From Azolla caroliniana (lineage: Eukaryota > Plantae > Polypodiophyta), in the NCBI GenBank assembly GCA_043228905.1, contig JBHGNT010000007.1, positions 18,910,001-18,974,000 on the forward strand: 64,000 bases of DNA, given 5' to 3'. Positions within the stretch are counted from its first letter, which is position 1; the number at the start of each line of letters is the position of its first letter. The position numbers and the translations under genes are program-made. Of the stretch, positions 1 to 64,000 are shown in pieces. Under the pieces are notes generated by a model that was given only the letters and a program-made list of their open reading frames with translations, ran no database searches and was not told the DNA's origin.

Positions 1-831
1 AAAAAGGATAATCAGGGGAAGGGCTAGGGGTGATGATATTTCCAGATCGGTCCTTGAGAGGAGACCATGAATAGAGGCAACTTCCTCCATAACTGTAGTA
101 ATTTTTTCCTTTTCTTAAGAGCAACCTCTGAAGAGCCCGACATATTGTCATTTGCCCATGCACTACTGCCAATAAGCTCTTGCATAATTCTGGCAATATA
201 TCTGAGAGAAGGGGAATTATGGAATCATATCGTCTTTTACACCGATACTTCCATAAGGTCCATAATGTAATCGTGGATACGGTTTTCCATACATGGATTG
301 CACACATTTGCTTTTGAGGTTGCTGAAAAAGGGAGACAAATATTAAATGCTTGTTGATGATTGTCTTAGCCTCTAGAGCATCATCTGCCTCATACAATAA
401 GATATTGGAATGGAGAACCCCCCATACCGCAGATCCCCAGAAGAAGAGGCAACCTGCATAAATTGTCAGGAATAAAGAAAGAACTTTATTCCATACCTAC
501 AGGGCTAGTGAACAGGACCAGAGAGCATGCTTGGTAGTTTCCTGCAAGTTACCACAATAACTACATTGTCTAAGAACGGGTGCCACGTTTCCTTTCAAAG
601 ACTGACCTACAAGTAGTGCTGCATGTAGTAAAAGCCATCTGAAGAGAGTTTATTTTGTTGGTCCCCTAAAAGACCAAATCCATTTCCAATAAGTCTTCAA
701 ATGATTGGTTGAAACACCCCCTAGTTATTCTAGTGCTTTTGAGCCGCAGGAGTTGGAATATTCTTAGACATGAGTAAGGTTCTACCAAATTTCACAATAT
801 ACTGGAAGAACGGAACTTTCTGCATTGGATA

Positions 832-3800
832 TGTTAAGTAATTAGGTAATTAACTAGGGTTAATTAGAGACTAATTATATGGTTACATTAAGCAGCGGAA
901 TATTAGTATGATATGCGCGTGAAAGTTTGTCAGAGGAAGAGAGAGAGAGAGGAAGTTACACTTGATCACAAAGATAAATGGGGGATGATTGACTATATTG
1001 AAAAGTGTCATCAACATACAAAAATACCCACAATGAGGTATATATACAACCCATGTGCAAAGGTGCACATGTGTGGGTAGAACATAGGTACTTATGTGTA
1101 AGTCCTACATTAAATGTACTAAGGAGTGGAGGATCTAGAATATCCCACATAAGTACAAGGTCCTATTTAAAGGCTTAAGGTCAACACATTAACTAGATTC
1201 GATCTAGGTAGTTGCTAAGTTACATGTGTTGACTAACTAGATTAAACTAGTTGAGCTTGATATCTCAACACGCCCCCTCAAGCTCAAGTGTGAGGCGTCC
1301 AACATCCGGTTTAGCTTCCTTCGGCTTCGTCGGCATCGGTGCGGCTTGCGGTTTTCTTCGCGGTGTTGCGCGGCTTTCTTCACGTCTTCGCGGCTTCGTT
1401 GCGCGGCTCTCTGCGGCTTTGTTGCGCGGCTTTCTTTGCTTCTTCACGGCTTCGTTGTGCGGTTCTTCGCGTCTTCGCGGCCTCGTTGCGCGGCTCTCCG
1501 CGACTTATTCTCCCCCTCAAGCCTGTGACGAAGGCTTGGATCCTTGGGCTCTTGTTTGGCCACTACCTTCATCGTGAGGGCATAGTGATGGGCCATATAC
1601 TCGTTGTAGGCGTAACAAGTGACTTGGGTCTTCGCTCGTGATGAGCGGCGGAGTTTCTCGTTTGTCGATGTGAGTGCCTTCTTTACTCCGGGTGTCCTCA
1701 TGATGGGTACACCGAACTCATTGTCTAGTGAGCGAGCCGAATCATCCGAGTTACGGTCATCGGGGTGGACCACGACTTCGTATTCGGGCATCTTACCTTT
1801 GCCTTTGTCCGATGTCGGACTTGGCCGCGACTTGTTTTCATCGCGTGGAGGCTCTTGTGGGCCAATTAGCTCGGTAGAGCTTGGATTGTCCTTCGGTGGA
1901 GGACTTGGCCGAGTTTCGTTGTCCGAGTTGGCGTTCAACTCTTCCTTGATCGGGTCGGATGGAGTCGCATCGGGCTTATACCAAGATGCCGATTCGTCGA
2001 AAATGACGTCACGACTTATCCATACCGCTCGGGTCGAAGGGTTGAAGCACTTGTACGCCTTTTTCGCGGACAAGTATCCTATGAGGATACATTCTTCCGA
2101 CTTCGCATCGGGCTTCTCTCGACTTTCGTTCGGGATGCGTACATTCGCAATGCTTCTGAACACCTTGAGGTGCGAGAGGATGGGCTTCCTTCCAACGAAG
2201 ATCTCGTATGGAGTAAGCTCGTGGACTCCATTAGTGGTGCACCGGTTCATGAGATAGACGGCCGTGGATGCCGCTTCGGCCCAATAGAAATTCGGCATGT
2301 GCTTCTCATGCATCATGGCGCGTGCTACCTCGAGAATTTGCCGATTCTTTCTCTCGGCTACTACGTTTTGTTGGGGAGTGTGTCGGCATGAGAATTCTCT
2401 ACGAATGCCTTCACCTTGGAGGTAGGAGGTGAACTCGTTGGAGAAGTACTCCTTTCCTCCGTCCGATCGTAGGCATCGAATGTGCCGACCGATTTCTTTC
2501 TCCACTTGGCTTTTGAGCCTTTGAAAGTGGGAGAGCACTTCGCTCTTCTTCTTCATCGGGTATATCCACGCGTAGCACGAGTGGTCGTCGATGAAGGTGA
2601 CGTAGTAGCGGCATCCTCCGAGCCTCGGCGTTTGAGCCAGTCCCCATACGTCCGAGTGGATTATGTCAAGGAGGCCTTTGCTTACGGAGCTCTCCTTCGG
2701 GAATGGGAGTCGATGTTGTTTGCCGGGTTGGCATGCTTCGCACACTCGGTCGACTCGTTTCGATTTGAAGGCCGGAAGTCCGATTACGACTCCCTTTGAT
2801 TGCATTCCGCGAAGCCGTTGGAGGTTTATGTGGCCGATTCGCTTGTGCCACAACTCGATGTTTGTCTCGGTCTTGAGACCTTTGGCGTACATGGCCGATT
2901 TTACCTCGTTCGAGTCGAGGATGAACAAGCGACTGTCTCTCCGTCCCTTGGCTATGAGTCGGCCTTCTTTCTCGATGAAGCAACCTTCATTGTTGAAGCG
3001 GACTTGCATGCCTTGCTCCACGATTTGGCCGACCGAGACCAAATTCTTTGTTATTGTGGGCACGTGCAAGACATTCTTGATGCAAGTTTGCTCGCCTTCT
3101 TTCCCGAATGGGACATCGCCGATGTGCCGAATGGGATGCGGAGTGTCATCTCCGGTCTCTATGTAGCCGGGTCGATCCGGCGTTCGCAAGTTGCGAAACC
3201 ACTCTTGATGCGACGTCATGTGGTGTGAGGCGCCGGAGTCTACGAACCACGCGTGTTCGGAGTTGGAGGTGCTTGCGGAGTTTGCGGGATCGGAGGCCAT
3301 CATAGAGTTCGCTCTATGCCTCACCATGAAGAGTTCGCCGTAGTCCGCGTATTCCGCATTCACGACGTAATTTGTGAGTTGTCGGCTTGTTGAGGCCGAC
3401 TCGCTTCGTCTTTTTCGGCACTCCTCTTCGCGATAGCCGATTTTGCCACAATAGTTGCACGTAGGTGGCGTCGTTCGCCGACCTTGTTCGGCGTGGAAGC
3501 TCCCCCTTCTTGTGAAGGTTCCTCGATGGCTTCCGTTTCCTTGCCGAAATTGTGAATTCCCTTCGTGGGATAGGTCGAATTGACCTCTTCTACTTCGACC
3601 TCGTCTTTGGGCACCATCCGTATCGGAGAAGAGCATTTGTCCTTCTGATGTGTTGGTCTTTGGTTGAACGTGGTTTTCCTCGACCAATAGCATTGATTGG
3701 AGGTTGAAGAACGAGGGAGGGGTATCTCTCGCCAAGATTGCCGTTCTCAACGGGTTGAATCGTTGTGTGAGGCCGCCCAAGCATACTTGCACCATCTCGT

Positions 3801-4853
3801 CTTCGTCGATGTTGACGTTGATGGAGCCAAGCGAGTCGCAAATGCTCTTGATCTTGGCGGTGTAGTCTGTCACTGACATTTCTTTTTGTCGTATGTTGTT
3901 CAACTCTTGCCAGAGTTGAAGCTTGCGTGCGGATGTGTCCGCGGCGAAAATCTTCTTGAGATTTTCCCACGCCTCTTTGGGCATCTTGGCGTCACGAATG
4001 TGGCTAAGCATGTGGTCATTTACACATGTTGCCAAGCAATACATTACCCGACTCACGCCTTGCTCCAATGTTGGGTAGTTGGCGTGTGTGATTTCGGGTT
4101 TGTTTTCTTGTGAGCCGTTGATGTAGCTCCAATACCCTTGGCCGATAAGGTATTGATTCATCTTGTACTCCCAAGATGAATAGTTGCTTCGATCTAGCTT
4201 TTCGCTAGGGAGTGAGCTTCCCATTTGTTTGTTCATGTTGATTGTTGTGTCTTCCATTTTGTTTTTCTTCTCTTGGTCGCATACACGTCCTTCGTAGCGG
4301 CACTACGGTAGCGAATAGCGAATAGCCGGGATTTGTCGTCGGCGTCTCGAACACACAATCATGAATAAGCGGTGGGCTTAGTGGATTTCCTAAACCACAC
4401 ACTCTGATACCATGTTAAGTAATTAGGTAATTAACTAGGGTTAATTAGAGACTAATTATATGGTTACGTTAAGCAACGGAAGATTAGTATGATATGCGTG
4501 TGAGAGTGTGTGAGAGGAAGAGAGAGAGAGAGAGGAAGTTACACTTGAACACAAAGATAAATGGGGGATGATTGACTATATTGAAAAGTGTCATCAACAT
4601 ACAAAAATACCCACAATGAGGTATATATACAACCCATGTGCAAAGGTGCACATGTGTGGGTAGAACATAGGTACTTATGTGTAAGTCCTACATTAAATGT
4701 ACTAAGGAGTGGAGGATCTAGAATATCCCACATAAGTACAAGGTCCTATTTAAAGGCTTAAGGTCAACACATTAACTAGATTCGATCTAGGTAACTACTA
4801 AGTTACATGTGTTGACTAACTAGATTAAACTAGTTGAGCTTGATATCTCAACA
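832..4853 (-). mobile_element. Non-autonomous Ty1/copia element lacking RT and RNase H, copy 1
   Basis: About 440-bp TG..CA LTRs at 832-1270 and 4413-4853; tRNA-iMet-type PBS (TGGTATCAGAG on the minus strand, 4402-4412); PPT next to 1271; imperfect TSD GGATA/AGATC. Confidence 0.93.
1444..4257 (-). CDS. Copia Gag-protease-integrase polyprotein, 937 aa, uninterrupted, with no RT/RH
   Basis: Copia gag N-terminus (EKLDRSNYSSW), zinc knuckle CNYCGKIGY..EC (His replaced by Tyr), protease WFVDSGASHHMT, GAG-pre-integrase LWHKRIGH..CEAC, integrase D-D-E (HSDVWG, RSDGGKEY, AERKNR). The ORF runs into a low-complexity tail right after the EP motif that normally precedes RT. Confidence 0.9.
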   Translation of the reverse strand: MEDTTINMNKQMGSSLPSEKLDRSNYSSWEYKMNQYLIGQGYWSYINGSQENKPEITHANYPTLEQGVSRVMYCLATCVNDHMLSHIRDAKMPKEAWENLKKIFAADTSARKLQLWQELNNIRQKEMSVTDYTAKIKSICDSLGSINVNIDEDEMVQVCLGGLTQRFNPLRTAILARDTPPSFFNLQSMLLVEENHVQPKTNTSEGQMLFSDTDGAQRRGRSRRGQFDLSHEGNSQFRQGNGSHRGTFTRRGSFHAEQGRRTTPPTCNYCGKIGYREEECRKRRSESASTSRQLTNYVVNAEYADYGELFMVRHRANSMMASDPANSASTSNSEHAWFVDSGASHHMTSHQEWFRNLRTPDRPGYIETGDDTPHPIRHIGDVPFGKEGEQTCIKNVLHVPTITKNLVSVGQIVEQGMQVRFNNEGCFIEKEGRLIAKGRRDSRLFILDSNEVKSAMYAKGLKTETNIELWHKRIGHINLQRLRGMQSKGVVIGLPAFKSKRVDRVCEACQPGKQHRLPFPKESSVSKGLLDIIHSDVWGLAQTPRLGGCRYYVTFIDDHSCYAWIYPMKKKSEVLSHFQRLKSQVEKEIGRHIRCLRSDGGKEYFSNEFTSYLQGEGIRREFSCRHTPQQNVVAERKNRQILEVARAMMHEKHMPNFYWAEAASTAVYLMNRCTTNGVHELTPYEIFVGRKPILSHLKVFRSIANVRIPNESREKPDAKSEECILIGYLSAKKAYKCFNPSTRAVWISRDVIFDESASWYKPDATPSDPIKEELNANSDNETRPSPPPKDNPSSTELIGPQEPPRDENKSRPSPTSDKGKGKMPEYEVVVHPDDRNSDDSARSLDNEFGVPIMRTPGVKKALTSTNEKLRRSSRAKTQVTCYAYNEYMAHHYALTMKVVAKQEPKDPSLRHRLEGENKSRRAAQRGREDAKNRTTKP

Positions 4854-5568
4854 AGATCAATCATGGGACTAGTCCAAAACCATCCCCCTAGGTCCCACAT
4901 CAGCCTATTAACTGGTTGTCGTGCATATAACCAAAGCATATCCCACAAATGGGCTATTGACGGTTGTGGATCCAAGAGATTTCTTACTAGTTTTGGCAAT
5001 CACCCTAACTGGTACAACGAGTCGGTTTTGTAGCAAATTATCAGAGGGTGTATAAGGCTGCAATTTATTATCTTGTTGAATATGGAAATAAAAAATACAC
5101 CCATATGTAGAAATTCCTTTAACAAAGAGCATCATGCTATCATATAATGGCAAGACTCGAACCCATGACCTTGTGCTGCATGGGTCGAGCTCTTGACCAT
5201 TAGACCATACATTGTAATACATAAAATATTATTTTTATTTATATTTTATTATAGAAAATGGATGTATATTCTAGATTTCTCTAGAACATTCTAGAAACTT
5301 CAGGAGTACTCCTGAGAACACTATAAAAGGAGGCACAAGGCATTATTTCGAACCAAATCGGTTCAACGGCAGTCTTAAGCCTCCTAGCTACTATTGTATA
5401 CTCCACATAATATATATATTTTATCATCATTCTCTCACCCTTTCTCTCTCTCTCTATCTCTCTCGCTCGCTCGCTCTTTCCTTCTCTCGAGAGTTCTACA
5501 CCTCTCTTACTACTAATCCTCATCTTTTAGTACTAATTCCTCTCTGTCTTAGTACTGATCCTGACAGT

Positions 5569-5580
5569 TTGAACCGATTT
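5569..5580 (+). promoter_or_regulatory. Self-priming (Tf1-type) primer-binding site TTGAACCGATTT
   Basis: Starts 2 nt after the LTR end and is the exact reverse complement of AAATCGGTTCAA at 5355-5366, about 33 nt downstream of the LTR TATAAAA (5322). The same arrangement occurs at 58401-58412 and 60454-60465, and with one change at 50737-50748. Confidence 0.8.
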
Positions 5581-6852
5581 CGGTACGTCCTCCTTCTGTC
5601 TCCTCCTTTCCTCCTCTTCCTTTTATCTTCTTACATATCCTCTTTTTTTGGTCTTCTTTTCGGTTTCCCACATCTTCCTGCCCCTTTCTTCCTTTCATAC
5701 TAATCCTCTTATCCTCCCTAGTAAAATGGAAACTGTTAGCGCTCAGGAATACCAATCTGTTTTCTCAGAGATCCAGTGCTTAAAGGAGAAATTTGTAGCA
5801 CTAGAACAAGAAAATCACCGTTTGTTGGGGGATCTTCAACAAATGGCGCATCAAAAACAACAACATGGGGAGCTGACGTTACGTGTGCAACAACTCGAAG
5901 CAACCATCATAGCGATGCAACAACAAGGACCCGGAACACAAGGGATTCATAAAGAACCCAATATCGGCCTTCCCATGAAATTCGATGGAACGCGATCGCA
6001 GTTTAGAGGGTTCCTTAATCAGGTACGACTAGTTATTCAAATGCATCCTTCCCGATATCCCACCGATGCATCATGAGTGGGTTTAGTAGGCACATTGTTA
6101 AGTGGTTCAGCATTGGCATGGTTCGCTCCGCTGTTTGAAAAAGAATCTCCAATACTAAACAATTTTGAAGAATTTATAAGTGAGTTTAAAGCCTGTTTTG
6201 GAGATACTGACAGCATAAGGACAACAATCAACAAAATCCGACGACTACGTCAAGGCGATCGTCCAGCCTCCGCATACGTTGTAGATTTTCGTCTACTCGC
6301 CTCCGATATCCCCTGGGATGATCAAGTGTTAATGGAGCAATTTCATTATGGTCTACATAACGATGTCAAAGATTTACTCTTGACCTTTCCCGAAGAACCA
6401 AAGTCATTAACAGAAGTAATCAGCCGCGCAGTGAGATGCGACAATCGCCTCTTCGAACGACGTTCGGAACATCAGTTCCAGATGCCAAGGGCAAGATCTG
6501 AGCCTACCTACGCCTCAGTGGTAGCGAAACCTTTTCCGAGGGAGTCATATAATGCACCTCAAGTAAGTACTCCAACTCGGATGGAAATTGACACCACACG
6601 TCGTCGTGGACCGCTATTGGAAGAAGAAAAGCAACGACGCCGAGCAAACCGACTATGTCTTTATTGCGGTGAACCAGGGCATATCGTGGTAAACTGTCCC
6701 CATAGACCAAGAAGGCAGGTAAACCAAATAGTTGCTAGCTCTGATTGTACTAAACCTGAGTCTATTTCAGTAGGGATATATGATAGTCCCAATAGTAATA
6801 ATAGCCCAAATCTAGCGAACAAATTTGATGTCCTTAGTCAGTTAGAAGAAGA

Positions 6853-6904
6853 GTTAAACGACTAAGTCCAGCCAAAATAGGAGTTGTTTGGTTGGACAAC
6901 CCTA
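6853..6904 (+). promoter_or_regulatory. Putative -1 ribosomal frameshift signal at the gag-pol junction
   Basis: G_TTA_AAC, a 6-nt spacer, then an 11-bp stem (6866-6876 with 6887-6897); pol lies in the -1 frame relative to gag. Confidence 0.7.
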
Positions 6905-7380
6905 GATCTGTGCAGCCCATTAGTGGTTCCATTCCCTCTAAGCAAGTTAGCAATGTGTTCGTAGCCCAAGTAACATTTAGTACTAAAAGTACCCCTCCAT
7001 TACATGTCTTAGCACTTCTAGATTCCGGAGCTAATTCTTACTTCATGGATAGGAAATTTGCCCAAGCTCATCAGATATCACTCAGAAAACTCCCGTGTCC
7101 AGCCTCTGTAGTAGTCATTGATGGTCATCCGATTGCTTCTGGAAATATCATAGAAGAGTCAGAGCCCATTAATATTGTCCTAGATAATCTAGCATGTGTA
7201 GTATCATTTAATATAATTAGCATCCCAGAACACCCCATTGTTTTAGGATTACCATGGTTCGAATTACATAACCCAGACATAGATTGGAGAACAAGAGAAA
7301 TCCAGTATCGAAAAGCCCGAGGGTCTACTCATGAGATTGCAACCATTTCGCTACATCAGTTGCGGGAAGAAGGACGCAAT

Positions 7381-8189
7381 TGTTGGGAGACAGGTCCCTC
7401 CAGATGGGAAGGGAGAAGAACAGTGCCGGCGAACAAACTCGGCCGAGGCCGAAACGGTATGAGGAGTACCCGGCTACGGAGGGCCGGATGATACAGACCC
7501 GGTGTGAATCGGATGAGGAGTACTCGGCTATAGAGAGCCGGATGGTGCAGGCCCGGTATGAACCGGATGAGGAGTACCCGACTACGGAGAGCCGGATGGT
7601 ACTGACCCGGTGTGAACCGGATGAGGAGTACCCGGCTACGGAGAGCCGGATGATACAGACCCGGTATGAGCCGGATGAGGAGTACCCGGCTACGAAGAGC
7701 CGGATGGTGCAGGCCGGTATGAACCGAAGGAAGAGACATATTCGTAAATATGTTTCTGAGAGCCCATTGTGGCTATATTTGTAAATAGCCGAAAAGTCAT
7801 ATTAGTATAAATATGACTTAGGGCAAACTAATATTATGTTGTTATTTTTCCTTGTTGGTGCAAGAAGAAGAGAGAGCGCGTAACTGTACAGAGAGAGAGA
7901 GAGACGAGGTCGTTGCCTCTCTTGTAACCGTCGCCTGTGGCGAAGATTTGTGAGCACGAGGTCGGTGCCTCAGTGAACTCACTGTTTTTGTACATTTATA
8001 CATAGTGACAGTTTGCAGCCTGTGGGCTGCCGTGGTTTTTCCCCTAGCTTGGGGTTTTCCACGTAAACCTCCTATGTACCTCCTCTCTCCTTTTGTGTCG
8101 CGTGTTTTTTTTGTTTCCTGTTTTCTGTGTAAGTAAAGAATCTCGGTTGTGGCCGAGCGTTGGACATAAGGAACGGTGGGTTCCCGTCA
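7381..8189 (+). mobile_element. Solo LTR, family S copy 1, with about 5 x 54-bp tandem repeats in U3
   Basis: TGTTG..CGTCA ends, TSD GCAAT/GCAAT, TATAAAT near 7807, GGGTTTTCCACG motif; inserted in family A pol. Confidence 0.88.
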
Positions 8190-11100
8190 GCAATGAAGAA
8201 ATGTTTCTCTTCGCAATATTAGTAAAGCCCTCAGACACCATTAAAGAGGAGTCCTCCGTTCAACTTCCAAAGAAGTATCCTCATTATGCCGATGTGTTTG
8301 ATAAAGTACAAGCCAATACGTTTCCTTCGTCTCGTTGTAGATTACCGTGGCTTGAATAAGGTTACAATCAGAAATAGGTATGCACTTCCCCTTATCTCAA
8401 GTCTTTTAGAACGGATCAATGGTGCCAGGTTCTTCACGAAGATCGACTTACAGGGAGCCAATAACCTTGTACGGATCCGACTAGGAGATGAATGGAAGAC
8501 TGCGTTTCGCACCAGATATGGGCAGTTCGAGTATATGGTCATGCCGTTCGGCCTCACTAATCCGCCATCAGTCTTCCAACACATGGCAAATGATATATTC
8601 CGAGATCTCTTGGATGTTTGCTTGATTATCTATTTGGATGATCTACTGGTTTATTCAAAGACCCAAGAAGAGCATGATTCTCATGTACTGTTAGTAGTAA
8701 AACGACTTCGAGAACATGGTCTTTATGCAAAGCTGGAAAAATGTAGTTTTGGGTGCAACTAGGTAGAATTTCTAGGTTATGTCATTTCCTCGGAAGGCAT
8801 CTCCATGGACCCTGCTAAGGTCAAAACTGTGGTAGAGTGGTAGACTCTGCGTTCGGTGCGAGATGTGCAATGCTTTTTAGGCTTTGCCAATTTTTACCGG
8901 AAGTTCATACAGGATTACTCAAAGCTCGTTCTGCCTCTCACACAACTTACCAGGAAGGGACAATCGTTCGTTTGGTCTAAAGAAGCAGACATGGCTTTTG
9001 AGAGTCTTAAAAAGGCATTTACATCGGCTCCAATTCTAGCTCATGTCGATCCGGAAAAACCATTTATTATTGAAGCCGACGCATCGGATTTCGCATTGGG
9101 GAGCATTCTGTCACAACGGGGTAGTGATGAGAAGTTACATCCTATAGCTTTTCACTCACGCAAGTTTGACACCACCGAAATCAACTACGAAATTCATGAT
9201 AAGGAGCTATTGGCAATAGTGGACTCTTTTACATAATGGATGCATTTTTTAGAGGGATCCTCTCATCAAGTCACCGTATTCAGTGACCACAAAAACCTTG
9301 GCTACTTTCAGGACGCTCGTGTGTTAAATCGACGTCAAGCTTGGTGGGCCCACTTCCTCACGCGTTTCGACTTCAAAATTACATATCGTTTGGGGAAGCA
9401 CCAAGGGAAGGCGGATGCATTATCACGGCGTTCGTACCTAGCACCGCGTCCCGGAGAGCTAGCTTTTGATAGCCAAAAGCAAGTAATCTTGGGACCAACA
9501 TGACTGCCAGCAACACAGGTCTTTGGCATGCCCATGGATTCCCACGTTATCGATACTATACGTGAGCACTTGAAGACCAATGCTTTCGCCCAAGCCATTC
9601 TAGCACAAATTGATCCCTCTAGAGCATCTTGTTCACATTCGCAACCACCAGGTACAGACTATCGGCAATTCAAATACCATGATGGATTACTATTCTTTAA
9701 TAAACTGTTGTATGTTCCTAATGGTTCTTGCTGCCTTCGAGTAGTCCAAAACTATCATGACACATATACAGCTGGGCATTTTGGTAGTACTAAAACATTA
9801 GATTTAGTAGAACGACCATTTTGGTGACCCCGTATGCGACAATTTTTCGAAGATTTTGTTCAGACTTGTGATACATGCTGTAGAGCGAAAATGCCAAGGC
9901 ATCATCCATATGGTTTATTAGAACCATTACCAATTCCATGCAAGCCGTGGCAATCCATTGCTCTAGACTTCATCACAGATCTTCTAGTCTCTAAGGGGTT
10001 TAATGCGATTCTAATAGTCGTAGATCGATATACGAAGATGGCTCATTTCTTGCCATGTACTAAGGAAATATCTAGTGAAGAAACCGCTGAAATTGTCATG
10101 CGTGAAGTATGTCGACATCATGGCCTTCCCGATAGTATCATTAGCGATTGTGGACCCCAGTTCGTATCGAAATTCTGGAAGCACCTTTTAAAAATGCTTA
10201 AGGTCACTTGTAACCTCTCCTCTGGCTACCATCCACAAAGTGATGGCCAAGCAGAACGAACAAATCAAACACTGGAGCAGTATCTTCGATGCTTTCTAAG
10301 CTATCATCAGGATGACTGGGCAGATATTCTTCACTTCGCCGAATTTGCCTACAATAACTCTGTCCACGCATCGACTAAAGTTACGCCATTTTATGCTTTT
10401 ATGGGTTCTCATCCCCAATGGTGTGTATTTGAAACCCTAGAGTTGTCCACAAATCCTTGCACAGAGGATCGTTTAGAGCAGTTACACAAGATACAAGCCT
10501 ATTTATCTACTCATCTCCAACAAGCTCAACAAACACACAAGGTTTACGCGGATCGTCATCGACTTCCATCCAGTTTTAACATTGGAGATCGGGTATGGCT
10601 ACTACGACGACACATCAAGACTACTCGCCCCTGTGAGAAGTTGGATTATTGGCGATTAGGTCCTTTCCGTGTTATAGGAAAGATTAATGATGTCACTTTT
10701 CGTCTCGATCTACCTCCGCAACTTCGGATACATCCGGTGTTTCATAGTTCTCTCCTCAAGCCCTATCAAGAGAGCACCATCCCAGGACGTATTACACAAC
10801 CTCCACCTCCGATCGAGCTTGAAGATGGACCTGAGTACGAGGTTGTCGCCATCCTTGATTCCAAGATTGTTCGTAACAAGCTCTACTATCTAGTCGATTG
10901 GCTAGGATATAGTCCCAGCGAGCGTAGTTGGGAACCGATAGAGAATGTGACCAATGGTCGTGCTCTTCTTGAAGACTTCCATCGTCAATATCCAAGCAAA
11001 CCGGGTCCTCAATCCAAAACGACTCGTGACACTCGTCATTTTAGAGGGGGGATAGTGTCATGATATGGCAAGACTCGAACCCATGACCTTATGGTGCATG

Positions 11101-13258
11101 GGTCAAGCTCTTGACCCTTAGACCATACATTGTAATACGTAGAATATTATTTTCATTTATATTTTATTATAGAAAATAGATGTATATTCTAGATTTCTTT
11201 GGAACATTCTAGAAACTTCAAGAGTACTCCTGAGAACACTATAAAAGGAGGCACAAGGCATTATTTCGAACCAAACGGTTCAACGCTAGTCTTAAGCCTC
11301 CAAGCTACTATTGTATACTCTCTTCACATAATATATATCTTTTATCATCGTTCTCTCAGCCTCTCTTTTTCTCTCTCTCTCTCTCTCTACAACCAAACCA
11401 CATATGCTCCTGTATTGGCTGAAGTTGCGTTGAGGCCTGAGAGAAGGCCATTGAAATATCCATTGTCATTGTCTTCGCCCCATATATTGAGTGTAACTGC
11501 TTAAGTCGATCCACTTCTTGCATCGGCTGAAAATGAATCCAAGATCCTACTGATGCTACTAGCCCATTGTCAAGTTTTCCCCATGCAAGATGAGGTCTAA
11601 GGCCTAATACATTTCTAATAGAATCCCGGACGAGAGAATTAGCCAAAAGCGGTTGATTCATCCAACCATCCCACGTGTTAGGCATCTCCTTGTGTAAAAA
11701 AATCTTGATTACATCCCATGCTCCAATGATTCCAAGTAGAAATCTATTGGATGTTAGATTCCATCTTGGTGTCTGTATATCTGTCAAGAACATCCATTTC
11801 AAAGAAGGCAACCCGTTTCCTCCCATCTTGGGAGATAATTGCATCAGTTGATTGAGCAACATACTCTTCCATGCCTTTGTCCCTGCAACAGTCATGTGAC
11901 TACAAACTTTGTCAAGAGAGCTCGAGATTGTATCAAGGGATCTATTAGAGCCAACCCTCCTTTACTTTTTGGCCTAATCAAAACATCCCATGCCACCTTG
12001 GCCAATACATGAGACCCATTTTTTCCACCCCAAAGGAAGTTACGTATGAGGCTTTGAACTTTCATGATTGCTGACCTAGAGAACAACCAAGCAGATGCGA
12101 TAAACCACATTGAGGCCAACAACACCGAATTTGCAATGACAACCCGACCTGCAAGGGATAACTGCTGCGAGTCCCAATATACCAATTTACGCTTAATTGA
12201 TAATAGTAATGGTGATAGCATCACTTCAGATGGTAAATCTATACCAACAAGACAGCCTAAGTAACGAATGGGCTCCCCATGATTTAGCCAACGGAATGTA
12301 GGGCGTGGATACCATTTTGGACGCGGTTCATCTCTGGCCCAACGGCCTACAGATTTATTCCAATTGAGAGAGGCTCCAGTAGCATCTGAAAATATTTATA
12401 AAGCATTATGTACCTGATCAAGATTAACAACATCTCTGCAAATATAAAGAGCAGTGTCATCCGCAAACTCAACATAAAAAACTATCGAGTTTGCAATAGG
12501 TAAGGCTATTGCTTGGATGGCCACCATTGAGGATCTAAGAAAAGATGATAGAGCTTCCCCAAATAAAATGAAAAGAAATGGTGCTAACGGAAAACCTTGT
12601 CGAACAGCTCTGGAAATTGGAAATAATGTACCATTGCCTCCAGAAAATAGAATTGAGCTAGAAGCATGTCTATATAAATCAGACACACCTTTTATTTGTT
12701 AATGGGTGGGGGGTTCTAGGCTTCACCCCCCTCCCAAGGGGGTTACGTGTGAGGGAAAGAGAGAAGTAAAGAAAAATAGAGAATGACACAAAAATGTGAG
12801 AGGGAAAAAAAGTCTTTTCATTACATGCCCATAAGGGGTTTATATATAATACATCTAATGTAACGGTTACATGACCATTATAAATAAGATCGTTACAAAT
12901 TCTTGTACACATGCACATAATTGTGCATGTGTCCATACACATTCTCATCCTTACACACTCATTTACTTTACACATACACATAAACCACATCATTACACCT
13001 ACCCTTATGCCTCCCCATATATTCTTATGGGTAACACATGGCACACCTATGGGACAGTGCATTGTCCGGTGAACCCACTCACCATGGCAACTCTTCTTGA
13101 TTGGAACTCCATCGGTCGTCTCAACGGTTGGAAATCCCTCAACCGGATCACTGCTCTAAGATCAATAACTTCGATTGGAGCTTTGATTGACTCGAACCTT
13201 CTCGTTTGGTCAGCACAAGTCACGATTGGAGTGGCTAAAATAAGGAATATTGGAGTGG

Positions 13259-13788
13259 CTAGTTGAGTGTTATCCAATGCTTTGCTCTATCTCCAAAGGC
13301 AAAAAAGCATGCTTTTGCGTATAGTGCAAAGTAGTCTACAATGCCTACACTAAGCCAACCACCAATAACATCATGAAGACCTTGGGGAAAATCCCAATGG
13401 TATAGGGTAGCAAAAGGTTTGATGCCTTTCTCTAGTAAAGCATCATAGTATGCTATGCCTTGCTCATTTATAGGTTCACCATGTCCATCTAGGAAAATGT
13501 GAGACCATGAGATAGAAAAACGATAAACATCGAAACCCATCTATGACAACAAATCCACATCTTGCTTGTACCAATGATACTGATCACATGAAATGTCTTC
13601 GTTCTCTTATCAACGATCTTGCCTATGTAGCGAGTGAAAGTATCCCGGATGCTAGATCCTCGACCTCCTATTGCTGCTCCCTCTACTTGATAGGACGAGG
13701 CACTTGCACCAAAGACAAATCGCTGTAGAATATCAAACTTTGGAAGCTCTTTCCCGCCTTCGCCATAAAAGGCAAAGAATTCTTGCAC
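13259..13788 (-). pseudogene. Intronless (processed) glycoside hydrolase family 1 / beta-glucosidase N-terminal fragment
   Basis: FVFGASASSYQVEGA, GRGSSI.DTFT, YKQDVDLL, YRFSISWS.IF, GIKPFATLYHWD.PQ.L, FGDR.KHWITLN; frameshifts and a stop; it ends at TLN just before the catalytic NEP glutamate. Confidence 0.9.
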
Positions 13789-13844
13789 TAGAGAAGAATA
13801 TTGTCAGCTATTGAAACATAAGAGGAGCTTCAGGAGGTGCCATT

Positions 13845-16800
13845 TGTCGAATACGAGTGTATAATGGCCGTATTCACACTGTCCCTTTGGACAACCCAAG
13901 TTTGGGCTATTTCTGTAAATAGCATAAAGGGCAGTTGCCCTAGGACAGTCACTATATAAAGTGACCTTGTAACCTTTAGTTGTTGTTGTTGCTATTGGAA
14001 TAAAACGTCTTCTCTGTGCCTCTCTCTCTCTCTCTCTCTTTGTGTGTGTGTGTCTATCTTGCTTATGCGCATACACAGATTCCTTCATCACGAATGTTGC
14101 CTGCACTTCCGCATTGACGGTCTTGTTCCCCAACATTTGGTATCAAAGCGTTGGAGGTTCTTCAACCCGCTGCCGGCCGTCATAGTACACCACACAACAT
14201 TCTGTTTTCGTTTTCTTTGAAGAACAAAGAAGGGAGAAGAAAAAGAAAAAGCTCGCATCTCACTGTGTTAAATCACAAATTGGAGTAAGCCAGCCGATTG
14301 TACTCTGTTCATGTGATTGTAACAGCTTGAGGGGAGCTCCTTGTGCAACAACCGACCCAATCGTGCTTCGTTCGGTTAAACAACATCCGAATAGGTCACC
14401 AGACGCTATTCATCAGATGCAGATTGGTCTCCAGGCAACAACCAAATTCGTGCTTCACTCGGCTGATCAACATTTGGGAGGATCAGTTGGATCCGTCCCT
14501 GTCATCGTTGCAGTCATCCGAAGCAGAATTGGCCCAAACAATCGGTTTCATGCAATCAGTATTCGGCATACGATCGGGAGCTAACCGGGCTCACTCCAAA
14601 GTCACAAGCGCAATCCTGACTGAAGCAGCTCGAAGAAAGTCTTTCGCCAAAGACCCATCAGATGAAGCTTATGTAGTACAAGGTTCGATTGACCGATCGA
14701 ACAACCGGGGAAGAAGTTCTTCCTGATCGCCGAACAATCAACGAAGCCGGAGCAAGTTTCGGGACAACCGAATCTACAACTACTGCAAGAAACCAGGACA
14801 CATCAAAGCTAATTGCCGGGCATTCAAAGCAAAAACCGACAAAGCTCAGAGAGCGGATCAGAAGAGTAGCTGGCATGAGGAGGTCAACTACGTCGGCTCT
14901 TCAGCCGAAATTTTGATGACCGACCCGAACATATTGTCCATAGAGAACCTAGTCGAATCAGAATTTCTGCTTACGACTGAGGAATCGAGTACATGGCTCC
15001 TAGACTCGGGTGCATCGTATCATGTGACACCTCACCGATCTTAGTTTCGGCAATACTCGGACTGGCACTCCAACTCAGTTTGAGTCGGAAACTCACAGCA
15101 CTGTGCTATAATCGGAATCGGCACCGTCGAGCTCAACCTTCTGGGTGGCTCTACACTCATACTACACAATGTCCGCCACGTTCTTGAGCTTTCAAAACCC
15201 TTGATCTCAGTCGGACAACTTGATGAAGCCGGCATCTGTGTCGGGTTCTCATCAGGAGGGTGGACACTCCACAAAGGGAACCTCCTGCTTGCTCGAGAAC
15301 CAAAGGTACACTCTTTGTACCCTTTATATGTCACACTCAAAGAGGGTGACTTATTTCTGGTTGATATCACCGTGTCATCGTTATGGCACGGACGACTTGG
15401 ACACCTCAACAAGGCCGACATAATGCACCTATCCAGAGCTGGTTACATCCCCAAACTCTCCTTCTCGGATCACCAATTCTGCGAGCATTGCTAGTACGAC
15501 AAACAAGTAGCCGCATCACACCCAACATCAACACCAAGAGAATCGAGTCCCCTCGATTTGGTCCACTCAAACGTCTGTGGCCCGATGCCACATCAGTCTC
15601 TCGGAGGTGCTTCGTACTTCGTCAGTTTTATTGAAGACTCGACTTGGAAGGTGTGGGCTTACCAAATCAGAACCAAAGATCGAGAAAATCAGACCGGTCG
15701 GAAACTGAAATGTCTTCGAACCGACAACAGAGGGGAATTCAAGTCTCAAGAATTCGTCAAATTTTTCCGGGAACGCGGCATTCGACGTGAATATACGGCA
15801 CCTTATAGTCCGGAGTAGAATGGAATTGCAGAACGCATGAATCAGACGATTCAAGAGTGCGTAGTATCCATGCTCCAACACTCCGGACTGTCGAATGGCT
15901 TCTGGGCAGAAGCTCTACTTACGGCAGTACACATAATCAATATGTCGCCAAGTAGACCTCTAGGACTTCAAATACCTCGGGAAATATGGACCGGCAGTAA
16001 GCCGAATAATGACAAGTTGAGGATCTTCGATTGCGAGGCATACGCCCTCATACCGAAAGACGATCACCGGAAACTCGTACCAAGATCAAGGAAATGCGTT
16101 TTCCTTGGGTATGGACCCGACGGCGAGATTGGATACCGACTCTGGGACCCCGAGCAAAGATAAATCGTCCGAAGTTCGGACGTCGTGTTCAATGAGTCGG
16201 CTATGCATAAAACGGTCGAAAGGCCTATTGAAGTCCGAAGGGTAATATTTTCGGAAGTGCCAACGCTTCATGATGGCCCAACCCACAACACGAGATCGGT
16301 TTCACGGGTAACCGAAAACTCTCGCACAGAATCCACCGATTCGGCACAACCGAATGGCTCGGCTTCCGACCATCCAACATCGACACCCGGTGCGACTAGT
16401 CCAGTCATACGTCACAGATCCGAGAGATTGTCGCAACCTCCGGAAAGGTACTCTCCCGGAATTTTCTTTACTGATGCTGGTGAACCGACGCCTTATGAAG
16501 AAGCATCGACATCTGCCGATTCAGCCACATGGCATCTGGCGATGGAGTCGGAAATGCACTCCATTCGGGCAAACAAGACTTGGGACTTGGTCGAATTACC
16601 GAAGAATCGACGTGCTCTTCCGTGCAAGTGGGTCTATCGATTGAAAGAGAAGTCTGACTCGACCAACCCAAAGTACAAGGCCAGATTAGTTGCGAAGGGA
16701 TTTCAACAAGAATATGGCGTCGACTTCGACGAAATGTTTTCACCAGTGGTGAAAATGACAACCCTTCGTTTCATGCTCGGCGTCGTGGCCGCCGACAACT

Positions 16801-19158
16801 TGGAGCTGATTCAGGTAGATGTAAAAACGGCATTCCTCCACGGTGACCTACAAGAGGAAATCTATATGGAGCAGCCGAAAGGCTTTGTGGCATCCGGCCA
16901 GGAACATCTAGTCTACCGACTCAGGAAGAGTCTCTACGGCCTGAAATAGGCACTCCGATAGTGGTACAAGAAGTTCGACGACTTCAACCAATCGGTCGGC
17001 TTCTCAAAGAGCGATGAGGACCACTGTCTCTTCACCAAAACAGCTCAAGACGGGTCTCCCGTCTTCCTCATCATCTACGTGGATGACATGCTACTCTCCG
17101 GTCGGCATGCCGGAGAGCTCACCGAACTCGTTCGGAAACTACGCTTGAAGTTTGCCATGAAGGACCTCAGTCCGGCAAGACATATACTTGGTATGAAGAT
17201 TAGTCGGCATTGCGATACACGACAAGTTTTCTTGTCTCAAACCGACTACATCGGACGTGTCTTAGAACGCTTCAACATGCACTCGGCCAAGTCTGCTTTG
17301 ACCCCACTCCCCATTAACCTTCGGCTGTCTCAGCGAGACTGCCCGACATCCCGTCCGAAGGGGGAAGATATGAAGTCGGTACCGTATTGTTAGGAAACAG
17401 GTCCCTTCGGATGGGAAGTGAGAAGAATAGTGCTGATGAGCAACTTAAGACCCGGTGGAGTACCGGATGTGGAGTACCCGGCAACGGAAGGCTCGGTGAG
17501 AACCGGATGACGAGTACCCGACAATGGAAGACCCAGTGAGAACCGGATGTGGAGTACCCGGCAACGGAAGACCTAGTGAGAACCGGATGACGAGTACCCG
17601 ACAAGGAAGACCCGGTGAGAACCGGATGTTGCAGGCCCAGTGAGTACCTCTCATCGGATGGAAGGGACATATATGTAAATATGTTCCAGAGAGCCCACTA
17701 GGGCTATATTTGTAAATAGCCCGAAATTCATATTAGTATAAATATGACCTAGGGCAAACTTAATAGTAATGATGATAGAGTTATTGGTGTAACCTCTGTA
17801 CAGTGCGTAAGAGAGAGAGAGAGAGCAATATACAGAGATTGTGTCTCTGTTGTAACCGCCGCTAGGCGAAGATTGTGAGCAAGAGGTCATTGCCTCTGTG
17901 CTCCCTGTTGTATTACTTTACAGAGTGATAGTTTGGAGTCTGTGGACTCCCGTGGTTTTTCCTTCTCAGGGTTTTCCACGTTAATATCCTGTGTATTCTC
18001 TTTCTGTTTTGTGTACTTACCTCCATTCCCATTTTGTCTATGTTTTGATTGTCATCAAGTGATCTACGCTTCGGTTGTGGCCGGAGATTAATCCGTGTAT
18101 TCCACGTCATGTATGCACTGGCAACCGGCTCCCTTATGTACGCGATGGTTGCGACACGACCTGATATCTCTCACGCCGTAGGAGTCGTCAGCAGATTCAT
18201 GCACAACCCATGCCGATCACACTGGAACGCAGTCAAGCATGTGTTCAGATATCTAGCTGGCACAAAAGACCACGACATTCTTTTCGGCCCGAATTCAACC
18301 TCAAGCGTAGTCGGTTACACCGACTCGGACTTCGCCAGCTATGTGGATTGTCGGAAATCAACAATTGGATACTGTTTCAAATTGAGCAATGGAGCAATCT
18401 CGTGGGAGTCGAAACTTTAGGAGTGCACAACCACCTCAACGACCGAAGCGGAATATGTAGCTGTGTCCGACGCGGCAAAAGAAGCTTTATGGCTCGGTCG
18501 GCTTGCGCACACGTTTCGACAGGTCGACTCCGACTCGGCTCTAGTTGTCTACAACGACAGTCAGGGTGTTGTTGCTTTGTCAAAGAATCTGGTTCACCAC
18601 AACGCCTCCAAGCATATCGACGTTCGATATCACTTCGTTCAGGACTGCGTCATTTCAGGGAAAATCGGTCTAGAGAAGATATCCACAACCGATAATGTCG
18701 TAGATGGAATGACCAAGTGTCTTTCAGCGAATCGCTTCCGGTCCCTTCGGCATCAGATGGGGGTAACGAAAAATCGGTCTGGTTAAAGTAGGACACATAG
18801 CACAGGATGGTTTCGGACCACCGACATCGGTTCTTTGAGGATCAGCTTTAGCTCTTTCGACCTAACCGGTTCGGTCTTCTGTCTTCGGATCTTGCTGACT
18901 CTAACAAAACCGATCTGTCTGATAAACCTTGTATATACCTGTAACTTTTTAGATAACCCATGTATACGCCCATTACGGGGGAGTGTCGAATACGAGTGTA
19001 TAATGGCCGTATTCACAATGTCCCTTTGGACAACCCAAGTTTGGGCTATTTCTGTAAATAGCATAAAGGACAGTTGCCCTAGGACAGTCACTATATAAAG
19101 TGACCTTGTAACCTTTAGTTGTTGTTGTTGATATTGGAATAAAACATCTTCTCTGTGC

Positions 19159-19226
<68 letters not shown>

Positions 19227-19308
19227 CTATCTTGCTCATGCGCATACACAGATTCCTTCATCACAAATGTTGCCTGCACTTCCGCATTGACGGCCTTGTT
19301 CCCCAACA
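13845..19308 (+). mobile_element. Ty1/copia element, structurally complete but decayed
   Basis: LTRs 13845-14135 and 18984-19308, TSD CCATT/CCATT, PBS TGGTATCAAAGC (14138), PPT GGGGGAG; zinc knuckle, WLLDSGAS, integrase, RT (KARLVAKG, DVKTAFLHG, YVDDML) and RNase H (KHIDVRYHF) remnants with stop codons. Confidence 0.95.
17388..18109 (+). mobile_element. Solo LTR, family S copy 2, with 39-40 bp tandem repeats
   Basis: TGTTA..CGTCA ends, TSD CGTAT/TGTAT; homologous to 7381-8189; inserted in the copia RT-RH region. Confidence 0.88.
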
Positions 19309-19536
19309 CCATTAGCTAGTCAATTTTGACGAGGGAAGAAAATAGATTGTTATGTAATCAGTTGAGGCAAACACAGAAACGGGAGAGACGGAGAGTTCTT
19401 CTCAGAACTCTCCAAGGGGGGGTCGGGTGTTCAAGCCTCCATGGCTAGTGTTGCAGAAGGTGGCTTTCCTGCCATAGCTCGCATAAGGTTTTGGGGCAGA
19501 GAGACATAGAGAGGGAGAGAGAGACTTCTTCTAAAG

Positions 19537-19729
19537 CCCAGATGGATGTAGCTCAGTTGGTAAGGTTGCCCAATGGAGAGTAGGTGGTCATGGGTTCAAC
19601 CCCTACATCCCACAATGGCATCTAGTGAATCAAGAGATACATATGAAGTATATAATAGAGAGAAGTGAGAAAATTGAGTTTCGAGCTTAACAACTTACCA
19701 CTAGGGTAAGCTAATTATGAGAAAAAAAA
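19537..19729 (+). mobile_element. tRNA-derived SINE, about 190 bp
   Basis: A-box TAGCTCAGTTGG, B-box GGTTCAACCCC, acceptor-like stem GGATGTA/TACATCC (19544-19610), short A tail, 16-bp TSD GAGACTTCTTCTAAAG at 19521-19536 and 19730-19745. Confidence 0.85.
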
Positions 19730-22700
19730 GAGACTTCTTCTAAAGGGATAGAGAGGGACTTCCTCTCAAGGGAGGGTCGGCCGTTCAGGCGTGCCAGTGT
19801 TAATGGCTTCACCCCCCTCCCAAGGGGGTTACGTGTTTAGAAGAATAGAGAGGGACTTCCTCTCAAGGGAGGGTCGGCCGTTCAAGCGTGTCAGTGTTAA
19901 TAGCTTCACCCCCCCTCCCAAGGGGGTTACGTGTGAGGGAAAGAGAGAAGTAAAGGAAAATAGAGAATGACACAAAAATGTGAGAGGGGAAAAAATTTAT
20001 TTTCATTACATATGCCCATAAGGGGTTTATATAATACATCTAATGTAACGGTTACATGACTGTTATAAATAAGACCGTTACACATTCTTGTACACATGCA
20101 CATAATTGTGCATGTGTCCATACACATACTCATCCTCACACACTCATTTACTTTATACATACATATCAACCACATCATTACACCTACCCTTATGCCTTCC
20201 TATATATTCTTATGGGTAACATTATCCATGCACTTGGAAACCCTAATCTTAAGAGAATTGCCTCCAAAAAATCCCAATCTACTTTATCATATGCTTTCTC
20301 AAAATCTAATAATAGTATAGCAAGGGCCAATGCAATCATCTCCCAAAAAAGGAAGATATTGTCAAAGATGTTTCTGTCTTGAAGGAATCCTGATTGTGTA
20401 TCATGTATAATCGAGGGAAACAACGGTCACATTCTATTAGCTATAGTCTTTGCTACTATTTTATAGATGTTATTAAGCAAAGTTATTGGACGCCATTTTG
20501 ATATTTCATTACATTGAGCATCTAATTTCGGAATCATGTATATGATTCCTTCCGTCCATTCATCGGGCATATTCCCTGTTGAGAAAATTAAATTAACTGC
20601 TCTAGTAAGAATAGGCCCCAACAAGTCCCAGTAATGCAAATAGAATACCACTCCTATGGCATCCTTTCCAGGACACACATATTTACCCAAGGATTTAGCC
20701 GTTGTCTAGACTTCAGTGTCTGTAAAATGGTTGAAGCAACTGGGAAGTCATTACATGAGTGGCCTTCTGTTGTATAGTTTCTAATACAAGCTGTCTCTTA
20801 TTAAAATCTTCCTCTGAGAAGGATTTAGCAGATAACAACTTATGGTAATATGACGTAGCTATGTCCCGCATCTCAGAATCATCCGTTGTGTAAGAGCCAT
20901 CAAGTCATTTTAGGGTTTTGATAGATAATGTTTTATACTTCTGTTTAAATTGATTGAAGAACTCTTTGTTAAACCTATCCTACTTTTGTGACCAAGAAGC
21001 TGTATTACATTGGTAGAAATACAAGCCTCTCGCATGTTTCTTTTCTTTTAAATTGCTTTTTACTTGTTGTAAATCCAAGAGCAACATAGGTGAGGTTGGG
21101 TATTTTTCCAATAACTTTTGTGTCGCAGCCAATGCTCGACCCTAATTAGCTATATGTGCATTGCATCGATCAACTGAAGAGGCAACTATGTTTATGAAGA
21201 AGCTCTTGACATCAAGGATGGCATAAGTGATATCTCTGAGCAGAAAGGCATCAGAGAAGCTATACTTAGACCAGATTTGAGCTATAGAAACTCTATGAAT
21301 TTCATCAGCAAGCAATGAGGTCGGGATACATAATTTCTTAAGATAGGATCTTTTGGTGAATACAATGTTTAACTTCAATGGATAATGATCAGAAGTTACT
21401 ATCCCAGCAATAATCCTCATAGATCCAAAAGCTTCCCAAAAAAAGCTACTAGCATAGAACCTATCCAATTGTGCCAAATTAGCTGCAACCACACTACTAT
21501 TTGACCGGGAGAAATGAAGAGAGCCTTGCATTCGAGAAATGGAGTGAATATTCCATAGATCCAATAAACCAAAAGAGAAATAGAAGGAATCCCAAGCTCT
21601 AGCTTCTCGGCCTGTAATTGTATTGATTGAGCCTCCCCTTCTATCAGATGCTTCTTCAGTCATGTTAAAGTCACCACCCACAAGCCAAGAATCCACTAAT
21701 CCGGCGTATTCAAAAAGAGAAATCCAAAAGGAAGCTCTTTCTGGGGCTGAGTTAGAAGCATATAGATTTATAATATCAGTCTTTTGAGGTCCTATTTCAA
21801 GAATAAGAAACTGTGCCCTTTTATTCAAAATAGTACCTGCTGAGACTATGATGGATGCCCAATGTTCTTTAATAGCCATACATAAACCAACTTGTCTACT
21901 ATTTGGACCTATCATTGGGACCCAAAAATGTATCCATCTCCCTTGTAGGATGGAACCATAACTCCGTATCCTATCAACAGACAAGTGATGCTCTTGCAAA
22001 AAAAGAATATCAATTGCACCAACATTAGGTGTATCTAAATTTGCTCGTATAAGTCCTTTAAATCTAGGAAAGGCCTGACCCCCCGGGCCTTGCACGTTCC
22101 AGGAAAGGATATTTAACTTGTCCATACTACATATGATTTGAAGATGTCCATTTCTCAAGGAGAATATCCTGACGATTCTTCTTAGCGCCCTCTTGAGCGC
22201 GGATTTGTCGTTTTGTTAGCAAGTCCTTCCCTGCATACTTATGAACCCTATGCTCTTTGATAACCTTATCCAACTCCTGGCCTATTGCCATATCCTTTGA
22301 GGATGATCCAAACTTGAAACCATTGGCCTCTTTCTCTGTCAATAACAATTCTACTTCCATTCTTTCCATTTTCTCATAAAGAGTTTTTCCTTTGTTATTA
22401 TTAGTTGTAGGTGTAGGTGCAGTTTCCTCCAATCGTTGGATATTGACATCCACCATCTTCTGTTGCCCTTGTAACTCTAGCTTTCCTTGATGAGCTATTT
22501 CAATCTCCATGTCATCTTCCTTCTGTTTCAATTTATCTGGCGAGATTGTTTTGGTAGGTGACTGACCCTCTATCAACCGAGAAGATGACTTAGAAGGCAT
22601 TGTTGTCATTGGGGGACATGTATCAGTCTTCAATGAGATCAATGAACCTATCACAAGTGGCACTTGAGGATCCTCACCATCTACTTGAAGCGTTGTATAT

Positions 22701-23630
22701 TTATTATGAAGGGGAGGAAATTCCTAAAAGTTATTAGGTTGTACTTGTTGAATTTTACTTGGTCGAGATGTTTTCCTATTCCCTACTATAGTCCATCCTT
22801 CAGATGAGGCCTTATATGGAATAATGGCCATAGAGGGCTCCACTATATGAGAGGCATTTTGAAACTTAGGAAAATGTTTGGCCAAATGGCCAAACCCGAA
22901 ACACCGAAAACATTGATTAGGTAGACCTCAGTACATGATTTTCTGAGAATACGGAAACTGCGTTGAGTCCAACAAATTGGGCAACAAAATGTGAGACGGC
23001 AATACCATAGCCTTAGAAACCAGAATCTTAGCCGACATCGCACCTAACATTTTGTCTCCTATTTTTCGTGGCTTATCATATACCTCTAATACTGTACCAA
23101 TTGTAGCAGCAATTAATGCGATAGAAGTTGTCCATTCTTTACGGAACTTCGGAAGAACCACCATACATGTATAAAGAGGGTCAAGTTCATGGAGTACCTG
23201 GTTTGCCGAGAAATTGTGGATCCATTTGTGAAAAGAAACCCATCCTCCCTTGACTGTGATAACTTTCCTTTCTAACATAAATGGCACCGTTCGATCTAAT
23301 TCAAACTTGAGTTGATAGTAGTTCCTTCCTAACATTTGCACATCCACAATGTTGTCAACATCCTGTTTTAACGCAGCTTGTAACAATAAACGCAAATCAG
23401 CACGTGACAGATGAATCCCCAACACACGTGTAATGATCGTTCGCCTTTCCATCACTTGAATCTCTTGCAAAATATGAATCCTATCTTGGTCTGATAACAT
23501 GAGTTCAACCACATTGTCCGAAATAGGAGTTGCATCTGGGTTAGCTACACTGGAGCCCCGATAAAGCTGATCACGACCTTGTGGTGAGTGTTCCTGTCTT
23601 TAACCTGCATCAATGTTCATCGAACCATCA

Positions 23631-24106
23631 CCTACAACCCCATTAAGCAAAGTTCTTCCTACATCTGATTTCGTGCTATCTCTTCCAATCCTAGCCTTTC
23701 CTTCAGAAGATGATCCCTCCGACGACCTTGACGCGACAACCTTAACAGTTGGAATTGCCTATCCACTTGGTGCTAGAGTAACAAGTGAATATGTAGGCAT
23801 CACCATTGTCTTATTACCCTGTTCGCATGTTGTCAGATTAGCCATACATGTGGCGGTTGTTCTAGTAACCTACAACCCCATTAAGCAAAGTTCTTGCTAC
23901 ATCTGATTTCTTGCTATCTCTTCCAATCCTAGCCTTTCCTTCAGAAGATGATCCCTCCGGCGACCTTGACGTGACAACCTTAGTAGCTAGAATTGCATGT
24001 CCACTTGGTGCTAGAGTAACAAGTGAATATGCAGGCATCACCATTGTCTTATTCCCCTGTCCGCATGTTGTCAGATCAGCCATACATGTGGCGGTTGTTC
24101 CAATAA
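23631..24106. repeat. 238-bp tandem duplication in the LINE ORF1 region
   Basis: Units start at 23631 and 23869 (CCTACAACCCCATTAAGCAAAG..). Confidence 0.85.
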
Positions 24107-24905
24107 CCGCAACAAATGAAGGCACAGATTCATGGGGAGAGGAAAGTAAGGGAGCGTGAGAAGAGGAAGGTAAGGAAGCATGATGGGAGGTAGCTGAGGT
24201 GTGAGGCAGACTTGCGTGTACGCCTGCAGAGGCAACCGCAAGAGCGGTGGCATCCTTAATCGTATGCGCTGACGTAGAGGCAAGTGTGATACAACGATTC
24301 ATCTGTGAAAGTCCCGCCTATCGTTTTTTGTTACTATGAGATATGTGTCAACAAGGGAAACCATGTATATGTATGATGCAACACTTTATCGAGAAAAAAG
24401 GATTGGTGCATGTGAAAACTAGGATTAACATCATGGTGGTAATCGTTCAATATTGTATAATTGTATATATATCTATGGGTAATTGGCAAATTATGTGTGC
24501 GTATGTGAATGCATTTAAATGTGTGTGCATGGATGTGAGTATGTGTATGCTTGTTGATGCATAAATGTGTATGTGTGTGTGTTCATTGATTTTCTATGTG
24601 TTTTGTACGCAATATAAGCCCTACTTGTAAGTTACATACTTGTGGGTAGCCTGTGTGTTTCCAAATCGGGGAGGAGGAGAGCTCAATGTTGCTCTATTGT
24701 TCTGTTGAATGGTAGGAGAGGAAAGGGCATATGAAAAGGGGGATTATGAATCCCCCATTTCTGACATATATATTTTTAAAAGAAATTTGTGACACATCTA
24801 TATGCAATGTGTTCTATGCGGAAATGGTGCATTTTTTTAATAGGCATCACTAAACGACACATGTTTTTTGCATCGTTGAGCGATGCATTTTCGTAAACAA
24901 TGATA

Positions 24906-25063
24906 TTTCTTGATGATACAAGAAAGGTATTCTATAGTTTATCCAACTATGATGTAACTTCTTAAAGTGATATGATATCTATATATGCACACAATGGACA
25001 CATTAATGAAGCTCTTCGGCTATTCAATGAAATGCAAATGGTAAGGGTAAGAGCAAACATGTA
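24906..25063 (+). pseudogene. PLS-class PPR gene fragment
   Basis: Manual translation FLDDTRKVFYSLSNYDVTS*SDMISIYAHNGHINEALRLFNEMQMVRVRAN matches the plant PPR S-P motif consensus (LDDARKVFD..DVVSW.AMI..YA.NG...EAL.LF.EM...GV.PN). The conserved Trp is now a stop. Confidence 0.75.
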
Positions 25064-25199
25064 TAGGTATACTAAAGCTTGGTTCTAGGTGTAGAAAGTG
25101 TAAAAAAAATGTTGACTCTCGTAGAGTCAGGGTGTGTTAAGCCATTTATATGCTTTTCAACTGATAGAGAGATATTTTTGGCATTTATAGAGAGGCCAA

Positions 25200-25510
25200 T
25201 ATTGTCCCATAGGACCTAGTAAGCAGAAACGTTATCTTGATGTGTGTCTCTCTACTAAGAAGGGATATTCATACTTTCAAAGAAGGTTTTGCATATTGTT
25301 TTGCAACCTCTTGAATATTTGTTGTGGAAGAAGAGGGATAAGATGGGAATCACCTGGGTTGCGTGGAATCATCTAGCAACCCCTAAGCGCATGGGGGGAG
25401 CTGGAATATTGAACTTATCTATGAATATGATGGCTTGTAGATTTTCATTATTACAAGACATGTGTTCAAACTCACAACCATGGATATCGAAAGTCTCGAT
25501 GTGTGAATAA
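25200..25510 (+). mobile_element. L1-type LINE ORF2 fragment
   Basis: LLW..WVAWNHLATPKRMGGAGI motif of the region after the RT domain. Confidence 0.65.
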
Positions 25511-25589
25511 GGCATATACATATTATGACCTCAACCTTCTAGGTGTTCCCTTTAGTGTGATACTCAAGTCATCATCATCTCGTACTATA

Positions 25590-26292
25590 TCATCATACCT
25601 TTCATGAATTGCAATATACGTAGAGCATGTAAAAAGCAATTGATTCATCCTCTACGAACCCTTCCTTGCATACCTTACGTGTCTTTATATTTGGCTGATT
25701 TTGATTCCATAATGCAAATTCAATACCTAGGTTGTGTGATCGAGTGCGAAGAAATGTTAGGGCTTTACGAGAGTTAATACTCATGTTAGTAATGAGGTAA
25801 GGTTGAATACGATCAATAGGGCTCATTAATCTTTCCTCAATAACTACCTATTTCATAGCATCAGTTGAAAGCTCTAGGAGATGTTCCACATCCCATTGTT
25901 TGAACCATTTTTTGATATCAACCACCCAACCGGATGAGAGAATTTTGTTGTTGTGATTCTTTTGTAGTTTACATCCAACATTCCAAGCAAGATGTGGGTA
26001 TGATTTGGTATATTCTTGAATTTGTTAATGTATCTATCTATATGCTCTTTGTAGCACCAATATTTCTATAGGTCGAACACTTGTTTCCAAAAGCATAAGT
26101 TGATAAGAGGTGGTGGATTTTACTCCCAATTGTCAGCTTAAAAATATCTTTTGAATCTTCTCAATCTCATTCCATCCATTAAGAGAGATAGTGCCTCCCT
26201 ACACTTCTACTCCATAAAGAAAAACTTATGTTACCATGGCATTAAATAGCATTAGTTTCACTTCCCATTCATGAGTATACTCTGGTTGCATT
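25590..26292 (-). mobile_element. RTE-like LINE C-terminal fragment (host of family B; appears to resume at 36414)
   Basis: LRTRSHNLGIE and C..VEDE motifs; resembles 44050-44460; the sequence continues across the family B insertion. Confidence 0.6.
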
Positions 26293-26434
26293 TGTTATGA
26301 GTACATAAAATCATAGGAGGTTTAGGATGACTCAAACCCATAACCTTCTAAGAAAGAACACTTACCTTTAGCCATAAGGGTATACATGTTATACATAAAG
26401 ATATTTAATTTACTTTATTATAATATTGATAATG

Positions 26435-26570
26435 TAACCCTATAAATATCCAAAGGGTGCCATGACCCTACAATATCCCAAAGGGTGCCATGACCCTACA
26501 ATATCTCAAAGGGTATCATGACCCTACAACATCCCAAAGGGTATCATGACCCTTCAAACATCCAAGGGGA
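26435..26570. repeat. 28-bp tandem repeat (about 4.5 copies) in family B U3
   Basis: CATGACCCTACAATATCCCAAAGGGTGC units directly upstream of the TATA at about 26583. Confidence 0.85.
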
Positions 26571-28290
26571 ACATGCTACTCCTATATAAATATGACATAT
26601 TGTATTGTTGGAAACATTCCGGTTCAACACCAGTCTTTGGCAAATATTATAGTTCTTGCTCTTGTATATTTTCCTATTATAATAAAATATAGTCATCGTT
26701 CTCTCTTTCTTTTCGTCTCTTGTTCAATTTTCTTTTGTCAAGCTAGGGCCTTGAGATTTACAACAAGTAAGCATAGAAAAGTTGCAACAATATGACAAGT
26801 TATCAACACGTGTATTGCAACTCGAAACGACATTGCGGTCTCTTCATCAGTTATAAGCTTCAATGCAACAAAGCTCTCCCAAGGAACCAAAGATTTGTTT
26901 GCCTGGGAAGTTCGATGGTAATCGATCACAGTTTTGAGGATTTCTAAACCAGGTGCGTCTAGTAATTCATATGTATCCTATTAGATTGTGATATTCCATG
27001 GGATGAAGAAGCATTAATGGATCAGTTTCATCATGGACTATGAATGATGTAAAGGATTTATTATTAACTTTCCACGAAGATCCTAGATCACTTACAGAAG
27101 TGATAAGTCATGCAGTGCGATGAGACAACCGCTTATTCGAACAACGTTCAGAATGCCAACTAATGTCACGACAAAGAACATACCAAACATATGCTTCGGT
27201 AGTAGCCTCAACACCTACACGCACTACCCAAAATTCAAACATGATTCCATCAAGTGGTCCAAGTCTGATGGAGATCGATGTAACACGTTGTCGAGGGCCT
27301 TTGTCTGAAGTTGAGAAGCAACGACGTCAAGCAAACCATCCATGTTTGTATTGTGGTGGTCCGGGACACATAGCAATCACCTACCCAAATAGGCCAAAAC
27401 AACAAGTAAATCAAGTAAGTACTAGTGAGAAACTTAATTCTAATTCCTCGGTTAGATCATCTATCCCTAGTAGCCCCACATGTCTAGGTCAGTCCAATAG
27501 TTTTGAAGTCTTGCGTCAACTTGATGACATATTAAACAAATAAGTCCAACCAAATCGGAGCCATTTGGTTGGACAATCCAGAATACATAAAATCAGCCCC
27601 AAGTACTAGTTCCATTTTATCAAATCATGTTAGCAGAGTTTTTTCAGCACAAGTTGAGCTTAGCACTTGTAGGTGTCATCGAGTGATTGCCTCTGCTATC
27701 TTAAATTCAGGAGCCAACTCTTGTTTTATGGACAAAGAATTTGCCTTAACCTAGAAAATCCTATTGAGCAACCTCCCTTGTCCCGCAACTATTGCAGTCA
27801 TTAGTGGTCGACCTATTGCATCTAGAGATATAGTTGAAGAATCTTAGCCAATTCGAGTAGTCCTTGGTAACTTGGCTTGTGTGATTTGTTTCACTATCAT
27901 TAGTAGTCCCGAGCATCCGGTTATCCTTGGTTTGAACTTCATAATCCTGAAATTGATTAGAGAAAGCGAGAAATCAATGATTTCCAACAAAAACTTGAAT
28001 TCAATTCCCTTGTTACTACCAAACAAGATTCAAAACCTCACCAAATCTCAACCATCTCTCTACAAAAATTACGAGAAGTCGGACGGGAAAATGAAAATTT
28101 TGTCTTTGCAATAACAACAACTCCATCCTTTAGTTCACAAGTATCAGACACCCTCCTCCCTACTAAGGATCTAGAATTCGAAGATGACTTCAATAAGAGT
28201 AAAGCTAGTACTCTCCTAGACCATCGTCCTTATGATTGTCCTGTCTATCTACAACCTAGTAAAGAACCACCATGGGGGCCAATATATAAT

Positions 28291-31200
28291 TGTTGAGATA
28301 TCAAGCTCAACTAGTTTAATCTAGTTAGTCAACACATGTAACTTAGTAGTTACCTAGATCGAATCTAGTTAATGTGTTGACCTTAAGCCTTTAAATAGGA
28401 CCTTGTACTTATGTGGGATATTCTAGATCCTCCACTCCTTAGTACATTTAATGTAGGACTTACACATAAGTACCTATGTTCTACCCACACATGTGCGCCT
28501 TTGCACATGGGTTGTATATATACCTCATTGTGGGTATTTTTATATGTCGATGACACTTTTCAATATAGTCAATCATCCCCCATTTATCTTTGTGTTCAAG
28601 TGTAACTTCCTCTCTCTCTCTCGTCCTCTCACACACTCTCATGCGCATATCATACTAATCTTTCGCTGCTTAACGTAACCATATAATTAGTCTCTAATTA
28701 ACCCTAGTTAATTACCTAATTACTTAACATGGTATCAGAGCGCGTGGTTTAGGAAATCCACTAAGCCCACCGCTTATTCGTGATTGTGTGTTCGAGACGC
28801 CAATGACAAATCCCGGTTATTCGCAACAGTAGTGCCACTACGAAGGACGTGTATGCGACCAAGAGAAGAAAAACAAAACGGAAGACACAACAATCAACAT
28901 GAACAAACAAATGGGAAGCTCACTCCCTAGCGAAAAGCTAGACCGAAGCAACTATTCATCTTGGGAGTACAAGATGAATCAATACCTTATCGGCCAAGGG
29001 TATTGGAGCTACATCAACGGCGCACAAGAAAACAAACCCGAAATCACACACACCAACTACCCAACGTGGGAGCAAGGCGCGAGTCGGGTAATGTATTGCT
29101 TGGCAACATGTGTAAACGACCACATGCTTAGCCACATTCGTGACGCCAAGACGCCCTAAGAGGCGTGGGAAAATCTCAAGAAGATTTTCGCCGCGGACAC
29201 ATCCGCACGCAAGCTTCAACTCTGGCAAGAGTTGAACAACATACGACAAAAAGAAATGTCTGTGACGGACTACACCGCCAAGATCAAGAGCATTTGCGAC
29301 TCGCTTGGCTCCATCAACGTCAACATCGACGAAGACGAGATGGTGCAAGTATGCTTGGGTGGCCTTGCACAACGATTCAACCCATTGAGAATGGCAATCT
29401 TGGCGAGAGATACCCCTCCCTCGTTCTTCAACCTCCAATCAATGCTATTGGTCGAAGAAAACCACGTTCAACCAAAGACAAACACATCGGAAGGACAAAT
29501 GCTCTTCTCCGATATGGATGGTGCCCAAAGACGAGGTCGAAGCGGAAGAGGTCAATTCGACCTATCCCACGAAGGGAATTCACAATTTCGGCAAGGAAAC
29601 GGAAGCCATCGAGGAACCTTCACAAGAAGGGGGAGCTTCCACGCCGAACAAGGTCGGCGAATGATGCCACCTACGTGCAACTATTGCGACAAAATCGGCC
29701 ATCGCGAAGAGGAGTGCCGAAAAAGACGAAGCGAGTCGGCCTCAACAAGCCGACAACTCACAAATTACGCCGCGAATGCGGAATATGCAGATTACGGCAG
29801 ACTCTTCGTGATGAGGCATAGAGAGAACTCTATGATGGCCTCCGATCCCGCAAACTCCGCAAGCACCTCTAACTCTGAACACGTGTGGTTCGTAGACTCC
29901 GGCGCCTCGCACCACAGGATGTCGCACCAAGAGTGGTTTCGCGACTTGCGAACGCCGGATCGACCCGGCTACATAGAGACCGGAGACGACACTCCGCATC
30001 CCATTCGGCACATCGGCGATGTCCCATTCGGGAAAGAAGGCGAGCAAACTTGCATCAAGAATGTCTTGCACGTGCCCACAATAACAAAGAATTTGGTCTC
30101 GGTCGGCCAAATCGTGGAGCAAGGCATGCAAGTCCGCTTCAACAATGAAGGTTGCTTCATCAAGAAAGACGGCCGACTCATAGCCAAGGGACGGAGAGAC
30201 AGTCGCTTGTTCATCCTCGACTCGAACGAGGTAAAATTTGCCATGTACACCAAAGGTCTCAAGACCGAGACAAACATCGAGTTGTGGCACAAGCGAATTG
30301 GCCACGTAAACCTCCAACGGCTTCGTGGAATGCAATCAAAGGGAGTCGTAATCGGACTTCCGGCCTTCGTATCGAAACGAGTCGACCGAGTGTGCGAAGC
30401 ATGCCAACTCGGCAAACAACATCGACTCCCATTCCCGAAGGAGAGCTCCGCAAGCAAAGGCCTCCTTGACATAACCCACTCGGACGTATGGGAACCGGCT
30501 CAAACGCCGACGCTCGGAGGATGCTGCTACTACGTCACCTTCATCGACGACCACTCGTGCTATGCGTGGATATACCCGATGAAGAAGAAGAGCGAAGTGC
30601 TCTCCCACTTTCAAAGGCTCACAAGCTAAGTGGAGAAAGAAACCGGTCGGCACATTCGATGCCTACGATCGGACGGAGGAAAGGAGTACTTCACCGACGA
30701 GTTCACCTCCTACCTCCAAGGTGAAGGCATTCGTAGAGAATTCTCATGCCAACACACTCCCCAACAAAACGGAGTAGCCGAGAGAAAGAATCGGCAAATT
30801 CTCGAGGTAGCACGCGCCATGATGCATGAGAAGCACATGCCGAATTTCTATTGGGCCGAAGCGGCATCCACGGCCGTCTATCTCATGAACCGGTGCACCA
30901 CCAATGGAGTTCACGAGCTTACTCCATATGAGATCTTTGTTGGAAGGAATCCCATCCTCTCGCACCTCAAGGTTTTCGGAAGCATTGCGAATGTACGCAT
31001 CCCGAACGAAAGTCGAGAGAAGCCCGACGCGAAGTTGGAACAATGTATCCTCATAGGATACTTGTCTGCGAAAAAGGCGTAGAAGTGCTTCAACCCTTCG
31101 ACCCAAGCGGTGCGGATAAGTCGTGACGTCGTTTTCGACGAATCGGCATCTTGGTATAAGCCCGATGCGACTCCATCCGACCCGATCGAGGAAGAGTTGA

Positions 31201-32326
31201 ACGCCAACTTGGACGACGAAACTCGGCCACGTCCTCCACCGAAGGACAAATCAAGCTCTACCAAGCTAATTGGCCCACAAGAGCCTCCACGCGATGAAAA
31301 CACGTCGCGGTCAAGTCCGACATCGGACAAAGGCAAAGGTAAGATGCCCGAATACGAAGTCGTGGTCCACCCCGACGACCGTGACTCGGATGATTCGGCT
31401 CGCTCACTAGACAATGAGTTCGGTGTACCCATCATGAGGACACCCGGAGTAAAGAAGGCACTCACATCGACAAACGAGAAACTCCGCCGCTCATCACGAG
31501 CAAAGACCCAAGTCACTCGTTACGCCTACAACGAGTATATGGCCCATCACTATGCCCTCGCGATGAAGGTAGTGGCCGAACAAGAGCCCGAGGATCCAAG
31601 CCTTCATCACAGGCTTGAGGGGGAGAATAAGCCACGGAGAGCTCTGCAACAAGGCCGTAGAGAGCCGCGCAACGAGGGCGTGAAGACGTGGAGAACCGCG
31701 CAATGAAGCCGTGAAGATGTGAAGAAAGCCGCGCAATAGAGCCGCGGAGAGCCGCGCAACGAAGCCGCGAAGACGCGAAGAAAGCCGCGCAACACCGCGA
31801 AGAAAGCCGCAAGCCGCACCGATGCCGACGAAGTTGAAGGAAGCTAAACCGGACGTTGGACGCCTCACACTTGAGCTTGAGGGGGTGTGTTGAGATATCA
31901 AGCTCAACTAGTTTAATCTAGTTAGTCAACACATGTAACTTAGTAGTTACCTAGATTGAATCTAGTTAATGTGTTGACCTTAAGCCTTTAAATAGGACCT
32001 TGTACTTATGTGGGATATTCTAGATCCTCCACTCCTTAGTACATTTAATGTAGGACTTACACATAAGTACCTATGTTCTACCCACACATGTGCACCTTTG
32101 CACATGGGTTGTATATATACCTCATTGTGGGTATTTTTATATGTCGATGACACTTTTCAATATAGTCAATCATCCCCCATTTATCTTTGTGTTCAAGTGT
32201 AACTTCCTCTCTCTCTCTCGTCCTCTCACACACTCTCACGCGCATATCATACTAATCTTTCGCTGCTTAACGTAACCATATAATTAGTCTCTAATTAACC
32301 CTAGTTAATTACCTAATTACTTAACA
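28291..32326 (+). mobile_element. Non-autonomous Ty1/copia element lacking RT and RNase H, copy 2
   Basis: 439-bp LTRs 28291-28729 and 31888-32326 (about 3 differences), perfect TSD ATAAT, PBS TGGTATCAGAGC, PPT; Gag-PR-IN broken by stops near 29157, 30627 and 31080; same RT-loss junction as copy 1. Confidence 0.95.
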
Positions 32327-32574
32327 ATAATCTATAACCTTCCGAGCTCAAGGCCCTTTGAGAGTATATAGATGAGCACTTGGAAAATGGATTCATTCGA
32401 CATTCTAAATGCCTTGCTAGTGCACCCATCGTCTTTGTCAAGAAGAAACATGGGTCTTTACGACTGGTCGTAGACAATCATAGTTTGAAATAGATATGCT
32501 CTACCCTTGATATCAAGTTTATTAGAGTTTCTTAGTGGAGCCAAAGTTTTCACGAAGCTAAACCTTCAAGGCGT

Positions 32575-34760
32575 TGTCGTGGCATGGCTCGCCCAGAAGC
32601 GTAGCGTTGCGCAAACATTTAAAGATAATGTGAAAGTGAGGAAGGAATCGCTGGGAATATGGACGGAAGAGACGAAAGAGTAGAGAGGGAGTAAATAGAG
32701 ATCAACAAGATATCACATGATAAGATATAGAATGATATTTGAAGGAATATAAGAAATTTATAATTATTTGATGAAAGAGTTACAAATGGTTGCGAGCGTC
32801 GTTGAACCTTCGAAGTTTATGTCTCACAAGGTAATCACTGTTCTCTTTCTTGATAGTAGACCAAACTCTTCCCTTCTATCTTTCGATGAGGATAAGACTT
32901 GAACCTCCACCTTTCCGCTAGGCTAGTTCTTCTCTTGTCTTTTGAAGATTGTACATAACTTTCACCTTCTCTCCCTCTTTCAATTTTATGATATCTCTTA
33001 CAATATTAATTTGCTTGATTCAATACAATATAATGCTATTCAATCTGATTGATTCATTGATATCCTTGTAACTATACTCCCTTCTCCTTTTATAGGAAAG
33101 GGATGGTTTTACATGTGAGCCATGTGGCACACATGTAGAGAGCCTCTTGCATGTGTGCTATATGGTGCACATTTAGTATATTACATGGGTTAGACTATAC
33201 AATGCTAGCTCAAATAAAACAACATAAAAGAATACGATTGCGGAAGCTTTGACAAAACTGGTGACATCGGATAACAATAGAGAATAAACACAGGTTTAAT
33301 GAAAACCTTACACGGGAGAGACAGAGAGAGCATAACAATAAACTCAATTCAAAACAATAACATTCTGTACATACAATGTGCTCAGTGAGCACTTTTATAC
33401 AAGTCCTTAAAGGACTGACAGAAGTACTGACAAGTACTTCAATGCTCATACGAGCAACTGACACTGACTCCTAAAAATATGCCTATGTACTAGGCTAGAT
33501 TCATAGGCCTCTAATGGCCTATCGGTTGTAATCGGATCTGGCTCTCTCATCCGGCTCCTGATTTCGAATACCATCCAGACACCGATCGGGTTCTTCGTTC
33601 CGGACTCCAATCCGGCTCTGGCTTGTTCAGCCGATACGGATCCGGTTGAGCTTGTCCACTCAACACTCCCCCTCAAGCTCAACTTGAGGTCGGATCGTTG
33701 TGTTGGTGACAGTACCTGTAGGTCTTTCCCTCCGGCTGCTCTTGGCGTCCTCGCGCTTGGATTGCGCTCCTCGTCCGGTCCGGTTTGTCTTCCTGCAGCA
33801 CATTCGGTTTCGCACATCTTGACCTCGGTCGGCCTATCTGCTCAAAAGGCCCATCTCAGCTCCTTTGTTGTTGCGACTCCAACGCGTCTCGACTTGTCGG
33901 TTCCTTCAAGTCGGTGTCGGCTTCCATTGCCTCCTCCGTTTGGTCTTCAGCTGATCCGGCTCCTCCGAATCATGCACCGCTTCCGAATCGGGTGACTCTA
34001 ATTCCTGCCAACTCTTGTCTGAATTGGCTGTCTCCAATTCGTTCTCAATCTTCAAGCCCTTTACCACATCGAACCACGTTTGGGTCTTGGCCTTCCGGTC
34101 GGCTCTGTCCTTCTTGACTCTGTCGCCGTCGCCGCTTGTTCCGACTTCTTGAATCGACTCGCTTCCTTTTCCTTCTTGTCTTCCCTCGTTTTCCCAAATT
34201 TCGTTTCGCTTCCGGTTCTCCCTGTAGGCCCGGTCTCAGCTTTCTCCGCCAACCCGTGCACTCCGACGGGCCGGAGTCAAAATCGGTTTTCGACTCGACT
34301 CTTCGGTCTGCTTTCTCATTCCTCCTTTCATTCTCCCCCTCAAGTTCGGCATATCGAGGTACTACACACCCAACGCACCAGAAAATTGCCACAACTTGTC
34401 TATGGTGAGGGGTTTGGTGAAGATATCGGGGTTCTTCTAGCAGATGGATCGGCACAACTTCTAGTTAGACGATTTCAAGGCCCTCTTGGCCGGCTCGGGC
34501 TTCGTTCCCGAAGGTTTGTCTTCATTGTTTTCGGAGTCGGATTTCGGCATCTTCTTCTTCCCCTTCTCTTTATGGGTGAACCGTCTCCTCGGTTCCTTGC
34601 GCGGGGAGAGCACGACCGAGTCTTCACTACTCGCTAACAAATCATCCGGTTGACCACTCTGACTCAACTAGTTCGGATTCGGTCCACTCATCCGGAGAGA
34701 AGTTAGACTATTTGGCTGTTGGGATTCCGCGAGGCTTCTCTTTGTTCTGGATTCCACCAC
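32575..34760 (-). mobile_element. Truncated copia 3' remnant with LTR-like sequence, possibly two nested LTRs
   Basis: PPT rc CTCCCCCTCAAG next to an LTR end at 33665; post-integrase spacer (KEKGKKKMP, ALKSSN) fused to the RNase H tail DIFTKPL..LEGE; two minus-strand TATA-like boxes near 33090 and 33395. Confidence 0.6.
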
Positions 34761-35322
34761 GTCAAAGAGCTTCTGGCCATTATAGACTCGGTCGAACAAT
34801 GGAGGCATCTCTTAGAAGGTTCTCCCCACCAAATCATTGTTTAGATTGATCATAAAAACCTCACATACTTTCAAAATGCTAGAGTCTTGAGTTGACGCCA
34901 AGCTCGTTGGGCACAATTTTTGACATGTTTTGACTTCCTCATCACGTATCGCCCTGGACTACAACAAGGAAAGGCAGATGCTCTATCACAACGATCTTAT
35001 TTAGCGCCACAACTAGGGGAGCCCACATTTGATAATCAAAAACAAGTTATCTTGGGGCCTGATTGGTTACGACTATTGACTATTAATGCCTCCAAAGCAC
35101 CTGAAGATTCGAGGCTCCTTGATCCAATCTGAACAGGTATAATTTGTGATGACTTTGCTCAAGATGTCTTGAATCATATCCTTTCAAATCATGCTTCTTC
35201 TTCAAAATCCAAGTATCCTTCTAAAGATTATAACAAATTTCGACGTCGAAATGGTTTATTTTTTCGTAACACTCTTTTGTATGTCCCCAACAGTTCGTCT
35301 CAACTCCAAGTAATGCAATATT

Positions 35323-35754
35323 TGTTAGGAAATAGGTCCCTCCGGATGGGAAGTGAGAAGAACAATGTTGATGAGCAACTCGGCCAAGGCCGATAGGCCG
35401 AAGCCGAATCCGGATGTGGAGTACCCCGCAACGGAAGACCCGGTGAGAACCAGATGACGAGTACCCAACAAGGAAGGCCCGGTGAGAACCAGATGACGAG
35501 TGCCCGGCAAGAGCCGGATGGTGAAGGCCCGGTGAGAACCAGATGACGAGTGCCCGACAAGAGCCGGATGATGCAGGCCTAGTGAGGAGTGCCTACCGGA
35601 TGAAGGGACATATTCGTAAATATGTTTTTGAGAGTCCATTGGGGCTATATTTGTAAATAGCCGAAAAGTCATATTAGTATAAATATGACTTAGGGCAAAC
35701 TTAGTAGAGAGTTATATTCATTCTTGTTGGTGCAAGATTTTGAGTGCAACCGTG

Positions 35755-35792
<38 letters not shown>

Positions 35793-35836
35793 GAGAGAGA
35801 GACGAAGAGGACGTTGTCTCTGTTGTAACCGCCGTC
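35323..35836 (+). mobile_element. LTR family S copy 3, 3'-truncated
   Basis: Homologous to 7381 and 17388, including GAACC(A/G)GATG repeats and TATA; ends abruptly in family B integrase. Confidence 0.82.
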
Positions 35837-37193
35837 TGTAACTAGCCATTGCCAGTTCCTATTGGTCCATGGAAATCCATCTCTTTGGACTTTATTACAG
35901 AACTTTTGCTTTCAAAGAGATTTGATGCTATCCTCACTGTAGTAGATCGATTCACAAAGATGGCTCATTTTCTTCCACGCACGAAAAGTATCAACAGTAA
36001 AGAAACTGTAGAGATCATTACGAAACAAGTATTTCGGCTTCATGGTCTTCCAAATGACATCAGTAGTGATTGTGGCCTACAATTCGTCTCAAAATTCTGA
36101 AACACTTGCTTGAGATGCTCAATGTCTCTTGTAAACTTTCTTCAAGCTATCATCCAGAAAGTGATGGTCAAACCGAGCACGCAAATCAAACAATAGAACA
36201 ATATATTCGGTGTTTCATCAATTATCAACAAGATGATTGGGTGGATTTTTTAAACTTTGCAGAGTTTGCATACAATAATTTGGTTCATTCCTCAACAAGA
36301 TATACTCCATTTTTTGCAAACATAGGATGTCATCCCCCTTGGATAATGATTAAACATCCAGAAATCTCAAAAAATCCTGTCGTTGAGGATCGTCTACACC
36401 TAGGGCCTTGACAACATTTATTTCTCAACATGTAAAAACTTTACCAACCAACGTGAAGTCTAGTAGACTCAAGGCATATGCTTCCTTATTTATTTCAAGT
36501 ACAGTAGTACCAAGGTACTTAAAACTTTATATAAATTGTACATGTTCTCCCTTATATGTAAGCATCAAGTATTGGTGAGACTGGATGGTTCGCACTACGA
36601 TCGTTTTTGTTTTATCCACATTTACAATTAGTCCACTACTTTGGCAAAATACTTCTAATGCTCCAAGTAAACGTTACATACCATCATCATCATATTAAAA
36701 GATAACCACGTTGTTGTGCTAGAGTTTTCCTCTCACAACTCCAGCACATGGCATCTCAACATACACAACTCATTATACAATAGGCAACACAAACACAGAG
36801 GGAAGGGAGTCGGTATGACAAAGAAAATCAATGATAAGAGATGAGAGGAGGGGATCATCAATTGTAGATCAACAACTTGATAATATTTTGTGCATAAAGG
36901 CTCATTACATGAAAAGAGAGTTCATAAGATTCTACAATAATTCTCTAAGTACAAGAAAGAAGAGATTGAAAGTGACAAAGAGATGTACCTATGAGAGAGG
37001 AAGGGAGATGATCAAAAGTGGGTTGAGAAAAGAGAGAGATTAAAAACAAATTCTCTACATGAAGTATAGTTCCTTAATCCTCTATCACACACATCCTTGA
37101 ATACAATAATGGGCTTCATTATCCATGCACACATGCATCGCTTTAGCTACTTCCTCTTGCATCCCATAAGAAATTCGTTGAGTTTAGGCACAT

Positions 37194-38039
37194 TGTCATG
37201 AAAAATCCGTCACTACGTGTGGATTGTGAGGTAGAACCATTGGGGTTTTGGACCAGAAGGATTCGAAGTTTGCACTAGCTTTAGCGAGAAAGTATTTAAG
37301 ATAGATTGATAGAGAGAGAGATGAGATAAGATAGAATGCTTGACTTTAGATTGAGGGAGATTGAAATGGAGAGAGAGATTAAGATTGAACCCTTGACTTT
37401 AGATTTGCGGAACAAGATATATCATCAATTGGATAACGAATTTTCTTCTTATTAAATTCTTGATTAATACATAGCTCTCTTTGATTTTTTTATCCACTCT
37501 TTTATAGATGCCCCCATGCATATGATGCATGTGAGGGTACAAGACATGCATACAATGCATGTGATGCATGTTTACCATTTGGCGCTTAAGCATTACATGT
37601 GACGCATGATAACCATGTCACTCATTCAAGCTCTAATATGAGAAATTACATGTGAAAGTATAATGGTAGAAAAAATATTTTTAAAGAAATGACTTGGCTT
37701 AGTGGTAAATTTATTGCCTCCTATCTTGGAGGTGCAAGGTTCAATCAAGCCTTGCTTGCATCTCCCTGTATATAAATTTTTACTAGGTTTTTTTTTAGTC
37801 TAGATGATTTTGTTCGGTTCACACCGAAATCGTCATGATCAACCTATCCATCTATCCATCTATCCGGTCTGCATCCGACTCGGTGATCCAATTCGGCCTA
37901 TCCGGTTCCATCGCCATCTGGTCCGATCCTGGTCCTGGTCCCGTCGCCATCTAGTTTCGGTTCTCCAAAACCATTTTGAACAACTTGGCTACATCCATTC
38001 GTCCAATTTATATAACCCAACGTTTTTGTGCTCCTAACA
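37194..38039 (-). mobile_element. Probable solo LTR of another family
   Basis: TGTCA..TAACA ends, CACAT at both boundaries (overlapping the right terminus), minus-strand TATA near 37501, ATCCGGT-type short repeats 37850-37945. Confidence 0.45.
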
Positions 38040-38099
38040 CATAAATGAAATATAAAGGGATATGGCTCTACTTATATACTCTTGAACCCTGATGATGTC

Positions 38100-39680
38100 T
38101 TATTTATGTGGGATATCTCATAGTTTTGTTTTCCTCTTCTTCTTCTCAAACTTCACGCTCACATAACTTGACACTAAGTTGTCCATTTCACATGTAGTAA
38201 AATGCATTCGGAAGCTCTTGAAGACATCCATCTTTTCGTACCAAGATATCAAACTAATATAAAATAATATCTTCACTATTATTGTTTCATATTGTGTGTG
38301 AAGAACCACACTTAATTTTGTACATTCCATGCAATTTTCACACCGTTGTCGAAAATCTTCACAACAACGTAGATGGTTGAATCTATCATCCAAGTCTTCC
38401 AGAAAATTGTAGTACATCAAGGTAGCTTTACATCAAGCCATCACTCATCAAAATCCAATATTCCCTGGTAATGTTATGACCAAAACATTACCTTAGTACT
38501 ATAAATGAGTTTTTCTAACTATACATAACCTCAATTCTTCCAAACTACCTTTGTACCCTCGATATTCAAACATCCATAAATACATCCTTAATGTCATATT
38601 TTTCTTCTACTCATCACTTAACCACTTTTCTACATGTTATGCAACACAATTATTTACAATATAACATTGGCATCCACATATAAAAGCAATAAGATAACTT
38701 GTTGCATTAGTTTTGGGGCATTTAATCCTTCTTCTCTTACAACCCTATTAACCACTTCTTCCAATTGATCAATGCATAGACCAAAGAGCGTTGGTGATAA
38801 TGGACATCCTTGCTTAACCTCCATGTTACTTAAAAAGTGGTCTAAGAAACCATTCACAATTTTTAATTAGCATTTAACTTGCTCATATAATTGTGCGATA
38901 GCAATACGATACTCTAATGGCATGCCCATTTCCACCATTCTATTCAAAAGCTTACTTCGAGGTACTATATGAAATGTTTTTCTTAAAATCAACAAAGCAA
39001 CACCAAAGTGTCTATCCTTGTAGTCGACTTTCTTCCATAATTACCCTTAATGTAACAAGATGTTCTATCGTGAAGTGTTTTGGTCTAAAACCTGCTTGCC
39101 CAAAGTGCTTGTTTGGTTTGACTTTTAACATATGCACTTATTTTTTTCTCCATGATAATGTTATACAATTTAGCAATAGTTGAGCTCACCATGATTGTAC
39201 AATAATTTGATACTTTATTTTTATTTCTTGCTTGTATTACATGCATTGTTCCCTTATTGACATCTTAAAGATCAATGCATGTATTACAAGGTGTTTCAAT
39301 GTTCTCAACCATAAGAGTCACTCCCTCATGCATATATAGGCATTGTACATATTCTAGCATCTCTTCATTTGTAAATTCACCTTTGATATCTTCCGTTTTA
39401 CCATTGAGTTGTCTCCATGCTAGGCTTGGTTGGAGATTAAAAAACCTTTTATTTTTCCTTTCTTGCATTTGCAATTATTGTATTTTCTTTCTCCTCACTA
39501 CCTTTTTATATTTGTGTCATGCCATGATCCTTCACTTTCCCCTTTCGCAAACTTATATAGTCTGAGATATATGATACATTCCTCATCAAACCAAGAATCC
39601 ACCAGCACAGATTCAAAAGTGTTGATATCCTACCTCAAGGATGACACCGTTCAAGTGTTTCCAATTTTTCTTTAACATCA
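38100..39680 (-). mobile_element. RTE-like LINE RT fragment
   Basis: VKQGCPLSPTLFGLCID..LLLYVD (38654-38857) with GQAGFR and CFVDFKK remnants upstream. Confidence 0.75.
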
Positions 39681-40936
39681 TTTTACCTAAAGAGAGTTTC
39701 AACAAATGGTTCTGAAAGATAGATAGATAGATAGATTCTATTATTGTCTTCAGAGGTCAAATATGACCTATGAGACAAAAAATATTACATTTCACGTGAT
39801 ACATGTGAAAGTTTAGACTCCTTTTATAATCTTGTGATTTTAGACAATTTCCAAAAACTTGATACACCAGTATCACATGTTTTAAATAGCATGTAAATTT
39901 TGCTAAATTTTTGAGATTTAACAAATTTCAAAATGATAATTTCTAAAATTGAATAGTTTAGGGATAAATGTTTAAATTTTGATGGTTTGCAGATATGAAA
40001 TGTAGTTAACTTAAAGAAAATCACAATTATGGTCAACTCAAGGCACAAGTTAAGATTAATGGTTTCACCATCTTGAGGAGATTAAGATTACATCTATTGT
40101 TAGACTTGAAAATGTTTTAAGTATAAAAGGTAATATTGCAATCCTTAATGTCATCATCTATAAATTAGTGCTCATTAACATCCATAAATTCACAACTCAA
40201 GAAATGTAGACAATATTCATAAACAATTTTGATAAATCCAGAACTCCTAAAATGTAAACAATATTCATAAACTGTCAAACTTTAGATGTGAACATTAATA
40301 TATCAACAATGTTACAATCTACAATGTTCAGGGTATCTACAATGTTACAATCTCCTTCCTTATAAGAATTCCCCTTCAAAATTTGTGAAGTAAATGGCAT
40401 TTGCAAAGTTCAATTACCATGAACACAATTATTAATGGTTTTCTTCTAATAAATGAAGCACATATTTACCATAAGGTATCTTGTTGTGCAACATACATCT
40501 TTAAAAAACCTCTTTTATTTGAAAAACAACAAGAGTTTTAAACATGAACACGATATGATGTATTGAAATAAAAAATAGAGTTTTCATCATAACTCTATAC
40601 AATATATTGAATTCATGTTCAAAGTTTTTATTACTAGATTGAAAAAATAATAATAATAAAAAATTAAGCTTGAGTTCATAGAAAAACCAGATTTCTCATC
40701 ACAAATCGATACAATGTATCGAGCTCATGTTTAAAGTAGTTTTTTCTAATTTTTAAAAAAACATTTTCAATTTGTTTCAAATTTTTAATTTTTTTTCAAA
40801 TTTTTTTCAATTTTATTTATTTATTTATATTTTTTATGGAAAAAATAATAATTTTAAACATGAACTCGATACATTGTATCGATTTGTGATAAAAAGTCTA
40901 GTTTTTTCATCACTTATTAAAGCTCAAAAAAAAATT

Positions 40937-41213
40937 CTAAGACAGAGACGAAATTAGTACTAAGACAGAAATATTAGTACTAAGAAGAATTTAAGGTGTA
41001 GAACACTTGAGAAAAGAAGAGAGTGAGAGAGAGAGAGGGACTGAGATGGAATGATGATGATAGCGATATACTGTGTGAGAAGAATATACAAGGAACGCTC
41101 GATATAGTAAAAATGAAAATATTATTTTATATATTACAATGTATGGTGTAATGGTCAAGAGCTTGACCCATGTAGCATATGGTCATGGGTTTGAGTCCTA
41201 CTATATCATGACA
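40937..41213 (-). mobile_element. Internally deleted family A solo LTR remnant
   Basis: TAGTACTAAG U5 repeats, GA microsatellite and the terminal ..ATATCATGACA. Confidence 0.8.
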
Positions 41214-42495
41214 TGAGCTAATCTAACTTTTTTACATGAACTTGATACGCCGTATCGAGTTCATGTTGAAAAGCTAACTTTTTTACAATCGAGTTCATGT
41301 TTAAAGTTTTATTTCGGATTTTTTTTTTAAAATAATTACATTTTTTTTTTTTTTTGGTATTTTTTTTTTTTTCTAAACAAAATTTAAGCTTTAATAAGTG
41401 ATGAAAATAATATTTTATGTATTACAATGTATGGTCTAATGTTCAAGAGCTCGACCCATGTAGCATAAGGTCATGGGTTTGAGTCCTACCATATCATGAC
41501 ATGAACTAAGCTAACTTTTTTAGCTAACTTTTTGACTTGAACTCGATACGGCGTATCGAGTTCATGTTTAAAGTTTTATTTCGGATTTTCTTTTAAAAAT
41601 AATTACATTTTTTCCTATTTTATTTTGGTATTTTGTTTTTTTTTCTAAAAAAAAAAAGTTTTAATAAATGATGAAAAAATTATTTTATGTAATGCAATGT
41701 ATGGTCTAATGGTCAAGAGCTTCACCCATGTAGCATAAGGTCATGGGTTCGAGTCCTACCATATCATGACATGAACTAAGTTTTATTTCGGATTTTTTAA
41801 AAAAATAATTACTTTTTTTCCTATTTTATTTTGGTATTTTGTTTTTCTTTCTAAAAAAACATTAAGCTTTAATAAGTGATGAAAACAATGTATGGTCTAA
41901 TGGTCCAGAGCTCGACCCATGTAGCATAAGGTCATGGGTTCGAGTCCTACCATATCATGACATGAACTAAGCTAACTCTTTTACATGAACTCGATACGGC
42001 GTATCGAGTTCATGTTCTTGAAAAGCTAACTTTTTGACATGAACTCGATACGGCGTATCGAGTTCATGTCTAAAGTTTTATTTCGGATTTTTTTTATTTA
42101 AATAATTACATTTTTTCCTATTTATTTTGGTATTTTGTTTTTTTTTCTAAAAAATATTAAGGTTTAATAAGTGATGAAAAAATTATTTTATGTATTACAA
42201 TGTATGGTCTAATGGTCAAGAGCTCGACCCATGTAGCATAATGTCATGGGTTCTAATCCTACCATATCATGACATGAACTAAGCTAACTTTTTTACATGA
42301 ACTCGATAAGGCGTATCGAGTTCATGTATAAAGTTAGCTTTTTGACATGAACTCGATAAGGCGTATCGAGTTCATGTATAAAGTTTTATTTCGGATTTTT
42401 TTAAAAAAATAATTACATTTTTTTCTATTTTATTTTGGTTTTGGTATTTTGTTTATTTTTCTAAAACAAAATTGAGCTTTAATAAGTGATGAAAA
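41110..42495 (+). repeat. Five-unit tandem array of tRNA-like LTR terminus, palindromes and T-rich spacer
   Basis: Cassettes at 41144-41213, 41432-41501, 41702-41771, 41893-41962 and 42205-42274 (spacings 288, 270, 191, 312); palindromes at about 41234, 41537, 41983, 42036, 42294 and 42345. Confidence 0.92.
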
Positions 42496-44049
42496 AACCA
42501 GAGTTTTTATCACAAGTCGATACAGTGTATCAAATTGATGTTTAAAAAATAAAACAAAATCAATAAAAGTTTTAAAAAAATTGAAAAAAATTAGAAAAAA
42601 TTACTTTAAGCATGACCTCAATACATTATATCAAATTGTGATGAAAATTATGGTTTTCTAGATGAACTCAAGCACAATTTATTATTATTATTATTTTTTA
42701 AATCCAGTAAAAAAAACTTTGAGCAAGAATTCAATACATTGTATAGAATTATGATGAAAACTCTATTTTTTACATCAACTCGATACAACATATCGAGTTA
42801 ATGTTTAAAATCTTGTTGTTTTTCAAATAAAAAAGGTTTTTTAAACATGAACTTGATTCGTACTAAAATGTTTGTTTTAACAAGATAACAAGATGCATAT
42901 AGATAGTGCAAAAAAGTATGTTGTACAACAAGATACTTTATGGTGAACGTGTGCATCATTGATTAACAAAAAACTATTAATAATTGTGTTGATGGTAATT
43001 GAACCTTGCAATGCCATTTACATGGTCCATAAAGTGTTTGCGTGGTTCTTAATCACTACTTAATGTTAATCTTTATAGTTGGAACAAAGGATGACAACAC
43101 AAGCATAACTCAGATGACAAGGAAACTTGCAAGAACTCAAGATGGGGATATTAATAGCTACACATGTAGATGGCCATGACCTAGGGTACCAATTCTGCAT
43201 TGGTAAAGTTTTGGACGTGATGATGTATTAAACCTTTGTAATACATCTATCATTGACATTAATGAGGTGGATATCATTATGTATGACTTTACATAGACAA
43301 AAGTTGGATGTTTAAGGACAACAACGATATGCATAATAAAAGAGATATTAGCAAGTCTAGAAGATATCTCAGATTGAAGGCGAAGAAGATTTATTGCACA
43401 AAATTTAGAGATACCATTTGGTGAAGACAATGATTTGATTGGTACATTAGAAGATGAGGAGGAAGAGTCACAATTGTATATTATCTATAGTAGTGATTCT
43501 CATGAAAATAATGATGATAGTCATGCAAATAACTCCCAAATGTATTTGTTGTGCAACTATATGTAACAAATTTAGACAACATTTTATCGAATGGAATAAA
43601 AACGTTCATTGTTTTGAAATATTCTACTTTGATTTCTTTAAGATCTAAAAACTTATTAGTTGTCATTTTTCTTTAAAAATCCACAAAGTTACTTTTCATA
43701 TTTTACCCAAATTTGGCATTTTTTAATTTTACCAAATGGTGAAATTTTCAATTTCTTCATCAAGTTTTGGAGAACATGTGATACTAGTATCAAGATGTTT
43801 TGTGAAATGGCAAAACAAACCTCAAAATCAAACGGAATATTCCTTATCCTTCCACTTGTGAACGCAAACGTGTTTTTTGTAGTTAGGTGCAATATGTGTA
43901 GTATAATGTGTGAAGTGTGAGCCTTCACATTTGTCCCATGTCATGGTACATTGGCATTGAAAAAATGCCTCATTTATAGAGAAATATAGTGACGCATCAT
44001 GAAGCAAGTATCCTGCATCCTATCTACGAAACCATTGTTACATATCTTG

Positions 44050-45286
44050 CATCCAACCGGAACACAAAATGTTGCTTTTATGTGTCTTTTGAATCTTTTG
44101 CTTGCTTCTCATGCAATTCTAGGAAGTCGATGTGAGGGACTTTTTTGAACCTTAAGCATGTATTCAACAAACCATACCATGGCCATGATCTCAATCGGAA
44201 GAGATCCTGTCTCAAGGAGGAGGAGGGTATAGGGGTTTTGTTTCTCAACTTGTAGAAACATTGTAAGAAAATGTTTTTGGACATTTTCAAACTCTTTCCA
44301 TGTAGATTTAGAAATGTGACCGCCCCATACTTCCACCCTATAGAGGAGCACCAGTGTCACCAAAGTGTTGAAAAGATATTTCTTGAGGACCCAACAATTA
44401 ATATCTCCATGATATCATGTGTTCTCAAATTCATAGTATGTTTAGTTACCCGCCTCTAAGCCGCGTGTAGCACATTCATTCCATCTATGATTTGAAGGAA
44501 CTTCAAGGCCAAGATATTGGCATGGTTTATCTCTTTTTTGACTCTTCACAAGCATAATATTTGTTTTAGAGCTATTGGCACTTAATTTAGTATGCATGCA
44601 ATTGGTTTTCAATCACTTCATAAACTTTTGTGCATCTCCTAAAGTATTTGTAAAAAGCACTACATCATCTGCATATAGCAAAAGCATAGCGACAACATTC
44701 CCAATGGCAACTTCTTCAACACATTCTTCCTTTCAAACTTGGCAACCATTTCTTCCAATTCATCAATGCATAGCCCAAATAATGTTGGTGAGAGTGGGCA
44801 TCCTTGCTTAATACCAATAATGCAATTGAAAAAATCTGAAAGTCTATCTCTCATACGCAAACAACATATAACCTTCTCATATATTCGGGAAATTGCAGGC
44901 ACATCGAGTTCTTCCATTCACCCCCAAAGATGCTCACGAGGTACCATATCAAAAACTTTCTTGAAGTCTACAAAGCAATAATATAAACCTTTACCTCTAA
45001 GGCAACTTTCCTCCGTTAATACTCGAAGGGTGACAAGGTGATCAATGGTGCTATGGTGTTTTCGAAAGTCAGCTTGTCCATAAGCTCTCTTACCATTTCT
45101 TTTAGTCCATACACTTATCTTTAATTCCATTATACATCCAAATAGTTTTGCCATTAACGAGACAACCAGGATGGTTCGATAGTTGTTTACATTATTTACA
45201 TCTCCACCTTTATGTAAAGGTTTGATCCAATTTGTAGTCTAATCATACAACATACCATGTTGCAAGGCATCATTAAACATATCGCT
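44050..45286 (-). mobile_element. RTE-like LINE RT fragment
   Basis: GQADFR..TIDHL, CFVDFKKVFD, GIKQGCPLSPTLFGL, LLYADD, LLY.VEVWG. Confidence 0.85.
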
Positions 45287-45412
45287 TATTAGGAGCAGTA
45301 CTAAGACGGAGAAGTATTATCAGGAACAATACTAAGACAAAGAAGGAATTAGTAGTAAAAGATGAGGATTACTACTAAGGGAGGTGTAGAACTCTCGAGA
45401 GAAGGAAAGAGT

Positions 45413-45450
<38 letters not shown>

Positions 45451-48400
45451 TGATAACAAAAGATATATATATTATGTTAAGAGAATATACAATAGTAGCT
45501 AGGAGGCTTAAGATTGGCGTTGAACCGATTTGGTTCGAAATAATGCCTTGTGCCTCCTATTATAGTGTTCTTAGGAGTACTCCTGAAGCTTCTAGAATGT
45601 TCCAGAGAAATCTGGAATATATATCACTTTTCTATAGTAAAAATTAAATGAAAATAATACCTTTGTATTACAATATATAGCCTAATGATAAGAGCTTGAC
45701 CCATGTAACATAAGGTCATGGGTTCGAGTCCTGCCATATCATGACACTATCTCCCTTTTAAAACGACAAGTGTCACGAGTTGTTTTGTACTGAGGACCCG
45801 ATTTGTCTGGATATTGACGATGGAAGACTTCAAGAAGAGCACGAGCATTGGTCACATTCTCTATTGGTTCCCAAGTACGCTCGTTGGGACTATATCCTAG
45901 CCAATAGACTAAATAGTAGAGCTTGTTGCAAACAATCTTGGAATAGAGGATAGCGGCAACCCCATGCTCAGGTCCATCTTCAAGTTCGATTGGGGGTGGA
46001 GGTTGTTTAATACAACCTAGGATGGTGCTCTCTTGATAGGGTTCGAGGAGAGAATTATGATACACCGGATGTATCCGAAATTGTGGAGGTAGATTGAGAT
46101 GAAAAGCGACATCATTAATTTTTCTGATAATACGGAAAGGACCTCATCGCCGATAATCCAACTTCTCACATGGGCGAGTAGTCTTGATGTGTTGTCGAAG
46201 TAGCCATACCCGATCTCCAATTTTAAAACTGGCTGGAAGCCGATGATGATCCACATAAACCTTGTGTGTTTGTTGAACTTGTTGTAGATGAGTAGATAAA
46301 TCCGCTTGTATCTCGCGTAACCGCTCTAAACGATCCTCTACGCAAGGATTTCTGGGTAACTCTAGGGTTTCAAATACACACCACTGGGGGTGACAGCCCA
46401 TATAAGCATAAAATGGTGTAACCTTTATCGATGAGTGGACAGAGTTATTATACGCAAAATCGGCGAAGTCGAAAATATTTGCCCAGTCATCTTGATGATA
46501 GATTAGAAAGCACCGAGGATACTACTCCAACATTTGATTTGTTCGTTCTGCTTAGCCGTCTGTTTGTGGGTAGTAGCCGGAGCAGAGGCTACAAGTGACC
46601 TTGAGCATTTTAAAGAGGTGCTTCCAGAATTTCGAGACGAACTGGGGTCCCAGTCACTAACGATACTATTGGGAAGGCCATGATGCTGACATACTTCAGG
46701 CATGACAGTTTGGGCGGTTTCCTCACTAGAGATTTGCTTAGTACATGGCAGAAAATGGGCCTCCTTCGTATATCGATCTACTAATGTTAAGATTGTTGGG
46801 AAATCGGTCCCTTTGGATGGAATCCGGTTATGAATAAAGAGGGCCCAGTGAGAACTGGAAGAGATCCGGAAACCGGATCGGATAGGCCCGATGAGAACCG
46901 GAAGAGATCTGGAAACCGGATCGGATGGACCTGGTGAGAACCGGAAGAGAAGACATACTTGTAAATGTGTTGACTAAGCCTATTGAGGCTATATTTGTAA
47001 ATAGCCCTAAGTTGATATAAGTATAAATATGACTTAGGGCAATCACTTTATGGTGTGGTGTTTGTTGTCATATTGTTGTATGTGTATAACTGTTGTACAG
47101 ACAGAGAGTGAGAGAGTAGCTACAAGCACTTTCTTTTGTAACCGCCGTCTGGCGAAGATACAGAGCACGAGGTCGTTGCCTCTGTGCCTCTACTTTGTAT
47201 TTCCTCTCATATAGTGATAGTTGGAGTCCGTGGGCTCCCGTGGTTTTTCCCTATTAGGGTTTTCCACGTAAATATTCTATGTACTCTCTAATTCCCATTT
47301 CTGTGATTCAAGAGTCGGTTGTGGCCGAGCAATATTCCGCGTTATTCTTTACAAAGATTGCATCGAATCCCTTAGAGACCGGAAGATCTGTGATGAAATC
47401 TAGAGCAATGGATTGCCACGGCTTGCTTGGAATTGGTAATGGTTCTAATAAACCATATAGATGATGCCTTGCATTTTTGTTCTGCAACATGTATCACAAG
47501 TCCGAACAAAATCTTCGACAAATTGTCGCATATGGACCACTAGAATGATCATTGTACTAAATCTAATGTTTTAGTACTACCAAAATGCCTAGTTGTATAT
47601 GTGTCATGATAGTTTTGGACTATTCGAAGGCGACAAGAACCATTAGGAACGTACAAGAGTTTCTTAAAGAATAGTAATCCAGTATGACATTCGAATTGTC
47701 GATAATCTGTACCTGGTTGTTGCGACTGTGAACAAGATGCTCGAGAGGGATCAATTTGTGCTAGAATGGCTTGGGCGAAAGCATTTATCTTCAAGTCCTC
47801 ACGTTTGGTATCGATAACATGGGAATCCAAGGGCATTCCGAAGAGCTGCATTGCTTGTAGTCGTGCTGGTCCTAGGATTAATTGTTTTTGGTCATCGAAA
47901 GTTGGCTCATGAGGACGCGGTGATAGATACGAGCATCGTGATAATGCATCTGCCTTCCCTTGTTGCTTCCCTGAACGATATGTAATTATGAAGTCGAAAC
48001 AAGTAAGGAATTGGGCCCATCGAGCTTGAGGCCAATTTAACACACGAGCATTCTGAAAGTAGGCAAGGTTTTTGTGATCATTGAATACAGTGACTTGATG
48101 AGAAGATCCCTCTAGAAAATGCCTCCATTGCGTAAAAGAGTCCACTATTGCTAATAGCTCATTATCATCAATTTCATTATTTTGACCTTAGCCGGATCCA
48201 TGGAGATGCCTTCCGAGGAAATGACATAGCCTAGAAATTCTACCTGGTTGCACTCAAAACTACATTTTTCCAGCTTTGCATAAAGACCATGTAAGTCATT
48301 TTAGTACTAACAATACATGAGAATCATGCTCTTCTTGGGTCTTCGAATAAACCAGTAGATCATCCAAATAGATGATCAAACAAACATCCAAGAGATCTCG

Positions 48401-51241
48401 GAATATATCATTTGCCATGTGCTAGAAGACTATTGGCGCATTCGTGAGATCGAATGGCATGATCGTATACTCGAAGTGCCCATATCTAGTGCGAAACACG
48501 ATCTTCCATTCATCTCCTGGTCGAATCTGTACGAGTTTATATGCTCCTCGTAAGTCGATCTTTGTGAAGAACCTTGCGCCATTGATCCGTTCTAAAAGAC
48601 TTGAGATAAGGGGAAGTGCATACCTATTCCTGATGGTGACCTTATTCAAGCCACGGTAATGTACAATGAGACGAATTGATCCATCCTTTTTCTTGACGAA
48701 GAAAATGGGTGCGCCGGCTGGAGATTTCGAATGTCGAATGAAACCATTTGCCAAATTTTCCTCTATATAGGCTCGAAGCACTTCTAGCTCGGTTGGTGAA
48801 AAATTGTAGATTGGTCCCCATGGTGGCTCTTTTCCTGGTTGTAAATCGTTGGGGCAATCATACGGTCATTGGTGAGGAAGCGTATTGGCTTGTACTTTAT
48901 CCAATACATCAGCATAATGACGATACTTCACTGGAAGTTGAACGGTGGACTCCTCTTTAGTGGTGTTGGAGGGTTTTCTTGCTACCACGAAGAGAAACAT
49001 TTCTTCCTTGCGTCCTTCCTCACGCAATTGATGTAACGAAATGGTTGCAATCTTCTGAGTAGATCCTCGGGCTTGTCGATACCGGATTTCTCTTGTTCTC
49101 CAATCTATGTCTGGGTTATGTAATTCGAACCATGGTAATCCCAAAACGATGGGATGTTCTAAGATACGAATTATATTAAAGGATACTATACACACTAAAT
49201 TATCTAGGACAATATTAATGGGTTCTGACTCTTCTATGATATTTTCGGAAGCAATGGGACAACCATCAATGACTATTATAGAGGCAGGACACGAGAGTTT
49301 TCTTAGGGATATTTGATGAGCTTGGGCAAAATTCATATCCATGAAGCAAGAATTAGCTCTGGAATCTAGGAGTGTTGAGACATGTATCGGAGAGGTACTT
49401 TTAGTACTAACGGTTACTTGGGCTAGGAACACATTGCTAACTTGCTTAGAGGGAATGGAACTACTAATGGGCTGCACAGATCTAGGGCTGTCCAACCAAA
49501 TGGCTCCTATTTTGGCTAAACTTAATCGTTTAACTCTTATTCTAATTGACTAAGGACATCAAATTTGTTCGATAAATTTCGGCTATTAGTACTATTAGGA
49601 CTATCATATATTCCTAATGAATAGACTCGGGTTTAGTACAATCAGAACTAGCAACTATTTGGTTCACCTGTCTTATTGGCCTATGGGGACAGTTCACTGC
49701 AATATGCCTTGGTCCACCGCAATAAAGACATAGTCGATTTGCTCGACGTCGCTGCTTTTTTTCTTTCGATAATGGTCCGCGACGACGTGTAGTGTTAATT
49801 TCCATCAGAGTTGGAGTATTCACTGGAGACACATTATATGACTCCCTTGGAAAAGATTTTGCTACCACTGAGGCATATGTGGGCTCTGATCTTGCCCTTG
49901 GCATCTGGAACTGTCATTCCGAACGTCGTTCGAAAACACACTTGTTGCATCTCACCACGCAACTGATTGCTTCTGTCAATGACCTTGGTTCTTCAGAGAA
50001 GGTCAAGAGTAAATCCTTGACAGCGTTACGTAGACCATAACGAAATTGCTCCGTAAGTGCTTGGTCATCCCAGGGGATATCGGACGCGAGTAGGCAGAAA
50101 TCTGCAGCGTATATGGAGACTGGACAATCACCTTGATGTAATTGTCGGATTTTGTTTATTGTTGTCCTTATGCTGTCAGTATATCCAAAACAGGCTTTAA
50201 ACTCACTTAAAAACTCTTCAAAATTGTTTAGTAAAGGAGATTCCTTTTCTAACAACGGAGTGAACAATGGAAAAGTTGAGCCACTTAACAACGTGCCTAC
50301 TAAACCCACTCGTGATGCATCGGTGGGGTATCGGGAAGGATGCATTTGATGGACTAGTCGTACGTGATTAAGGAATCCTCTAAACTACGATCATGTTTCA
50401 TCGAATTTCATGGGAAGGTCGATCTTGGGTTCCTTATGAACCCCTTGCGTACTGGGTCCTTGTGGTTGCTTGGAGCTGTTGCACGTGTAACGCTAGTTCC
50501 CCATGTTGTTGTTGCGTCTACTGCTTCTCTAAGGAGATTTGTTGAATCTCCCCCAACAGTCGTTGATTTTCTTGTTCCAATGCGAGAAACTTCTCTTTCA
50601 AGCATTGGAACTCCGAAAAAACGGATTGATATTCTTGAGCGCTAACAGTGGCCATAGAATGAGGGAAAAGAGGAATAAGAGATTAGTATGAAGGGAGGGA
50701 GAAGTAAGAAGATAAAGGAAGAGAAGGAAGGAGACGAAATTGGTTCAAACTATTAGGAGCAATACTAAGACAGAGAAGTACTATCAGGAACAATACTAAG
50801 AAAGAGAAGGAATTAGTACTAAAAGATGAGGATTAGTACTAAAGAAGGTGTAGAACTCTAGAGAGAAGGAAAGAGAGAGAGAGAGAGAGTGTGTGTGTGT
50901 GTGTGTGTGAGTGAGTGAGTGAGAGAGAGAGAGAGAGAGAGAATGATGATAACAAAAAATATATATTATGTTAAGAGAGTATGCAATAGTAGCTAGGAGG
51001 CTTAAGACTGACGTTGAACCGATTTGGTTCGAAATAATGCCTTGTGCCTCCTTTTATAGTGTTCTCAGGAGTACTCTTGAAGCTTCTAGAATGTTCTAGA
51101 GAAATTTGGAGTATATATCAATTTTCTATAGTAAAACTTAAATGAAAATAATATCTTTTGTATTACAATATATAGCTTAATGGTAAGAGCTTGACTCATG
51201 TAACATAAGTTTATGGGTTTGAGTCTTGCCATATCATGACA
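45287..51241 (-). mobile_element. Chromovirus family A copy 2, degraded
   Basis: LTRs 45287-45746 and 50751-51241; gag, PR, RT, partial RH, IN and chromodomain remnants; no TSD, and the upstream LTR is itself preceded by a PPT. Confidence 0.9.
46794..47353 (+). mobile_element. Solo LTR, family S-related copy 4, with about 2.3 x 43-bp repeats
   Basis: TGTTG..TTACA ends, TSD AAGAT/AAGAT; shares GGCTATATTTGTAAATAGCC, TATAAAT and GGGTTTTCCACG. Confidence 0.88.
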
Positions 51242-51425
51242 CTATCTCCCCTTTAAAACGAGGAGTGTCACGATATGGCAAGACTCATACATGTGCTTCC
51301 TTTCCCATCCATTTGAGCCTTTCAACCTTTATACATTGAAGATCACTTGCCTTTCGAGAGGCCAATTTCTTAAGTTCTATGCATATGTCTTCAATTGTAA
51401 AGAAGGGATACATATGTAAAGAAGG

Positions 51426-53372
51426 ATGAACCGATACTTGGAGATGGCATCCTCAAGCAATCAAGCGGGAGAGTTCGAAAAGATGATATTGACCGTCGAA
51501 CAAATGATGAGATCTCGAGACAACGATGCGAGCATGGAGAAGGCCGTCGACCGTGTTGTGGAGCTGGAGGGTCAATTGGACGAAAGGAACATTACGAAGT
51601 TCCTTGATGCATAGAAAAGGGAGATGAATCAAAGGGACGTGTCCGAAGCACATCAAATCGCAAGCTTCAAGAGAGTTGTTGCCAACAACATCCAAAGACG
51701 TGTCATCGAGCTTCAAGAAGGCAAGACAACGTGGTCAGAGTTTGAAAGATCAATATTAGCGGAGTTCGCGATGGAAGATTTGTCGAGGATGACTCGACAT
51801 GCGTTGATGAAGTGGATGGAGAAGAAAAATAAGAAGATGAGTGCTTCAAGGGTGTACGACGAGTTCGATGAGATGTTTAGTCATCTCTCCGCCAAGGACC
51901 AAGTGATGCTTGAGGAGGACAAATCTTTGTACTTCCTAAAAGCTGTGGATATGAAGGATAGACGAGAATTGGGGACTCTCCTCGAAGATGATTCCCAAGC
52001 GAATGGGCTTGTGGCAGACTGGGCTGCGGTGAAGAGAGTGTGCAACAAGATCGATAGGCGTCATCAATGGCTTGAAGATATTGACTTGGTAAGGTCAAGC
52101 AGAGAAAAATCAAGACCATCTAAAGAAGTAGAGACGCTTACACAACGCATCCTACGCGAAAAGAAGATTGATGATGACTCAAGGACGGCGAAGGCTACTT
52201 CAAAGGAGGACAAATGTTTCGAGACACGCATCGTGTTCAAAACAACGTATGATGAAGGTGCAAACCTAATCGAAGCTTGCATTAGTGGAGATAAAGAGTC
52301 GAGGCCAGAATAATTGAGGATCTAGCTGCTAAAGACGACATCGAGGAGGTGTCTATGAACAAGACAATAAGCGTTGACAACGATCATGGCTAGATTTTCT
52401 CCACACATATTCTAGAAACTTGGGCAGTTGCGTCCGAGAACCAACATGAGACCCAAAAGATGGAAGGTGGCGAAGAGGAACTGAAGGTCGAAGCTAATAC
52501 ATACGACAAAGAGAGGAGGATAATCAAAGCTTGCTCGATCAAGAAGGTCAATGGGTACGAGGCCCATGAGATTAAAGAGATAGGCATAAGAAATGACATC
52601 AAGTCAGAGGTGGCTATGAAAGAATTAATGGAAGATGGCCACATGGAGGATTCCTTCACACAACTTCCAGAGACTTGGGCAGTTGTAGAGAGCCAATGTG
52701 AGACCCAAGAGATGGAAGGTCGTAGTAAGGAGAAGACCAAGATGGTGTGTACAACATCGAGGTGAAGATAGATATCGACGCATCGATGGTGAATGATGGC
52801 AGTAACAAGACTTTCCCCTCACTGGTTCCAGGGACTTGGGTAGTTGCGTCCAAGAACCAATAGAAGACCCAAGAGACGGAAGTTGGCAACAAGGGGGAGT
52901 TCCAATCTACTATGAAAGATGACATCAAGACAAAGGTGTCGAAGGCGATTGACCAAAGACAAACACATGTTCTAGAGACTTGGGCAGTTGTGGTTCAAAG
53001 CTAACGTGAGACCCAAGAGACAGAACGTGATGGTGGGGAAGCAAAGGTTCAAGCCGACGCAAATAACGATGTCAGAGCGTGGCCGAAAAATACATATGGA
53101 TCTCTCCACACTCGTTCTCGAGACTTGGGCATTAACCGATGTAAGACCCAAGAGAAGGACATTGACGGCGAGGAAGCAAGGGTTGAAGCTAATGTGTGAG
53201 GGAAAGAGGTCAAGCAAAGAACAACAAAAAATGATGAGGGCCAAGTGGCCCAAGAATATTTGAAGGGTATTCCTCAAGATATTGATGTAACATTCAACTT
53301 GAAGGCGGACACTATCATTAAGATCGAGGAATCGATGGAGAACTCTAACATAAGAAGAAACAACAAAGATGG
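51426..53372 (+). pseudogene. Gag-like ORF remnant of an unrelated retroelement with a repetitive acidic tail (continues 58856-59057)
   Basis: ERNITKFL, WSEFERSILAEF and YFLKAVD..DRRELG resemble a gypsy capsid; stops and frameshifts; interrupted by family A copy 3. Confidence 0.5.
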
Positions 53373-53467
53373 TGTCAGGATCAGTACTAAGACAAAGAAG
53401 GAATTAGTACTAAAAGATGAGGATTATTACTAAGAGAGGTGTAGAACTCTCGAGAGAAAGAATGAGT

Positions 53468-53507
<40 letters not shown>

Positions 53508-56500
53508 GTGAGAGAATGATGATAAAAGATATATATTATGTGAAGAGAGTATACAATAGTAGCTAGGAGGCTTAAGACTGGCGTTGAACCGATTTGGTTT
53601 GAAATAATGCCGTGTGCCTCCTTTTATAGTGCTCTCAGGAGTACTCTTGAAGTTTCTAGAATGTTCCAGAGAAATCCAGAATATACATCCATTTTCTATA
53701 ATAAAACATAAATGAAAATAATTTTTTACGTATTACAATGTATGGTCTAATGGTCAAGAGCTCGACCCATGCAACAAAAGGTCATGGGTTTGAGTCTTGC
53801 CATATCATGACACTATCTCCCCTTTAAAACGACGAGTGTCACTTGTCGTTTTGGATTGAGGACCCGGTTTGCCTGGATATTGACGATGGAAGTCTTCAAG
53901 AAGAGCACGAGCGTTGGTCACATTCTCTATCGGTTCTCAAGTAAGCTCACTGGGACTATATCCTAGCCAATCGACTAGATAGTAGAGCTTGTTGCGAACA
54001 ATCTTGGAATCAAGGATGGTGGCAACCTCGTACGCAGGTCCATCTTCAAGCTCGATCGGAGGTGGAGGTTGTGTAATACGTCCTGGGATGGTGCTCTCTT
54101 GATAGGGTTCAAGGAGAGAACTATGAAACACTGGATGTATCCGAAGTTGCGGAGGTAGATCGAGACCAAAAGCGACATCATTAATCTTTCCTATAATACA
54201 GAAAGGACCTAATCGCCGATAATCCAACTTCTCGCAGGGGCGAGTAGTCTTGATGTGTCGTCGTAGTAGTCATACCTGATCTCCAATGTTAAAACCGGAT
54301 GGAAGTCGATGACGATCCGCATAAACCTTGTGTGTTTGTTGAGCTTGTTGGAGATGAGTAGATAAATCGGCTTGTATCTTGCGTAACCGCTCTGAACAAT
54401 CCTCTGTGCAAGGATTTGTGGACAACTCTGGGGTTTCAAATACACACCACCGAGGGTGAGAACCCGTATAAGCATAAAATGGCGTGACTTTAGTCAATGC
54501 GTGGACAGAGTTATTGTAGCCAAATTCGGCGAAGTGAAGAATATCTGCCTAATTATCCTGATGATAGCTTAGAAAGCACCGAAGATACTGCTCCAGCGTT
54601 TGATTTGTTCGTTCTTCTTGGCCATCACTTTGTGGATGGTAGCCGGAGGAGAGGTTACAAGTGACCTTGAGCATTTTAAAAAGGTGCTTCCAGAATTTTG
54701 ATATGAACTGGGGTCCACAGTCGCTGATGATACTATTGGGAAAGCCATGATGTTGACATACTTCACGCATGACAATTTCAGCGGTTTCTTCACTAGATAT
54801 TTCCTTAGTACATGGCAAGAAATGAGCCATCTTCGTATATCGATCTACGACTGTTAGAATCGGATTGAATCCCTTAGAGACTGGAAGATCTGTGATGAAG
54901 TCTAGAGCAATGGATTGCCATGACTTGCTTGGAATTGGTAATGGTTCTAATAAACCATATGGATGATGCCGATAGTCTGTACCTGGTGGTTGCGACTATG
55001 AACAAGATGCTTGAGAGGGATCAATTTGTGCCAGAATCGCTTGGGTGAAAGCATCCGTCTTCAAGTCCTCACGTATAGTATCGATAACGTGGGAATCCAT
55101 GGGCATGCCAAAGACCTATGTTGCTTGCAGTCGTGTCAGTCCCAAGATTACTTGCTTTTGGTTATCAAAAGTTGGCTCACCGGGATGTGGTGCTAGGTAT
55201 GAATGCCGTGATAATGCCTCCGCCTTCCCTTTGTGCTTCCCCGAACGATGTGTAATTTTGAAGTCGAAACGCGTGAGGAAGTGGGCCCACCGAGCTTGAC
55301 GTTGATTTAACACACGAGCGTCCTGAAAGTAGCCAAGGTTTTTGTGGTCACTGAATACGGTGACTTGATGAGAGGATCCCTCTAAAAAATGCCTCCATTG
55401 TGTAAAAGAGTCCACTATTGCCAATAGATCCTTATCATGAATTTCATAGTTGATTTTGGCGGCGTCAAACTTGTATGAGTGAAAAGCCACAAGATGTAGC
55501 TTCTCATCATGACCTCGTTGTGACAGAATGCTCCCCAATGCGTTTGCTTCGATAATGAATGGTTTTTCTGGATCAACATGAGCTAGAATTGGAGCCGATG
55601 TAAATGCCTTTTTAAGACTCTCGAAACCCATGTCCGCTTCTTTAGACCAAACGAACGATTGTCCCTTCCTGGTAAGCTGTGTGAGAGGCAGAACGACCTT
55701 TCAGTAATCCTGTATGAACTTCCGGTAAAAATTGGCAAAGCCTAAAAAGCATTGCACATCTCGCACCGAACGTGGAGTCTGCCACTCTACCACAGTTTTG
55801 ACCTTAGCTGGGTCCATAGAGATGCCTTCCGAGGAAATGACATAGCCCAATAATTCTACCTAGTTGCACCCAAAACTAGACTTTTCCAGCTTTACATAAA
55901 GACCATGTTCTCGAAGTCGTTTTAGTACTAATAGTACATGAGAATCATGCTCTTCTTGGGTTTTTGAATAAACCAATAGATCATCCAAATAGATGATCAA
56001 ATAAACATCCAAGAGATCTCGGAATATATCATTTTCCATGTTTTGGAAGACTGCTAGCGCATTAGTGAGGCCGAACGGCATGACCGTATACTTGAAGTGC
56101 CCATATCTGGTGTGAAATGCGGTCTTCCATTCATCTCCTAGTCGGATCTGTACGAGATATAGGCTCCCCGTAAGTCGATCTTCGTGAAGAACCTGGCACC
56201 ATTGATCCGTTCTAAAAGACTTGAGATAAGGGGAAGTGCATACCTATTTCTGATTGTAACCTTATTCAAGCCACGGTAATCTACAACGAGACGAAGTGAT
56301 CCATCCTTTTCTTCACGAAGAAAATGGGTGCGCCCGCTGGAGATTTCGAATGCCAAATGAAACCATTTTCCAAATTCTCCTCTATATAGGCTCACAAGAC
56401 TTTTAGCTCGGTTGGTTACAAATTGTAGATCGGTCCCCATGGTGGCTCTTTCCCCGGAAGTCAATCGATGGGGCAATCATACGGTCGATGGTGAGGAAGC

Positions 56501-58510
56501 GTATTGGCTTGTACTTTATCGAACACATCGGCATAATGATGATACTTCTTTGGAAGTTGAACGGTGGACTCCTCTTTAATGCTGCCTGAGGGCTTTACTG
56601 ATATTGCGAAGAGAAACATTTCTTCCTTGTGTCCTTCTCGCAACTAATGTAGTGAAATGGTTGCAATCTCATGAGTAGACCCTCAGGCTTTTCGATACCG
56701 GATTTCTCTTGTTCTCCAATCTATGGCTAATTATGTAATTCGAACCATGGTAATCCTAAAACAATGGGGTGTTCTGGGATGCTAATTACATTAAATGATA
56801 CTACACATGCTAAATTATCTAGGACAATATTAACGGTCTCGGACTCTTCTATGATATTTCCGGAAGGAATGGGATGACCATCAATGACTACTACAGAGGC
56901 TGGACACGGGAGTTTTCTGAGTGATATCTGATGAGCTTGGGCAAAGTTCCTATCCATGAAGCAAGAATTAGCTCTGAAATCTAGAAGTGCTAAGACATGT
57001 ACTAGAGGGGTACTTTTAGTACTAACTGTTACTTGGGCTACGAACACATTGCTAACTTGCTTAGAGGGAATGGAACCACTAATGGGCTGCACAGTTCTAG
57101 GGTTGTCCAACCAAACGGCTCCTATTTTGGCTAGACATAGTCATTTAACTCTTCTTCTAACTGACTAAGGACATCAAATTTGTTCGCTAGATTTGGGCTA
57201 TTGGTACTATTAGGACTATTAGATATCCCTAATGAAATAGACTCAAGTTTAGTACAATCAGAACTAGCAACTATTTGGTTTACCTGCCTTCCTGGTCTAT
57301 GGGGACAATTTACCGCGATATGCCCTGGTCCACCGCAATAAAGACATAGTCGGTTTGCTCGGTGTCGTTGCTTTTCTTCTTCCGATAGCGGTCCACGACG
57401 ACATGTGGTGTTAATTTCCATCGGAGTTGGAGTACTTACTTGAGGTGCATTATATGACTCCCTCAGAAAAGATTTCGCTACCACTGAGGCGTAGGTAGGC
57501 TCAGATCTTGCCCTTGGCATCTGGAACTGTCGTTTCGAACGTCATTCAAAGACGCGATTGTCGCATCTCCTTTGCGGCTAATTGCTTCTGTTAATGACTT
57601 TGGTTCTTCGGGAAACGTCAAGAGTAAATCTTTGACATACCAAAATTGCTCCATTAATGCTTGATCATCCCAGGAGATATCAGAGGCGAGTAGACCAAAA
57701 TCTGCAGCGTATGTGGAGGCTGGACGATCGCCTTGACGTAGTCGTTGGATTTTGTTGATTGTTGTCCTTATGCTGTCAGTATCTCCAAAACAGGCTTTAA
57801 ACTCACTTATAAATTCTTCAAAATTGTTTAGTATTGGAGATTCTTTTTATAACAGCGGAACAAACCATGCCAACGTTGAACCACTTAACAATGTGCCTAC
57901 TAAACCCACTCGCGATGCATCGGTGGGATATTGGGAAGGATGCATTTGAATAACTAGTCGTACCTAATTAAGGAACCCTCTAAACTGTGATCGCGTTCCA
58001 TCGAATTTCATGGGAAGGCTGATCTTGGGTTCTTTTTGAATCCCTTGTGTTCCAGGTCCTTGTTGTTGCATCGCTACGATGGTTGCTTTGAGTTGTTGCA
58101 CACGTAATGTCAGCTCCCCATGTTGTTGTTGTTTTTCCTGCGCTATTTGTTGATGATCCCCCAACAAAAGGTGATTTTCTTGTTCTAGTGCTACAAATTT
58201 CTCCTTTAAGCATTGGAGCTCTAGGAAAATAGATTGGTTATCCTAAGCGCTAACAATTTCCATTTTACTAGGGAGGATAAGAGGATTAGTATGAAAGGGG
58301 TAGGAAGATGTGGGAAACCGAAAAGAAGACCAGAAAAAGAGGATATATAAGAAGATAAAAGGAAGAGGAGGAAAAGAGGAGACGGAAGGAGGATGTACCG
58401 AAATCGGTTCAAACTGTCAGGATAGGTACTAAGACAGAGAAGGAATTAGTACTAAAAGATGAGGATTAGTACTAAGAGAGGTGTAGAACTCTCGAGAGAA
58501 GGAAAGAGCG

Positions 58511-58545
<35 letters not shown>

Positions 58546-58850
58546 GTGAGAGAATGATGATAAAAGATATATATAATGTGAAGAGAGTATACAATAGTAG
58601 CTAAGAAGCTTAAGACTGGCATTGAACCGATTTGGTTCGAAATAATGCCTTGTGCCTCCTTTTATAGTGTTCTTAGGAGTACTCCTGAAGTTTCTAGAAT
58701 GTTCCAAAGAAATCTAGAATATACCTCCATTTTCTATAATAAAACATAAATGAAAATAATATTCTACGTATTACAATGTATGGTCTAATGGTCAAGAGCT
58801 CGACCCATGCAGCAAAAGGTCATGGGTTCGAGTCTTGCCATATCATGACA
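53373..58850 (-). mobile_element. Chromovirus family A copy 3, both LTRs intact, coding region decayed
   Basis: LTRs 53373-53812 and 58415-58850, perfect TSD GATGG, self-priming PBS 58401-58412, PPT, all domains including the chromodomain as fragments. Confidence 0.95.
58781..58850 (+). promoter_or_regulatory. tRNA-like Pol III A-box/B-box cassette at the U3 terminus of the family A LTR, antisense to the element
   Basis: TGGTCTAATGG (58781-58791) and GGTTCGAGTCT (58825-58835), offset 44 nt, with AAGGTC variable-loop-like bases before the T-arm; present in every family A LTR. Confidence 0.65.
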
Positions 58851-59958
58851 GATGGACGATGTGGGAAGCATGAAAAATGGTCGTGTAAGGTTCTCGACGT
58901 GCGCATACACTTGAAGATACTACATGTGGTATTCAATGCCATTATTCAAATAACAACTTGTGGAGGAAGACAGAAAACAAAACTGCATGATGGGTCAAAG
59001 TTCCTTGACAAAGGAGATGGTCGTAACGAAGGTGGAACATACATAAAGCCTAAATGATTATGTTCGGAAGGAGAACAAGGGGGCATGACAACTGATCATT
59101 GTAAAGCAAACAATGAGCAAATGATATGGTGGATTGGGTGGCGACAATGGTTCAAGTGAAGGGAATGGACATGCTCGAAAAAAAAAGAGAAAAAAAAGAA
59201 TCATACTAATCATCATAGCCGAAATCTCATGCTCTCTCTTCTTGGCACGTACCAGAGAACGTGCGGTTTGGTGGGGGTGGATGTCGTGAAGATTTTCGGC
59301 AACGGTGTGAAAATTGCGAGGAATGTCCAAAATCGAGTGTGGTTCTTCACACAACATAAAAAAATAATAGTGAAGATACTATTTTATACTAGTTTAATAT
59401 CTTGATACAAAAAGATGGAGGTCTTCAGGAGCTTTAGAATACACTTTACCACATAAGAAACAGACAACTAAGTGGTAAGTTATGTGGGTATGAAGTTTGC
59501 AAAAAAGAAAAGAAAAAACAAAACTACGAAATATCCCACATAGACAGGACAAATACGGATCCTAGAGACTATGATTACGGAGATTAGGTGGAATTTTTGT
59601 TTTGTGAATGTTCGGTAATTGGATCAATAAACCCACAAACATTTTGAGCAAGATAATTGAAATGCAAGATTTTATTTCTTCCATCCCTAAACTTTTTTTT
59701 TTTTCTATTATCTTTAGAATGATGAGGAAGAAACGGATACTCAATGCATAATGAGTAAATATGATCACTAAGGTTGAAGTGATTGAAAAAGAAAGTCACT
59801 TCAGTAGTTTCTATTCAATCATAAGGAGGGCCAAAATCTATTACTTTGTGTCTATGAGTGGATCATGGAATGTTTAAGGTGACTTGAGCTAAACTAAACA
59901 AATGAATGGGTGTGGCCTAACTACTTGTAAATGTTTTGGCCGACCGTAACCAGACGGC

Positions 59959-60267
59959 TGTCATAACTAGACTCGAACCCATAACCTTTTGTTACACGGG
60001 TCGAGACTTTACCATTAGGTTATGAGTTGTAATTTGAAGGATATTATTTTCATTTAGGTTTTATTAGGAAATTGATGTATATTCCAGATTTCTCTGGAAC
60101 ATTCTAGAAACTTCAGGAGTATTCCTGAAGACACTATAAAAGGAGGCGCAAGGCATTAGTTCGAACCAAATCGGTTCAACGCCAGTCTTAAGCCTTCTAA
60201 CTACTGTTGTATATCTTCCGTCATATAATACATATATCTTTTGCATCATCATTCTCTCTCTCTCTCT

Positions 60268-60318
<51 letters not shown>

Positions 60319-63300
60319 ACTCATTCCTTCTCTCAAAGTTCGACACCTCTCATAGTACTAATCCTTCTCTGTCTTAGTACTATTCCCCAACAATAGTACT
60401 AATCCTTCTTTTAGTACTAATTCCTTCTCTGCCTTAATAGAGTTCCTGACAGTTTGAACCGATTTTCCTCCTACTAGTCTCCCTCTTCCTTCTGTCTCTC
60501 TCCTTTCCTACTAGTCTCTTATTTCCCTTTTCCTTCATCCCATGGCCACCGTTAGCGCTGAAGAGTATCAATCCGTTTTCTCGGAATTTCAATGCTTGAA
60601 AGAGAAGTTTCATGCTTTGGAACAAGAAAATCAACGCTTGTTGGGGGATCTTCAGCAAATTTCCTTAGAAAAGCAGCAAACGCAACAACAGCATGGGGAA
60701 CTTGCGTTACGCGTGCAACAACTCGAAGCAACCATCGTAGCAATGCAACAACAAGGGCACGGAGCACAAGGGATTCATAAAGAACCCAAGATTGGCCTTC
60801 CCACGAAGTTCGATGGAACGCGATCGCAGTTTAGAGGGTTTCTTAACCAGGTACGGTTAGTTATTCAAATGCATCCGTCCCGATATCCCACCGATGCATC
60901 ATGAGTGGGTTTAGTAGGCACGTTGTTAACTGGCTCAGCATTAGCATGGTTCGCACCGCTACTAGAAAAGGAATCTCCAGTACTAAATAATTTTGAAGAA
61001 TTCATAAGTGAGTTTAAAGCATGTTTTGGAGATACTGACAGCATAAGGACTGCAATCAACAAAATCCGGCGATTACGCCAAGGTGACCGTCCAGCCTCCG
61101 CATATGCTGCAGATTTCCGCCTACTCGCCGCCGATATCCCCTGGGATGATCAAGCATTGATGGAGCAGTTCCGCTATGGTCTACGCAACGATGTCAAGGA
61201 TTTACTCTTGACTTTCCCTGAAGAGCCAAAATCATTAACAGAAGCAATCAGTCGAGCGGTCAGATGTGACAACCGCCTCTTCGAGCGACGTTCGGAACGA
61301 CAATTTCAGATGCCGAGGGCAAGATCCGAGCCTACCTATGCCTCAATGGTAGCGAAACCTTTTCAAAGGGAGTCACATAATGCGCCTCCAGTAAGTACTC
61401 CAACTCCAATGGAAATTGACACTACACGTCGTCGTGGGCCGCTATCGGAGGAGGAAAAGCAACGACGCCGAACAAACCGATTATGCCTTTATTGCGGTGG
61501 ACCAGGGCATATCGCGATAAACTGTCCCCATAGACCAAGAAGGCAGGTAAACCAAGTCATTGTTAGTTCTGACTATACTAAACCCGAGTCTATGTCAGTA
61601 GGAATCTCTGATAATCCTCATAGTCATAATAGTCCTAATAGTACTAATAGTCCGAATCTCGCAAACAAATTTGATGTCCTTAGCCAATTAGAAGAAGAGT
61701 TAAACGACTAAGTCCAGCCAAAATAGGAGCCGTTTGGTTGGACAGCCCTAGATCTGTGCAGCCCATTAGTGGTTCCATTCCCTCTAAGCAAGTTAGTGAT
61801 GTGTTCGTAGTCCAAGTAGCAGTTAGTACTAAAAGTACCCCTCCAGTACATACCTTAGCCCTTCTAGATTCCGGAGCTAATTCTTGCTTCATGGATAGGA
61901 ATTTTGCCCGAGCTCATCAGATATCTCTAAGAAAGCTCCCATGTCCAGCCTCAGTAGTAGTCATTGATGGTCGTCCCATTGCTTCTGGTGATATCATAGA
62001 AGAGTCGGAACCCGTTAATATTGTCCTGGATAACTTAACATGTGTAGTATCATTTAATATTATTAGTATTCCAGAACATCCCATAGTTTTAGGATTACCA
62101 TGGTTCGAGTTACATGACCCAGACATAGATTGGAGGACAAGGGAAATCCGGTTGCGACAAACCCAAGGATCTACCCAGAAGGTTGCAACCATTTCGCTAC
62201 GTCAGTTGCGTGAGGAAGGGCGCAAGGAGGAAATGTTTCTCTTTGCAATATCAGTACAACCCTCCAGCACCACCAAAGAGGAGTCCACCGTTCAACTTCC
62301 CGAGAAGTATCGTCAGTATGCTGATGTGTTCGATAAAGTACAAGCCAACACACTTCCTCATCATCGGCCGTACGACTGCGCCATCGACTTACAACCGGGA
62401 AAAGAGCCGCCATGGGGGCCGATCTACAATTTGTCACCAACCGAGCTAGAAGTCCTTCGAGCCTATATAGAGGAGAATTTGGAGAACGGTTTCATTCGGC
62501 ATTCGAAATCTCCAGCCGGCGCACCCATTTTCTTCGTCAAGAAAAAAGATGGCTCGCTTCGACTCGTTGTAGATTACCGTGGCTTGAATAAGGTCACAGT
62601 AAGAAATAGGTATGCTCTTCCCCTTATCTCAAGTCTTTTAGAACGGATCAACGGTGCCAGGTTCTTCACGAAGATCGACTTACGAGGAGCCTATAACCTC
62701 GTACGGATCCGACCAGGAGATGAATGGAAGACCGCGTTTCGCACCAGATATGGGCACTTCGAGTATACGGTCATGCCGTTCGGACTCACTAATGCGCCGG
62801 CAGTCTTCCAGCACATGGCGAATGATATATTTCGAGACCTCTTGGATGATTTTTTGATCATCTATTTGGATGATCTACTGGTTTATTCAAAGACCCAAGA
62901 AGAACATGATTCTCATGTACTATTAGTACTAAAACGACTTCGAGAACATGGTCTGTATGCAAAGTTAGAGAAATGTAGTTTCGGGTGCAACCAAGTGGAG
63001 TTTCTCGGCTATGTCATCTCCTCAGAAGGCATATCTATGGACCCAGCCAAGGTCAAAACGGTGATAGAATGGCACACTCCGCGTTCGGTGCGGGATGTGC
63101 AATGCTTCCTAGGCTTTGCAAATTTCTACCGGAAGTTCATACAAAATTACATATCGTCCGGGGAAGCACCAAGGGAAGGCAGATGCATTATCACGGTGTT
63201 CGTATCTAACACCACGTCCCGGTGAGCCAGCTTTCGATAACCAGAAGCAAGTAATCTTGGGTCCAGCACGACTGCAAGCAGCACAGATCTTTGACATGCC

Positions 63301-64000
63301 CGTGGATTCCGACATTACCAATACTATACGTGAGGACTTGAAGACTGACGCTTTCGCCCAAGTTATACTAGCACAAATTGACCCCTCTCGAGCGTCATGT
63401 TCACAATCACAATCACCAGGTACGGATTATCGGCAATTCAAATACTGTGATGGATTACTCTTCTTTAAAGAACTTTTGTATGTTCCTAATGGTTCTTGCC
63501 GCCTTCGAGTAGTACAAATTGACCCCTCTCGAGCGTCATGTTCACAATCACAATCACCAGGTACGGATTATCGGCAATTCAAATACTGTGATGGATTACT
63601 CTTCTTTAAAGAACTTTTGTATGTTCCTAATGGTTCTTGCCGCCTTCGAGTAGTACAAACCTGCCATGACACATATACAGCAGGACATTTTGGTAGTACT
63701 AAAACATTAGATTTAGTACAACGATCATTCTGGTGGCCCCGTATGCGACAATTTGTCGAAGATTTTGTTCGGACTTGCGATACATGCTGCAGAGCGAAAA
63801 TGCCAAGACATCATCCATATGGTTTATTAGAACCATTACCAATTCCAAGCAAGCCATGGCAATCCATTGCTCTTGACTTCATTACAGATCTTCCAGTCTC
63901 TAAGGGATTCAGTGCGATTCTCACAGTGGTGGATCGATATACGAAGATGGCTCATTTCTTACCATGTACTAAAGAAATATCTAGTGAAGACACCGCCGAA
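59959..64000 (+). mobile_element. Chromovirus family A copy 4, runs off the window
   Basis: 5' LTR 59959-60451, PBS 60454-60465, gag 60542-61711 with one TGA, PR-RT open 61738-63147, RNase H largely deleted, integrase start. Confidence 0.93.
63373..63659. repeat. 141-bp tandem duplication in pol
   Basis: ACAAA-bounded units start at 63373 and 63514 and appear identical. Confidence 0.9.

Follow-up and report, generated by a model that had tools for sequence, protein, structure and literature searches.

An antisense tRNA-like cassette with conserved A and B boxes at the LTR edge of Tcn1-like chromoviruses, a candidate TFIIIC-binding element

Results

A self-priming chromovirus in a stack of retrotransposons

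The window, by which we mean the whole 64-kb stretch of DNA that was analysed, is a stack of retrotransposons, and a search of its full length with ARAGORN gave no tRNA gene. The chromovirus that is the subject of this study lies on the minus strand, is about 5.5 kb long, codes for gag-pol, carries a tRNA-like cassette at the edge of its LTR, and is flanked by a 5-bp target duplication, GATGG (Table 1). Its pol has the Ty3/gypsy order of reverse transcriptase (RT), RNase H, and integrase, and the gag-pol region of this copy is interrupted by stops and frameshifts. The chromodomain, taken from a family A copy at 9828-11063, matches the Pfam Chromo model with an E value of 1.5e-14, and the aromatic cage residues Y, W, and Y are seen in its translation. 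The chromovirus is also found in leaf and plant metagenomes.

The original prediction for this DNA had included a frameshift signal and self-priming; self-priming and a -1 overlap of gag and pol are both present. The start of pol lies in the -1 frame and overlaps the end of gag. The primer-binding site is complementary to a 12-nt self-primer at the predicted transcript start, not to the end of a tRNA, and the two sites change in step in family A and in three metagenome loci, L008, L009, and L010. A TATA motif precedes the self-primer by 31-33 nt in all five LTRs with a readable primer site. Self-priming is not a novelty, as the Tf1-type mechanism has already been predicted for most Tcn1 elements, according to the available text of Neumann et al. 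2019 (PMC6317226).

Two smaller features of the coding region may be mentioned here. At the likely frameshift site, the gag stop comes soon after a G-TTA-AAC-like heptamer, with pol in the -1 frame. A perfect 8-bp inverted repeat at 53824-53853 lies within the end of the integrase coding sequence, just ahead of the polypurine tract, and is by eye partly present in L008 and L009.

Table 1. Positions of the chromovirus features and of the cassette copies in the window
Feature	Position	Strand	Remarks
5' LTR	58415..58850	-	436 bp, TG..CA ends
3' LTR	53373..53812	-	93.6% identity with 5' LTR
Polypurine tract	53813..53828	-	
gag and pol	53829..58250	-	protease, RT, RNase H, integrase, chromodomain; boundaries approximate
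Likely frameshift site	window 6850-6865, 61695-61711; L008:547-553, L009:5653-5659		L008 heptamer is a variant
Primer-binding site	58401..58412	-	complementary to self-primer
Self-primer, 12 nt	58622..58633	-	at predicted transcript start
TATA-like box of LTR Pol II promoter	58658..58667	-	about 115 bp inside the A box, facing away
A-box-like motif (tRNA positions 8-19)	58781..58791	+	10.5 bits; antisense to element
AAGGT, variable-loop-like motif	58816..58820	+	invariant in A, B, L008, L009; outside classical boxes
B-box-like motif (tRNA positions 52-62)	58825..58835	+	16.2 bits
Imperfect 20-bp hairpin	58788..58841	.	family A group only
Cassette of 3' LTR	53743-53796	+	T at C56; B box damaged (TTTGAG)
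TTTT, possible Pol III stop for transcript from 3' LTR	53849..53852	+	in integrase coding end
Cassette, family A 5' LTR	5154..5207	-	26.7 bits
Cassette, family A 3' LTR	11072..11125	-	26.7 bits
Cassette, subfamily A' LTR	45678..45730	+	25.6 bits
Cassette, subfamily A' LTR	51173..51225	+	23.5 bits
Cassette, subfamily A'' LTR	59970..60022	-	25.8 bits
Decayed cassette, family B 5' LTR (starts 26293, +)	26329..26382	-	10.2 bits, 7/1000 shuffles
Five more cassette copies	41144..42258	+	deleted solo LTR and four tandem LTR-head copies

An outward-facing pair of tRNA boxes

As the element lies on the minus strand, the cassette is antisense to it and points out of the 5' LTR. The plus strand reads TGGTCTAATGG from 58781, followed by AAGGTC at 58816 and by GGTTCGAGTC at 58825, the latter 44 nt past the first T of the A-box motif, which is also the commonest spacing among real tRNA genes (156 of 349). 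The cassette foreseen by the original prediction, with its A box, AAGGTC, B box, and 44-nt spacing, is thus present. As an A/B-box pair, 58781-58834 scores 26.7 bits on matrices made from phage and bacterial tRNA genes rather than plant ones (349 of 378 unique genes called by ARAGORN in 128 phage loci, isotype-balanced, after 29 without a parsable box had been dropped). Real tRNA genes scored with the same matrices have a median of 28.8 bits and a lower quartile of 23.1 bits. When the first 130 LTR bases were dinucleotide-shuffled 1000 times, 26.7 bits was never reached, nor was it in any of 20,000 hairpin-preserving shuffles, the control that had been suggested together with the prediction. 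Shuffled 64-kb windows contained 0.2 positions at 21 bits or above.

In sequence, then, the A and B boxes at tRNA spacing correspond to a Pol III type 2 promoter, and a cloverleaf with an anticodon arm is not found. No tRNA was called on the window cassette by ARAGORN, or by Rfam at E values up to 10, because an inverted copy of the T-arm region takes the place of the anticodon arm. All four family A LTRs in the window carry the cassette (20.6-26.7 bits), as had been claimed for every one of them, but the B box of the 3' LTR copy is damaged. Three LTRs of the sister subfamilies A' and A'' and one deleted solo LTR bear it as well, again at 20.6-26.7 bits.

The cassette in related elements

An integrase alignment search returned 79 metagenome loci from 3 of 64 collection parts, two of these loci belonging to the same clade. 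These two, L008 (69% identity) and L009 (62%), are the closest by integrase among the 79, and in both of them U3 opens with an antisense cassette, of 23.6 and 22.6 bits, respectively, with none of 1000 shuffles scoring as high in either case. The L009 cassette aligns over the whole Rfam tRNA model with 15.8 bits, the gathering score being 29. The cassette stands at the same place, on the same strand, and with the same spacing in four coding lineages, A, L008, L009, and B, the last a distant family of the window with a decayed copy. It is absent from the U3 head of L010, a self-priming relative with 52% integrase identity, and from 23 other U3 heads (median 2.8, maximum 16.8 bits); these 24 were picked by a readable polypurine-tract junction. 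When the 800 nt past integrase were scanned in 84 of 95 loci (11 were too short), at least 21 bits was reached by L008 and L009 and by none of the 82 more distant loci. Three others, L047, L063, and L084, have scores of 18.6-20.7 bits, far from the integrase end and near the chance rate.

In a quick, midpoint-rooted tree built from RNase H and integrase with all 60 rows kept, one 23-row clade (SH-aLRT value 99) unites A, A', B, L008, and L009, and both main branches of this clade include cassette bearers; 17 of its rows, like the nearest sister rows, are represented by protein only, and the cassette was read in the four coding lineages. Gene order, chromodomain, and self-priming mark this clade as Tcn1-like, the tree itself holding no named Tcn1 sequence. 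Searches for more LTRs of the clade gave only distant relatives, phage tRNAs, or nothing in viral contigs, and only 22 loci, at identities of 49% or less, in prokaryote assemblies.

Box letters and spacing are conserved

At four-fold-degenerate pol sites the four lineages A, B, L008, and L009 have identities of 0.28-0.43, where 0.28 is expected at saturation. Against this background, we scored ten canonical promoter bases, T8, A14, G18, G19, G53, T54, T55, C56, A58, and C61, in what we take to be their tRNA position numbers. Eight of the ten are invariant across the four lineages versus one of 17 inter-box bases (Fisher p 1.7e-4), and without the decayed B copy, which accounts for both misses, all ten are. 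The preferential conservation of the boxes that had been proposed as a check on the prediction is therefore seen. T8, G18, and G19 are unchanged in all four lineages, and G53, T54, T55, A58, and C61 in all eight rows of the alignment. Pairwise identity across lineages is 0.62 in the A box and 0.75 in the B box versus 0.26-0.32 between them, and the distance from T8 to G53 is 44-45 in each of the 13 sequences checked. The middle of U3 differs in length, from about 105 to 190 bases, and a clear alignment of it is obtained for A and L008 only.

C56 falls in a fast-mutating CpG and is T in 5 of 12 matched window copies, while A, L008, and L009 have C. G10 has been lost in B, L008, A'', and some subfamilies that show up as loose ends. 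Invariance extends to AAGGT and A15-T16, which are not classical box letters, and AAGGT is as conserved as the boxes.

A similar picture comes from four DNA runs of related organisms, with 836-2286 contigs in each. Among the best 40 of 41 variants, all of them at least 32 bases from the ends of the stretch, with the B box at its edge, there was none of 4% or more at T8, A15, T16, G18, G19, or T20; at the free positions 9 and 12, by contrast, variants reach 59%. Those at A14 amount to 4-5% in two of the four runs, and 10 of the 18 bases just upstream vary. Taken together, the comparison of sequences gives solid evolutionary evidence for selection on the boxes across the four lineages. In all four DNA runs the contig depth over 58816-58833 exceeded that of the LTR bases on either side by a factor of about 1.5-2, so this segment is likely shared by other repeat families.

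Hairpin, stems, and terminators are not conserved

The prediction had described a stem of about 22 bp formed by the same bases. A hairpin is indeed present, with a folding z of -4.3 (-3.7 on the sense strand), but we count 20 base pairs; its left arm is the inverted copy of the T-arm region that stands in the place of the anticodon arm. From 17 to 20 of the 20 pairs are kept in A, A', A'', and the array copy, compared with 10 in B, 12 in L008, and 9 in L009, with C also within 9-12; the folding z values are -0.2 in B, -1.0 in L008, and +0.1 in L009. The hairpin is therefore limited to the family A group and is not supported as a part of the system originally conceived. Within that group, A, A', A'', and the array copy all retain the 11 inner pairs, with silent sites that are only about 75% alike, and changes on both sides of the stem are not above shuffles (110/500). 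The long hairpin is likely a later addition in the family A group, made by inverted duplication of the T-arm region, and it may serve a second function that is specific to family A.

A conserved tRNA fold is likewise not supported, since T-stem pairing was equalled by 99 of 500 shuffles, the acceptor stem has 2-6 of 7 pairs, and the tRNA stems do not covary. As the stems are not kept, a DNA motif fits the data better than a folded RNA. The run of four T that had been placed near 53848 exists and starts at 53849. The first such run past the B box comes at 53 nt in A (3' LTR), 26 nt in A', 19 nt in B, and 13 nt in L009, and L008 has none within about 130 nt, so the defined antisense RNA across the polypurine tract that had been suggested is not upheld. 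With neither hairpin nor stems nor T4 conserved, there is no shared hairpin RNA, tRNA fold, or transcript of fixed length. Three poly(A) RNA runs of a related organism placed 25, 24, and 35 reads on 53520-55000, in both orientations and without any pile-up of read starts; these reads say nothing on short Pol III RNA, which poly(A) selection would lose.

Discussion

Box letters and spacing are kept in this clade while stems, middle, and terminator are free, which is the pattern expected of a TFIIIC site kept as DNA. We propose that the cassette may be a DNA element next to the Pol II promoter that binds TFIIIC and is under selection, and that purifying selection would act on the box letters and their spacing throughout this self-priming, Tcn1-like clade; we consider this joint reading about evenly balanced between right and wrong. 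It would begin with a single capture into U3, in the founder of the clade, of a tRNA gene or a tRNA-headed SINE, after which normal replication would have spread the cassette to both LTRs. Host TFIIIC would bind the cassette as DNA at the outer LTR edge, in the first 100 bases of U3, and TFIIIB could sit on the AT-rich stretch just upstream of the cassette, back to back with the Pol II TATA box. TFIIIC so bound would keep the LTR promoter open or block silencing that spreads in from the flank, and any Pol III RNA from the cassette would be a by-product.

TFIIIC is known for barrier activity in fission yeast and mammals; our literature search for a plant TFIIIC barrier returned nothing relevant. 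An element with a chromodomain predicted to direct it into heterochromatin would profit from such a barrier. One may even picture a self-insulating retrotransposon, a clade of heterochromatin-homing chromoviruses with their own TFIIIC-bound tRNA-gene barrier at each LTR edge, which is a possible but tentative extension of the proposal. If it were true, each new copy would protect its own Pol II promoter against silencing, and the host genome would be strewn with portable boundary elements in their thousands. If TFIIIC binds, mutating the boxes would also be a simple way to ask whether tRNA-gene boxes form chromatin barriers in plants, and elements that target heterochromatin would have a means of remaining active. 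The promoter letters selected here belong to a protein-coding plant retrotransposon, which they can serve neither in making its genomic RNA nor as its primer.

Some of the conservation goes beyond what TFIIIC would require. TFIIIC needs a box spacing less tightly fixed than that seen in this cassette, and AAGGT, A15-T16, and the tight spacing would fit pairing with a real tRNA equally well. In that case the U3 start of the genomic RNA would pair with the D loop and the variable and T loops of a host tRNA, and the docked tRNA would help to bridge the RNA ends, to dimerise, or to package, as in Ty3 or Drosophila gypsy. Docking calls for antisense orientation and a U3 position, both of which are present (available parts of PMC5371799 and PMC1635307), and the AAGGT beside the T loop and the ATGG in the D loop are invariant. 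However, the element primes itself, with a 12-nt site that co-changes with its partner in four lineages, so there is no tRNA tied to the 5' end to form the bridge. Furthermore, the four bases that separate AAGGT from the B box are not the same in all lineages (pairwise identity 0.50), so that a duplex with a single tRNA is interrupted there, and the family A hairpin would hide the site on the sense strand. We regard docking, the foremost of the alternatives, as rather unlikely; if a tRNA does dock, a self-priming element would have retained tRNA contact for a step other than priming.

The cassette could also be a true Pol III gene, whose short antisense RNA would tune the expression or replication of the element itself, crossing the polypurine tract from the 3' LTR or running into the flank. 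Its boxes are of full strength, a T4 follows the B box by 53 nt in the 3' LTR context and lies inside the LTR in L009 and B, family A has a stable hairpin, and foamy viruses, in the available text of PMC3993851, set a precedent with Pol III hairpin RNAs from U3. We nevertheless think a Pol III gene improbable, as no terminator occurs at a shared place, with none at all within about 130 nt in L008, as B, L008, and L009 lack the hairpin, and as the stems show no covariation.

Still less favoured by the data is a neutral passenger, a tRNA or SINE relic that only seems conserved through recent swaps of LTR heads or repeated captures from different tRNAs. tRNAs captured separately would also share a fixed spacing and differ in their anticodon arms, the cloverleaf frame of L009 is nearly complete and its T-stem letters are its own, the window has many tRNA-headed repeats (e.g., the SINE at 19549), and, in the available part of Kojima's paper (PMC10886601), 'not a few' Repbase LTRs have tRNA-like pieces. 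Yet the cassette occupies the same place and strand in one clade, a recent swap would have carried along the inter-box letters, which are at chance identity, and variants within the family spare the key A-box letters. The window SINE is no closer than many unrelated tRNAs, 49 of 378 scoring as well for family A, and was dropped as a specific donor for that reason. We hold a passenger to be quite unlikely. Finally, that the hairpin is what matters, for example beside the polypurine tract in plus-strand priming, with the box likeness incidental, is very improbable and as a clade-wide explanation largely refuted: the intact inner 11 pairs in the family A group favour it, but no hairpin-preserving shuffle reached the box score, the boxes occur without the hairpin in B, L008, and L009, and both-side changes do not exceed shuffles.

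With the candidate TFIIIC site as the preferred reading, it is instructive to compare the element with known systems, as described in the available parts of the papers cited. The closest comparison is with the Tcn1 chromoviruses of non-seed plants, in the Tf1/Sushi group (PMC6317226; Novikova et al. 2010, PMC2864245). Tcn1 and the present clade have in common the Gypsy gene order, an aromatic-cage chromodomain, an LTR of about 440 bp, and self-priming without a tRNA primer site. The Tcn1 descriptions, as far as the available text of these two papers goes, mention no tRNA-like LTR segment, and the self-priming relative L010 also differs from this clade in lacking the cassette.

Helenus (TRIMp3), Cassandra, and Ajax are short, code for no protein, and have tRNA primer sites, and their Pol III promoter has been proposed to transcribe the element (Kojima 2024, PMC10886601, in the part available). 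As in Helenus, the tRNA-like LTR sequence described here is conserved at boxes A and B. Unlike Helenus, this is a 5.5-kb element with gag-pol and not a short non-coding TRIM, and it has a self-complementary site in place of a tRNA primer-binding site. In contrast to all three, it keeps a Pol II TATA box, and its cassette faces outwards and therefore cannot make the genomic RNA. The same text argues that autonomous partners must use Pol II, and, of the Repbase LTRs with tRNA-like pieces, it studies the TRIMs only; the LTR hits that it leaves unexamined may include cases such as ours.

Two further systems come close in other respects. Foamy viruses have Pol III miRNA genes in U3 (Kincaid et al. 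2014, PMC3993851, available text), and share with this element an autonomous LTR retroelement with A and B boxes and hairpins in U3. Their product is a hairpin RNA with its own terminator, whereas neither hairpin nor terminator is conserved in this element, and its cassette, unlike theirs, is a recognisable tRNA scaffold at the LTR edge. The primer site of Ty3 is bipartite with its 3' part in U3 (PMC5371799), and Drosophila gypsy has a 3' tRNA site (PMC1635307); from the accessible portions of these papers, both resemble this element in that a stretch close to the 3' end of their genomic RNA, for Ty3 within U3, is complementary to a tRNA in its T and D arms. Both prime from that tRNA, whereas the present element has no tRNA primer site, and self-priming removes the usual reason for tRNA contact. 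Small-RNA promoters in LTRs have been described in non-coding TRIMs, with a proposed role in transcribing the element, and in a few vertebrate retroviruses, with miRNAs as their products. A search of the open-access literature turned up no autonomous plant chromovirus in which an antisense tRNA promoter is reported to be conserved. TFIIIC likely binds here, to judge from the box letters, and if the binding is real, its use by protein-coding plant LTR elements would be a new use of that factor.

Further cassette copies and repeats in the window

Five of the cassette copies lie within an AT-rich fold-back element at 40390-43021, which has inverted arms of about 110 and 400 bp that are 75-86% alike. 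A solo LTR in it, 40937-41213, has kept the cassette and lost the TATA box and self-primer, and is followed by four tandem units of 190-310 bp, each with an LTR head. Four of the five copies, which score up to 29.5 bits, have a run of 4-6 T about 26-33 nt past the B box, and therefore look like complete Pol III units. An LTR-like non-coding stretch at 37194-37762, on the minus strand, also begins with an antisense cassette (37695-37748; 18.3 bits, 0/1000 shuffles); by eye, its middle resembles the U3 of L009, so that it is possibly a fifth lineage.

The tRNA-headed SINE, at 19538-19728 on the plus strand, is about 190 bp long, has an A tail, a 16-bp target duplication, and a box score of 29.4, and is inserted inside another LTR element. 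Neither ARAGORN nor Rfam calls a tRNA in its head, and it has 12 bases before the B box in common with the LTR cassette. A short repeat-rich element with tandem units of 25, 40, and 54 bp occurs at 7380-8190, 17386-18014, 35322-35774, and 46790-47360, inserted in three chromovirus copies and one copia copy. The window also contains two young copia copies, at 831-4854 and 28290-32326, with LTRs 97-99% alike and a mutual identity of 95%, the second of which sits inserted in family B. The best named relatives of a copia protein in the window, a weak hint that the host is a fern, come from the fern Adiantum nelumboides, with 36-54% identity over parts of its length.
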